Assembly (NCBI GenBank): GCA_038087875.1
Contig: CM075989.1
Location: forward strand, 868,001 to 932,000
DNA from: Malacoraja senta
Taxonomy: Eukaryota
Direction: 5' to 3'
Length of the DNA: 64,000 nt
Below the pieces are notes generated by a model. It saw nothing but the letters and a program-made list of their open reading frames with translations. It was not told the origin of the DNA and did no database searches. The position numbers and the translations under genes are program-made. The stretch's first letter is position 1; each line of letters begins with the position of its first letter. Below are positions 1 to 64,000 of the stretch, piece by piece.

Positions 1-2281
1 TGCTTAAAACGAAGCAGTATGCTGCCTCTGGGGTATTCGTGGTACCAGACGGGGCTACGCAGCCATGGTTCCCTTTGATATTGAAATTTATGACACAGTT
101 TCTGATAAATGTTTCCAAAAGAAGGAAGTTACTGGTGTATTCAATAATTGGAGAGTAACATCCGTCATATGCCTGTATGGATCTGTGAATTTGCAGGTTT
201 TAAAAAAGAGGATTGTCTGGGCATGCTGTGACCATGCTTACAGCAGTCTGGCGGAAGAGTACTCAAAAGCAGTACATTTGTGAATCTGAGGTTGTGACTC
301 TGTAAATGCTGCTTTCCCATTATGTAAAGAATGAGGGGAAAAATTTTCTGTGTATAAAAGCATATGGAATGTTGTACGCCACATGTCTCAAATGTCTTGG
401 ATTTACCTCTATTTAAGGGGTTGAGTTATAGTGCGATTTATTCAGACAGAAGTATATTATTCCTCGTTTTTTATTGATGAGGTTGGAAAGACATCCTGTT
501 GAGCCTCATTCTTTTATTTCCAGATTAATGAAAGGAATTTTAATTCCAGTCCTTCTAAACCTAGGAGGGAATCTGGAATATAGAGTTGTTTTAAGCTACT
601 TCATCAATGGAGTCTTGGTACGATTCTGATTTGGCCAAGTTCAGCATGAAGGTAGTTATGCTTATGGCACTTGTAACATTACAAAGTTAAAGGCCTGTCT
701 CACGAATCTGCGGTCATTGGCGGCGAAACGGGAAGAATCTGCCGCCATAGACCGCGCACTCGTGAGAAAGTACAATTCCCGGGCCGTGCGACGATGTTCC
801 CAACACCGCGCGGTGCTAAAATAAAATCGACAATGTCGAAAACACTATACTCACCGCACAACCTCCACCAGTGATGCACAAGTGCGGCACGGCCGCTCGC
901 ACGGGCCGCCGCCAGTGTGGGTCGAGCGCCGTGCATCAAACCTCCTCTGCCACAGCCTCCGCCAGTGAGGCACGTGCCGCCGCCAGTGAGGCACGTGTGC
1001 TGCGCGGCCGCAGTCACAGCCACCGCTACAGCGCCGCGATCAGGATGGCCGCCGCCACAGCCGCCGCTGGTGAGTCACGTGCGGCGGGCCGACGTTATCG
1101 CAGTCGGCCCGCCCTTTTTTTACTTACCGCAAGCACGTGGGACCCGCCGTGTTTGAATTAACTCGGCCCCCGCGCAACATCCGTGCGGCGCTCCGGTGGA
1201 TAGGCTCGACGCTCTCGCCGTTGCCGCGCGGTCCTTGCTACCGGCGACGCCGCGCTTCACCGCCGATGACCGCAAACAGGTAAGACAGAGCCTTTACAGA
1301 TACACAGGATGGAAGTACCTCAGGATTATGTTATGTTTTACATGTTATGACCTACTCAAATGAAGTATGATCAGGTGTGATAGGATTCAAGAGTGTGTTA
1401 TTAGCATATTCTATGGATCCATGTCTATGTGTTAAGACATATTTGTTGCAATACATTGAGGCTACAAAGGTCTTATGAAATATGAAAACAAGATTGTTTA
1501 TCATTCACGAAAAACCATACAAGATAGTGTCAGTTTAGACTATTTTAAGATGGTTAAAAACAAGTTTTGGTTGCTGCAGGTGTGAACATTGATGGTTTTA
1601 CATTCCATTCAGTTTAGCAGTAACATTGACGACCAGGGCGAAGGACGTCCCGTCGACCATATTTTCACAGCCGCCGGGTGATGTAATAAGTTGGTGTTTC
1701 AACACTTTTACCATCGGCCTATTGCCAATACGGGGCTGTTTGCAGATACTATATTAAGTTCTGCTTAAATTTCCCTGGGTTAAAGGGGATACTGTTAATT
1801 ACTTTATTCAAATAAATGAATTACTGCATTCGTCATGCAAATGTTATTATTAATGCATTATTGATTATTTCTCATTCCGAGTCAATCAATGCAGTGAGAA
1901 GCCGGGATTTGTATCTGCGGCATGAAATCACAAAGCTTTAAAATCTTCACGTAGTCACTCACGTGACTCCGAAGTAAAATAGTAAGATTAAACGAGAACT
2001 TACCAGTTTGAAGTTTGATCTTTATTTTATGAGGAGTTACGTTGGTGATTACGTGCCCACCACGACCCAACCCTCTATCAGAAAGGTCAGATGGAAGTTC
2101 TTAAATTACTCGTTTTATTATGTTACTATATTACTTCATTTTTGTTTTTTGTGATTTCAATCTGCTTTGAAGATTGATGCGCAGGCGCACTGGCGGGGTT
2201 CTTCACGTAATCACCAACGTAACTCCTCATAAAATAAAGATCAAACTTCAAACTGGTAAGTTCTCATTTAATCTGGCTATT
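1..2281 (+). mobile_element. DIRS1-type tyrosine-recombinase retrotransposon, decayed 3' part (YR remnants, ICR, right ITR)
   Basis: Degenerate YR-like coding segments at ~420-690 parallel those at 41320-41600. ICR at ~1945-2055; its 3' part (1979-2055) is the inverted complement of the terminus 2204-2281. Ends in ATT like the copy ending at 58928. Confidence 0.8.
690..1293. mobile_element. PIF/Harbinger-type MITE (GC-rich), inserted in the DIRS YR region
   Basis: Imperfect TIRs AAGGCCTGTCTCAC / GTAAGACAGAGCCT; TTA duplicated at 687-689 and 1294-1296; a related copy in opposite orientation at 59376-59865. Confidence 0.85.
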
Positions 2282-2841
2282 ATTGAACGGAGTTCACTAA
2301 GCTAAAGATGTGTGCTCAATCTTCCAATCTACCATGTTACGCCCTTACACATTTAACCTGTAGCTGTAATACTATATTCTGCACTCAGTTCCCCTTCCCT
2401 TTTTGCACTGCCTGTTGTACTCATATGTGGTCTGATTGTACTTATGATTTGCCTGAATGCCATACAACATTTTTATACATTTTTTGTCAGTACGTAGATC
2501 AATAGATTAATCGAGTCATGGAGCATGGAACTTGCCCATGCTGACCAAGATACCCATCAACATCATGTGCAGACGGGGCGTCGAAGGACAAGAAGCCGAA
2601 GCAGAGAAGTGGAAGCCAAGAAATGGAAACGATGCCCCGAAAAGCCAAATAACCAAATGAAAACAACGCCGAAAAGCCAAATAACTGAATGGACTCGACG
2701 CTGAGAAGCAAAATACGCAACGCCGAAAAGCCAAATAACGGACATGACGGCTCTGGAGATGGGATTTATCTGAGACCTTGTCAGAGATTGCTCCAGACCC
2801 CACGTCCATTACATCACTGGGGGAGACGGGAGGGTGGGGAA

Positions 2842-2934
<93 letters not shown>
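2842..2934. repeat. (GATA)n microsatellite
   Basis: Perfect ATAG run seen directly. Confidence 0.98.
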
Positions 2935-3464
2935 GTGCGGACATGGTGCCGACGGACGAAAAGCCAAAGCAAAGTAGTCAAAGATAAAGAACCGAATGGA
3001 AACGAGTCCAAAACGCCAGAAAACCGAAAGAGTACGAAGACGAAACGCCTACTAACCAAAAGGGTGGGACGCCTAAAAGGCAACAAACCGAAAAGCTGCG
3101 TTGCCTAAAAGCAAACTCACCGATTGGCCGCTCTGTTGAAATGCCACCTACCAGAAAGGCGTCGTCACCTACAAGCCAACGAACCGACTGTCACTCAACA
3201 GAAAAGTCCAATAACGGACATGACGTTGCCGGGGGACGGGACTTGTCAGCGATTGGTCCAGACCCCCGCGTCCATCACATCACTGTGGAGGGATGAACAA
3301 TGTCCCATACATCCCCTCCACCGACCCACAAGCCGCGGAGGGTGGTCGTGGGAGAGTGGGGGCTGTCCCGAGGGATGTGCACCTTCGGCCGCTTTCAACT
3401 TGGTGCTTGGGTTCACATTGCCCAGTCACCTATGGCTTGTGTGGGAAAATGACCCCCATGCTCC

Positions 3465-3860
3465 CGTCTCCCCCTTCTCTCTCCCCTCTTCTTTTTCTCC
3501 CCCCCTCTCTCTCCCTTCTCTCTCTCCCTTCTCTCTCTCTTCCCCTTCTCTCCCTTCTCTCTCTCCTCTTCTCTCTTTCTCTTCCCTCTTCTCTCTTTCC
3601 CCCCTCTCTCTCTCCTCCTCCTCTCTCTCCCCCCTCTCTTTCCCTTCTCTCTCTCCCCTTCTCTTTCTCTCTCCTCTTCTCTATCTCCCCCCTCTCTCCC
3701 TTCTCTTCCCCTCTCTCCCCCTCCTCTCTCTCCCTCCTCTCTCTCCCTTCTCTCTCTCCCCCTCTTTCTCTCCCCCCTCACTCTCCCTTCACTCTCTCCC
3801 CTTCACTCTTTCCCTCCCACTCTCTCTCACTTCTTTCTTTCCCCATTCTCCTTCCCTTTT
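3465..3860. repeat. CT-rich low-complexity polypyrimidine tract
   Basis: About 400 nt almost exclusively C/T. Confidence 0.95.
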
Positions 3861-3930
3861 GCTTCTGCAGCATAAAGGCAGAAGGGAAGGAACAAGGGTG
3901 AAGAGGAAGCACTGGAAGAGGTCTCAGTGA

Positions 3931-6371
3931 GTGAAGCCTCTCTTTCTAAGAAGATTCAGGTTTGGACAGTATGACAACCTGATTATTGTGCTGACAGAGG
4001 AGGATGTCTCTGCATTTAGAAACTTCACAAGGATACCACCTAAGCTGTTTAATGAGCTGAAGACAAATGTGGGACTACTGCTGAAAATGTGGGATCACGT
4101 ATATGAGAAAGGCACTGGAACCAAGCCTGCGACTAGCCATCACCCTCCGCTACTTGGCATCAGGGGATTCGTATAAGAGTCTCTCCTACAACTTTCTGGT
4201 TGCCCACAACACCATCAGCAAGATTGTCCGAGAGACCTGTAAGGCCATTATCAAGGTCTATGGAGATAATGTGATGGACTGCCCCAGTACACCAGATGAG
4301 TGGAAGACAGTGCCGCTGGGCTTTGACAAATGATGGAACTTTAAACACACATGTGGGGCAGTGGATGGCAAGCATGTGGCCATCCGGTGTCCACCCAAGG
4401 GAGCGTCAAAATACTTTAATTACAAGAAATGTTATTTGATTGTACTGTTAGCTGTGGTGGATTCAGACTACAAATTCCTGTATGTGGATGTGGGCACACC
4501 TGGAAGTGTCGCTGATGGCAGGATCTGGAGAGAGACCTGACTTGGGCAGTCACTGGAAAATGGAACAGCAGGCATGCCTGATCCCAAACCTCTGCCAGGA
4601 GAAGACAACCCGGACATTTTTTACGCAATGGTTGGTGATGATGCCTTTGCACTAAGGCCCTGGATGATGAAGCCATGCCCACACAGGGTCCATTTGACAA
4701 GGGTCCAGAGGATCTTTCATTACAGGCTGTCCAGGGCTAGGAGGGTTGTTGAAAACGCATTTGGCATTCTCGCAAGCAGATTTCGATGCCTGCTCACAAC
4801 TATGGAGCAGGAGCCCAAGAATGTCGAGACTATTGTGTTTGCAGCATGTGTTCTGCACAACCTTATCCATATCAGAGGTACAGCAGCGGGATCATCAACA
4901 GCCATGGAGGAGCGCGACTCGGTGAACAATCGTACAGCGAACATAACACCAGGAGCGTGGAGGAGTGGTGTATATGATGCACCTTTGGTGTCACTGCAGC
5001 GATTGTCAGGTAACACCGGGACAAAGAGTGGAAAAAAGCAGAGACCATCTCTGTTCTTACTACAACTCAATACTGGGCAGTGTGCCATGGCAGAACAAAG
5101 TTATTTGAGAAACACCAGGCAACAGGTCCACCACTGCAGGTGGAGAGCCCACTGCAGACATGATCAGTCATTTTTATGTAAAATTGAAATCCTACTGAAT
5201 TTGTTTGATTCCAGGTCGAGTGTGATTTTTATTTTTTTTATTTTTGTAGAAATGACTTTTTTGCAGAAGTCTGTTCTTAAAGCAGTGCCTGCCATGCATC
5301 TGTTTTATTGATTAGTATAGTTAAATCTCTAAGCCTAACCTTGGAGAGCATAGCATTGTCTGTCTTATTTTTCAATCTTTGATAGCGTTTTATTTCTCAG
5401 GTTCATAAGAGGAATTGCGGAAAAAACGTTCCTTGTGTTTTGTTTGGTTTGGTTTTTTACATTAATTGACATGCATGAGAGGGCCTAATACAGATCATTG
5501 TGTTGCTTGCTTTGTTGCTCCATTTATCAAAATGTGTAAAAATGGTCTCTTTCATTTCACGAGATGAATAAAGAATTTGATTTCCATTCAGTGTGCTGCT
5601 TGTCTTATTTTATGGTCTATTGAGAGGTACAATAAATTTACATTTAAAATGCAGAACATATGAGGTGCCTGTGTCAATTCTTACTTATAAAAAGGATTTT
5701 GAGAAATAAGATGTGAATAGATTGTGTTCCTTCCTCGATTTGGTGCATGCCTAAATTTCCATAAAATATGATGAAGTATTACATTCAAGTGATGACAAGT
5801 TGGAATTAAAATAAAATGAAGGCTTGCAGACGACAATTTGAGATTTAGAAGAAAAAATTATCTTTTATTGTGCATAAAAGGAAAATATGTTGTTTGTTTC
5901 TTAGGTGCCATCACCACACAACGTCCTGCTCCAAAAGACTCTCCAGCAATGAGTGCAAACTCCCTGCAGTGACAGAGGTCACGTGCTGATGTTGACTTGA
6001 TTTTTTTTCACTCACCTTTTTTCTATCTGTCCAGCTGCCGAGCTACGAGTACCCACGAATATGTACGGGTACCCACGACTACGTATGACTACCGTCATGG
6101 CATACTACAGTCTGCCCACTGACTAACTACGAGTTAGAAGTTGCAATTTCTCTCCTCCAGACTATCTTTTTACTCGTGGAGTTTTTTGCTGGGAAAAACG
6201 TCCCGACTTACCTGATGCCCCGAGTACCTACGGCTGGCATAACGAGCCACTACGATATATCTACGGACTCCTACAGCCTCCTACGAACTCGCTACAGACA
6301 TTCTCCGAGTTTGAATCAAAGGGAAAACTCGGGAGAATTCGTGAGTAAATCGGGAAAATGGGACAGGCCCT
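3931..6371 (+). mobile_element. PIF/Harbinger DNA transposon, 5'-truncated, with disrupted DDE_Tnp_4 (HARBI1/ALP1-like) transposase at ~3931-5110
   Basis: Motifs LAITLRYLASGDSY, GAVDGKHV, VGDDAFAL and YRLSRARRVVENAFGILASRFR are split over several frames, with a stop near 4331. Right terminus ...TGGGACAGGCCCT at 6371 is followed by TAA. No left TIR seen. Confidence 0.88.
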
Positions 6372-7029
6372 TAACTGTATCACCAGCATCACTAGAAATT
6401 GCATTGAGTTTCACAACATTAGTGGGCGGCACGGTAGCGCGGCAGTAGAGTCGCTGCCTCTCAGCACCAGAGACCCGGGTTCGATGCTGACTACGGGTGC
6501 TGACTGTATGGAGTATGTACATTCTTCCTGTGACCGTGTGGGGTGTCTTCCAGTGTTCCGGTTTTCTCCCACACTCCAACGATGTACAGGTTTGTACGAT
6601 ATCGTGGAGTTTTTTGCTGGGAAAAACGTCCCGACTTACCTGATGCCCCGAGTACCTACGGCTGGCATAACGAGCCACTACGATATATCTACGGACTCCT
6701 ACAGCCTCCTACGAACTCGCTACAGACATTCTCCGAGTTTGAATCAAAGGGAAAACTCGGGAGAATTCGTGAGTAAATCGGGAAAATGGGACAGGCCCTT
6801 AACTGTATCACCAGCATCACTAGAAATTGCATTGAGTTTCACAACATTAGTGGGCGGCACGGTAGCGCGGCAGTAGAGTCGCTGCCTCTCAGCACCAGAG
6901 ACCCGGGTTCGATGCTGACTACGGGTGCTGACTGTATGGAGTATGTACATTCTTCCTGTGACCGTGTGGGGTGTCTTCCAGTGTTCCGGTTTTCTCCCAC
7001 ACTCCAACGATGTACAGGTTTGTACGATA
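6174..7029. repeat. 428-bp direct tandem duplication (6174-6601 / 6602-7029)
   Basis: Two copies, identical by eye, each containing the Harbinger right end and the 5' half of a SINE. Confidence 0.95.
6853..7029 (+). mobile_element. tRNA-derived V-SINE (HE1-like), 5' half (duplicate at 6425-6601)
   Basis: GGCGGCACGGTAGCGCGGCAG head, B-box-like GGTTCGAT, and V-core-like TGTATGGAG...TCCGGTTTTCTCCCAC; cut at ...TTTGTACGATA. Confidence 0.8.
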
Positions 7030-8414
7030 TAGGGTGTGGGCCGAGCATCGAAAATGTGGCTAGAATTTAAATTTCGTAACCCATGTCTGGGAACATTGAT
7101 AAAATATAATTGAGAAGGAAGTCATAACTCGTCAGTGCCTAAAGTTGCACATTAATTAATGAAGCTAATTAGAAAATGAGTTCGAAAAGTTAAGCGCCAT
7201 CTAATGTTCAATGCTCATATTACTCCATGGGGAGCCTAATTACGTGCTGCTGTCTGTGTCTATTTAAAACATATATTATTTTACCACATATGTGTGTATT
7301 ATACCATATAACTTGTAAATATGACTGGAGTTATATATATAATTATAATATATAAATAATATAATGAATATAATTATGAGTGTGTTTTTTGAATGAGACT
7401 GCCGCAGACGTCCGGCTCCTGAACCAGCCTAATTAATGGTTGAGGGCAGTTCCTGTGGGTTCCCCTGTTTACTGTACCCCACCGACTGTCAGTTTGCATA
7501 GTGGGGGTCACGGCCATAGTGGGACTGGGGCAGTGCCGGGCTGGGGGAAGGCAAAGGCATCTTCCACTGAGAAGAAAATGCCTAACCCTAACCATAGCTA
7601 GTCCCCCTTCCAGAACTGCCCATGGCTGGAGCTGGAGTCGCTTTGGGATATGCGGGCTCAGTAAGTGTGGCCGCTCAGTGCGTCCACCTCGACCAGCGTG
7701 CCCTTCTGGATCATCATGGTGATGATGGTGGGGAGCAGCACTGCCCTGTACGCCGCCCGGGCCGCCTTCAGCCCGCTCGCTTGCCAACAGCCCGACCGAC
7801 CCCTTGCAGCTTCCATTGGCCTACTGATAGCCCGACCGATCCTTCACAGCATCCACCGGGACCCGACAGCCCAACAGCCCGACTGACTGACTGACCGATC
7901 GACTGCCCAACTGACTGACCAACGAACTGACCGACTAACTGACCGACTGACCGACTGACTGATTTCTGACTGACCCTAATCCTAACCCTAGCTCTACATT
8001 TTTGTTTATCATTTTTATTTAACAGTTCACATCGTAACTTTACAAAGATCAATCAATTGTAAAACAAAATTATCAACAAGGTTAGCATTATCTTTATTCC
8101 TTCAAAACCTTGCTATTGTTTTGATGTAATTAGGAGGCAGCTATGATCCCAGAGTGCTCGCTGCCTAGCTACCTTGAAACAAAGCGCGTGATTGGTCAAT
8201 TGGCGTACGACGCAATGTCAAACGTGCGTTGTTTGGACAATTACTACTCAGAAAATTTGAGTTTTTTCTCATATTTTACAAATATGCGCAGGTTTTGTTC
8301 TTGACGAGTCAGTTATGATTTCTATAATATTTTTACACAATATGTTAAAAATTCAGGTAGTTACGTAATTTGTGTCACGAACTTAAACGAAAAAGCACCT
8401 CGGCCCGCAGCCTA
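7030..8414. mobile_element. Non-autonomous TIR DNA transposon, copy 1 (TAGG termini; superfamily uncertain, possibly Academ-like)
   Basis: 16-bp TIR TAGG(G/C)TGTGGGCCGAG ... CTCGGCCCGCAGCCTA; internal (GACT/GACC)n array; collinear with copy 2 at 18191-24923. Confidence 0.85.
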
Positions 8415-8444
8415 TTGTGAGTCATGACATACTGCATACAAAGC

Positions 8445-8626
8445 TATATTTAAGAGGGAGTTAGATGTGGCCCTTGTGGCTATAGGGATCAGGGGGTATG
8501 GAGAGAAGGCAGGTACGGGATACTGAGTTGGATGATCAGCCATGATCATATTGAATGGCGGTGCAGGCTCGAAGGGCTGAATGGCCTACTCCTGCACCTA
8601 TTTTCTATGTATCTATGTATCTATGT
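8445..8626 (+). mobile_element. CR1 LINE 3'-end fragment
   Basis: Matches the 3' end of the full CR1 copies (51145-51322) with a (CTATGTAT)n tail; AAAGC on both flanks. Confidence 0.85.
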
Positions 8627-8949
8627 AAAGCCATGCGGATGATTCCTAATTATCCTATTCTGTTCCAATTGGAAGTATATCCTATCCCGAAGAATTGTCG
8701 CCAATAGCTTCCCTCCAACTGAACTCATTGGCCTAGAATTCCCTGGCTTTTATGTATCTATCCAAAAGTTTCTTAAATGCCGTTGACATATGTTCCTCCA
8801 CCACCCCTAGCAGCGTCTTCCAGGTAATCACTACCCCTGTGTTAAAATAACTTGTTCTGCACATCTGCTGTTCGCTTTGCCACCCTCACCTTAAAGCGAT
8901 ATCCTCTAGTCTTTGATATTTATACCCGGGAAAAATAAGGTTCTGAGTG

Positions 8950-10990
8950 TCTATCATGTTAATCATAGAAAGTTGTTAGTTAAATTGAGTCAAAGAGGGG
9001 TGCCTAAATATATTGTGAGAATTCTGGCTTACTGGTATGCCCACCAGACTATGCAAGTAAAATGGGGCAATAGGGTGTCAGCCCCATTTGGGGTTAGCAC
9101 TGGTGTCAGACAAGGGGGAATTTTGTCCCCAGTTCTTTTTGATCTCCATACTGCTGATCTGTCCAAGCAATTGAAAGCCTGTAATACAGGGTGCATGATT
9201 GGTAATACTCTAGTGAGCCATATTATGTATGCGGATGATCTTGTGGTCTTTAGTGCATCAAGCGCTGGTCTCCAGCAGCTCCTTACTATATAATAATAAT
9301 AATAATACATTTTATTTATATAGCGCTTTTCAGGACTCAAAGTCGCTTGTTATCTGTATGGTGTAGAATACATATGTTATCTGTATGGTGTAGAACATGA
9401 TATCAAATGTAATGCTGGTAAGAGAGATGTTATGATCTGAACTATAAAGGATAAATGCCTAAAATGTCCTGATTTTAAATTGTCTGACAATAATCTTAGT
9501 GTCTGTAATAAGGTAAAATATCTTGGACATCTTATTACAGAACAAATGACAGATGATGAGGATATTTATAGGCAACACTGTATGATGTATGCACAAGCAA
9601 ACATTCTCTTATGCAAGTTTAGTGCTTGTACAGATAGAGTGAAGCTGTCTTTGTTCAGAACATATTGTAGAGATTAGAGATTCCTTTATTTGTCATTCAG
9701 ACCTTTCGGTCTGAACGAAATTTCGTTGCCTGCAGTCATACATATAATAATAAATGACAAAACACACAATAAACACAAATTAACATCCACCACAGTGAGT
9801 TCACCAGGCACCTCCTCACTGTGATGGAGGCAAAAGTCTTAAAGTCTCTGTCTCTTCCCGCTTTGTTCTCCCTCTGCGCTGAGGCGATCCAGGCTTCTGA
9901 TGCTGTGACCCCGCCGGGCGACGGTAAGCCAGTCCCGCGGCCAAATCCGTGCTCCGCGACGGGCCGGCTCAAACTCCGCGGCCCGAATCCGTGCTCCGCG
10001 ACGGGCCGGCTCAAACTCCACGGCCCGGGGTGGTCGAAGCTGCCGAAGCTGCCGCCCTCCAGTCCAGCGGACGCAGCGGTAGTTGCGGGAGCCCCAGAAA
10101 AACAGGTCACCAACCTGTGACCTGCGCGCTCCCGACGATGTCGTCCACTGGGCCCGCGGCCGAGCCTCCGGATTCAGGTCGCCACCAGTATCTTTGGTCG
10201 CCACCGCCGGAACGCCACCGCAGCCCCGAAGTTGGCCAGCCCCGCGCTGGTAAGTCCTGGCTCTGCCTCCGGAGCCTCGAGGTCGGTCGGTCGGTCGCTC
10301 GCAGTTGGAGTTGGAGGCCGGCAGCTCCGCCATTTTGGCCTCAGCGCAGACGGAGGCAGAGAAGGGGGATACGACAAGAAAAGTCGCATTCCCCCGAAGG
10401 AAGAGTCAAAAGTCATGTTTCACCCCCCCCCACCCCACCCCACACATACACAACCCAATAAACTAAAATTTAACTAAAACAGGACAAAAGAAAACAACAA
10501 AAAAAGTAAAAACAGACGGACTGCAGGCGAGCCGCTGCTGTACGACAGCGCCGCCACTCTATACTGCACACCTGTGGTCAAACTACAGAAAAGCAAGCTT
10601 ACAGAGACTTAAAGTAGCTTATAATCATGCCTTGAGAATATTACTTAAGAGACCTAGATGGTGTAGTGCAAGTGAAATGTTTGTGGCTGCAGGAGTCAAT
10701 ACTTTACAAACTGTCTCAAGAAATCTTATGTATACATTTATTTGCCGGATTAATGACTCTGAAAATGAAATCATCTTGGCCTTATCAAACATAAGGTTTA
10801 ACACTACACACTACCAATCGCAGCTGTGGAGACATTGGTATAGTTGTCTCGTTGTAGGACACAGACTTTTTTAAATTCTTGATCTTAAACCATGTATTGT
10901 GCTTTTGTAAGTAATTTACTGTGCTTTTGTATGCAATTTATTCTATGTAATGTCTTGTATTTTATCTGGACCTTGAGTCTGTAATAAAAA
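8950..10990 (+). mobile_element. Non-LTR retrotransposon RT fragment (RTE-X/Proto2-like, clade uncertain), interrupted
   Basis: GVRQGGILSPVLF, YADDL, KYLGH and PRWCSASEMF motifs; AATAAA near 10983; interrupted at ~9290-9345 and 9670-10556. Confidence 0.75.
9670..10556 (-). mobile_element. GC-rich non-coding retroposon (non-autonomous LINE-like or SINE-like)
   Basis: Short-repeat tail with AATAAA on the minus strand at the left end; shares terminal regions with 53403-54243; no convincing ORF. Confidence 0.6.
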
Positions 10991-11141
10991 GTAGGTAAGT
11001 ACCTCTGACTCTCATAGTTCTAGATCCTCTCAACCTTTGGCGCTCTACAGAAAACAATCTGTTTGTCCAAGCTTGTAGTCAATTCCTCCGCTAATCCAGG
11101 CAGCTTTCTGTTCTGCACCCTCATATTCATAAATTAAATCT

Positions 11142-12037
11142 TTAATTAAAGAACCGAAAAACCGAGGTGACCGGATATTTCACGGCGCTCTTCAGCTGTT
11201 CCCGGAATTTGGACTGAGTCGCCGCGTAAATAAATGTGTTCGTGCAACAGCTAACATCTGCCAGCAACATTCCAACTTGTGAAAATATCTTTTCTGAATC
11301 ATTGCCTCCCTCCCCTGTCCCTGCTATCTGATAGTAGATGAATTCTATAACAAATGTCAGCCACAGGAGGATAAAGCTGCTGGAGAGGGTGAAGAGTAAA
11401 ATCACAGACCTCCTCCTGCTTTCCAGCTCTGGGTCACTGCGGTTATCTGCCTTGTTTTGACCCCTTAACCCCTCACGGACCCTACTTGCTATCAAAATAT
11501 GTCTGATTGTGAGAATATTGAACATGACAATTACAGCGAAAGGGAGGAGAGGAGTTACTACAGTGCGGAAGCAATCAAATCCCACCCATCCGGGGTCAGT
11601 GAAATAACTTGGCTTCCTGTAACAAAACCACGGTATGTTATCGATGATCGTTGCAGGCTCATAAGTGAAGTAGAAGGGAATGTTTTTCAGACAAAGTAGA
11701 ACGCCGGTTATTGCCAGAACAACGGCCGCAGTTTTTCCGGTGCAATATTTTGTTTTCAGTTTCTGGCAACAAATTGCAATAAATCGATCAAATGTGAAAA
11801 TCACTGTAAACCAAAGAGAAAAATCTGCGGCTGCATAGCCCAGTGCAAGATTAGAACTACACACAGGAGTAATGTCCAGATAACTGCCTGGAAAATAATG
11901 ATCATTGATCCGATACAAAACGACCTCAGTAATGATGAGCAATAGGTCCGCCGCTGCCATGGCCACCAGGTATCGAGTGGTGCAGGTGGAGAGGCCACAT
12001 TTCCCCCGGGACAGGATCACAATCGCCACGATATTCA
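11142..12037 (-). CDS. Class A GPCR, GPR139/GPR142-like, coding exon 2
   Basis: Open frame with hydrophobic TM segments, TM2 AAADLL, TM3 FTFDRFIAIC, TM7 NTFIY and stop TAA at 11144-11142. Acceptor ttttttctctcttcAG ends at 12038. Confidence 0.93.
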
Positions 12038-12056
12038 CTGAAGAGAGAAAAAACAC

Positions 12057-13058
12057 ATTAGCTACCCTCCAATCCTCAGGAACTACTCCAGAATCTAAGA
12101 GTTTTGAAAAATTATCACTAATGCATCCACTATTTCTGGGGCTACTTCCTTAAGTACTCTGGGATGCAGCCTATCTGGCCCTGGGGATTTATAGGCCTTT
12201 AATCCATTCAATTTACCTAACACCACTTCCCGGCTAACCTGGATTTCACTCAGTTCCTCCATCTCATTTGACCCCCGGTCCCCTGCTATTTCCGGCAGAT
12301 TAATTAAGTCTTCCTTAGTGAAGACAGAACCAAAGTAGTTATTCAATTGGTCTGCCATGTCCTTGCTCCCCATGATCAATTCGCCTGTTTCTGACTGCAA
12401 AGGACCTACATTTGTTTTAACTAATCTTTTTCTCTTCACATATCTATAAAAACTTTTGCAGTCGGTTTTTATGTTCCCTGCCAGTTTTCTTTCATAATCT
12501 ATTTTGCCTTTCCTAATTAAGCCCTTCGTCATCCTCTGCTGGACTCTGAATTTCTCCCAGTCCTCTGGTAGGCTGCTTTTTCTGGCTAATTTATATGCTT
12601 CATCTTTTGTTTTGATACTATCCCTGATTTCCCTTGTTATCCACGGATGCACTACCTTCCCTGATTTATTCTTTTGCCAAACTGGGATGAACAATTGTTG
12701 TAGTTCATCCATGCAGCCTTTAAATGCCTTCCATTCCATATCCACCGTCAACCCTTTAAGAATCAATTGCCAGTCTATCTTGGCCAATTCACGTCTCATA
12801 CCCTCAAAGTTGCCTTTCTTTAAGTTCAGAACTCTTGTTTCTGAATTAATTATGTCACCCTCCATCCTAATGAAGAACTCAACCATATTATGGTCACTCT
12901 TGCCCAAGGGGCCACGCACAACAAGACTGCTAACTAACCCTTCCTCATTACTCATTACCCAGTCTAGAATAGACTGTTCTCTCGTTGGTTCCTCTACATG
13001 TTGATTTAGAAAACTATCCTGCATACATTCCAAGAAATCCTCTTCCTCAGCACCCCTG
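12057..13058 (-). mobile_element. CR1 LINE ORF2 internal fragment in the GPCR intron
   Basis: Near-identical to the CR1 ORF2 at 48885-49875 ([26 protein letters not shown]). Confidence 0.92.
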
Positions 13059-13059
13059 T

Positions 13060-13685
13060 TCCTAGGACTCGAGGGCCTGAGCTATAGAGGTTGGGGCAGG
13101 CTCGGATTTTTTCAATGGAGCACGAGAGGATGAGAGGTGATCTTATAGAGGTGTATAAAATCATGAGAAGAAAAGATCCAGTAAACGTAGTCTCTTACCC
13201 AGAGTAGGGAAATCGAGAACCAGAGGACATAGGTTTCAACTGAGGGCGGCGGGGGGAGAGATGTAATCGGATGCTGAAGGGTAACTTTTTGACACAAAAG
13301 CTGGTGGGTGTATTGTACTAGCTGCAAGAGGAGGTAGTTGAGGCAGGGACTATCCCAACGTTCAAGTTCAAGTTCAAGTTACATGTGTTGTCACCTGCAC
13401 CAGTTGGTACAGTGGGATTTGAGTTACCATACAGCCATACGGAAAAAAAGAACACAATACACGATAGAATTTAACATGAACATCCCCACACAGCGGAATC
13501 AACGTTCCCACTGTGAGGAAAGGCAACAAGAAACATTTAGGCAGGCGTATGGATAGGACAGTTTCAGAGGGATATGGGCCAAACTCGCAGGCAAATGGGA
13601 GTAGTGTAGATGGGACATGTTGGTCGGTATGAGCAAGTTGGGCCGAAGGGCCTGTTTCCACCCTGTATAAGTCTATGATTCTAAT
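13060..13685 (+). mobile_element. Old degenerate CR1 3' region, interrupted by a short LINE-tail fragment
   Basis: RMRGDLIEVYKIM-like remnants and 3' tail GGGCCGAAGGGCCTGTTTCC...CTATG. Confidence 0.7.
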
Positions 13686-13689
13686 ATTT

Positions 13690-14120
13690 AGGAAAGAACT
13701 GCAGATGCTGGAAAAATCGAAGGTAGACAATAAATGCTGGAGAAACTCAGTGGGTGAGGCGGTATCTATGGAGAGATGGAATAGACGACATTTCGGGTCT
13801 CACCCGCTGAGTTTCTCCAGCATTGTCTGTCTACCTATGATTCTAATACATTTTTCATGTTCCCCATCCGAAATGTTTAATTGCCTAGATAATAAAAAGG
13901 AACTGCAGGTGCTGATTTATACCAAATAAAGATACAAAATGCTGGAGTAACTCGGCGGTCAGTCAGTATCAGTCAGTGGATAGGTGACGTTTTTGGTCGG
14001 AACGAAGAAAGGTTGGTCTGAAGGGTCCCAACCCTAAACCTCACCGATCCAAGATCTCCAGAGATGCTCGCTGACACGCTGCGTTCCTTCAACACCTTCT
14101 GTCTTTTTTGTAAACCAACA
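13690..14120. mobile_element. Two short fold-back Penelope-like pLTR fragments
   Basis: 13690-13835 is an inverted pair (ATGCTGGAGAAACTCAG / CTGAGTTTCTCCAGCAT) flanked by duplicated CTATGATTCTAATA. 13890-14120 is a similar, more decayed inverted pair. Confidence 0.65.
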
Positions 14121-14913
14121 TCCCTGTTCAAACATGTACCTGCCCAACTACGTCTTCAAGTCTGTGCCTGAACATGAATTGTAAGCGCACGCACTTTCAT
14201 GTAGTCAGCAAATACAAACATATGCCACTTTGTTCCCTCGATATATTGCGAATACCTGGGGCACAGCTCTGGTCCACAGCTTAGAGCTGCCAGCTAGAAA
14301 GAGCCACCTTCGTTCCAACCTCCGCTATCTCTGAATCATATGTTACTGTTAATCCCAATTAAAGATGCAAAACGCGGGACTTTATCAAAGACCTGGAGAT
14401 CCAAACGCAGAACGACGTCCAAGTTCAAGTTACCTTTATTGTCTTTTGCTCTTTTATCAATGTAGCAGTCGACAGAAACTCAGCAGGTTGTTCATAAAAC
14501 GACCTTTTTTATACATCATGCAATCACTTAATATATTCAAAGGATTCTGCTCTCACATCCTTTCTGATATGTTGTTGAGTTTTATCTGCGGGTGTGTCAG
14601 ATACTCCGGCTCACTTCTCTTCCTCGTTTTGGGTAAATAACGGGTTACACTCGCCCCATCCAATTTGCAGTGACCTTGCTCGGTCTTGCATGTTTAATGC
14701 ATTTCGCTTCCATTATTTTACCGTCATTATTGTTTCTTACCAATAAAGCAACATTTTAATTATTGCTTCTTGTGAGATGCTTTTCTGTAATATCTCTGAA
14801 ATGTTATTTATCAGTTCATCCGTGAACGCAAAACGACGTGTTTGTTTAATCGTTTGATTCTTTGCTTTGCTTTATAAATTCACGCACGGATTTAAACTGC
14901 AGCGCTGACTTAC

Positions 14914-14980
14914 CAGGAATTCCAATGACGGCAATGAGTACATACAATTTTTTCTCGACACTGTTATACCTTTCCAGCAT
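14914..14980 (-). CDS. Class A GPCR, GPR139/GPR142-like, coding exon 1
   Basis: ATG at 14980 gives MLERYNSVEKKLYVLIAVIGIP plus G, then donor GTAAGT at 14913. The phase-1 join to exon 2 restores IGIPVNIVAIVIL (TM1); total 320 aa. Confidence 0.88.
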
Positions 14981-15781
14981 TTTCTCTGCGAAGAGACGAG
15001 TTTTATTTTGTTGCGAGTAACCTCTCCAAATCAAATGTTGAGCGAAACGTTCCCAGATTTATGTGATACCTTCTGGGATCCGCACAGGGACATTAAGGTT
15101 AGAACTTAACTAAAAATGGCGACGGTCGACTGACATTCCTCTAAGGACGGATACCGTTCAGTTGAACGAATTCATTGAGAAACTGCAAAGACCAGAAGGG
15201 ATTAATTTTGCTCACGGGATTAATTCGAGAAATTGAGATATTATTGCAACGCATCTGAACAACAATCATGGAATCATAGTCATACAGCATGGAAACAGGC
15301 TCCTATCAAGATACCCCATCTACATTAGTTCCATCTGCCTGCGTTTGGCCCATATGCCTCGAAATATTTTCTATCCATGTACCTGTCCAAATATATTTTA
15401 AAATGTTGTTATATTACCTGCTTCAACTACTTCCTGTGGCAGTTACCCTTCAGGTTCCTATTAAATCTTTCCGCCTCATCTTAAACCTATGAGGTTTGGT
15501 TCTTGAGTATAGGACTCTGAGCATCTACCCATGATCTTCTCCCCATGATCTTAGATACCTCTGAAAGAGTACTTGTGCTCCAAGGAATAAAGTTCCTAGC
15601 CTGCCCAACCTCTCCCAGTAGCTCAGAACCTGAAGTCTTGATACAATCCTCGTGAAACTTCTGCACTTTTTTCCAGTTTCACAACATCTTTCCTATAGTT
15701 GGGTGACCACAATATTCCAAAACGTGGACTCACCAATGTCTTGCACAACTGTAACATAAGATCACAACTTCTATGGTCAAT

Positions 15782-16850
15782 GTAGACACAAAGTGCCGGA
15801 GTAACAGCGGGTCAGACAGCATCATTGGAGATAAAGGATGGGTGATGTTTCGGGTTGGAACCCTTCTTCAGACTGGAAGGAATTGGAGGAAAGAAAAGAC
15901 CCGAAAAAAGCAGAGCCGGCAACAGATGATCAAGGAAGTGTAGAGCTCATAATGGTCCATTGTTGGCTATGGAAGAGTTGAACGAAGGGATATCAGGATG
16001 TGAACAGTGGAACTAGTAGGACGACTAGGATGGGGTAGGGTACTTGAAATTTAATTTCTATTGTGTATTGTGTTCTTTTTATTCATATGGCTGTATGGTA
16101 ACTCAAATGTCACTGTATCAATTGGTGCATGTGACAATAAATGCGAACTTGAACTTGAACGTGAACTTGAACTTGAACCAGCGTACACATCACTGGGCTG
16201 TAAGCTGCCCAGGCGAAATATGCGGTACTGTTCCACCAATTAGCGCATGGCCTCACTCTGACAGTGGAGGAGGCCCTGGACAGAAAGTCAGTGTGGGAAT
16301 GGGAGTTAAAATATCTGGCAACCGGGAGATTGGGTAGACCAAGGCGGACTGAGCATAAGTGTTCAGCAAAATGATTGCCCAGTGTGCGCTTGGTCTCGCC
16401 GATATATAGGAGCCTACACTGAGAATAACGGATATAGCAGTGGAGGTGCAAGTGAACCTCTGCCTCATCTCAAAGGACAGTTGGTGTCCCTGGGTGGAGT
16501 TGAGGGAGGAGGTATAGGGACTGGTGTTGCATCTCCTGCGGTTGCAGGTGAAAGTACCTGGGGAGGGCGCGGTTTGGGTGGGCAAGGATGAGTTAACCAG
16601 GGAGATGCGGAGGGAACAGTCTTTGTGGAAAGTGGAAAAGGGGTGGAAATGGGAAGATTTGACTAGTGGTGGGATCCCGTTGAAGGTGGCAAAAATGTCG
16701 GAGGATTATGTGCTCTATGAGATGGCTGATGGGATGAAAGGTGAGGATGAGGGGGACTCTGTCCCTGGTGCGACCGGGGGGAGGAGGAGCAAGAGCAGAG
16801 CTGATGGGTACCAAGGAGACCCCTGTGAAGGCCTCACCTATATAGAAGAA
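15782..16850 (-). mobile_element. Penelope-like element fragment (GIY-YIG endonuclease region plus pLTR)
   Basis: YCIRYSQCRLLYIGETKRTLGNHFAEH and TCNRRRCNT motifs; hammerhead-like core at 15844-15871; small insertion at ~16045-16177. Confidence 0.8.
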
Positions 16851-16854
16851 GGAA

Positions 16855-17570
16855 TCCACAATCCCGTTTATATCAATGGGATGATGGTGGAAAGGGTCAA
16901 AAACTTCAAATTCTTGGGCGTGCATATTTCCTGGTCCCAGCACACTGATGCAGTTATAAAGAAGGCACATCAGCGCCTCTACTTCCTGAGAAGATTACGA
17001 AGAGTCGGTATGTCAAGGAGGATTCTCTCAAACTTCTACAGGTGCACAGTAGAAAGTATACTGACTGGCTGCAACGTGGTTTGGTTCGGCAACTTGAACG
17101 TGCAGGAGCGGAAAAGACTGCAGAAAGTTGTGACCACTGCCCAGTCCATCACCGGCTCTGACCTCCCCACCATCGAAGGGATGTATCGCAGTCGCTGCCT
17201 CAAAAAGGCTGCCAACATCATCAAAGACCCACACCATCCTGGTCACACTCTCATTTCACCCCTGCCATCAGGAAGAAGGTACAGGAGCCTGATATCTGCA
17301 ACATCCAGGTTCAGGAACAACTTCTTCCGCACAGCCATCAGGCTATTAAACACGACATCAAATAAGCTCTGAACAATAACAGTCTATTATTATTATTGCA
17401 CTATATCTGTTTATTTATTGTGTATATACGGTCTATGGTATATAGACACACTGAACCTTTATCTTCCGTTTTGTATTATGTTTACATATTCTGTTGTGCT
17501 GCAGCAAGTAAGAATTTCATTGTCCTATCTGGGACACATGACAATAAAACACTCTTGACTTGACGACTTA
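16855..17570 (+). mobile_element. Rex1/Babar-like LINE 3' fragment
   Basis: VERVKNFKFLGVHIS, KKAHQRLYFLRRL and FYRCTVESILT motifs; 3' UTR with AATAAA and a (CTTGA)n tail. Confidence 0.8.
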
Positions 17571-17571
17571 A

Positions 17572-18190
17572 GTCAGTGCAATGCTCCTCCTGCAGGATGT
17601 GGGAAGTCAGGGAAAGTGCAGGTACCCCTGATGACCACACCTGTAGGAAGTGTGTCCAGATGCAGCTCCTTGAATACCGCAATAGGGAATTGGAGCAGCA
17701 GCTGCTTAATCTCAGGACCATCCGGGAAAATGAAAATATCTTGGACAGGACTCATAGCGAGGTGGTCACACTGAAGAGCGAAGGTGGGTGACCACCAGGA
17801 AGGGAATGCAGGTGAGCCCAGTGGCCGTACCTCTACAAAACAGATGCATCCTCTAGGGTGCTGTTGGGGATGATGACACATCTAGGTTGTGCAGCAGTGG
17901 CAGGCTGGGCTGTGACTCCGACCCTGGCACTGAGGCTTAACAGGGAAGGGTGAAGTCAGGCAGAGCCATAGAGGTGGGCGACTCTATAGTTGGGGGTGCA
18001 GACAGGACATTCTGCAGCAGTAGTCGAGACTCCAGGGTGGTGCGCTGTCTCCCAGGTGCCAGGATCCAGGACATCCCGATGCGGCTTCATGATGTCCTTA
18101 AGGAGGAGGAGGAACTCTCAGACGTTATTGAGCATGTTGGCACAAATGTTACAGGTAAGAAAAGGAAAAGGTTCTGCAATATGCTAGGTA
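17572..18190 (+). mobile_element. Degenerate CR1 ORF1 (zinc finger plus SGNH esterase)
   Basis: CSSCRMWEV..HTCRKC, GDSIV, CLPGAR and HVGTN motifs; cut by the TIR element at 18191. Confidence 0.8.
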
Positions 18191-18429
18191 TAGGCTGTGG
18201 GCCGAGCATCAAAAATGTGTCTAGAATTTAACTTTTGTGACTCATGTCTGGAAACTACTTGAAATTTGGCACAGATTTAGATGAAATATAATTGAGAAGG
18301 AAGTCATAACTCGTCAGTGCCAAATTAGAAAAGTTAATTAGAAAATGAGATCTAAAAGGTAAGCGTCATCTAGTGTTCAATGCTCATATTACAATAATTG
18401 GAGCCTAATTCCATGTTGCTGTCTATTTA

Positions 18430-19857
18430 GAAACATAGAACATAGAAAATAGGTGCAGGTGGAGGCCATTCGGCCCTTCGAGCCAGCACCACCATTCATT
18501 GTGATCATGGCTGATTGTCCCCAATCAATACCCCGTGCCTGCCTTCTCCTCATATCCCTTGATTCCACTAGACCCGAGAGCTCTATCTAACTCTCTCTTA
18601 AATCCATCCAATGACTTGGCCACCACTGCACTCTGTGGCAGGGAATTCCACAAATTCACAACTCTCTGGGTGAAAAAGTTTTTCCTCACCTCAGTCTTAA
18701 ATGGCTTCCCCTTCATTCTAAGACTGTGGCCCCTGGTTCTGGACTCGCCCAACATTGGGAACATTTTTCCCTGCATCTAGCTTGTATAATTTTATATGTT
18801 TCTATAAGAACCCCCCCTCGTCCTTCTAAACTCCAGTGAATACAAGCCTAGTCTTTTCAATCTTTCCTCATATTACAGTCCTGCCATCCTAGAGATCAAT
18901 CTCGTGAACCTACGCTGCACTGCCTCAATCACAAGAATGTCCTTCCTCAAATTAGGAGAACAAAAGAGGACACAATTCTCCAGATGTGGACTCACCGGAG
19001 CCCTATACAACTGCATAAGAACCTCTTTACTCCTATACTGAAATAATCTTGTTATGAAGGCCAACATTCCATTAGCTTTCTTCACTGCCTGCTGTACCAG
19101 CACGGCAACTTTCAGTGAGTGGTGTACAAGGACGCCCAGATCTCGCTGCACCTCCCCCTTGCCTAACCTAACCCCATTGAGATAATAATCTGCCCCCTTG
19201 TTTTTGCCACCAAAGTGGATAACCTCACATTTATCTATATTATACTAACATCCTCTTCACAGTTCACGCTGCTACCCAGCTTTGTGTCATCTGCAAACTT
19301 GCTAGTGTTGCTCCTAATTCCCTCTTCCAAATCATTAATATATATGGTAAACAGTTGCGGTCCCAACACCTAGCCTTGCGGCACTCCACTCGCCACTGAC
19401 TGCCATTCTGAAAAGGACCCGTTCACTCCTACTCTTTGCTTCCTGTCTGCCAACCAATTTTCTATCCATGTCAACACCCTACCCCCAATACCATGTGCTC
19501 TAATTTTAGTCACCAGTCTCCCGTGTGGGACCTTATCAAAGGTTTTCTAAAAGTCTAGATACACTACACCCACTGGCACCCCTTCATCCATTTTACTTGT
19601 CACATCCTCAAAAAATTCCAGAAGATTAGTCAAGCATGATTTCCATTTCATAAATCCATGTTGACTTGGATTAATCCTTTTACTACTATCAAAATGCCCC
19701 ATTATTACCTCTTTAATAATTGACTCCAGCATCTTTCCCACCACCGGTCAGGCAAACTGGTCTGTAATTCCCCGTTTTCTCTCTCGCTCCTTTCTTGAAA
19801 AGTGGGATAACGTTAGCTATCCTCCAATCCACAGGAACTGATCCTGTACGATCGAAC
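18430..19857 (-). mobile_element. CR1 LINE, 5'-truncated
   Basis: RT motifs (QHGFM, VYLDF, HLENCV); CTATGTTT-type tail; ATTTA duplicated at 18425-18429 and 19858-19862. Confidence 0.9.
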
Positions 19858-19942
19858 ATTTAAACCATATATTATTACACTATGTATATAATGTGAATAT
19901 GACTGGAGTTATGCATAATCATATATAATTATATTATATAAA

Positions 19943-21779
19943 CTACTAGACTCCCAGCATCACACAGGAGGGCTGGTCCCTCAATGCAATATTTCACCTC
20001 TCCACCAATTTCAAGTAGGGTGCAGACCACTAAAGACAGCAAGTCGTGACCTCTCCCTCCCCATCTTGCACAGACTGAGCCACGCCCACACTTCCGGGTT
20101 TTATAGTCCCTCCCACTCCCACCAGAAGGGGCGTGGCCTTCATGGCGTGATTGACAGGAGAGAGAATCTCAACATTTTTTAAAACACTAATAACTCTTTT
20201 AATTTTCATCAATGGGAAAAGTCCTCGGCACCTGATGTGCGGAGGGAGACTGAGTAAGATGGCCAAATATCACAGCCGTACGTGGTAGCGTGTTTTCTAA
20301 AATCAATATAAAGCGCAACCAGGAAGTGGTCAAGATTAGAATTTTAATTATACAGAAGGCAATGCAGCTTTAACTAGGCAAGGCAGCTTTAATTAGGCAA
20401 GGTAGCTTTAATTATCCAAGGCAGCTTTAATTAGGCAAGGCAGCTTCAATTGTGCAAGGCTACTTTAGCACTTTCAAACCATAGGCAAGGCAGCTTTAGC
20501 ACTTTCAAACCATAGGCAAGGCAGCTTTAGCACTTTCAAACCATAGGCAAGGCAGCTTTAGCACTTTCAAACCATAGGCAAGGCAGCTTTAGCACTTTCA
20601 AACCACAGGCAAGGCAGCTTTAGCATTTTCACACCAAAGGCAAGGCAGCTTTAGCACTTTCAAACCAAAGGCAACACAGCTTTAGCACTTTCAAACCAAA
20701 GGCAGCACAGCTTTAGTACTTTGAAACCAAAGGCAACACAGGTTTAGCACTTTGAAACCAAAGGCAAGGCAGCTTTAGCACTTTGAAACCAAAGGCAACA
20801 CAGCTTTAGCACTTTTGAACCAAAGGCAACACAGCTTTAGCACTTTGGAACCAAAGGCAACACCGCTTTAGCACTTTGGAACCAAAGGCAACACAGCTTT
20901 AGCACTTTGAAACCAAAGGCAACACAGCATTAGCACTTTCAAGCCAAAGGCCACACAGCTTTAGCACTTTCAAACCAAAGGCAACAAAGCTTTAGCACTT
21001 TCAAACCAAAGGCAACAAAGCTTTAGCACTTTCCAACCAAAGGCAACACAGCTTTAGCACTTTCAAACCAAAGGCAACACAGCTTTAGCACTTTCAAACC
21101 AAAGGCAACACAGCTTTACCACTTTCATACCAAAGGCAACACAGCTATAGCACTTTCAAATGAAAGGCATCACAGCTTTAGCACTTTCAAACCAAAGGAA
21201 ACACAGCTTTAGCACTTTCAACCCAAAGGCAACACAGCTTTAGCACTTTCAAACCAAAGGCAACACAGCTTTAGCACTTTCAAACCAAAGGCAACACAGC
21301 TTTAGCACTTTCAAACCAAAGGCAGCATAGCTTTAGCACTTTCAAACCAAAGGCAACACAGCCTTAGCACTTTCAAACCAAAACACACTTTTGCATTTTC
21401 AAACTACATTTTCAAACCACATTAAGGGTACTGACAGGTCAGTAAAACCACTCACAGTTGAGTAGACATGTGTTCAGTGTTATTCACAGCTCAGATGGAG
21501 AATTGCGACCTCTCACTCCCCCATCTTGCAGAGAACTGAGGCACCTCCACACTTCTGGGTTTTATAGTCCCTCCGGAAGGGGCGTGGCCTTCAGGAGAGA
21601 GAATCTCAACATTTTTAAAACACTAATAACTCTTTTATTTTTCATCGATGGGAAAAAATCCTCTTGTCCTGCGGAACGGAGGGGGACTGAGTAAGATGGC
21701 TAAAAATCATTTTTTTCTAAAATCAATATACAGAACTACAGGAAGTGGTCAAGACCAGACTTTTTGTAATATAGATAGA
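19943..21779 (-). mobile_element. Non-autonomous Helitron-like element
   Basis: Absent from copy 1 of the host element. On the minus strand it begins TCTATCTATATT and ends CTAG(TAG), sits between A and T, and has no TSD. No clear 3' hairpin seen. Confidence 0.65.
20358..21382. repeat. Minisatellite: ~5 x 19-bp units grading into ~30 x 31-bp units (GGCAACACAGCTTTAGCACTTTCAAACCAAA)
   Basis: Head-to-tail repeats with no spacers. Confidence 0.95.
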
Positions 21780-22541
21780 TAATATAATGACTATCAAGAG
21801 AGAGTCAAGAGTCAAGAGTTTTATTTTATGTGTCCCAGATAGGACAATGAAATCCTTGTGAGTGTGTATTTTGAATGAGACTGCCACAGAGGTCAGCCTA
21901 ATTAATGGGTGAGGGCAGTTCCTGTGGGTTCCCCCGTTTACTGAACCCCACTGACTGCTAGTGTGCAGGGTGGGGATCACGGCAGTAGTGGGACTGGGGC
22001 AGTGCCAGGCTGGTGGAAGGCTAAGGCATCTTCCACTGAGAGGAAAATGCCTAACTCGCCACCTTCCAGAGCTGCCCATGGCTGGAGCTGGGGCTGCTTT
22101 GGGACCGGCTGCGGGCTCTGTAAGTTTGGCCGCTCAGCACGTCCACCTCGTCCAGCATGCCCTTCTCGATCATCATGGTGATAATGGTGGGGATCAGCAC
22201 TGCCCTGCATGCCACCCGGGTTGCCTTCAACACCCCCATAGCGCCGGCTGGCCGACAGCCCGACCGACCCCTCGCAGCATCCACCGGCCTACCAACAGCC
22301 CGACCAATCCTTCAAAGCATCGACCGGCCTACCGACAGCCCGACCGACCCTTCGCAACATCCACCGGGGCCTGACAGCCCAACTGATCCTTCACAGTGTC
22401 CACCAGGGCCTGACAGCCCGACCGACTGACTGATCGACTGACCAACGGATTGACCGACCGACCAAACGACTAAATGACTGACTGACCGACCGACTGACCG
22501 ACCAGCTGAGTAACCGACTGACTGACCGACTGACTGGCCGA

Positions 22542-22992
22542 CATGGGGCGGAAATCCCGGGGGGATGGAGGGGAACACGTCACTCCCATGTTTTGAGAGG
22601 TGGGGGACAATCTCCCCCATGTTTTGTAATCCGGATTTTGAAATTCTGATCATTTTTAAATTAAAGTCTCCACTTTCCGCGAGACAGTGAGGGTGTCACT
22701 GTTTAGCGCTTGTTAAATATCTCTGTTATCATCGTATTAACACGATGTGTCACCAATTGTGTTTTGACCTTCAAGTATTACTGAAGGTATTCACGGAGAA
22801 TTTCTTAAAGCTGTCTGATGCGGGTACAATTACCATTTGAACTTATTGGATGTATTGGTGGATGGGAAAGATTTAAACGGGTGTCGAAATTAAACAGGTC
22901 AGGTCATTAAGGGGTCCGGTCGAACAGGTTTCCAGGCTGGCTTGCAGGTAAGTCCCTCATTCAGGTCACTCACGTTATTTAGTATGTTTTTC

Positions 22993-23029
<37 letters not shown>

Positions 23030-24445
23030 CTCCAAGGTTGGTTCTTCTGTTTGCCTTTATTTGCTTGAGTTTTATTTGTTTGTGTTATTTATCCCATTGT
23101 AGTTTTTGAAAGATTCAAGCGGGTATCATAGGCATTCTAAGGGCTGAATCGGCCTGTTCGCAGGGCCTTTCATTGCCCAGTGCAGTTTAAAATCAACTGC
23201 AGCGTCGAGGCAATCCAGGCTCCCGATGTTGAAACCCCCGCCGGCCGATTTTCAGCCGCGCCGGGCAATGAATGGACCCGAGTCAAGTCAAGTCACATTT
23301 ATTTATATAGCACATTTAAAAAACAACTCTCGTTGGCCAAAGTGCTTTACATTTGTTATAAGAATAGTATAAACAAACAAACTACATATATATATATACA
23401 TATAGCCCTCGCTCAGAGGACGTCAAGAAAGGCTTGGGAGTATAGATACGTTTTTAGTCTTGACTTAAAGGAGTCGATGGAGGGGGCAGTTCTGATGGGA
23501 AGGGGGAAGTTGTTCCACAGTCTAGGAGCTGCAACCGCAAAGGCGCGGTCGCCCCTGAGCTTACGCCTAGACCGCGGGATATTCAGCAACCCCAAGTCGG
23601 CCGATCTGAGGGACCTGGAGGTGGAGTGGTGGGTAAGAAGACTTTTGATGTACGTGGGGGCAAGCTCATTGAGGGCTTTGTAGACATAGAGGAGGATCTT
23701 GAAATGTATACGGGACCGCACAGGGAGTCAGTGGAGAGAGGCCAGGATCGGGGTGATGTGGTCCCTTTTTCGGGTGCCCGTCAGGAGTCTCGCTGCGGCG
23801 TTTTGGACCAGTTGCAGGCGGGACAGGGAAGATTGGCTGATGCCAGTGTAATGGGAGTTGCAGTAATCTAGGCGGGAGGAGATAAATGTGTGGATGATCT
23901 TTTCGAGGTGATCAAAGTGGAGGAATTGTTTTATTTTAGCTATCGTCCGAAGCTGAAAGAAGCTAGCTTTCACCACGGCATTGACTTGTTTGTCAAATTT
24001 CAGTGCTGAGTCAAATATCACGCCAAGGTTTTTGATGTGAGGTTTGAGTAGTGGGGTAAGGCTTCCAAGGCTGCCTGCTATCATTTTGATTGAGTCCGAG
24101 GGGCCGAGAAGGATGACCTCAGACTTACTCTCGTTTAGTTGGAGGAAGTTCTGGGCCATCCAACACTTTATATCCTCGAGGCAGTGGGTAAGGTTAAGCA
24201 GATTTTATTGGTTTTTGGGCTTCAGTCAAGCCCCACGATTCAGGGTGGACGAAGCTGCTGTTGCTGGAGTTTGGAGTCGGTCATGATCCCGATGTTACCA
24301 TCCACAGGGCCCACGTCTGAAGCCTCCAAAACCACTCGTGTGAGTGTGTGGGTGTGTGTGTGTGTGCGTGCGTGCGGCCACCAAGAAATTGTGTCCCCCC
24401 CCAATTGTGTCCCTCCCATGTTTTGATAGCGATTTCCACCCCAGT
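22542..24445. mobile_element. Non-autonomous TIR element (possibly hAT-like) containing a (CT)n tract and an L2 fragment
   Basis: TGGGGCGGAAATC ... GATTTCCACCCCA inverted termini; absent from copy 1 of the host; TSD not resolved. Confidence 0.55.
23281..24225 (-). mobile_element. L2-clade LINE 3' fragment
   Basis: WMAQNFLQLNESKSE, SRLDYCN, HITPILASLH and GDRAFAVAAP motifs; (TGACT)n tail; same family as 25844-29668. Confidence 0.9.
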
Positions 24446-24923
24446 ATGACTGACTGACTGACTGACTGACTGACCCTAATCCTAATCCTAACCCTAGCTC
24501 AACATTTTTGTTTATCATTTTTACTTAACAGTTCACATCATAACTTTACAAAGATCAACCAATTGTAAAACAAAATTATCAGCAAGGTTAGCATTATCTT
24601 TATTCCTTCGAAACCTTTGTTATTGTTTTCATGTAATTAGGAGGCAGCCATGATCCCAGAGTGCTCGCTGCCTAGCTACCTTGAAACAAAGCGCGTGATT
24701 GGTCAATTGGTGTCCGACGCAATGTCAAACGTGCATTGGTTTGACAATTACTACTCGGAAAATTGGAGGTTTTCCTCGTATGTTAATAATATGTGCAGGT
24801 TTTGTTCTTGACGAGTTTCGGGTATGATTTTTATAATATTTTTACACAATATGTTAAAAATTCAGGTAGTTACGTGATTTGGGTCATGAACTTAAATGAG
24901 AAAGCACCTCGGCCCACAGCCTA

Positions 24924-25045
24924 ATAATTGACCGGTTAGATGCAAAATTGTCCCCAGTGTGCAGGATTGTGCTAGTGTAAGGATTGATCGCTGGTCAGTG
25001 CAGAGCCGGCGGGCCAAATGGACCATTTACGCTCTGTATCTGCAT
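24924..25045 (+). mobile_element. V-SINE (HE1-like), 3' half
   Basis: ATAATTGACC...AAAATTGTCCCCAGTGTGCAGGAT...GATCGCTGGTC...CTGTATC continues the SINE cut at 7029, by comparison with SINE copies at 33780-33868/58929-58977 and ~60300-60500. Confidence 0.78.
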
Positions 25046-25269
25046 CGTCTAAAGACAAAAAGTCATGTCTCCTACATGGATACAGCAATAAACTAGAATC
25101 TCGCACTGAAACCCTTGATATACTGCACACCCTTTTATCGGGTCAATTTGCAACTTCCCCTTGAACCTCCGTGTTTATCGGCCAGGTCTGGGCAAGTTAC
25201 AAACCGCCATGGTAACTTCCAGAGTAGAGTACATTAACTGTACCCACCAAAGCAATATGTAACTTGTTG

Positions 25270-25520
25270 CTTTACCTCCCCCCTCGATTCTATCCAAGGA
25301 CCCAAACTGTCTTTCCAGGTGAGGCAGAGGTTCATCTGCACCTCCTCCAACCTTATCTACTGCATCGGCTGTTGTAGGCGTCACCTTCTCTACATCGGCG
25401 AGACCAAGCGTAGGCTCGGCGACCACTTCGTCCAACACCTCCGCTCAGTTCGTACTAACCAACCTGATCTCCCAGTTGCCCAGCATTTCAACTCGCCCTC
25501 CCAATCTGAATCCGACCTTT
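25270..25520 (+). mobile_element. Penelope-like GIY-YIG fragment
   Basis: FICTSSNLIYCIGC...LYIGETKRRLGDHFVQHL...PVAQHFNSP. Confidence 0.8.
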
Positions 25521-25843
25521 CCCCCTCACCTTAAACCTATGGTTCTCGATTCCCCTACTCTGGGCAAGAGACTCGCCAACTAGATGCTAAATGGGCTTGG
25601 CATCAGAGTCACACATTGGCAGTGAAGGTTTGTCTACAGATGGAGACTTGTGGCAAGTGCTGTTTCTCAGGGATCGGTGCTGTGTCCACTAGTGTCTGCC
25701 ATATTTAGTAACGATTCGGGTGGATGTGGTAAGATGAACAGGTTTGCATGTTGCACCAACATTAGTGACATCGCGGATAGTGAAGAAGACAAACTAAGGT
25801 TACAACAGGATCACAATCAAGTGGGAAAGAGTGATCAATAATG

Positions 25844-28800
25844 AGCCAGGTTTCAGGGCTCACCATAGCACAGAGTCTGCCTTGTTGAAGGTACACAATG
25901 ACCTACTGCTCACCGTTGACTCCGGCGACTGTGCAATTCTGCTCCTTCTTGACCTCAGCGCAGCATTTGATACTGTCGACCATACCATCCTAATTGACTG
26001 TCTCCGGTATGGGGTTGGTATTGATGGCACTGCCCTGAGCTGTTTCATCTCCTACCTCAAAGGTAGGAGTTTCTCGACTAACATAGGCAACTCATTCTCC
26101 TCCCCAGCTAATCTCTGCTGTGGGGTTCCACAACGTTCCATCCTTGGCCCCATTCTCTTCTCCCTGCATATGTTCCCCTTAGGCCAAGTCATTGAAAGGC
26201 ACGGCATTTCCTTCCATTGCTACGCAGATGATACACAACTCTATCTCCCCCTGAAGCCCAAAAACCAATCAAATCTGTTTAACCTTACCCACTGCCTCGA
26301 GGATAAAAAGTGTTGGATGGCCCAGAACTTCCTCCAACTAAACGAGAGTAAGTCTGAGGTCATCCTTCTCGACTGGGCATCCAGAAATGACCTTGCTCTC
26401 ATACACGATCCAAAACAAAGAGGAACATTCCACTCTGCCAGGTGGAACAAGGACTACTCTCCTGACCTGTGCTGGGTCAGCTCTTTGAATGGAACCCATT
26501 ACCCTGCACAGACCCTCATCCTGGAAGATTTCCCACACAGTCAACACCGCCCCTCACTCATACACATCGGCCTACACCTCCCAGTCATAAACAGTCTAAG
26601 AAAGATGCGCTGGAATTTCCGCAAAGCCAACTGGAAGAAATACAGTGAAACTCTAGATCAGAGTGTTGTTACCATCCCACTCCACACCATCACTGTAGAT
26701 GAAGCAAACAACCGTTTCTGCAGCGCCATCTATAAAGCCGCCCACAAAACAATTCCAAGAGGCTACCGTCCCCTCTACGTCCCATGCCTGGATGGAGAAA
26801 GCGCTGCCCTCCTACAAACCTACAAAACATCAGGGGACCCTGAGATAGCAGAACATCTCATTGAATCACTATCTTCAGCTCGGCAAAGGAAATGGGAGGA
26901 GACAGTAGCAGAGCTAAACTTCACCCACTCTAGCAGAAAATGCTGGAGCCTCATCCGCCACCTAGGAGCTGCACAGAAACCCCCCACCCAAAGCCGACTT
27001 CCTGTCACACCCAACCAGGTTGCATTCCACCTACTGAATATTGCAAAAGCACCCCAAGACAAGTCCACTAGAAGAGCTGTCGCGACGAACACCTGGAAAG
27101 GAAAGAAACCCTGAGCCCTTCGAGGTGGCTGAACTGGAGAAGGTCCTGCAGGGCCTGAAATGTGGAAAGGCAGCAGGTTATGATAACATCTCTCCAGAGT
27201 TCATGAAACACCTGGGCCCCCGAGCTCTAACCTGGCTGACCCAACTCTACACTAGGGCCATACAGACTTACTCCATCCCAAAGATATGGCGGACAGCAAA
27301 AGTCATTGCTATACCAAAACCTGGCAAAGACGTAAAACTACCAGCAAGCTACCGCCCAATCTCTCTACTCTGCGTCCCACTCAAAATCTTAGAACGCCTT
27401 ATACTACAACGTATATCTCCAGGAGTAGAAGAGATTCTCAGTGTGGACCAGGCAGGTTTCCGTAAGGACCGCAGTACAGGAGAACAAGTTCTGGCCCTAA
27501 CCACCTGCATTGAAAACGGCTTCGAGAACAAACTGAAGACCGGGGCAGTGTTCCTTGATCTCACCACAGCCTATGACACTGTGTGGAACAAAGGCCTCCT
27601 CCTAAAACTCACCAAAGCACTCCCTGCCTGGGCATCAGAAACCATCAAATCTCTGCTCTCCAACCGCAGGATCAGAGTTCACCTTGGACAGAACAAGAGT
27701 GCATGGATTACACAGAAGAATGGGCTCCCACAAGGGTCAGTTTTAGCCCCAACCTTGTTCAACCTTTACACAAATGACCTACCCACCACCAAATCCCGCA
27801 AATTCATCTATGTAGATGACATCCATTTGGCCTTCCAAGCACCAGATTTTGGTACATTGGAACAGGTGCTCAATGAAGACCTTGCTAAACTAGACGAGTA
27901 CTGCAAAACCTGGCGCCTAAAACCAAGCCCAGAAAAAACGGTCTCCAGTGTGTTCCACCTCCATAATGCAGAAGCCACAAGAGAACCAAACATCTATCTG
28001 AGCAGGACCAAACTGAAGTATGCCCCCACTCCAACCTACCTCGGAGTGACCCTGGACAGGAACCTATCCTTCAAGGAACATCTCAAAAGAACAGCAGCTA
28101 AGGTGAAGTCCAGAAACAATCTCCTCAGTAAGCTTGTTGGCTCAAAGTGGGGGGCAGCAGCCCCCACACTGCGCATTTCAGCACTAGCCCTTGCATTTTT
28201 TCAGCCGAATATTGCGCCCCTGTTTGGTCCAGGTCATCCCACACACACCATGTGGACACCCAATTGAACTCAACAATGAGGATCATCACAGGAACAATCC
28301 ACTCAACACCACTCCCCTGGCTCCCTGTCCTATCCAATATAGCCCCTCCACACATCCGGTGAGTAGCCCTCACTCAAAGGATGCTCCAAAAGACCAAAAA
28401 CTCCCCTCATCTGCCAATTCACATGGACATCTTCAACCCACCCACTGCTCGACTTCTAGACGACCAATTTGGAAGAACGCACCACCAGCTGATTTCACCA
28501 TCCAATCAGCTTGGAAAAAGGAATGGGAGTCCAAGGACGTCCCAAATAAACATCTGGTGTCAGACCCAACCCTACCGGTCCCTGGCACCAATCTCCCAAG
28601 GAAGCAGTGGATGGCGCTGAATAGATTCAGGACTGGACATGGCCCCTGCTTGGCCAGCCTTCACAAATGGGGCAGCAGCCCAACCCCACGGTGTGCTTGT
28701 GGAGAGCAGCAAACAATGCAACACATCATTGAAGCACACCCTCAAAAAAAGACTTAAAGGAGGACTTGTCACCCTTCATACAGCAGATCAAGAGGCAACT

Positions 28801-29668
28801 GCTTGGCTAAAGGACTTTGCATTCGCTAAATAAAATAAAATCCTTCTCGGCCCCTCGGACTCTATCAAAATGATAGCAGGCAGCCTTGGAAGCCTTACCC
28901 CACTACTCAAACCTCACGTCAAAAACCTTGGCGTGATATTTGACTCAGCACTGAAATTTGACAAACAAGTCAATGCCGTGGTAAAAGCTAGCTTCTTTCA
29001 GCTTCGGACGATAGCTAAAATAAAACAATTCTTCCAGTTTGATGACCTGGAAAAGATCATCCACACATTCATCTCCTGCCGCCTAGATTACTGCAACTTC
29101 CTTTACACTGGCATCAGCCAATCTTCCCTGTCCCGCCTGCAACTGGTCCAAAACGCCGCAGCGAGACTCCTGACAGGCACCCGAAAAAGGGACCACATCA
29201 CACCGATCCTGGCCTCTCTCCACTGGCTCCCTGTGCGGTTCCGTATAAACTTCAAGATCCTCCTCCATGTCTACAAAGCCCTCAATGGGCTTGCCCCCAC
29301 CTACATAAAAAGTCTTCTCACCCACCACTCCACCTCCAGGCCCCTCAGATCGGCCGACTTGGGGTTGCTGAATATCCCACGGTCTAGGCATAAGCTCAGG
29401 GGCGACCGCGCCTTTGCGGTTGCAGCCCCATGACTATGGAACAGCATCCCCTTTCCCATCAGAACTGCCCCCTCCATCGACTCTTTTAAGTCAAGACTAA
29501 AGACTTATCTATACTCCCAAGCCTTTCCTGACGTCCTCTGAGTGAGGGCTACATGTATATATGTATGTAGTTTGTTTTGTTGTGCTATTCTTATAACAAA
29601 TGTAAAGCACTTTGGCCAACGAGAGTTGTTCTTTAAATGTGCTATATAAATAAATGTGACTTGACTTG
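25844..29668 (+). mobile_element. L2-clade LINE, 5'-truncated, inserted in an old CR1 and interrupted by a Vingi-like LINE
   Basis: GFRAHHSTESAL, LDLSAAFDTVDH and YADDTQLY motifs; (TGACT)n tail; TSD AATAATG at 25837-25843 and 29669-29675. Confidence 0.9.
26372..28839 (+). mobile_element. Vingi/Ingi-like non-LTR retrotransposon, 5'-truncated
   Basis: End of APE (FPHSQHRP, RWNFRKANW), RT (QAGFR, AYDTVW, GLPQGSVLAP, YVDD), C-terminal CxCG..QTMQHI; no RNase H seen; TAAAA tail; 10-bp TSD ATCCTTCTCG at 26362-26371 and 28840-28849. Confidence 0.85.
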
Positions 29669-29675
29669 AATAATG

Positions 29676-30450
29676 GCAGATGGAATTTAAATCAGAAAGT
29701 GCGAAGTGATCAATTTTGGAAAGTTAAGTCGGGACATGAATTACATACTAAACTCTGGAGAGAGTTTTCGGACAGCAGGCCTCGAGGTACAAGAACGTAG
29801 TTCTTCAATGTTGGCGACACATAGATAGGGTGCTGAGGAAGCCCGCTTGAACGATCACATTCATCGGTCAAGAAATGGAGTAGGAACGTCATGGTACAGG
29901 TATATAAGGCTTTGGTGAAATGAAACTAGGAATATTACGAGCAGTTCTTCCCGCCATAATATTGAATGGGTGCGAGTAAACTCGTGGGGCGCAGGAAACA
30001 CCCACGCGAAACATCCATCAGAGCTGGAGGGTTTGATTTCGAAGGAGACGTTCGACAGGCTATGGCTGTTTTGCCTGAGCGAAAGATGCGTAGGGGCGAC
30101 CTTCTCAACGTTTATAGAACCACATGAGGCACAGTCAGGTGGGTGGTCACAGTCTTGTCCCCGGGGCAGAGTCTGAAAGAGGGTATAACATGTGAGAGGT
30201 AGTAGATTTTAAGAGGAATTAATGGGGATGTTTTTCACATGGAGAGTGGTGGATTTATGGAACGAACCTCTGGAGGAAGTAGCTGAAGCGGGTACAATTA
30301 CGATGTTCAAAAGACACTTGTACAATACAGGGATAGGAGAGGTTTAAAAGGAGATAGGGCAAATGGGAATAGCGCTGGGAGACACCTTGGTCGTTACGGG
30401 CCAGTTGGACCGAAAGGGCCAGGTTCCATGCCGTATGACACAACATCACT
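29676..30450 (+). mobile_element. Old degenerate CR1 3' region (continues from ~25570-25843)
   Basis: WQMEF..KCEV remnant and a CR1-type 3' tail. Confidence 0.6.
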
Positions 30451-30463
30451 GTTAAATACAGTA

Positions 30464-32130
30464 TTTTTTTTTTTTTTTTTTTTAAATAATTTTTTTAATA
30501 GAAGTACGGTAGATTACAGTAATGTACAACACGTATATATTAATACATTTTTTGTACCGCTTCACTTTTTTAAACTTTAAGAAAGAAAAAGAAAGAAGTA
30601 AGAAAAGTGAAGAAAGTGCGCAAAGGTTGTGAAGTGCAAAAGAGTGTTGGGAAAAGAAAGCCCCTTAGAAAAGAAGTTAGAGAAGGAAGTAAAGTTAGAA
30701 AATAGACCCTAGAAAAGAAAGAGAAAGAAAGAAGGAACAATCGCTCTATTATAACTCTTATAACATACTTCATAGAGAAGGAACTACCAACCAAGTCTGT
30801 TTTTGTTTTACCTCCCATTACCAGGTCCAGATACCTTTTATTTATTTATTTGTTTTTCTAAATTACTATTGCACCTCATGCTTGTAATAGGTCCAAAAAC
30901 GTAGACCACGTCTTTTGAAATTGGTCTACTTTGCCTACTAGGAGGAATCTCATCTCTTCCAGATGTAATGTTTCCAACATATTTGATGTCCACATTTTTA
31001 TTGTTGGTGTGGGTGCATTTTTCCAGAATTTAAGTATAAGCTTTTTTCCCATTATTAGCCCATAATTGAGTAAATTCTTCTGATACACGTTTAATTCAGG
31101 AATACCTTCCGATATTCCAAAAATAATCCATTCTGGTTTTGGTACCAGTTTTATTTTGATTAATTTTGAAAAAATATCAAATATTTCAAACCAGAATTTT
31201 TGGATTTTTGTACAAAAAACAAAAGAATGTGCTATGGTAGCTTCTTGACATATACATTTATCACAGATTGGTGAGACGTTAGGAAAGATTTTATTTAGTT
31301 TGGTTTTTGAATAATATAATCTATGTAATGTTTTAAATTGGATAAGCGTATGTCGTACGTTGATCGAGCATTTATGCACCTGTAATAAATGATTATCCCA
31401 ACTCTCTTTTGAAATTTTTATACCTAGATCTTGTTCCCAATCTCTTCTAATTCCATCTGTTGTGGGTATTTCTATGTTTAAGATGATATTATATAAGTAT
31501 GATATTAAATTAACTGATTCCGCCTTTGTCTTCATTGCTTCATCTAGTAAGTCGGAAGGCATATTATAATAATCTTTTGTGTGTGTTTTCAAATAGTCAC
31601 AGATTTGTAGATATTTTAAATATTGATTATTTTTCAAATTATATTTCAGTTGTAGTTGTTGGAATAATAGTAATTTTTCTAATTCATACAGATCTTCGAG
31701 CGTTTTGATTCCCATTCTTTCCCATTGTATAAATGATTTATCTATGATTGAAGGTTTAAACGATGGGTTATTGACTATTGGTATTAAGAGAGATAGGTTT
31801 CTTAATTTTAGATTCTGTTTTATTTGCTTCCATGTTCTAATAGTGCTATATATAATTGGATTTTTATTATAATTTTTATTATTCAAATTTATTGGAGAGA
31901 GAATAATCGCTCCTATATTATTCGGGGAGCAATCCCCTTTTTCCATTATAATCCAGTCCACCTGCTGGGCAGAATTGTCCAGCAGGTGAATCATATTTTT
32001 AATATTTACTGCCCAGTTATAATACATAAAGTTAGGGAGCGCTAGACCCCCCAACTCTTTTCGTTTGTTAAGGTGTGTTCTTTGTATTCTGTGGGATTTG
32101 TAATCCCATATAAAATTTGTAATGTCTGAG
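30464..32130 (-). mobile_element. L1-clade LINE (fish-type), 5'-truncated
   Basis: GGLALPNF, QFKTLHRLY and CDKC...H...C zinc-knuckle motifs; poly(A) tail (T run at 30464-30483); TSD TAAATACAGTA at 30453-30463 and 32131-32141. Confidence 0.9.
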
Positions 32131-32198
32131 TAAATACAGTATAATGGGAGTACTTGCCTCCACCACCTCTTATACTCAGTGAAGGTGGTTCCCTGCAA

Positions 32199-32684
32199 AG
32201 GGCCTGTCCCACTTGCATGCGACTGCATGCGTTTGGCGCGACCAAACGGAAGCGGAGTTCGCGCTAAGTTCGCGGTAAGTACGCGCTAAGTTCGCACATG
32301 ACGTAATTTGCGTCATACTTACCAATCAGCTAGGCAGGAGGCAGGCCGACTGAATTTGGGCGGCGCACGGCGTCGGGCGGTGACGTCATCACGCAACGGC
32401 AAGCCGGGCGGTGACGTCATCACGCAACGCCACGTGCTAGGCATACGCCGTCAAGACGCTGCGTACGCCCTCAATGTGCCTGCGGGCCGACAGGCCGTTG
32501 GCGCGCGGAATTTTAGGACAGTGCAAGATTTTTGGAGCCCCACGCGATGTCGGGACCAGCCCCGCACAACTCCATATGCCTCCGCGCTTCGAAGTGGGAC
32601 CGGCCCCGCGCAGCCCGTACGCCTCAAGCGACCACGTTTGGTCGTGCCAGACGCATGCAATCGCATGCAAGTGGGACAGGCCCT
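32199..32684. mobile_element. PIF/Harbinger-type MITE
   Basis: ~49-bp TIR beginning AGGGCCTGTCCCACTTGCATGCGA; flanks CAA/TAA. Confidence 0.88.
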
Positions 32685-33779
32685 TAAGGCAGTTGCAGTA
32701 TTAAATGCATGAATGTGTGGTTGCCCATTTTGGTGACTTAACCAGAAAGACAGATAGACCGGGTAAACGAGATGGTGGCAACGGATGTCCCTTTGGATTC
32801 GCCGCAGGATATTTATATGTAATTACAACAGAGGCTTCTTTGTTATTTTAGTATTTACATTCCATTTTCTATGAAAGTATAGGTGCTCAAGACGTCATTG
32901 CTGACTCATGCGGCAACAATATCGCAGTTTTCCCAGACCAACAACTTGAGACTCAATCACAACACACGGAGTGAAATCATCTCCATCCACTGCCCGTGGG
33001 CGCTGCACTGCCGGATATTTTACCTCCCATCCCCACAGTCTCCTCGATACTCGGCTCTCCCCTAAGCAGCTGTGCTTCGAGCTGCCAATCTGAGAGATAA
33101 TAAATTACAACTGAAACCGCAACCATGAAACCATTTATTTAGCAGTACAACTATTGTGCTTGAGGGACAGTTGATACCAAAGATACTAGAGGAGCTATAG
33201 GATCTTTGGTTGATACCAGACTGAACCGAATCTGGATCCCGTGGCGAAGGTGTCATTCGGGCTCCGCGGGTCAACATTTGATCGCACCACGGCAACGTCC
33301 AATCTCAGGGTCACTGGTGCAGGTCTGAAAGCAAATCCCCCCAATATGGGAACAATGGCCAGAGACCACAGCATGAGATTTAGTAAATCAGCTGGCAGAT
33401 CAATATGTTATCAATACAGTGATGAATGGGAGTTTTGAAAGTCAATTCTGTGGTTTGGATGTAGAATATGGAATGTAGTACAGTACAGGAACAGGCCTGC
33501 CAGCCTACAATGTCCGGCCTGAGCCTGATACCAAGTTAAATTAACCTCATCTACCAGCACGTGATCCATATCCTCCATTACCTGCATATCCATGTGCCTC
33601 TTCAACTATCATATCTGCCTCCACCACCATTCCCGGCACCGGCAGAGCCTTCCAGGCCCCCTCCACGCTACGTGTAAAAACGTGGACGCACATCCATTCC
33701 AAATGTTGCCTTCTCGCCTTTAAATTATACTCTCTGTCTACTCACACTGCCTCTTACAATTGTATCTACTTGTATCAGA

Positions 33780-33868
33780 TCGCATGGGTTTTCTCGGGGT
33801 GCACTGGTTTCATCACACACTCCAAAGACGTACAGGTTTGTAGGTTAAATGGCTTCCGTAAATTGTGA
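33780..33868 (+). mobile_element. V-SINE fragment split by DIRS (remainder at 58929-58977)
   Basis: V-core-like sequence up to ...AAATTGTGA-ATT; resumes as CCCCCTAATGTGTAGGATAC after 58928. Confidence 0.75.
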
Positions 33869-34840
33869 ATTTTACTTCGGAGTCACGTGTGAATACGTGC
33901 AGAAGGCCGTCAGCACGCATGCGCGTCATTACATCTAACGCATTGCGCAACGACTGACTGGCAGGCGCGTCACTCCTTCCAGCGGTAATTTTAAACCTGC
34001 AGGTAAGTTTCGAACTTATTTCCAGGTTCTGTTTTTTCTTGCAGGAATCTCTTCTTAGAGTTTTTCCTGCTGGATAACTTCGGGGCGAAGTCCGGACGGG
34101 CCGCGGGGAAACCCGTTATGGACCGTGGGGAGATCCCGGTCCGGATTGCGGAAGCGCGGGTAGCCGTCGGACGTCGGGTTCGCTACCCAAGTCGCTGACA
34201 ATGTGGTCAGCGGCTCCCAGACCGCTGTGGTTCCCCAGAAAGAGGGTAAAGCCAAAAGTAAGTCGGTTTCGCCACCCGAGTCGCTGACAGTGCGGTCAGC
34301 GGCTCCCAGACCGCTGTGGTTCCCCAGAAAGGGGGTAAATCCAAGAATAAGTTGGTTAGGCCTATGGACTCGGATGAGTCAGGCCAGGAGGGTTCCCCTC
34401 CGACATACCTGGGTGCGTCCTCGGACGTTTAACCTAGATGGAGCATGGATTGCGCCCTCGGGCTTTATCCCACAAATGTGATGCTCCAGATATAGGTCCG
34501 TAGGAGGGGCCATATCAGCGCAGGTATTCTCAGGGGCCTGCGGCAGCACCTGTTTTCAGGGCTGCCTATGAATCTCCCTCTCTGTGGAGGGGAGTGTGAG
34601 TGGTCAGTGTGCAACTGACTTCAAAAGTCGAAAGTATATCTGTGGAACATACTGGAGCACATGCATATGGCTTCAAGGGAATACTCGCAAACGAAGGTGT
34701 TGCCGCCGGAAGAGTTGGTTTCCAGCCATTGGCAGAAAACCCGGAAGGGGCCAGAGTTCCCCTCACGCTACAAGTGCCGGCAGCTACAAGTACAGCACTA
34801 TCAGGGGTGACATTGGAGGGGTCATGAAATCCAGGAAATA

Positions 34841-37800
34841 CATAGGTACATAGAAAATAGGTGCAGGAGTAGGCCATTCGGCCCTTCGAGCCTGCACCAC
34901 CATTCAATATGATCATGGCTGATCATCCAACTCAGTATCCCGTACCTGCCTCCTCTCCATACCCCCTGATCCCTTTAGCCACAAGGGCCACATCTAACTC
35001 CCTCTTAAATATAGCCAATGAACTGGCCTCAACTACCCTCTGTGGCAGAGAGTTCCAGAGATTCACCACTCTCTGTGTGAAAAAGTTTTTCCTCATCTCG
35101 GTCTTAAAGGATTTCCCCCTTATCCTTAAGCTGTGACCCCTTGTCCTGGACTTCCCCAACATCGGGAACAATCTTCCTGCATCTAGCCTGTCCAACCCCA
35201 TAAGAATTTTGTACGTTTCTATAAGATCCCCTCTCAATCTCCTAAATTCTAGCGAGTATAAGCCAAGTCTATCCAGTCTTTCTTCATATGAAAGTCCTGA
35301 CATCCCAGCAATCAGTCTGGTGAACCTTCTCTGCACTCCCTCTATGGCTATAATGTCCTTCCTCAGATTTGGAGACCAAAACTGTACGCAATACTCCAGG
35401 TGTGGTCTCACCAAGACCCTGTACAACTGCAGTAGAACCTCCCTGCTCCTATACTCAAATCCTTTTGCTATGAAAGCTAACATACCATTCGCTTTCTTCA
35501 CTACCTGCTGCACCTGCATGCCTACTTTCAATGACTGGTGTACCATGACACCCAGGTCTCGCTGCATCTCCCCATTTCCTAATCGGCCACCATTTAGATA
35601 ATAGTCTGCTTTCCTGTTTTCGCCACCAAAGTGGATAACCTCACATTTATCCACATTATACTGTATCTGCCAAACATTTGCCCACTCACCCAGCCTATCC
35701 AAGTCACCTTGCAGTCTCCTAGCATCCTCCTCACAGCTAACACTGCCCCCCAGCTTAGTGTCATCCGCAAACCTGGAGATGTTGCCTTCAATTCCCTCAT
35801 CCAGTTCATTAATATAAATTGTAAATAGCTGGGGTCCCAGCACTGAGCCTTGCGGTACGCCACTAGTCACTGCCTGCCATTGTGAAAAGGACCCGTTTAC
35901 TCCTACTCTTTGCTTCCTGTTTGCCAGCCAGTTCTCTATCCACATCAATACTGAACCCCCAATACCGTGTGCTTTAAGTTTGTATACTAATCTCTTATGT
36001 GGTACCTTGTCGAAAGCCTTCTGAAAGTCCAGATACAACACATCCACTGGTTCTCCCCTATCCACTCTACTAGTTACATCCTCGAAAAATTCTATAAGAT
36101 TCGTCAGACACGATTTACCTTTCGTAAATCCATGCTGACGTTGTCCAATGATTTCACCACTTTCCAAATGTGCTGCTATCCCATCTTTAATAACTGACTA
36201 GCAGTTTCCCCACTACTGATGTTAGACTAACTGGTCTGTAATTCCCCGTTTTCTCTCTCCCTCCCTTCTTAAAAAGTGGGGTTACGTTTGCTACCCTCCA
36301 ATCCTCAGGAAATACTCCAGAATCTAAAGAGTTTTGAAAAATTATCACTAATGCTTCCACTATTTCTGGAGCTACTTCCTTAAGTACTCTGGGATGCAGC
36401 CTATCTGGCCCTGGTGATTTATCGGCCTTTAATCCATTCAATTTACCCAACACCACTTCCCGACTAACCTGGATTTCACTCAGTTCCTCCATCTCCTTTG
36501 ACCCGCAGCCCCCTGCTATTTCCAGCAGATTATTTCTGTCTTCCTTAGTGAAGACGGAACCAAAGTAGTTATTCAATTGGTCCGCCATATCCTTGTTCCC
36601 CATGATCAATTCACCTGTTTCTGACTGCAAGGGACCTACATTTGTTTTAACTAATCTCTTTCTCTTCACATATCTATAAAAACCTTTGCAGTCAGTTTTT
36701 ATGTTCCCTTCCAGTTTTCTTTCATAATCTATTTTCCCTTTCCTAATTAAGCCCTTTGTCCTCCTCTACTGGTCTCTGAATTTCACCCAGTCCTCTGGTA
36801 TGCTGCTTTTTCTGGCTAATTTGCACGCATCATATTTTGCTTTGATACTATCCCTGATTTCCCTTGTTATCCACGGATGCACTACCTTCCCTGATTTATT
36901 CTTTTGCCAAACTGGGATGAACAATTTTTGTAGTCTTTAAATGCCTTCCATTGCATATCCACCGTCAACCCTTTTAGAACTAATTGCCAGTCAATCTTGG
37001 CCAATTCACGTCTCATACACTCAAAGTTACCTTTCTTTTAGTTCAGAACTGTTGTTTCTGAATTAACAATGTCACTCTCCATCCCAATGAAGAACTCAAC
37101 CATATTATGGTCACTCTTGCCCAAGGGGGCACGCACAACAAGACTGCTAACTAACCCTTCCTCATTACTCAATACCCAGTCTACAATAGCCTGCTCTCTC
37201 ATTGGCTCCTCTACATGTTGGTTTAGATAACTATCCCGCATACATTCCAAGAAATCCTCTTCCTCAGCACCCCTGCCAATTTGATTCACCCAATCTATAT
37301 GTAGATTGAAGTCACCCATTATAACTGTTTTGCCTTTGTTGCACGCATTTCTAATTTCCTGTTTGATGCCATCCCCAACTTCACTACTACTGCTAGGTGG
37401 CCTGTACACAACACCCACCAGCGTTTTCTGCCCCTTAGTGTTTCGCAGCTCTACCCATACCGATTCCACATCCTCCAAGCTAATGTCCTTCCTTTCCACT
37501 GCGTTAATCTCCTCTCTAACCAGCAACGCTACCCCACCTCCTTTTCCTTTGTCTCTATCCCTCCTGAACATTGAATATCCCTGGATGTTCAGCTCCCAGC
37601 CTTGGTCATCCTGGAGCCATGTCTCCGTGATCCCAACTATATCATAATCATTAATTGCTATCTGCACGTTCAACTCATCCACCTTATTACGAATGCTCCT
37701 TGCATTGAGACACAAAGTCTTCAGGCTCGTTTTTACAACGCTCTTACCCCTTATACAATTATGTTGAAAAGTGGCCCTTTTTGATTTTTGCCCTGGATTT

Positions 37801-38024
37801 GTCTGCCTGCCACTTTTACTTTTCACCTTGCTACCTATTGTTTCCGCCCGCATTTTACACCCCTCTGTTTCTCTGCTCACCCATTTAAGAACCCCACCAC
37901 CTCTTATTCTCTGTTTATTATTGTTTTCTTCTTTCCCCCCTACATGTTGGGTCTGAGTGCTTTCCTTCTCTGCCTCCTGCCTCACACACTGTCTAATAGC
38001 TTTCTCTATTTGAGTCCCTCCCTC
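34841..38024 (-). mobile_element. CR1 LINE with near-complete ORF2 (APE plus RT), frameshifted
   Basis: CLNARSIRNK, GITETWL, MGDFN, QHGF and FADD motifs; AAATA on both flanks. Confidence 0.93.
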
Positions 38025-38322
38025 AAATAAAACCAGCCGCCGAATCTTCTCTTCAGGTAAGGCTTATCCAACAGGTAATACCTGGATGAGGAAGCAAAAG
38101 CTGATGGACTAATCAAGGTACCGACGACGAGCAAAGCTTCATCGTTTCGGCGACGACACACCCCATGCCTTTATCAGCAGTAAGCGGTTCACTAAAGCTG
38201 GTGGCAGCTTGAAAGCTGGACAGAGGTCTTTCAGGCCAAGGCCCAAGCCGGTCTCAGGAAAAATATGGAATCCACGTACCCTACCAGTCCTACATTCCAA
38301 TCAAGGACGGAAATAGAACCAG

Positions 38323-39065
38323 CATCAATTCAATTCAAGTTTATTGGTCACATACTCAATTATACAGGTATAACCAGTAGTGAAATGCTTAAGTGCCTGT
38401 CCAGTTGTGCATGGTTCCCCACTTACACATAACCCACATAAAACAATACCCACATATAACACATAATACCACATAACCCACATAAAACAATACCTACATA
38501 TAACACATACCCCATAAATATACCACATAACAAGTAGTGCTGTTACAAGCAAAGTGACAAGTGCCGTGGAACACCTGTGATGACAGCATGTTCCATCCAG
38601 TTCAGTCCCATGTGTGTGTGTTTGATGGTGGCGAGGCGGGACGGGGCGGGGGGTTTGGGCGGGGCTGCAGGTGCTGGTGAGGAGGGTGGGGAGGGTTTGG
38701 GCGTTGGTCTGGGGGGGGTAGGGGGGGGGCGGCGACACTCCGTCCTCGTTCTGCAGTCTCATGGCCTGGGGAAAGAAACTCCTCCTCATTCTCTCCGTGT
38801 TGGCCCTGAGCAGCCGGTACCATTTCCCTGAGGGCAGCAGGGAAAACAGTCTGTTGTTGGGGTGAGTGTGGTCCTGGATAATCCTCCTGGCTCTTGACCT
38901 GCAGCGCTTGGTGTAGATGTCCTGCAGGTTGGGAAGGGTGGTTTTGATGGTCCGCTCAGCTGAGCGAACCACCCTCCTCAGAGCCAGTTGGTCCCTCTTG
39001 ATGGTGTTCCCCATCCAGGTGATGATGCTCCCACTCAGGATGCTCTCCACAGTATGGGTGTAGAA
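38323..39065 (-). mobile_element. Rex1/Babar-like LINE 3' fragment
   Basis: FYTHTVESILSGSIITWMGN and RRSFFPQAMR motifs; (TTGAA)n tail. Confidence 0.75.
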
Positions 39066-39286
39066 TGGGGGCCTTTGGGCTTCCAATAAGACCACCGGTA
39101 ACCGGTCTGGTTCTTCCGAAACATGGGGTATGTGGACCATTTACAAGTTGGTCATATTTACACTTGTTCTTTTCTACAAATGACAATCATAACATGAGAT
39201 TCAGATCTGTTTTTAAACTAAAATGATAATATGTGATTAGTTTATACTGCACAGTATACAAGGGTTCCAAGCATGGCTTGGAATTG

Positions 39287-39612
39287 GGGCCAGAGTTGTC
39301 TTTCGAGGCAGGCTCAGTATTGTGGCCAGGATTGCCTTCCGAGACAAGCTCGGAAATATGGCCAGAGTTGTCTTTCGAGGCAGGCTCAGAATTATGGCCA
39401 GTTGTCTTTCGAGGCAGGCCCAGTATTATGGCCAGGATTGCCTTTCAAGACAGGCTCGGAAATAAGGCCAGAGTTGTCTTTCGAGGCAGGCTCAGAATTA
39501 TGGCCAGAGTTGTCTTTCGAGGCAGGCTCAGTATTATGGCCAGGATTGCCTTTCGAGAGAGGCTCGGGAATCTGGCCAGAGTTGTCGTTCGAGGCAGGCA
39601 TGGAATTGTGGC
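39287..39612. repeat. 36-bp minisatellite (9 units) with a 108-bp higher-order period
   Basis: Unit types GGCCAGAGTTGTC.. (A) and GGCCAGGATTGCC.. (B) occur in the order ABA-ABA-ABA. Confidence 0.9.
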
Positions 39613-42474
39613 AGGCGTGGCCTGTTCATTGTGAAAGATGGAGGATGTTGGTTCATCCTTGATTTAACTCGCATGTGCAATATAGACTTTTCAGAATAGG
39701 AAACTTCGTTACTGTCTAACAACTGATGTCCATAAGATCTTTATGGCATGCATTGATCTCAAAGGTATATACTATTCAGGTCCCATTCACAGGGATCACC
39801 GGAGACATTTGAAATTTTTCTGGATGGGGCAATGAAAACAGTTAAAGCGTTGCAAAATGGGCTAACTTCAGCTACCAGGTTATTTACCAAATTACTAAAA
39901 CCGGTGCTTGGACTGCTCAGAGCTCAAAAACACTTGGTATGGCTTAACTGGATGATATTCTAAACGCTGTACTTTGCTAAAATCAACTGTTTCAGCCGCA
40001 AACTATATTTGAGAAATTGAGGTTCCTCATCCATCCAGTTAAATTTAAGTTGATACCAACTAGAGTTATTGATTATTGGGATTTACCTTTAACTATTAAT
40101 TTGTCTGTGACTCCGCCCTGGGGCAAGAGATTGGAATTAATAGAAGCCTGTAACAACCTTGTTGTTATGAAGCAGCCTTCTATTCATCAAGTGTAATTGG
40201 CAATATAGTAGCTGTGTTTCATCTGTGCAAGTTGGGCCTTTGCATTAGCAGAACTTGCAACGTGCAAAGTAGTAACCTCTCAAGTGCAATGTAGGTCATT
40301 ATTAACAGACCTATGCTATTACCAGCTGAAGCTACCAAAGTCACAATGGTGGACGAACAATATTCAACATTGCTCCAGTAGTTTTTGGTCAGTAAATCTT
40401 CAGTTATATTGCAAACTGATGCTAGTTCTCAAAGATGGAAAATTACGAATGCCATCTCTAGTCACGGAGGCGGATGGGATTTGCATGAGTTACCAATTCT
40501 TCAGTTATTGGTATCAACTACCGATAGACACTAGGTGCATTCTATGGGTTAAAGGGTTATTGTGCGAATATGCATAATCTGCATGCTCAATTCCAAGTTG
40601 ATATACTGTGGTGGTGGCATATGTTAGTCACATGGGTGCAATCAAGTCAAAGTATCCTGTCATAATTTACCTAACCTCATTTGCCGCTGGTGTATCACCA
40701 CGTAAATCAATGACAACACAGAATGGATGTTGGATCACAAAGTATTTTATGACATTATGGCTCGATGGAACACCGAATATCGATATGTTTGCATCCAGGC
40801 TCATTCACCGGTTGCAAAAATATGTGGCATAACAGTGGCGAGAGATACATTCTCGCTACATGGGGTAGGAATTTTCTTTTCTGTCTTTCCTCCATTTTGC
40901 CTCATCAGTCAGGTCTTGCAATAAATTCAGCAAGATCCCGCTTCAGGTTTTTCAAACTGTCTGACTGGCCTATGCAGCCATGGTTCCCGCTTATGCTGGG
41001 AATAATAATAGAACCTTATATGGTTATTCTAAACATAAATCATTGCTGGTTCAGCCTGTGACTCGGGAAACCAGCCTCTGCATGATAAAATCAATTAATT
41101 GACTTGCAGACTCTGAGACGACTGTTCCTGCGGCTCGGTTTGTCAGACCGATCCATGTATGTGCTCACTGCAGAGTGCAGAGATAGCACAAAAAAAAACA
41201 GTACATTTCCTCTTCAGGAGATGGGAAGCGTTTTGTTTAAATGCTAATGTTACATATAATTTGGCAGAGACAACTGACGTCTTGGAGTTCATTTTCAAAT
41301 GGGTCCTTGACAATAAATTAAGTTATAGTGCCATTAACTGTGCCAAATGTGCCTTCTCATCATATTTGCTGAAGAGGGTGAGACTGTCGGGTCTCACCCT
41401 CTGATATCCAGTTTATAAAGGATATCTTTAACACAAGTTCTCCCAGGCCCAAGTACACGGAAGTATGGGATATTGACATTATGTTAACACTACCTCACCA
41501 GGGGGCTCCAGCTACATCCTTATCTTTGGGCCAGCTCTCATAAGGTAGTTATCCTCATGGCGCTGATCTCAGCGCAACGGGTCCAGTTACTACATAAATT
41601 GCGACTGGACAGGATGGTTACATCTGCATATAATATAATATTTTATGTTCATGATTTAGTTAAGCAGGGCAGCCCAGGGTCGTCAGGTTTCAAACTAGTT
41701 TCATGGCATACCCCATGGACCTTCGGTTATGTGTGGTCACACCTTTACAACAATACATCAAGGTCACCTAGAGCCTTAGAGGCTCTGATACTAGCAATTT
41801 ATGTTAGTTACAAAAAACCTCATAAGAAGGTATCAGTTCAGACCATCTCCAGGTAGTTAAAACGGGGTTTTGGCTTATGCAGGAGTAGATACTAATATTT
41901 TCAAATCTAACTCCACCAGGGCTGCTACAACATCACCAGCAAGGGTTATGTACGTTCCGCTGGACCACATCCTAGCGGCTGCAGGATTGTCTAACGAACG
42001 AGCTTCCAAACATTTTATAATAACCCATTGCCAGACCGGGGGTATTTGCCAACTCTATTTTAGGTTCTATTTTATAGTTTCCTCCCGGATGAGATGGGTT
42101 ACTATTATTATTATTTGTTCATTAAAAAACATCAGCATGTTTTAAATCTATGTCATGTCTGTATGCATTATGAATGTTTCCCTTATCTGTGGTCAACTGA
42201 TGCAGTTGTGCTTGTGTGGACTCATTTTCACGGCATGATATCACAGAGCTTTGAAATCTAAACGTAGTCACTCACGTGACTCCGAAGTAAAATAGTGAGA
42301 TTAAACGTGAACTAACCAGTTTGAAGTTTTGTAATGTATTCATGCATATTCATTATATGCTAATGAGTTGGTTTTGTATAAAAGTAGGGAATGTTGGGTA
42401 ATAAAACTCTCTTGTGATCCAGCCAGCCTGCGTGTAAATTATTGTTCATTCTGCTGTCCGTAATATAACAAAAT

Positions 42475-42492
42475 TGGCGACGAGGATGGGAT
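42475..42492 (+). promoter_or_regulatory. Primer-binding site, tRNA-Ser(GCU)-type
   Basis: TGGCGACGAGGATGGGAT, starting after a 4-nt spacer downstream of the 5' LTR, is complementary to the 3' end of vertebrate tRNA-Ser(GCU) as recalled. Confidence 0.8.
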
Positions 42493-42888
42493 AGAGATTG
42501 TGAACTCATCCTTTAAATACAGTGCAGGACTGTTTTGCAACACGCAGGATTGTTTAACAGTTTAAACAGTAAATACGGAGTTGTGTCGCAGTTGTTTGCG
42601 AGCTGGACATGAGAGGCTTGCAGATCCTTCTATGCAGGGGGCTGTAGTTTAAAACAGCAGCTGGATAAATTGGCGAGAGTTTGTCAGTCTATCTCTATGA
42701 TGTGTCTACGTGGCAAGATGTCATCCTTGGGAGTGTATAACATTTTGGACTGAGGTTTTTTTTGTCGAATTCCTCAAGCTGAATAGTCTTTGTACAGCTA
42801 ACTTTTAGGTGAATTGCTACACCAGAATAGACAGGAATTTGGGGGTTTTGAACGGACCTTTTAATTTAAAAAAAAAGAGAACGACACG

Positions 42889-43869
42889 ATGGCAGCGTCC
42901 ACAGGCTACATCGGAAACCTTGGAACTTTTGACAAGAGTAGAGAGCGGTTCAGCTCCTATATGGAGAGAGCAAACATGTTTTTCATGGCAAACAATATAT
43001 TGGAGATTAGTGGTGAAGGAGAGGTGGTGGCTGAAACAAATAAGGCCGTTTGCGAACGCATGAAAGCGATTCTGCTCACGGAGATAGGGCCTGAAGTGTA
43101 CGGCACACTCGTGAATCTCCTTGCACCCTTAATGGCAAAAGACGTGCCTTTCAATGACATTATAAATAAGTTGGAGGAGCACTTCAACCCAAAGCCTCTG
43201 GAAATTGCAGAAAGCTATAAATTTGGCACTAAAAACCAGAAGCAGAATGAGACAATCAATGAGTACATTGTTGCCTTGAAAAATGTAACTTTACACTGTA
43301 ACTTTGGAACATTTCTTGGACGAGCATTACGCGACAGATTTGTTTGTGGTCTGGTGGATGAACGAATTCAGTCCAAACTGATGAACACTCCAGATCTCAC
43401 ATTCGAGAAAGCATGCAGGATTGCTACCACAATAGAGATGGCATCAAAGAATGCTCGCGAGTTTTGCCCACCACGAACTGCAGTGGCCGTTTACAGTCAC
43501 AAGGCAGTGCCTATGGCCAAACCAAGAGGTGCTAAACCAAAACCGAAGTATGGCGGGAAGTATTATCGTTGCAACAGTAATCACTCCTCCCAATTTTGTC
43601 AGTTCAAAATGGCCAAGTGCTATAACTGCCAGAAGAAAGGCCATATCACCTCAGCATGTCGGGCCAAGCATAAAACAGGAAACCAACAATCTGCGGGAAT
43701 TAAGCAACAACACCGCAGAGAAGTTCACAACTTGGAGGTGAACCCAGATGTAAATGAACTTGGGTTGTACACCATTTATGCAACCAACATCGATAAGCCT
43801 ACAACCAGCCAAGGCAAGGACTTTCGAACTAAACTATTGATTAATGAACAGTTAATCGATATGTATTGA
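42889..43869 (+). CDS. Gypsy gag (open 326-aa frame with CCHC zinc knuckle)
   Basis: LRDRFVCGL and CYNCQKKGHITSAC motifs; the protease DTAA motif follows in a shifted frame. Confidence 0.8.
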   Translation: MAASTGYIGNLGTFDKSRERFSSYMERANMFFMANNILEISGEGEVVAETNKAVCERMKAILLTEIGPEVYGTLVNLLAPLMAKDVPFNDIINKLEEHFNPKPLEIAESYKFGTKNQKQNETINEYIVALKNVTLHCNFGTFLGRALRDRFVCGLVDERIQSKLMNTPDLTFEKACRIATTIEMASKNAREFCPPRTAVAVYSHKAVPMAKPRGAKPKPKYGGKYYRCNSNHSSQFCQFKMAKCYNCQKKGHITSACRAKHKTGNQQSAGIKQQHRREVHNLEVNPDVNELGLYTIYATNIDKPTTSQGKDFRTKLLINEQLIDMY

Positions 43870-44090
43870 CACGGCAGCAGATTGTTCGGTCATGAGCAAA
43901 GACCTGTACGAAACAAATTTCCCACAGATACCATTGTTTGAGAGGAAGGTCAAGCTGAGAACCTACTCGGGTGAAGTTTTGGAGACTTGTGGTCAAATGA
44001 ACTGTAAAGTTCAGCATAATGGTCAGTCGGTAAAACTGCCCATCATAGTAGCCAGCTACAGAAATAAACCATCCCTCCTTGGAAAGATGG

Positions 44091-44185
44091 TTTTCTGAAG
44101 AAGGGTTTCGGCCCGAAACGTTACCTATTTCCTTCGCTCCATAGATGCTGCTGCACCCGCTGAGTTTCTCCAGCATTTTTGTGTA
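44091..44185 (+). mobile_element. Short Penelope-like pLTR fragment with hammerhead core
   Basis: CTGAAGA-A-GGGT TTCG GCCC-GAAAC-GTT; TSD CCTCCTTGGAAAG at 44074-44086 and 44186-44198. Confidence 0.75.
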
Positions 44186-45073
44186 CCTCCTTGGAAAGGA
44201 TTGGCTGAGTAGAATAGAATTAGACTGGAAGAACATTTTTAGCGTCAATTTGTCCAAATCACGTCTTGAAAACGTCATAAGCAAACATGCAAACATTTTT
44301 GCTGACAGTGACACAGGAATAACAGGGTACTCTGCACACATTCGACTTAAGCTAGATGTGAGGCCTGTGTATTGTCGACCAAGACCTGTACCATATGCAC
44401 TAAAGCAACAAGTGGAGGTAGAACTCGACAGATTAGAGCGTAATGGAGTACTTGTGAAGACAGACCAGAGTAAATGGGCAACGGCAATTGTGGCCGTACC
44501 CAAGGCTGATAAAACTGTTTGACTATGTGGTGATTACAAAGTCACAATCAACCAAGCCGTTGATGACGAACAATATCCGTTACCAACCTCACAAGATCTA
44601 TACGCAGAACTTAGCGGAGCAAGAGTCTTCACTAAACTGGATTTGTCTCACGCTTACGCCCAACTCAATGTCGATAAGGAAAGTCAGCAGTACTTGACTG
44701 TCAACACACATAAGGGCTTGTATTCGTATACAAAGCCGCCCTATGGTGTGAAATCCTCCCCGAAAATGTTTCAGTCTGTCATGGACCAAATGTTACAAAG
44801 CATTCCGCACTGTGTGTGCTACCAGGATGACCTAATGATATTCACAGAAGGCATGGTAGAACATCTGAAAATCCTCGAGCAAGTTCTCATAAGACTGAAC
44901 TGCCACAATGTCAAACTGCGTCAAAGTAAATGTGCATTTGCGCAGTCAGAGGTGGTCTACCTTGGACTCAAGGTAGACGCCAACAGACTTCGCCATGTGA
45001 AAGCGAAAGTTGAAGCAATAGTGAATGCTCCAAAACCCAACAATGTGTCAGAGCTACGATCATTCCTTGGGAT

Positions 45074-46584
45074 ATAACCATAACAGCACGGAAACAGGCC
45101 ATCTCGGCCCTTCAAGTCCGTGCCGAACATTTTTTGTTATTAATTATTTTTTTTACTTCCGCCTAGTCCCATCTACCTGCACTCAGACCATAACCCTCCA
45201 TTCCTTTCCCGTCCATATACCCATCCAATCTATTTTTAAAGGATAACATCAAACCTGCCTCCACCACTTCCACTGGAAGCTCATTCCACACAGCTACCAC
45301 TTTCTGAGTAAAGAAGTTCCCCCTAATGTTACTCCTAAACTTCTGTCCCTTAATTCTCAAGTCATGTCCCCTTGTTTGAATCTTCCCTACTCTCAATGGG
45401 AAAAGCTTATCCACGTCCACTCTGTCTAACCCGCTCATAATTTTAAAGACCTCTATCAAGTCCCCTCTTAACCTTCTGCGCTCCAAAGAATAAAGACCTA
45501 ACTTGTTCAACCTTTCTCTGTAACTTAGTTGCTGAAACCCAGGCAACATTCTAGTAAATCTCCTCTGTACTCTCTCTATTTTGTTGACATCCTTCCTATA
45601 ATTAGGCGACCCAAATTGTACTCCATACTCCAGAATTGGCCTCACCAATGCCTTGTACAATTTTAACATTACATCCCAACTTCTATATTCAATGCTCTGA
45701 TTTATAAAGGCCAGCACACCAAAAGCTTTCTTTACCACCCTATCTACATGAGATTCCACCTTCAGGGAACTATGCACAGTTATTCCTAGATCCCTCTGTT
45801 CAACTGCATTCCTCAATTCGCTACCATTTACCATGTACGTCCTATTTTGATTTGTCCTGCCGAGATGTAGCACCTCACATTTGTCAGCATTAAACTCCAT
45901 CTGCCATCTTTCAGACCACTCTTCCAAATGGCCTAAATCTCTCTGTAGACTTTGAAAATCTACTTCATTATCCACAACACCACCTTAGTATCATCTGCAT
46001 ACTTACTAATCCAATTTTCCACACCATCATCCAGATCATTGATGTACATGACAAACAACATTGGACCCAACACAGACCCCTGAGGCATGCCACCAGTCAC
46101 CAGCCTCCAACCTGACAAACAGCCATCCACCATTACTCTCTGGCATCTCCCATTCAGCCACTGTTGAATCCATCTTGCTACTCCACCATTAATACCCAAC
46201 AATTGAATCTTCTTAACCAACCTTCCATGAGGAACCTTGTCAAAGGCCTTACTGAAGTCCATATAGACAACATCCACTGCTTTACCCTCATCAATTTCCC
46301 TAGTAACCTCTTCGAAAAATTCAAGAAGATTAGTCAAGCATGACCTTCCAGGCACAAATCCATGTTGACTGTTCCTAATCAGACCCTGCTTATCCAGATG
46401 CTTATATATATTATCTTTAAGTATCCTTTCCATTAATTTGCCCACCACTGACGTCAAACTAACAGGTCTATAATTGCTAGGTTTACTCTTAGAACCGTTT
46501 TTAAACAACTGAACAACATGCGCAGTACGCCAATCCTCCCGCACTATTCCCGTTTCTAATGACATTTGAAATATTTCTGTCATA
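45074..46584 (-). mobile_element. CR1 LINE (second subfamily), 5'-truncated
   Basis: [19 protein letters not shown] and YADD motifs; GGAT duplicated at the insertion site in the Gypsy RT/RNH linker. Confidence 0.92.
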
Positions 46585-46790
46585 GGATGGTGCAGTTCTA
46601 TGCACGATTCCTTCCAGATTTAGCAACTGTGCTAAAGCCACTTCATCATCTGCTACAAAAAGATGTGAAATGGACGTGGGGAAAGGAACAGCAACATGCA
46701 TTTGACATCTGCAAGGAGAACTTGATAAGTGACAAACTTCTTTTTCACTATGATACGACACGCAAGATGAAACTTGCTTGTGATGCTTGT

Positions 46791-49700
46791 GAGGCCCGAG
46801 AGCTGTTGGAGGGGTCACAGAGGGAGGAGCTACGCCCGAGCGGTAGGGGATAAAGTGGAGCGCGGGGCTTGCTTGTTCCTTACAGAGGCCCGAGAGCCGT
46901 TGGAGAGGTTGCAGAGGGAGGAGCTACACCCGAGCGGTAGGGGATAAAGTGAAGCGCGGGGCTTGCTTGTTCCTTACAGAGGCCCGAGAGCCGTTGGAGC
47001 AGTCGCAGAGGGAGGAGGAACCCAAATCTGAAACGTTCCAAGTTCCACTTCAAAACAAGTGGGCTTGAGGAAGCCGCTGATTGGTGGAAGCAGACAAGAT
47101 GGAGCAGCTGATTGGGAGTCAGATCCCTGCTGATTGTACTGTATTGTAGCAGTTGGTTTTGTATTGTATCCAGGGTAAGGGGAGTATGAGGGCCAGGGCA
47201 GTTTACTGTTCTGGATGTCAGATGTGGGAAGTCATGGAGTCTGATAGCCCTCCAGACGTCCACATCTGCGCCAGGTGTATCGAGATGGGGCTCCTAATGG
47301 ACCGTATTAGGAACCTGGAGCAGCAGCTCGATGAGCTCCGTCTGGTCAGGGAGAGCGAGGAAGTCATTGAGAGGAGTTACAGGGAGGTGGTCACTCCAAG
47401 ACCACAGGAGGCAGGCAAGTGGATCACGGTTGGGAGAGGCAAGGGGCACAGGCAGGGACTAGAGAGTACCCCGGTGGCTGTACACCTTGACAATAAGTAC
47501 TCCTGTTTGAGCACTGTTGGGGGGGACAGCCTACCTGGGGGTAGCGACAGCGGCCGGGCCTCCAGTATAGAGACCGGCCCTGTTGCTCAGAAGGGTAAGG
47601 AAAAGAAGAGGAGGGCAATAGTAATAGGGGACTCTATAGTTAGGGGGTCAGACAGGCGATTCTGTGGATGCAGTCGGGAGACCCGGATGGTAGTTTGTCT
47701 CCCTGGTGCCAGGGTCTGTGATGTGTCTCAACGTGTCCAAGATATCCTGAAGGGGCAGGGAGAGGAGCCCGAGGTCGTGCTACATATAGGTACCAATGAC
47801 ATAGGTAAAAAAAGAGAAGAGGTCCTGAAAGGAGAATTTAGGGAGTTAGGAGGGGATTTAAAGAGAAGGACAGCAAAGGTAACAATCTCGGGATTACTGC
47901 CTGTGCCGTGCGACAGTGAGAGCAGGAATGGAGCGAGGTGGAGGATAAATGCGTGGCTGAAGGACTGGTGCAGAAGGCAGGGATTCAAATTTCTGGATCA
48001 TTGGGACTTCTTTTTTGGAAGGTGCGACCTGTACAAAATGGATGGGTTGCACTTGAACCTGAGGGGGACCGATATCCTGGCGGGGAAATCTGCAAAGGCT
48101 ACTGGGGAGACTTTAAACTAGAATGGTTGGGGGGAGGGACTCAAATTGAGAATGCTATTAGATAGTGTGTGAGGCAGGAGGCAGAGAAGGAAAGCACTCA
48201 GACCCAACATGTAGGGGGGGAAAGAAGAAAACAATAATAAACAGAGAATAAGAGGTGGTGGGGTTCTTAAATGGGTGAGCAGAGAAACAGAGGGGTATAA
48301 AATGCGGGCGGAAGCAATAGGTAGCAAGGTGAAAAGTAAAAGTGGCAGGCAGACAAATCCAGGGCAAAAATCAAAAAGGGCCACTTTTCAACATAATTGT
48401 ATAAGGGGTAAGAGCGTTGTAAAAACAAGCCTGAAGACTTTGTGTCTCAATGCAAGGAACATTCGTAATAAGGTGGATGAGTTGAACGTGCAGACAGCAA
48501 TTAATGATTATGATATAGTTGGGATCACGGAGACATGGCTCCAGGGTGACCAAGGCTGGGAGCTGAACATCCAGGGATATTCAATATTCAGGAGGGATAG
48601 AGAGAAAGGAAAAGGAGGTGGGGTAGCGTTGCTGGTTAGAGAGGAGATTAACGCAGTGGAAAGGAAGGACATTAGCTTGGAGGATGTGGAATCGGTATGG
48701 GTAGAGCTGCGAAACACTAAGGGGCAGAAAACGCTGGTGGGTGTTGTGTACAGGCCACCTAGCAGTAGTAGTGAAGTTGGGGATGGCATCAAACAGGAAA
48801 TTAGAAATGCGTGCAACAAAGGCAAAACAGTTATAATGGGTGACTTCAATCTACATATAGATTGGGTGAATCAAATTGGCAGGGGTGCTGAGGAAGAGGA
48901 TTTCATGGAATGTATGCGGGATAGTTATCTAAACCAACATGTAGAGGAACCAACGAGAGAGCAGGCTATTCTAGACTGGGTATTGAGTAATGAGGAAGGG
49001 TTAGTTAGCAGTCTTGTTGTGCGTGCCCCCTTGGGGAAGAGTGACCATAATATGGTTGAGTTCTTCATTAGGATGGAGAGTGACATTGTTAATTCAGAAA
49101 CAACGGTTCTGAACTTAAAGAAAGGTAACTTTGAGGGTATGAGACGTGAATTGGCCAAGATTGACTGGCAATTAGTTCTAAAAGGGTTGACGGTGGATAT
49201 GCAATGGAAGGCATTTAAAGACTGCATGGATGAACTACAAAAATTGTTCACCCAGTTTGGCAAAAGAATAAATCAGGGAAGGTAGTGCATCTGTGGATAA
49301 CAAGGGAAATCAGGGATAGTATCAAAGCAAAAGATGATGCGTACAAATTAGCCAGATAAAGCAGCATACCAGAGGACTGGGAGAAATTCAGAGACCAGCA
49401 GAGGAGGACAAAGGGCTTAATTAGGAAAGGGAAAATAGATTATGAAAGAAAACTGGCAGGGAACATAAATACTGACTGCAAAAGTTTTTATAGATATGTG
49501 AAGAGAAAGAGATTAGTTAAAACAAATGTAGGTCCCTTGCAGTCAGAAACAGGTGAATTGATCATGGGGAACAAGGTTATGGCAGACCAATTGAATAACT
49601 ACTTTGGTTCCGTCTTCACTAAGGAAGACATAAATAATCTGCCGGAAATAGCAGGGGGTCAAAGGAGATGGAGGAACTGAGTGAAATCCAGGTTAGTCGG

Positions 49701-51322
49701 GAAGTGGTGTTGGGTAAATTGAATGGATTAAAGGCCGATAAATCACCAGGGCCAGATAGGCTGCATCCCAGAGTACTTAAGGAAGTACCTCCAGAAATAG
49801 TGGAAGCATTAGTGATAATTTTTCAAAACTCTTTAGATTCTGGAGTAGTTCCTGAGGATTGGAGGGTAGCAAACGTAACCCCACTTTTTACGAAGGGAGG
49901 GAGAGAGAAAACGGGGAATTACAGACCAGTTAGTCTAACATCGGTAGTGGGGAAACTGCTAGAGTCAGTTATTAAAGATGGGATAGCAGCACATTTGGAA
50001 AGTGGTGAAATCATTGGACAAAGTCAGCATGGATTTACGAAAGGTAAATCGTGTCTGACGAACCTTATAGAATTTTTCGAGGATGTAACTAGTAGAGTGG
50101 ATAGGGGAGAACCAGTGGATGTGTTGTATCTGGACTTTCAGAAGGCTTTCGACAAGGTACCACATAAGAGATTAGTATACAAACTTAAAGCACACGGTAT
50201 TGGGGGTTCAGTATTGATGTGGATAGAGAACTGGCTGGCAAATAGGAAGCAAAGAGTAGGAGTAACGGGTCCTTTTCACAATGGCAGGCAGTGACTAGTG
50301 GGGTACCGCAAGGCTCAGAGCTGGGACCTCAGCTTTTTACAATTTATATTAATGAACTGGATGAGGGAATTGAAGGCAACATCTCCAAGTTTGCAGATGA
50401 CTAAGCTGGGGGGCAGTGTTAGCTGTGAGGAGGATGCTAGGAGACTGCAAGGTGACTTGGATAGGCTGGGTGAGTGGGCAAATGTTTGGCAGATGCTGTA
50501 TAATGTGGATAAATGTGAGGTTATCCACTTTGGTGGCAAAAACAGGAAAGCAAACTATTATCTAAATGGTGGCCGATTAGGAAATGGGGAGATGCAGCAA
50601 GACCTGGGTGTCATGGTACACCAGTCATTGAAAGTAGGCATGCAGGTGCACCAGGCAGTGAAGAAAGCGAATGGTATGTTAGCTCTCATAGCAAAAGGAT
50701 TTGAGAATAGGAGCAGGGAGGTTCTACTGCAGTTGTACAGGGTCTTGGTGAGACCACACCTGGAGTATTGCGTACAGTTTTGGTCTCCAAATCTGAGGTA
50801 GAACATTATAGCCATAGAGGGAGTGCAGAGAAGGTTCACCAGACTGATTCCTGGGATGTCAGGACTTTCATATGAAGAAAGACTGGATAGGCTTGGTTTA
50901 TACTCGCTAGAATTTAGGAGATTGAGAGGGGATCTTATAGAAACGTACAAAATTCTTATGGGGTTGGACAGGCTAGATGCAGGAAGATTGTTCCCGATGT
51001 TGGGGAAGTCCAGGACAAGGGGCCACAGCTTAAGGATAAGGGGGAAATCCTTTAAGACCGAGATGAGGAAAAACTTTTTCACACAGAGAGTGGTGAATCT
51101 CTGGAACTCTCTGCCACAGAGGGTAGTTGAGGCCAGTTCATTGGCTATATTTAAGAGGGAGTTAGATGTGGCCCTTGTGGCTAAATGGATTAGGGGGTAT
51201 GGAGAGAAGGCAGGTACGGGATACTGAGTTGGATGATCAGCCATGATCATATTGAATGGCGGTGCTGGCTCGAAGGGCCGAATGGCCTAGTCCTGCACCT
51301 ATTTTCTATGTATCTATGTATC
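46791..51322 (+). mobile_element. Full-length CR1 LINE (94-bp 5' monomers, ORF1, frameshifted ORF2)
   Basis: 5' UTR repeats; ORF1 at 47186-48121; ORF2 at ~48430-51227 in several frames; (CTATGTAT)n tail. Confidence 0.95.
47186..48121 (+). CDS. CR1 ORF1: zinc finger, coiled coil and SGNH esterase domain (open)
   Basis: CSGCQMWEV..HICARC, GDSIVRG, HIGTND and DGLHLN motifs. Confidence 0.85.
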   Translation: MRARAVYCSGCQMWEVMESDSPPDVHICARCIEMGLLMDRIRNLEQQLDELRLVRESEEVIERSYREVVTPRPQEAGKWITVGRGKGHRQGLESTPVAVHLDNKYSCLSTVGGDSLPGGSDSGRASSIETGPVAQKGKEKKRRAIVIGDSIVRGSDRRFCGCSRETRMVVCLPGARVCDVSQRVQDILKGQGEEPEVVLHIGTNDIGKKREEVLKGEFRELGGDLKRRTAKVTISGLLPVPCDSESRNGARWRINAWLKDWCRRQGFKFLDHWDFFFGRCDLYKMDGLHLNLRGTDILAGKSAKATGETLN

Positions 51323-52815
51323 TAAGTTATGGTGTAGGTGCAGTGATCTCCCATGTAATGAATGACGGGCAGGAAAAGCTTATTGCTTTTGCATCCCGCA
51401 CCCTGTCATCGAGTGAACGCAACTATGCGCAGATAGAAAAGGAAGCACTCAGCATCGTGTTCGGAATCAAGAAATTCCATCAGTTTCATCTCGGCAGACC
51501 ATTCACCCTGGTGACTGATCACAAGCCACTACTAGTGATACTGGGTCCCAAGTCAGCTATACCTTCCATGGCGGCATCAAGGATGCAGCTCTGGGCAATT
51601 TTGCTGTCCCGGTATGACTACAAGGTGGAGTACAGAAGCTCCAAGTGCAACTGCAAGTTGTAGATGAAGACTTTCCTGTGACTGCAACAGAAATTGCAGC
51701 AGAAACAGAGAAAGACACTGTGCTGAAGTGGGTCTATGAACAAACATTGAACGGATGGATTGAAATCGATTGTGGATTGAACTCAGTTCTGAACTCAGAG
51801 CTGAAGCCTTTCCATAATCGATGCCATGAATTATCATGTGAGCAGGGATGTGTTAAGTGGGGTTACAGAGTGGTTGTACCAGAGTCTTTGAGAAACAAAA
51901 TTATGAACGAACTTCATGCCGAACATCCTGGTATAGTAAGCATGAAGTCAATTGCCAGAAGTTTTGTGTATTGGCCTGGTATTGACAGTGACATTCAGTC
52001 ACTGGTGAGCAAATGTAGCATCTGCCAAAATTGCCGGAGTAAACCACCAAAAACACCACTGCAACCCTGGTCATGGCCAAGTAGACATTTTCAGATAGTT
52101 CATGTAGATTTTTGCGAAAAGGGTAATGATCACTTTCTGGTGCTGTTAGATAGTCATTCCAAATGGATTGAGGTTAAACATATGGGGTCAAGCACTACTA
52201 CTGAGCGTACCATAGATGAGATCATTGAGATCAATTTTTGCATGCCATGGTTTACCGGAAGAACTTGTTTCTGATAATGGGCCTCAGTTTCGTTCAGAAC
52301 AGTTCAAAGAGTTCATGCAGCGGAATGGTGTAAAACACACACTTGTTCCCCCATACCATCCAGCCTCCAACGGGGTGGCGGAACGGTCTGTTAGAGTTGT
52401 CAAAGACGCTCTCAAGAAACAGGTTTTGCAGGGTTCAAAGCTCAGCATGAAACATCGTTTGGCTAGTTTCTTGCTGAAGTACAGAACCACACAACACACA
52501 ACAACAGGTTACTCACCTGCAGAACTGTTGATGATGAGAAGGCTAAGAATACGCCTAAGTCTAGTTCAACACAATATGGCTTTGAGCGTTGAACAAAAAC
52601 AATTAAGTCAGAAATGCCATTTTGACTCCCACAAAAAGGAGAGGTACTTCAAGCCAGATGAGCAGGTTTGTGTTCTCAGTCCTCCCAACAAGTCCAGTCG
52701 AGACAAATGGGATGTTGGGAAAATAGTGGAAGTGTGTGGAACAAAAAGATACTTGGTTGAAGTGGGAGATAGGATCAAAAGTGTTCATGTTGATCAAATG
52801 ATTCCAGCCAAAGAT

Positions 52816-55800
52816 ACATAGATACATAGAAAATAGGTGCAGGAGTAGGCCATTCGGCCCTTCGAGCCTGCACCGCCATTCAATATGATCATGGCTGATC
52901 ATCCAACTCAGTATCCCGTACCTGCCTTCTCTCCATACCCCCTGATCCCTTTAGCCACAAGGGCCACATCTAACTCCCTCTTAAATATAGCCAATGAACT
53001 GGCCTCAACTACCCTCTGTGGCAGAGAGTTCCAGAGATTCACCACTCTCTGTGTGAAAAAGTTTTTTCTCATCTCGGTCTTAAAGGATTTCCCCCTTATG
53101 CTTAAGCTGTGACCCCTTGTCCTGGACTTCCCCAACATCGGGAACAATCTTCCTGCATCTAGCCTGTCCAACCCCATAAGAATTTTGTAAGTTTCTATAA
53201 GATCCCCTCTCAATCTCCTAAATTCTAGCGAGTATAAGCCGAGTCTATTCAGTCTTTCTTCATATGAAAGTCCTGACATCCCAGGAGTCAGTCTGGTGAA
53301 CCTTCTCTGCACTCACTCTATGGCTATAATGTCCTTCCTCAGATTTGGAGACCAAAACAGTACACAATACTCCAGGTGTGGTCTCACCAAGACCCTGTAC
53401 AATACAATACAATTTATTTGTCTTTTGGACAAATTTGTCATTTGGACCCTTGAGGTCCAAACGAAATGTCGTTTCTGCAGCCATACATTACAAACGAAGA
53501 AGACCCGAGACACAACACAATTTACACATACATCCATCACAGCGCTGTGATGGAAGGCAAAAAAACGTATCTCTCCACTGCACTCCCCCCCCGATGTCAG
53601 AGTCAAAGTCAAAGCCCCCGGCGGGCGATGGTGATTGTCCCGCGGCCATTAAAGCCACGCCGGTTAATGCAGGGTCGCTCACCGGGTCTTTGTGTTAGAG
53701 CCCCGGCGCGCGCTCGCAAAGTCCGGCGGCCATTCCAAGCCGTGCGGGGGGACATAGCCCAGCTCCAGGTGCTCTTCAACCCCGCAACTCGGGCGGGAGA
53801 AGTCGCCGCTGCGGAAGCCCCGAAAAGCGGTCTCCCAGTGTTGCCGTCCGCCAGACCCGCGGTTGTACCCTCCGAATCTCCAGGGGTCGGGTCGCAGCAG
53901 CGCTCCACCACAGCTCCACCTGCTCCGGACTCGGCCAGCCCCGTGACGGTGAGTAGTCCGCAGCTCCGCAACTGGAGCCCCAGGTTGTTCCTGCTGGAGG
54001 CCGCTCCACGTTGCACAGCTCCAACGACAACGGCAACGGAGACCCGACAAAGAAAAGGTTGGGTCTCCCGTGCAGGGGAAAGATTTTAAAGTCCCCCCCC
54101 CCACCCCCACCCCCACCCCCACCCCCCCCACACACATACCCCGACAAAAAAAACAAAAAAAAACTACATAAAAACTGCAAAAATAATAAAAAGACAGACG
54201 GACTGCAGAGGCCGCTGCAAACGAGAGTCGCGCCGCCCACCGATTGCAGTAGAACTGCAGTAGAACCTCCCTGCTCCTATACTCAAATCCTTTTGCTATG
54301 AAAGCTAACATACCATTCGCTTTCTTCACTGCCTGCTGCACCTCCATGCCTACTTTCAATGACTGGTGTACCATGACACCCAGGTCTCGCTGCATCTCCC
54401 CTTTTCCTAATCGGCCACCATTTAGATAATAGTCTGCTTTCCCGTTTTTGCCACCAAAGTGGATAACCTCACATTTATCCACATTATACTGCATCTGCCA
54501 AACATTTGCACACTCACCCACCCTATCCAAGTCACCTTGCAGTCTCCTAGCATCCTCTTCACAGCTAACACTGCCCACCCAGCTTAGTGTCATCCGCAAA
54601 CTTGGAGATGTTGCCTTCAATTCCCTCATCCAGTTCATTAATATAAATTGTAAATAGCTGGGGTCCCAGCACTGAGCCTTGCGGTACCCCACTAGTCACT
54701 GCCTGCCATTGTGAAAAGGACCCGTTTACTCCTGCTCTTTGCTTCCTGTTTGCCAGCCAGTTCTCTATCCACATCAATACTGAACCCCCAATACCGTGTG
54801 CTTTAAGTTTGTATATTAATCTCTTATGTGGGACCTTGTCGAAAGCCTTCTGAAAGTCCAGATACAACACATCCACTGGTTCTCCCCTATCCACTCTACT
54901 AGTTACATCCTCGAAAAATTCTATAAGATTCGTCAGACATGATTTACCTTTCGTAAATCCATGCTGACTTTGTCCAATGATTTCACCACTTTCCAAATGT
55001 GCTGCTATCCCATCTATAATAACTGACTCTAGCAGTTTCCCCACTACTGATGTTAGACTAACTGGTCTGTAATTCCCCGTTTTCTCTCTCCCTCCCTTCT
55101 TAAAAAGTTGGGTTACGTTTGCTACCCTCCAATCCTCAGGAACTACTCCAGAATCTAAAGAATTTTGAAAAATTATCACTAATGCATCCACTATTTCTGG
55201 AGCTACTTCCTTAAGTACTCTGGGATGCAGCCTATCTTGCCCTGGTGATTTATCGGCCTTTAATCCATACAATTTACCCAACACCACATCCCGACTACCC
55301 TGGATTTCACTCAGTTCCTCCATCTCCTTTGACCCGCGGGCCCCTGCTATTTCCGGCAGATTATTTATGTCTTCCTTAGTGAAGACGGAACCAAAGTAGT
55401 TATTTAATTGGTCCGCCATATCCTTGTTCCCCATGATCAATTCATCTGATTCTGACTGCAAGGGACCTACATTTGTTTTAACTAATCTCTTTCTCTTCAC
55501 ATATCTATAAAAACTTTTGCAGTCAGTTTATATGTTCCCTGCCAGTTTTCTTTCGTAATCTATTTTCCCTTTCCTAATTAAGCCCTTTGTCCTCCTCTGC
55601 TGGTCCCTGAATTTCTCCCAGTCCTCTGGTATGCTGCTTTTTCTGGCTAATTTGTACGCATCATCTTTTGCTTTGATACTATCCCTGATTTCCCTTGTTA
55701 TCCACGGATGCACTACATTCCCTGATTTATTCTTTTGCCAAACTTGGATGACCAATTTTTGTAGTTCATCCATGCAGTCTTTAAATGCCTTCCATTGCAT

Positions 55801-58102
55801 ATCCACCGTCAACCCTTTTAGAACTAATTGCCAGTCAATCTTGGCCAATTCACGTCTCATACCCTCAAAGTTACCTTTCTTTAAGTTCAGAACCATTTTT
55901 TCTGAATTAACAATGTCACTCTCCATCCTAATGAAGAACTCAACCATATTATGGTCACTCTTGCCCAAGGGGGCACGCACAACAAGACTGCTAACTAACC
56001 CTTCCTCATTACTCAATACCCAGTCTAGAAAAGCCTACTCTCTCGTTGGTTCCTCTACATGTTGGTTTAGATAACTATCCCGCAAACATTCCAAGAAATC
56101 CTCTTCCGCAGCACCCTGCCAATTTGATTCGCCCAATCTATATGTAGATTGAAGTCACCCATTATAACTGTTTTGCCTTTGTTGCACGCATTTCTAATTT
56201 CCTGTTTGATGCATCCCCAACTTCACTACTACTGCTAGGTGGCCTGTACACAACACCCACCAGCGTTTTCTGCCCCTTAGTGTTTCGCAGCTCTACCCAT
56301 ACCAATTCCACATCCTCCAAGCTAATGTCCTTCCTTTCCACTGCGTTAATCTCCTCTCTAACCAGCAACGCTACCCCACCTCCTTTTCCTTTGTCTCTAT
56401 CCCTCCTGGATATTGAATATCCCTGGATGTTCAGCTCTCAGCCTTGGTCACCCTGGAGCCATGTCTCCGTGATCCCAACTATATCATAATCATTAATAGC
56501 TATCTGCACGTTCAACTCATCCACCTTATTACGAATGCTCCTTGCATTGAGACACAAAGCCTCCAGGCTTGTTTTTACAACGCTCTTACCCCTTTTACAA
56601 TTATGTTGAAAAGTGGCCCTTTTTGAATTTTGTCCTGGATTTGTCTGCCTGCCACTTTTACTTTTCACCTTGCTACCTATTGCTTCCACTCGCATTTTGC
56701 ACCCCTCTGTTTCTCTGCTCACCCATTTAAGAACCCCACCACCTCTTATTCTCTGTTTATTATTGTTTTCTTCTTTCCCCCCTACATGTTGGGTCTGAGT
56801 GCTTTCCTTCTCTGCCTCATGCCTCACACACTGTCTAATAGCTTTCTCTATTTGAGTCCCTCCCCCCAACCGTTCTAGTTTAAAGTCTCCCCGGTTGCCT
56901 TTGCAAATCTCCCCGCCAGGATATTGGTCCCCCTCAGGTTCAAGTGCAACCCATCCTTTTTGTACAGGTCGCACCTTCCACAAAAGAGGTCCCAATGATC
57001 CAGAAATTTGAATACCTGCCCTCTGCACCAGTCGTTCAGCCACGCATTTATCCTCCACCTCGCTCCATTCCTACTCTCACTGTCGCGTGGCACAGGCAGT
57101 AATCCCGAGATTGTTACCTTTGCTGTCTTTCTCCTTAACTCCCCTCCTAACACCCTAAATTCTCCTTTCAGGACCTCTTCTCCTTTTTTACCTATGTCAT
57201 TGGTACCTATATGTATCACGACCTCGGGCTCCTCTCCCTCCCTTTTCAGGATATCTTGGACACGTTGAGACACATCACAGACCCTGGCACCAGGGAGGCA
57301 AACTACCATCCGGGTCTCCCGACTGCATCCACAGAATCGCCTGTCTGACCCCCTAACTATAGAGTCCCCTATTACTAATGCCCTCCTCTTCTTTTCCTTA
57401 CCCTTCTGAGCAACAGGACCGGTCTCTGTACCGGAGGCCCAGCCGCTGTCGCTACCTCCAGGTAGGCTGTCCCCCCCAACAGTACTCAAACAGGAGTACT
57501 TATTGTCAAGGTGTACAGCCACCGGGGTACTCTCTAGTCCCTGCCTGTGCCCCTTGCCTCTCCCAACCGTGACCCACTTGCCTGCCTCCTGTGGTCTTGG
57601 AGTGATCACTTCCCTGTAACTCCTCTCAATGACTTCCTCGCTCTCCCTGACCAGACGGAGGTCATCGAGCTGCTGCTCCAGGTTCCTAATACGGTCCCTT
57701 AGGAGCCCCATCTCGATGCACCTGGCGCAGATGTGGACATCTGTAAGGCTGTCAGATTCCTTGATCTCTCACGTCTGACATCCAGAACAACAAACTGCCC
57801 TGGCACTCATACTCCCCTTACCTATGATACAATACAAAACAAACTGCTACAATACAATCAGCAGGGATCTGACTCCCAATCAGCTGCTCCCTCTTGTCTG
57901 CTTCCACCAATCAGCGGCTTCCTTATGCCCACTTGTTTTTGAAGTGCGAGTGGAACTTGGAACTTTGCAGATTTCGGTTCCTCCTCCCTCTGCGACCGCT
58001 CCAACGGCACTCGGGCCTCTGTAAGAAGCAAGCCCCGTGCTCCACTTTAACTCCTAATGCTCGGGTGTAGCTCCTCCCTCTGCAACCTCTCCAACCGCTC
58101 TC
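52816..58102 (-). mobile_element. Full-length CR1 LINE, same family as 46791-51322, interrupted at 53403-54243
   Basis: ORF1 at ~57810-56875, ORF2 fragments, 5' monomer at ~57980-58102; GAT on both flanks. Confidence 0.95.
53403..54243 (-). mobile_element. GC-rich non-coding retroposon related to 9670-10556
   Basis: (ATTGT)n tail with AATAAA on the minus strand; shared 5' motif GGCGGCGC...GCAGCGGC..CTGCAGTCCGTCTG. Confidence 0.65.
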
Positions 58103-58999
58103 GATGAACCAAAAACTGAACATGAAGTCCTAATCCCAGAGTCTTTATCGGAAAGTGAGTTGGAAGAGCAAACTGTGATTGAAACACAAAGTTCAGTCAG
58201 TACAGACAAAGAAACAGATTCCTCTGGTCAAAGTCATAGTACTAAAACAGAGCCAAACAAGCCTACAGTTGAGTCAACACCTAAACGTGTTACAGCTGTT
58301 ACTGTTAGACAATCAGGCAGGATACATAAACCAGTAGTCAGATTAGGTTTTTAAGTTAAGTAACTCACTGTCTAGGTAGAATGAAAATGTGTAAATATGT
58401 AAAATAAATATACTGTCTTATCATTTAAAATTTAATGAACACTGGTTTAAATCAAGTATCATAACAAGAAAATTGTAACTGTGTACTTAGATTTAATACT
58501 TAAAAAAGGGAGAGCAGTGTAATGTTTTCATGCATATTCATTATATGCTAATGAGTTGGTTTTGTATATAAGTAGGGAATGTTGGGTAACAAAACTCTCT
58601 TGTGATCCAGCCAGCCTGCGTGTAAGTTATTGTTCATTCTGCTCTCCGGAATATAACAAGTTTGATCTTTATTTTATGAGGAGTTACGATGAGCGATTAC
58701 GTGCCCTCCGCTCCCAACCCTCGTATCATAAACATCACTCGGTAGTTCTAGTTCCCTCAAATCTTACTATATTCAGTTCAACAACTGTTATCTGTGATTT
58801 CACACTGTTGCTGTGAAAGTTGACGCGCATGCGTGCTGACGGCCTTCTTCACGTAATCGCTCATCGTAACTCCTCATAAAATAAATATCAAACTTCAAAC
58901 TGGTAAGTTCTCGTTTAATCTTACTATTCCCCCTAATGTGTAGGATACTGCTAATGTATGGGTTCATCGTTGGCCCTATCATACTGCCCTGTACTCTTA

Positions 59000-59372
59000 A
59001 GGGCCTGTCCCATGAGCATGCGACTGCTCCTAACGTGGTCGCATGAGCCGTACGGCCTCGCGGGGCCGGTCCCACTTTGATCGCTGGAGCCGTATGGAGT
59101 TGTGCGGAGCTGGTCCCAACATCGCGCGGGGCTCCGACAAACTGACAGTGTTCAAAAATCCCGCGCGGCAAAGGCCTGCCGACCCGCAGCCGCCTCGACG
59201 CCGTACGCACCGCCTCGATGGGCGTGCGCAGCGTCTTGACTCCATACGTCACGCGCGAACTTCCCGCGGACTTCGCTCGAACTTCACGTCAATCACTCGA
59301 CCTCCGCGTGGCCCCCGCTTCCGGTTAGGTCGCGCTTGCCGCATGCAGTCGCATGCTCGTGGGACAGGCCCT
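59000..59372. mobile_element. PIF/Harbinger-type MITE related to 32199-32684
   Basis: TIR AGGGCCTGTCCCATGAGCATGCGACTGC; TTA at 58997-58999 and 59373-59375. Confidence 0.88.
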
Positions 59373-59375
59373 TTA

Positions 59376-59865
59376 AGGCTCTGTCTCACGGTGTTGCGGT
59401 CATCGGCGGTGAAGCGCGGCGTCGCCGATAGTGGGGACCGCACGGCAATGGCGAGAGCGCCGAGCCTATGCCACGGGAGCGCCGCACGGATGCTGCGCGG
59501 GGGCCGAGTGATTTAAGTACGGCTGGTCCCACGAGCTTGCAGTAAGTTAAAAACAAAGGGCGGGCCGACTGCGATGACGTCATTTCGGATCTGCGGGGCT
59601 GTGGCGGCGGCAGTGCTGATCGCGGCGCTGTGGTGGCGGCTGTGGCGGCGGCCGTGCCGCACTCGTGCATCACTGGCGGCGGCTGTGCGGTAGGAAAATA
59701 TTTTTCAACAGTGTTGGTTTTATTTTAGCACCGGGCGGTGTTGGGAACAACGCCGCACGGCCCCGGAATTGTGCGTTTGACCGAGCCCGCGGTCTCTGGC
59801 GGCCCAGGAGCGGTAGATAGTTCCTGTTTCGCCGCCAATGACCGCAGACTCGTGCGACAGGCCTT
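59376..59865. mobile_element. PIF/Harbinger-type MITE, inverted relative of 690-1293
   Basis: AGGCTCTGTCTCAC ... GTGCGACAGGCCTT; TWA flanks. Confidence 0.85.
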
Positions 59866-59872
59866 TAACTCT

Positions 59873-59950
59873 CACACACACACAAACACACATAAACAAA
59901 CACACACACGTATGCACACCCGCACACGCACGTACGCACACATGCACGCA

Positions 59951-59982
<32 letters not shown>
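59873..59982. repeat. Imperfect (CA)n microsatellite
   Basis: Seen directly. Confidence 0.95.
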
Positions 59983-59985
<3 letters not shown>

Positions 59986-60214
59986 CTGTCCTTCACTCGT
60001 CTACCACAGCTTCCTTACATCGCTACCCCTTTTCCTTTTCTGGGAGAGAAGGGTATGGTCCCGATGCCATGTCTGCAGAACCTTAATAATGAGAGAAAAC
60101 ATGTTTATTCCAAACTAAATTAAATGGAATTTTCCGATGAACCTCAATTGTTAAAAATGCTAAAGCCTCCTGTCGTTCTCTCACTCTCTCAATGTCGGCT
60201 TCATACTCGTTCAG

Positions 60215-60510
60215 TTACTTTAGAGATACATCAAGGAAACAGAGCCTTTGGTCAAGAGTCAAGAGTGTTTTATTGCCACTAGTCCATGCTGACCAACTTT
60301 TATACGTACGCTATCCTAGACACTACGGACAATTTACAGAAACCAATTAATCTACAAACCTGCATGTCTTTGGGATGTGGCAGAAAGCCCACGCAGGTCA
60401 CGGAGAGAACTTACAAACTCCGTACAGACAGCACCCGTAGTGAGGATCCACCTGGGGTGCCTGGCGCTGTAAAGGCAGCAACTCTGTCCATCTACCGCTA
60501 CTCCACTGTG
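60215..60510 (-). mobile_element. Degenerate V-SINE (HE1-like)
   Basis: Reverse complement shows the tRNA-like head and V-core, and reads ...GGTTTGTAGATTAATTGG... uninterrupted. Confidence 0.7.
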
Positions 60511-61296
60511 TTCTGGTCAGCTGAGAATTCTGGGGCTGACGACGAGATACCCAATTGACTGAAATCGACTACTTGTCCGTGTTATAAAACTACACTTTCT
60601 ACAGCAGAGGAACTTACAGGAACATTAAATAGCAGCCATAATGCAGAGCGGGAACAAGCAGGTACAATATATGCGCACTCTCAAATTCAGTTGCCATGTG
60701 TTGACCACACACAAGGCTATGGCGGAAGACATAAACTCATGGTATCAGATGCAATACAGTCATGAATGTGTGTGCGTGCATGTTCATGTGTGTGTGAGTG
60801 CATGGCTACGTGTATAACTGTGTGTGTGTGCAGTAAGGGGAGGGTGTTTGACTAACATGGAGTGAACCGCGAACAGGCATGTGGAGTTATTTTCTGGGTG
60901 GTCATGCTGAGTCCCAACATAATCACCCCTAACATGGCAGGGGTGATTATGTTGGGACTTTGAATGTTTACAGTGAATATCATTTACTTGATATTGGTAC
61001 AGGTTTATGTTGCAAATTGTACCGACATACAGTGCATGCTATCCAGTCGAATCAGACAGAAATTAGTACGGTCAAGGCATGCGCAAGCACAACATGTAAA
61101 GCAAAGATAAATACCAGAACGCAGAATATAGTGTTACAGCGCTATAGCGTCACTGTTACTGAGAAAAGGTAAAAATAAAAGCGCAAGATGCACAGTGGAC
61201 CAAATTTAGAGATTGGGACCACACCCCAAATTATGGGAGAACCATTCAACAGTCTGGTAACTATAGAGAAGAAGCTGCTCCTGAATCTTATGATGT

Positions 61297-61978
61297 ACGA
61301 AGGAACTACAGATGCTGGTTTAAACCGAAGATCGACACTAAAAGCCGGAGTAACTCCGCGGATTTGACATCATCTCCGGAGAAAAGGAATAGGTGACATT
61401 TCGGGTCGAGACCCTTCTTCAGACTGAGAGTCAGGGGAAAGGGAAATGAACGATATAGACAGTGATGTAGAGAGAAAGAGAAACAATTGAATTAAAGATA
61501 TGCAAAAACGAAACAAAGATAAATGAAACAGGTCATTCATTGTTACCTGTGGCCGAGGTGAGAACGAGTACAGACATTTGGACTCAACAAGACGACCTTG
61601 AAGCTGGTACGACTTTGGTGGAGGAGGGATCGATAGAGAGTGAATGCAAGAGTTATTTGAAGTAAGATACATTAATATTCATACCACTGGGTTATGAGTG
61701 AAATATGAGATGCTGTTCCTCCAATTTGCATTAGGTCATTTCTGACAATGGAGGAGGCCTAGGAAAGAAAGGTCAGCGTCGGAATGGGAGGGGGATTTAA
61801 AGTGTTTGGCAACGGGGAGATCAGGTATATCCAAGCGGACTGAGTGAAAGTATTCCGTGAAACGATCGCCCAGTCTACCAAACCTGTCCGAAGAAGGGTC
61901 TCGATCCGAATCGTCACCTACTCCTTTTCTCCAGAGATGATTCTGGCCCGCTGAGTTACTCCAGCTTTTTGTGTCTAT
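61297..61978 (-). mobile_element. Penelope-like element fragment with inverted pLTR
   Basis: GIY-YIG tail (LGDRFTEY..PVAKHF); pLTR on minus at ~61300-61430 and an inverted copy at 61885-61978; CCTGAATCT(T/C)ATG duplicated on both flanks. Confidence 0.78.
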
Positions 61979-62054
61979 CCTGAATCTCATGTTATGTGCT
62001 TTCTAGTTTTTGTATCTACTGCCCGACGGAGGACAAAAATGCGTGTTTTTTTTT

Positions 62055-63397
62055 AAAAGATATTGAAGATGGTTGTGAAAGATTGCAGCAGGATCTGGAT
62101 CGATTGGTCAGGGGGGCTGAGGAATGGTTGGTGGAATGTAATACAGAGAAGTGTGAGGTTTTGCATTTTGGGACGTCTAACAAGGGCAAGACCAAACAGC
62201 TAATGGTAGGCATCTGCGGAGTGTTGTGGAGCAGATGGATCTGGGAGTGTGGATGCATGGTTCCTTGAAGGTCGAGTCGCACGGAGATCAAGTGGTCAAA
62301 GAGGCATTTGGAACATTGGCCTTCATCAGTCAGAGTATTGAGTATAGAAGTTGGGAGGTCGTGTTGCAGTTGTATAAGACGTTGGTAAGACTGCATTTAG
62401 AATGCAGACACAAATGCTGGAGAAACTCAGCGGGTGAGGCAGCATCTATGGAGCGAAGGAAATAGGCAACGTTTCGGGCCGAAACTCTTCTTCAGACTGA
62501 TGTGAGGGTGGGGAGGGGGGGAGGGGGGGCTCCGCATTTAGGATATAGTGTTCAGTTCTGAGCACTGTGTATTAGGAAATAAATTGTCAAGCATGAAAAG
62601 GTTCAGCGAAGATTTACGAGGATGTTGCCAGCAGTAGAGGGTGTGAGCTATAGGGAGAGGTTGAGTAGGCTGTGTCTCTATTCCTTGGAACGTAGGAGGA
62701 TGAGAGGTGATCTTATTAGAGGTGTATAAAATCATGAGCGGAACAGATCGGAGATGCACAAAGACTCATGTCCAGAGTAGGGGAATCGAGGACCACAGGA
62801 CATAGGTTCAAGGTGAAGGGGGAAAAAATAATAGGACACTTTTTCACACAAAGGGTGGTGGGTGTAAGGAACTGGCTGCCAGAAGAGATAGTTGAGGCTG
62901 GGATTATCCCAACGTTTAAGATCCCAATCTCTGCATCAGAGGGCGGTGGAGGCAGGTTATCTGGATGCTTTCAAGAGGGAGCTAGATAGGGCTCTTAAAA
63001 ATAGCGGAGTCAGGGGATATGGGGAGAAGGCAGGAACGGGGTACTGATTGGGGATGATCGGTCATGATCACATTGAATGACGGTGCTGGCTCGAAGGGCC
63101 GAATGGCTTACTCCTACACCTATTGTCTATTGTCTATTTTTTAAGGAACAAGTAGACAGGTACATGGATAAACACAAAAGCTGGAGTAACTCAGCGGGAC
63201 AGGCAGCATGTCTGGAGAGAAGGAATGGGTGACGTTTCAGGTCGAGACCCTTCTTCAGACATGGATAGGACAGGTTTGGAGGAATATGGACCAAGCGCAG
63301 GCAGGTGATACTAATGTAGCTGGGACATGTTGGCTGGTGTGGGCATGTTGGGAGGAACAGCTTGTTTCCACACTGTATCACTCTATGACTCTATGAC
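62055..63397 (+). mobile_element. Old CR1 3' region with nested pLTR and CR1-tail fragments
   Basis: LQQDLDRL, KCEVLHFG and LYKTLVRLHLE motifs; CTATGACT tail at ~63390; pLTR pieces at 62405-62500 and 63170-63260. Confidence 0.75.
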
Positions 63398-64000
63398 TAA
63401 GAGGGTATTTCATCAGGGTGAAATTGGTCCGTGATTATGTTGGCTGCTTTCTGAGGCAGCATGTAGATGGAGTGGATGGATGGGTGTCTGGTCTGCGTGA
63501 TGGAATTGGCCACGTCCACAACTCGTTGCAATTTCTTGACTTCTTGAGCTGACCTGCTGGCCAACTAAGCTGTGATGCGGCCAGATAGGATACTTCCTGC
63601 AACCGTCTAAGTTGGTAAGAGTAATTGGAGAGGTGCCAATTGTCTTCTGACGAAGTAGAGGATTTAATGTGCTTGACCTTACTTGATGTAAGACTATCAA
63701 CAAAAGTCATTTTTTGGATGCAGAAAGTAGTTCGCCAGACAGACTCAGCAGACGATGCAAACATTCCAAATTGAAATTGTTAAATGAATTGAATGGAGCA
63801 GAGCATGAACATTCCAGAACTTGATCAACATTTTGTACCGATAGAACAACACTTCCCCATCCTGCAGAATCAGGCATCTCTCACACGGACTCAACAACCC
63901 GGTTATCTCCGTTGCACGGGAAACACTTTTGACATGGTGATTCAGACTTATGCAGATAAGTCTGAAACTGGGAAATGTGAAGCGAAGTCCGCATTTTACC

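Follow-up and report, generated by a model that had tools for sequence, protein, structure and literature searches.

The 17.9-kb block at positions 7030–24923 of the window (the whole 64,000-nt stretch of Malacoraja senta DNA analysed here) sits in one SINE with a single 3-bp target duplication, and it carries a predicted receptor gene between two directly oriented copies of one terminal inverted repeat (TIR) element. Judging from its junctions, the block is probably a macrotransposon that moved as a single unit by means of its two outermost ends, the left one of copy 1 and the right one of copy 2. Movement through the outer TIRs, which the initial annotation had proposed by analogy with composite transposons, is the best supported reading because (i) the element family makes 3-bp duplications, (ii) only the outer flanks match, (iii) the SINE is rebuilt when the block is removed and (iv) the remainder of a LINE that is cut at copy 2 is missing.

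Copy 1 (7030–8414, plus strand; 1385 bp, with TIRs at 7030–7045 and 8399–8414) and copy 2 (18191–24923, plus strand; 6733 bp, with TIRs at 18191–18206 and 24908–24923) are complete members of an abundant non-autonomous TIR family. Allowing at most one mismatch, the window has four occurrences of the 16-nt terminus TAGGCTGTGGGCCGAG, at 7030 (+), 8414 (−), 18191 (+) and 24923 (−), compared with a mean of 0.37 expected from shuffling. The outer termini of the block are one left and one right end, each within one mismatch of the family terminus. When copy 1 was compared with the window by BLAST, copy 2 was the sole match, collinear and in the same orientation, and the placement and direct orientation of the two copies are those given in the initial annotation. 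Copy 1 matches the family unit collinearly from end to end, while copy 2 is made up of a family unit of ~1.45 kb and three extra blocks with nested repeats (18438–19857, 19943–21845 and ~22543–24447). A 31-bp tandem-repeat array lies inside copy 2 at 20330–21466. The two copies have diverged from one another by 14.6%; the distance to the family consensus is 11.4% for copy 1 and 11.5% for the core of copy 2.

The family is represented in the genome by 2977 first-look candidates and by 658 exact matches to a left-end 20-mer. Both termini could be located in 18 of 29 other loci fetched for a survey of target duplications. Fifteen of these 18 solo copies have identical 3-bp flanks, two have flanks that differ at one base and one has a damaged end; two further solo copies, fetched later, also have perfect 3-bp duplications. 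The length of the target duplication in solo copies, which had been suggested as a check on the composite reading, is therefore 3 bp, perfect in 17 of 20 copies from the same genome against a chance expectation of 1 in 64. The duplicated sequences are diverse (gta, cat, taa, ttg, tag, tat, tca, ttc, tcc, aag, tgt, aaa and aat).

Three-bp duplications with a preference for TWA are typical of PIF/Harbinger elements, and 3-bp duplications are also made by the CACTA/Chapaev, Academ and Zator superfamilies. Membership in PIF/Harbinger would be recognized by a TWA-preferring 3-bp duplication together with a DDE_Tnp_4 transposase, and of these features the TIR family has the 3-bp length. No transposase open reading frame was found in copies 1 and 2. 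Three long family copies (10.5, 3.0 and 3.6 kb), drawn from ~51 exact left/right terminus pairs of 1.0–10.6 kb that were paired by eye on one contig, likewise held no transposase, just nested LINEs and simple repeats. A decayed DDE_Tnp_4 element is present at 4334–5311, and we set aside this Harbinger element, 2 kb to the left, as the transposase partner because the terminus of its family (...GGGACAGGCCC, then TTA) is unlike that of the TIR family. A Tc1-like reading with a TA duplication was also rejected: it would make the rebuilt SINE five bases too long, and the duplications seen in solo copies are 3 bp and lie outside the TA.

The target duplication consists of ATA at 7027–7029 and ATA at 24924–24926. 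Copy 1 is preceded by ...GTACGATA and followed by TTGTGAG..., and copy 2 is preceded by ...GCTAGGTA and followed by ATAATTGACC.... These flanks, including the unmatched inner TTG and GTA, read as first described. Taken separately, copy 1 has flanks of ATA and TTG and no matching duplication. Those of copy 2, GTA and ATA, differ at just one base, so the duplication alone would be insufficient; what speaks against copy 2 as a solo insertion is that its flanks are non-contiguous, with LINE sequence on the left and SINE sequence on the right.

The target SINE has its 5′ part at 6851–7026 (plus strand), which is 83–87% identical to 38 other genome copies, and its 3′ part at 24927–25050 (plus strand), as placed by alignments to genome copies. 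A sequence made by script from the two halves (6852–7029 and 24927–25062) was aligned to intact copies from the same genome. It aligns across the joint with all 28 of them, at 77–82% identity, and most of the alignments reach the element end. In 25 of the 28 copies any gap is more than 2 nt away from the joint; the commonest nearby indel is 1–2 missing nt located 6 nt to the right (14 of 28). At the joint position itself, 20 of the 28 copies read TTA, the consensus, and one reads ATA; the nearest SINE copy reads ATA there, and both ATA copies of the block share this rare state. Removal of 7030–24926 restores one continuous SINE, and the alignments to genome copies bear out the original proposal that the outer flanks are two halves of one element with ATA as the 3-bp target duplication. 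The alignment to SINE copies in the window that accompanied this proposal is thin, with two partial matches, of which a single one, 46 nt long, extends across the joint. The SINE half has no second copy at 100% identity in the assembly.

Between the two TIR copies lie 9776 bp of passenger DNA (8415–18190) comprising the receptor gene together with LINE and other repeat fragments. One of these is the 5′ part of a LINE (17596–18190, plus strand; ORF1 and a GDSL-esterase region), which is cut exactly at the left terminus of copy 2, whereas other copies of the same LINE run past this point. Its continuation was not found to the right of copy 2, as expected if it was left behind at a donor locus. 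The LINE copies at 47.1–51.3 and 52.8–57.9 kb of the window were considered as the donor and rejected because they are whole across the breakpoint. The inner left flank represents the tail end of a common repeat, and the majority of copies begin ~25 nt inside it; two near-identical longer copies of this repeat were uninformative, and nothing was concluded from them.

Searches of the assembly with copy 1, exon 2 and the inner flanks found no second copy of the passenger DNA. The best other match spanning the whole of copy 1 is 81% identical, with partial matches reaching 88%, and the best match to exon 2 is 78% identical and confined to coding sequence. For the inner right flank the best other matches are at 82% (88% over part), and for the inner left flank the full-length matches are at 86%. 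A donor locus with the same inner junctions, as had been envisaged at the outset, was not recovered, either as a duplicate or as a donor copy of the passenger in the assembly. From these comparisons the event looks like a relocation rather than a duplication, and the lack of a second passenger copy fits a cut-and-paste mode of movement.

The gene in the passenger DNA is on the minus strand. Exon 1 (14914–14980) has 22 codons plus 1 nt and is followed by a GT donor at 14913; exon 2 (11142–12037) has coding sequence from 12037 to 11145 and a stop codon at 11144–11142, and is preceded by an acceptor AG at 12039–12038. Together they form an open reading frame of 320 codons without a stop or frameshift, which matches Pfam 7tm_1 (PF00001) with E = 5.7e-21. 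A protein search with this sequence found 2278 proteins at E ≤ 1e-10, with a best identity of 74%. Nearly all of the best 120 of these 2278 relatives are named GPR139, mostly as ‘probable’ or ‘putative’, names that come from automatic annotation of sharks and rays. On the basis of its domain and its nearest named relatives, the gene is a rhodopsin-type GPCR predicted to be GPR139-like. The open frame, splice sites and domain agree with the intact two-exon GPCR recognized in the initial annotation. Its intron spans 2.9 kb, whereas paralogue exons are ~0.9 kb apart; the greater length is due to a LINE fragment at 12095–13081 (minus strand), identified as LINE from its translation, with no Pfam family found for its open reading frame.

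The receptor region 10900–15100 was also compared with sequencing runs, of which 22 were listed, none on record as RNA. Its word share was 0.64 and 0.54 in two runs of organism A and 0.28–0.35 in runs of six other organisms, values that have no bearing on the junctions, the relatives or expression.

It had further been suggested that such movement could be a route for spreading receptor paralogues, and the genome has more than 1300 GPR139-like genes. We find no support for this part of the proposal: the nearest paralogues are 77–78% identical, over the coding part of exon 2 only, no TIR-family sequence occurs at any of 11 paralogue loci examined together with flanks of up to 1.5 kb and the passenger has no duplicate.

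For the origin of the block we infer a single-step move, a transposase and a donor locus. Two non-autonomous copies of the family would have inserted independently at the donor locus, in direct orientation and ~10 kb from each other, around the GPR139-like gene, copy 1 with a TTG target duplication and copy 2 with GTA. A transposase acting in trans would then have brought together the two outer termini, the left one of copy 1 and the right one of copy 2, and the 17.9-kb unit would have been excised whole and reinserted at an ATA inside the SINE, giving rise to the 3-bp duplication. The receptor gene would have been carried along with its promoter region, its frame still open.

The main rival to macrotransposition is a homology-directed insertion into a pre-existing solo element. 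A solo copy would first have inserted in the SINE, with the ATA duplication, and the passenger would have been acquired later by recombination within that element, either through break repair on an ectopic element–gene–element template or through a circle that left such a locus and integrated here, an alternative already raised in the initial annotation. These routes predict exactly the same junctions and flanks, and sequence cannot separate them from macrotransposition. The copies are also closer to one another (14.6%) than the sum of their consensus distances (11.4% + 11.5%), which points to copies of one sublineage, perhaps once similar enough to recombine. We nevertheless consider such an insertion unlikely. 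It calls for an extra step, the prior solo insertion at the same site, and for two crossovers; templated repair would keep the donor, yet no second passenger copy was found in the assembly; and copy 1 is wholly collinear with ordinary family members and has no visible mosaic, although a mosaic need not show. Recent unequal crossover between the two copies, an alternative raised at the outset, is unlikely given their 14.6% divergence and would not split the SINE. A stepwise origin, in which independent insertions, deletions or crossovers between dispersed copies put the SINE halves outside the block by chance, is quite improbable. The abundance of the family does make crossovers between dispersed copies possible, but a single crossover deletion replaces one flank and not both, the products of sister-chromatid transposition should by our reasoning place a SINE half on one side only and the exact 3-bp overlap of the two halves would be unexpected.

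The left junction has a further peculiarity, a perfect 428-bp tandem duplication with units at 6174–6601 and 6602–7029 (100% identity). In the repeated segment, 33 bp of other DNA accompany the end portion of a decayed PIF/Harbinger element and the 5′ half of the SINE. On its right, the second unit ends no more than 1 nt from the left terminus of copy 1, with a single nt (T) common to both at the joint. This duplication raises a question about assembly quality or later events at one of the four junctions, as a perfect tandem duplication can signal an unmerged overlap, and the block would then be a chimeric join. Such an artefact is very improbable here: a misjoin would not give complementary SINE halves and a duplication of the length typical of the family, copies that are 14.6% apart would not be confused by an assembler, the window contains no N and the second duplication unit is itself continuous from the SINE half into copy 1. 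In a bolder and improbable variant of the macrotransposon reading, the duplication would mark a recent cleavage at the left terminus, with the composite still actionable.

For macrotransposition there is experimental documentation and, in maize, a single natural case that has been studied in detail; Huang and Dooner 2008 and Wang et al. 2022 are reportedly cited alongside the maize macrotransposons. A word-matching search of open papers found no vertebrate case, the matches listed being plant papers or passing mentions. A clean case in a vertebrate would demonstrate that whole working genes can be relocated in animals by pairs of non-autonomous elements, and the locus is testable since relatives should carry either the empty SINE or the donor arrangement. 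The skate block alone is a single old event. It is a long shot that germline macrotransposition of this whole receptor gene with its promoter is one instance of a general route by which the >1000-copy GPR139-like family of sharks and rays has been scattered away from arrays.

In bacterial composite transposons such as Tn5 and Tn10, two IS elements flank passenger genes and mobilize the DNA between them via their outer ends. The skate block resembles these in that two copies of a simple element would have mobilized the intervening DNA by their outer ends, but differs in that its flanking copies are non-autonomous and would need a transposase in trans, its host is a eukaryote and there is no sign of repeated mobility. 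The giant Drosophila transposing elements flanked by foldback elements, as well as P-element pairs, carry host genes to a new site; they share with the skate block a paired-element structure that carries a host gene, but the element families and end structures differ. The closest parallels are in maize, where a pair of Tam3L elements (hAT) moved Ccd1 as a macrotransposon and thereby created the White Cap (Wc) locus (10.1101/082677) and paired hAT elements form the Ac/fAc macrotransposons (PMC9910405). Compared with these maize cases, the skate block differs in its host, a cartilaginous fish, in its 3-bp rather than 8-bp duplications, in the age of its elements (~11% from consensus), in showing no gain in copy number and in being known here from sequence alone. 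The maize structures and the skate block are alike in that a TIR pair from one family brackets host genes with its outer termini acting as one transposon, one family-typical target duplication surrounds the block while the single elements have no matching one of their own and the flanks become contiguous after the block is removed. This diagnostic pattern is the one by which the maize Wc macrotransposon was established (10.1101/082677).

The initial annotation placed two directly oriented copies of one TIR family around a GPCR gene, in a 17.9-kb block (7030–24923) that splits a SINE. The copies are there: at ≤1 mismatch the window contains four instances of the family terminus TAGGCTGTGGGCCGAG (shuffle mean 0.37), at 7030 (+), 8414 (-), 18191 (+) and 24923 (-), and copy 1 (7030–8414, + strand, 1385 bp) is matched within the window by copy 2 (18191–24923) alone in BLAST, collinearly and in the same orientation. 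The triplets flanking copy 1 are ATA (left) and TTG (right), and those flanking copy 2 are GTA (left) and ATA (right). They match at the outer pair only and, as first described, the inner triplets match neither one another nor the outer ATA. The target SINE was compared with 28 intact copies taken from the genome, which read ...TTGTAGGTTAATTGGC...; the window has ...TTGTACGATA left of the block and ATAATTGACC... right of it. When the halves are joined and one ATA is removed, the alignment passes the joint in 28/28 copies (77–82% identity) and is gap-free within 2 nt of it in 25/28. The commonest nearby indel is the absence of 1–2 nt located 6 nt right of the joint (14/28), in a stretch that is variable among copies anyway. 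At the duplication position, 20/28 copies have TTA and 1/28 has ATA, the latter being the copy closest to the window's SINE; both ATA copies at the block thus have the same rare state, as expected for a duplicated target. Reconstruction of the SINE is therefore borne out by the genomic copies, but the in-window copies originally invoked give it weak support, there being two partial matches, one of which crosses the joint.

The length of the outer duplication is that of the family. Both termini lay inside the locus in 18 of 29 other family loci fetched, and the 11 with at most one terminus were omitted. Identical 3-bp flanks were found in 15 of the 18; L017 and L008 differ at one base and the right end of L025 is damaged. 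Two further family copies likewise have perfect 3-bp flanks, so that solo copies show a 3-bp duplication in 17/20, and the reading of ATA as a target site duplication holds. The duplicated triplets vary among copies, indicating no fixed target sequence, and the TA at either terminus is part of the element. Duplications of 3 bp are made by PIF/Harbinger, CACTA/Chapaev, Academ and Zator elements. Non-autonomous elements are classified by their termini and duplication length, according to PMC4455052. Transposase coding is absent from copies 1 and 2 (ORF translation, Pfam), and three long family copies contain nested LINEs or simple repeats only, with no transposase.

A decayed PIF/Harbinger element lies to the left of the block (3931–6378, with DDE_Tnp_4 pieces in three frames at 4334–5311). 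Its family gave 2261 first-look genome candidates, and matches to other genome copies end at ~6058; by reading, its right terminus, ...GGGACAGGCCC, is placed at 6378 with TTA after it. As a candidate partner of the TIR family the element was set aside, its termini being different. The last ~205 bp of the element fall in a perfect 428-bp tandem duplication (6174–6601 and 6602–7029, with 1 nt common to the joint), whose right edge is ≤1 nt from the left terminus of copy 1. The duplication is either much younger than the elements or an assembly artefact, for example an overlap left unmerged where the graph branches. Support for the left junction stands in both cases, since the second unit spans the SINE half into copy 1. 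The assembly comprises 1.94 Gb in 6182 contigs, and the window contains no N.

The TIR family is abundant in the genome: a search with copy 1 returned 2977 first-look candidates, 40 of which were scored, and exact left-end 20-mers and right-end 17-mers number 658 and 687, against 0 for either reversed-pattern control. Ordinary members are ~1.4–1.5 kb long and match copy 1 end to end at 76–81% identity. Compared with the majority consensus built from 17 copies, copy 2 is a family unit in pieces (1–259, 248–348, 357–902 and 996–1478), interrupted by extra blocks at 18438–19857, 19943–21845 and ~22543–24447 that contain an ORF resembling reverse transcriptase, a 31-bp tandem array and further repeats. 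The array, 1.1 kb in length, sits between ~200-bp direct repeats (20074–20272 and 21535–21709; 78–96% identical in pieces). Divergence from the consensus is 11.4% for copy 1, 11.5% for the core of copy 2 and 4.6–9.6% for the other 15 copies. The two copies differ from each other by 14.6%, a figure below their two consensus distances added together, which places them in one older sublineage. Judged by these distances both appear old, the youngest sampled copies being 4.6% from the consensus.

The inner flanks bear on where the block came from. Sequence of a LINE family (1434 first-look genome candidates) makes up the 300 bp to the left of copy 2, and matches to 39 other scored copies end 7–11 nt short of the copy 2 terminus. 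Whole LINEs elsewhere in the window carry an ORF1 with a GDSL-esterase domain, and the fragment runs collinearly with its first 600–700 bp; three other copies, read directly, continue with the remainder of ORF1 where the window enters copy 2. The missing 3′ part was not found right of copy 2. With its 5′ part kept and its 3′ part absent, this LINE is interrupted, as would be expected if copy 2 once lay inside it and the distal part was left behind. To the right of copy 1 the flank consists of a common repeat's tail and is uninformative on origin. We also note three young LINE copies in the window (34838–38063, 47140–51323 and 52812–57856) that share 94–98% identity; they have GDSL-esterase ORF1, endonuclease and reverse transcriptase, and a large inverted pair is formed by two of them, facing one another. 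A 469-codon open frame at 30876–32285 (34% GC) reads as the C-terminal portion of an ORF2 of L1-like type, and family copy L078 has a closely similar ORF nested within it (2272–6070).

The passenger DNA between the copies carries one GPR139-like receptor gene, and tblastn with four shark and ray proteins found no other in the 64-kb window. Residues 1–22 map to 14980–14915 and residues 23–320 to 12038–11145, with a donor GT at 14913, an acceptor AG at 12039–12038, an unbroken frame of 320 codons, a stop at 11144–11142 and a Pfam 7tm_1 domain. The family is huge: 2278 proteins match at E≤1e-10 (best identity 74%), and nearly all of the 120 matches listed are named GPR139, mostly as 'probable' or 'putative' by automatic annotation. 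The gene's closest relatives are from sharks, skates and rays. The genome gave 1315 first-look candidates; 39 other scored places match at 77–78% identity, restricted to the coding part of exon 2. These 39 best-scoring paralogues all lie off the window's contig and mostly on small contigs, sometimes in pairs (C2342, at 80 kb and at 104 kb); the gene of the window stands alone on a contig of chromosome scale. Paralogues have a common two-exon plan with ~0.9 kb between exons, and a LINE fragment within the intron here accounts for its length of 2.9 kb. The intron also holds a hairpin-forming stretch of ~150 bp (13687–13842; arms 13715–13758 and 13799–13842, 86% complementary), with counterparts of 85–87% identity next to exon 2 at 8 of 11 paralogue loci. 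It could represent an old MITE of the intron, or else an element conserved in the gene family.

Taken together, the junctions favor, with some confidence, a macrotransposition in which the whole block would have inserted once, using copy 1's left end and copy 2's right end and producing the family's 3-bp duplication at the target; every junction would then be accounted for. Alternative-transposition products known from maize were compared by reasoning alone. Use of the same two ends on sister chromatids would leave a target half on one side only, and only same-chromatid use yields both SINE halves plus the duplication. A less probable course, predicting an identical sequence, is recombination into a solo element that the SINE would already have contained. 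Templated repair should keep the donor, and none was found in searches with copy 1, exon 2 and both inner flanks, whereas integration of a circle would leave no donor behind. Stepwise crossovers are improbable, as it is hard for them to bring the two SINE halves to the outside and have these overlap by exactly 3 bp. Least probable of all is misassembly of the block, against which stand the complementary SINE halves and the 14.6% divergence of the copies.

The suggestion that such events spread GPR139-like paralogues is unsupported. No TIR family sequence was found in the 11 paralogue loci, each taken with up to 1.5 kb of flank. The block looks like a relocation without a retained donor, which, as far as is visible, added no paralogue.

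Macrotransposition of this block would have precedent in maize. The White Cap locus was diagnosed (10.1101/082677) from elements that lacked a duplication of their own, flanks that were not contiguous and an outer duplication that matched, the same diagnostic criteria as used here. That Ac macrotransposons of 10–28 kb excise and reinsert is likewise described in PMC9910405.
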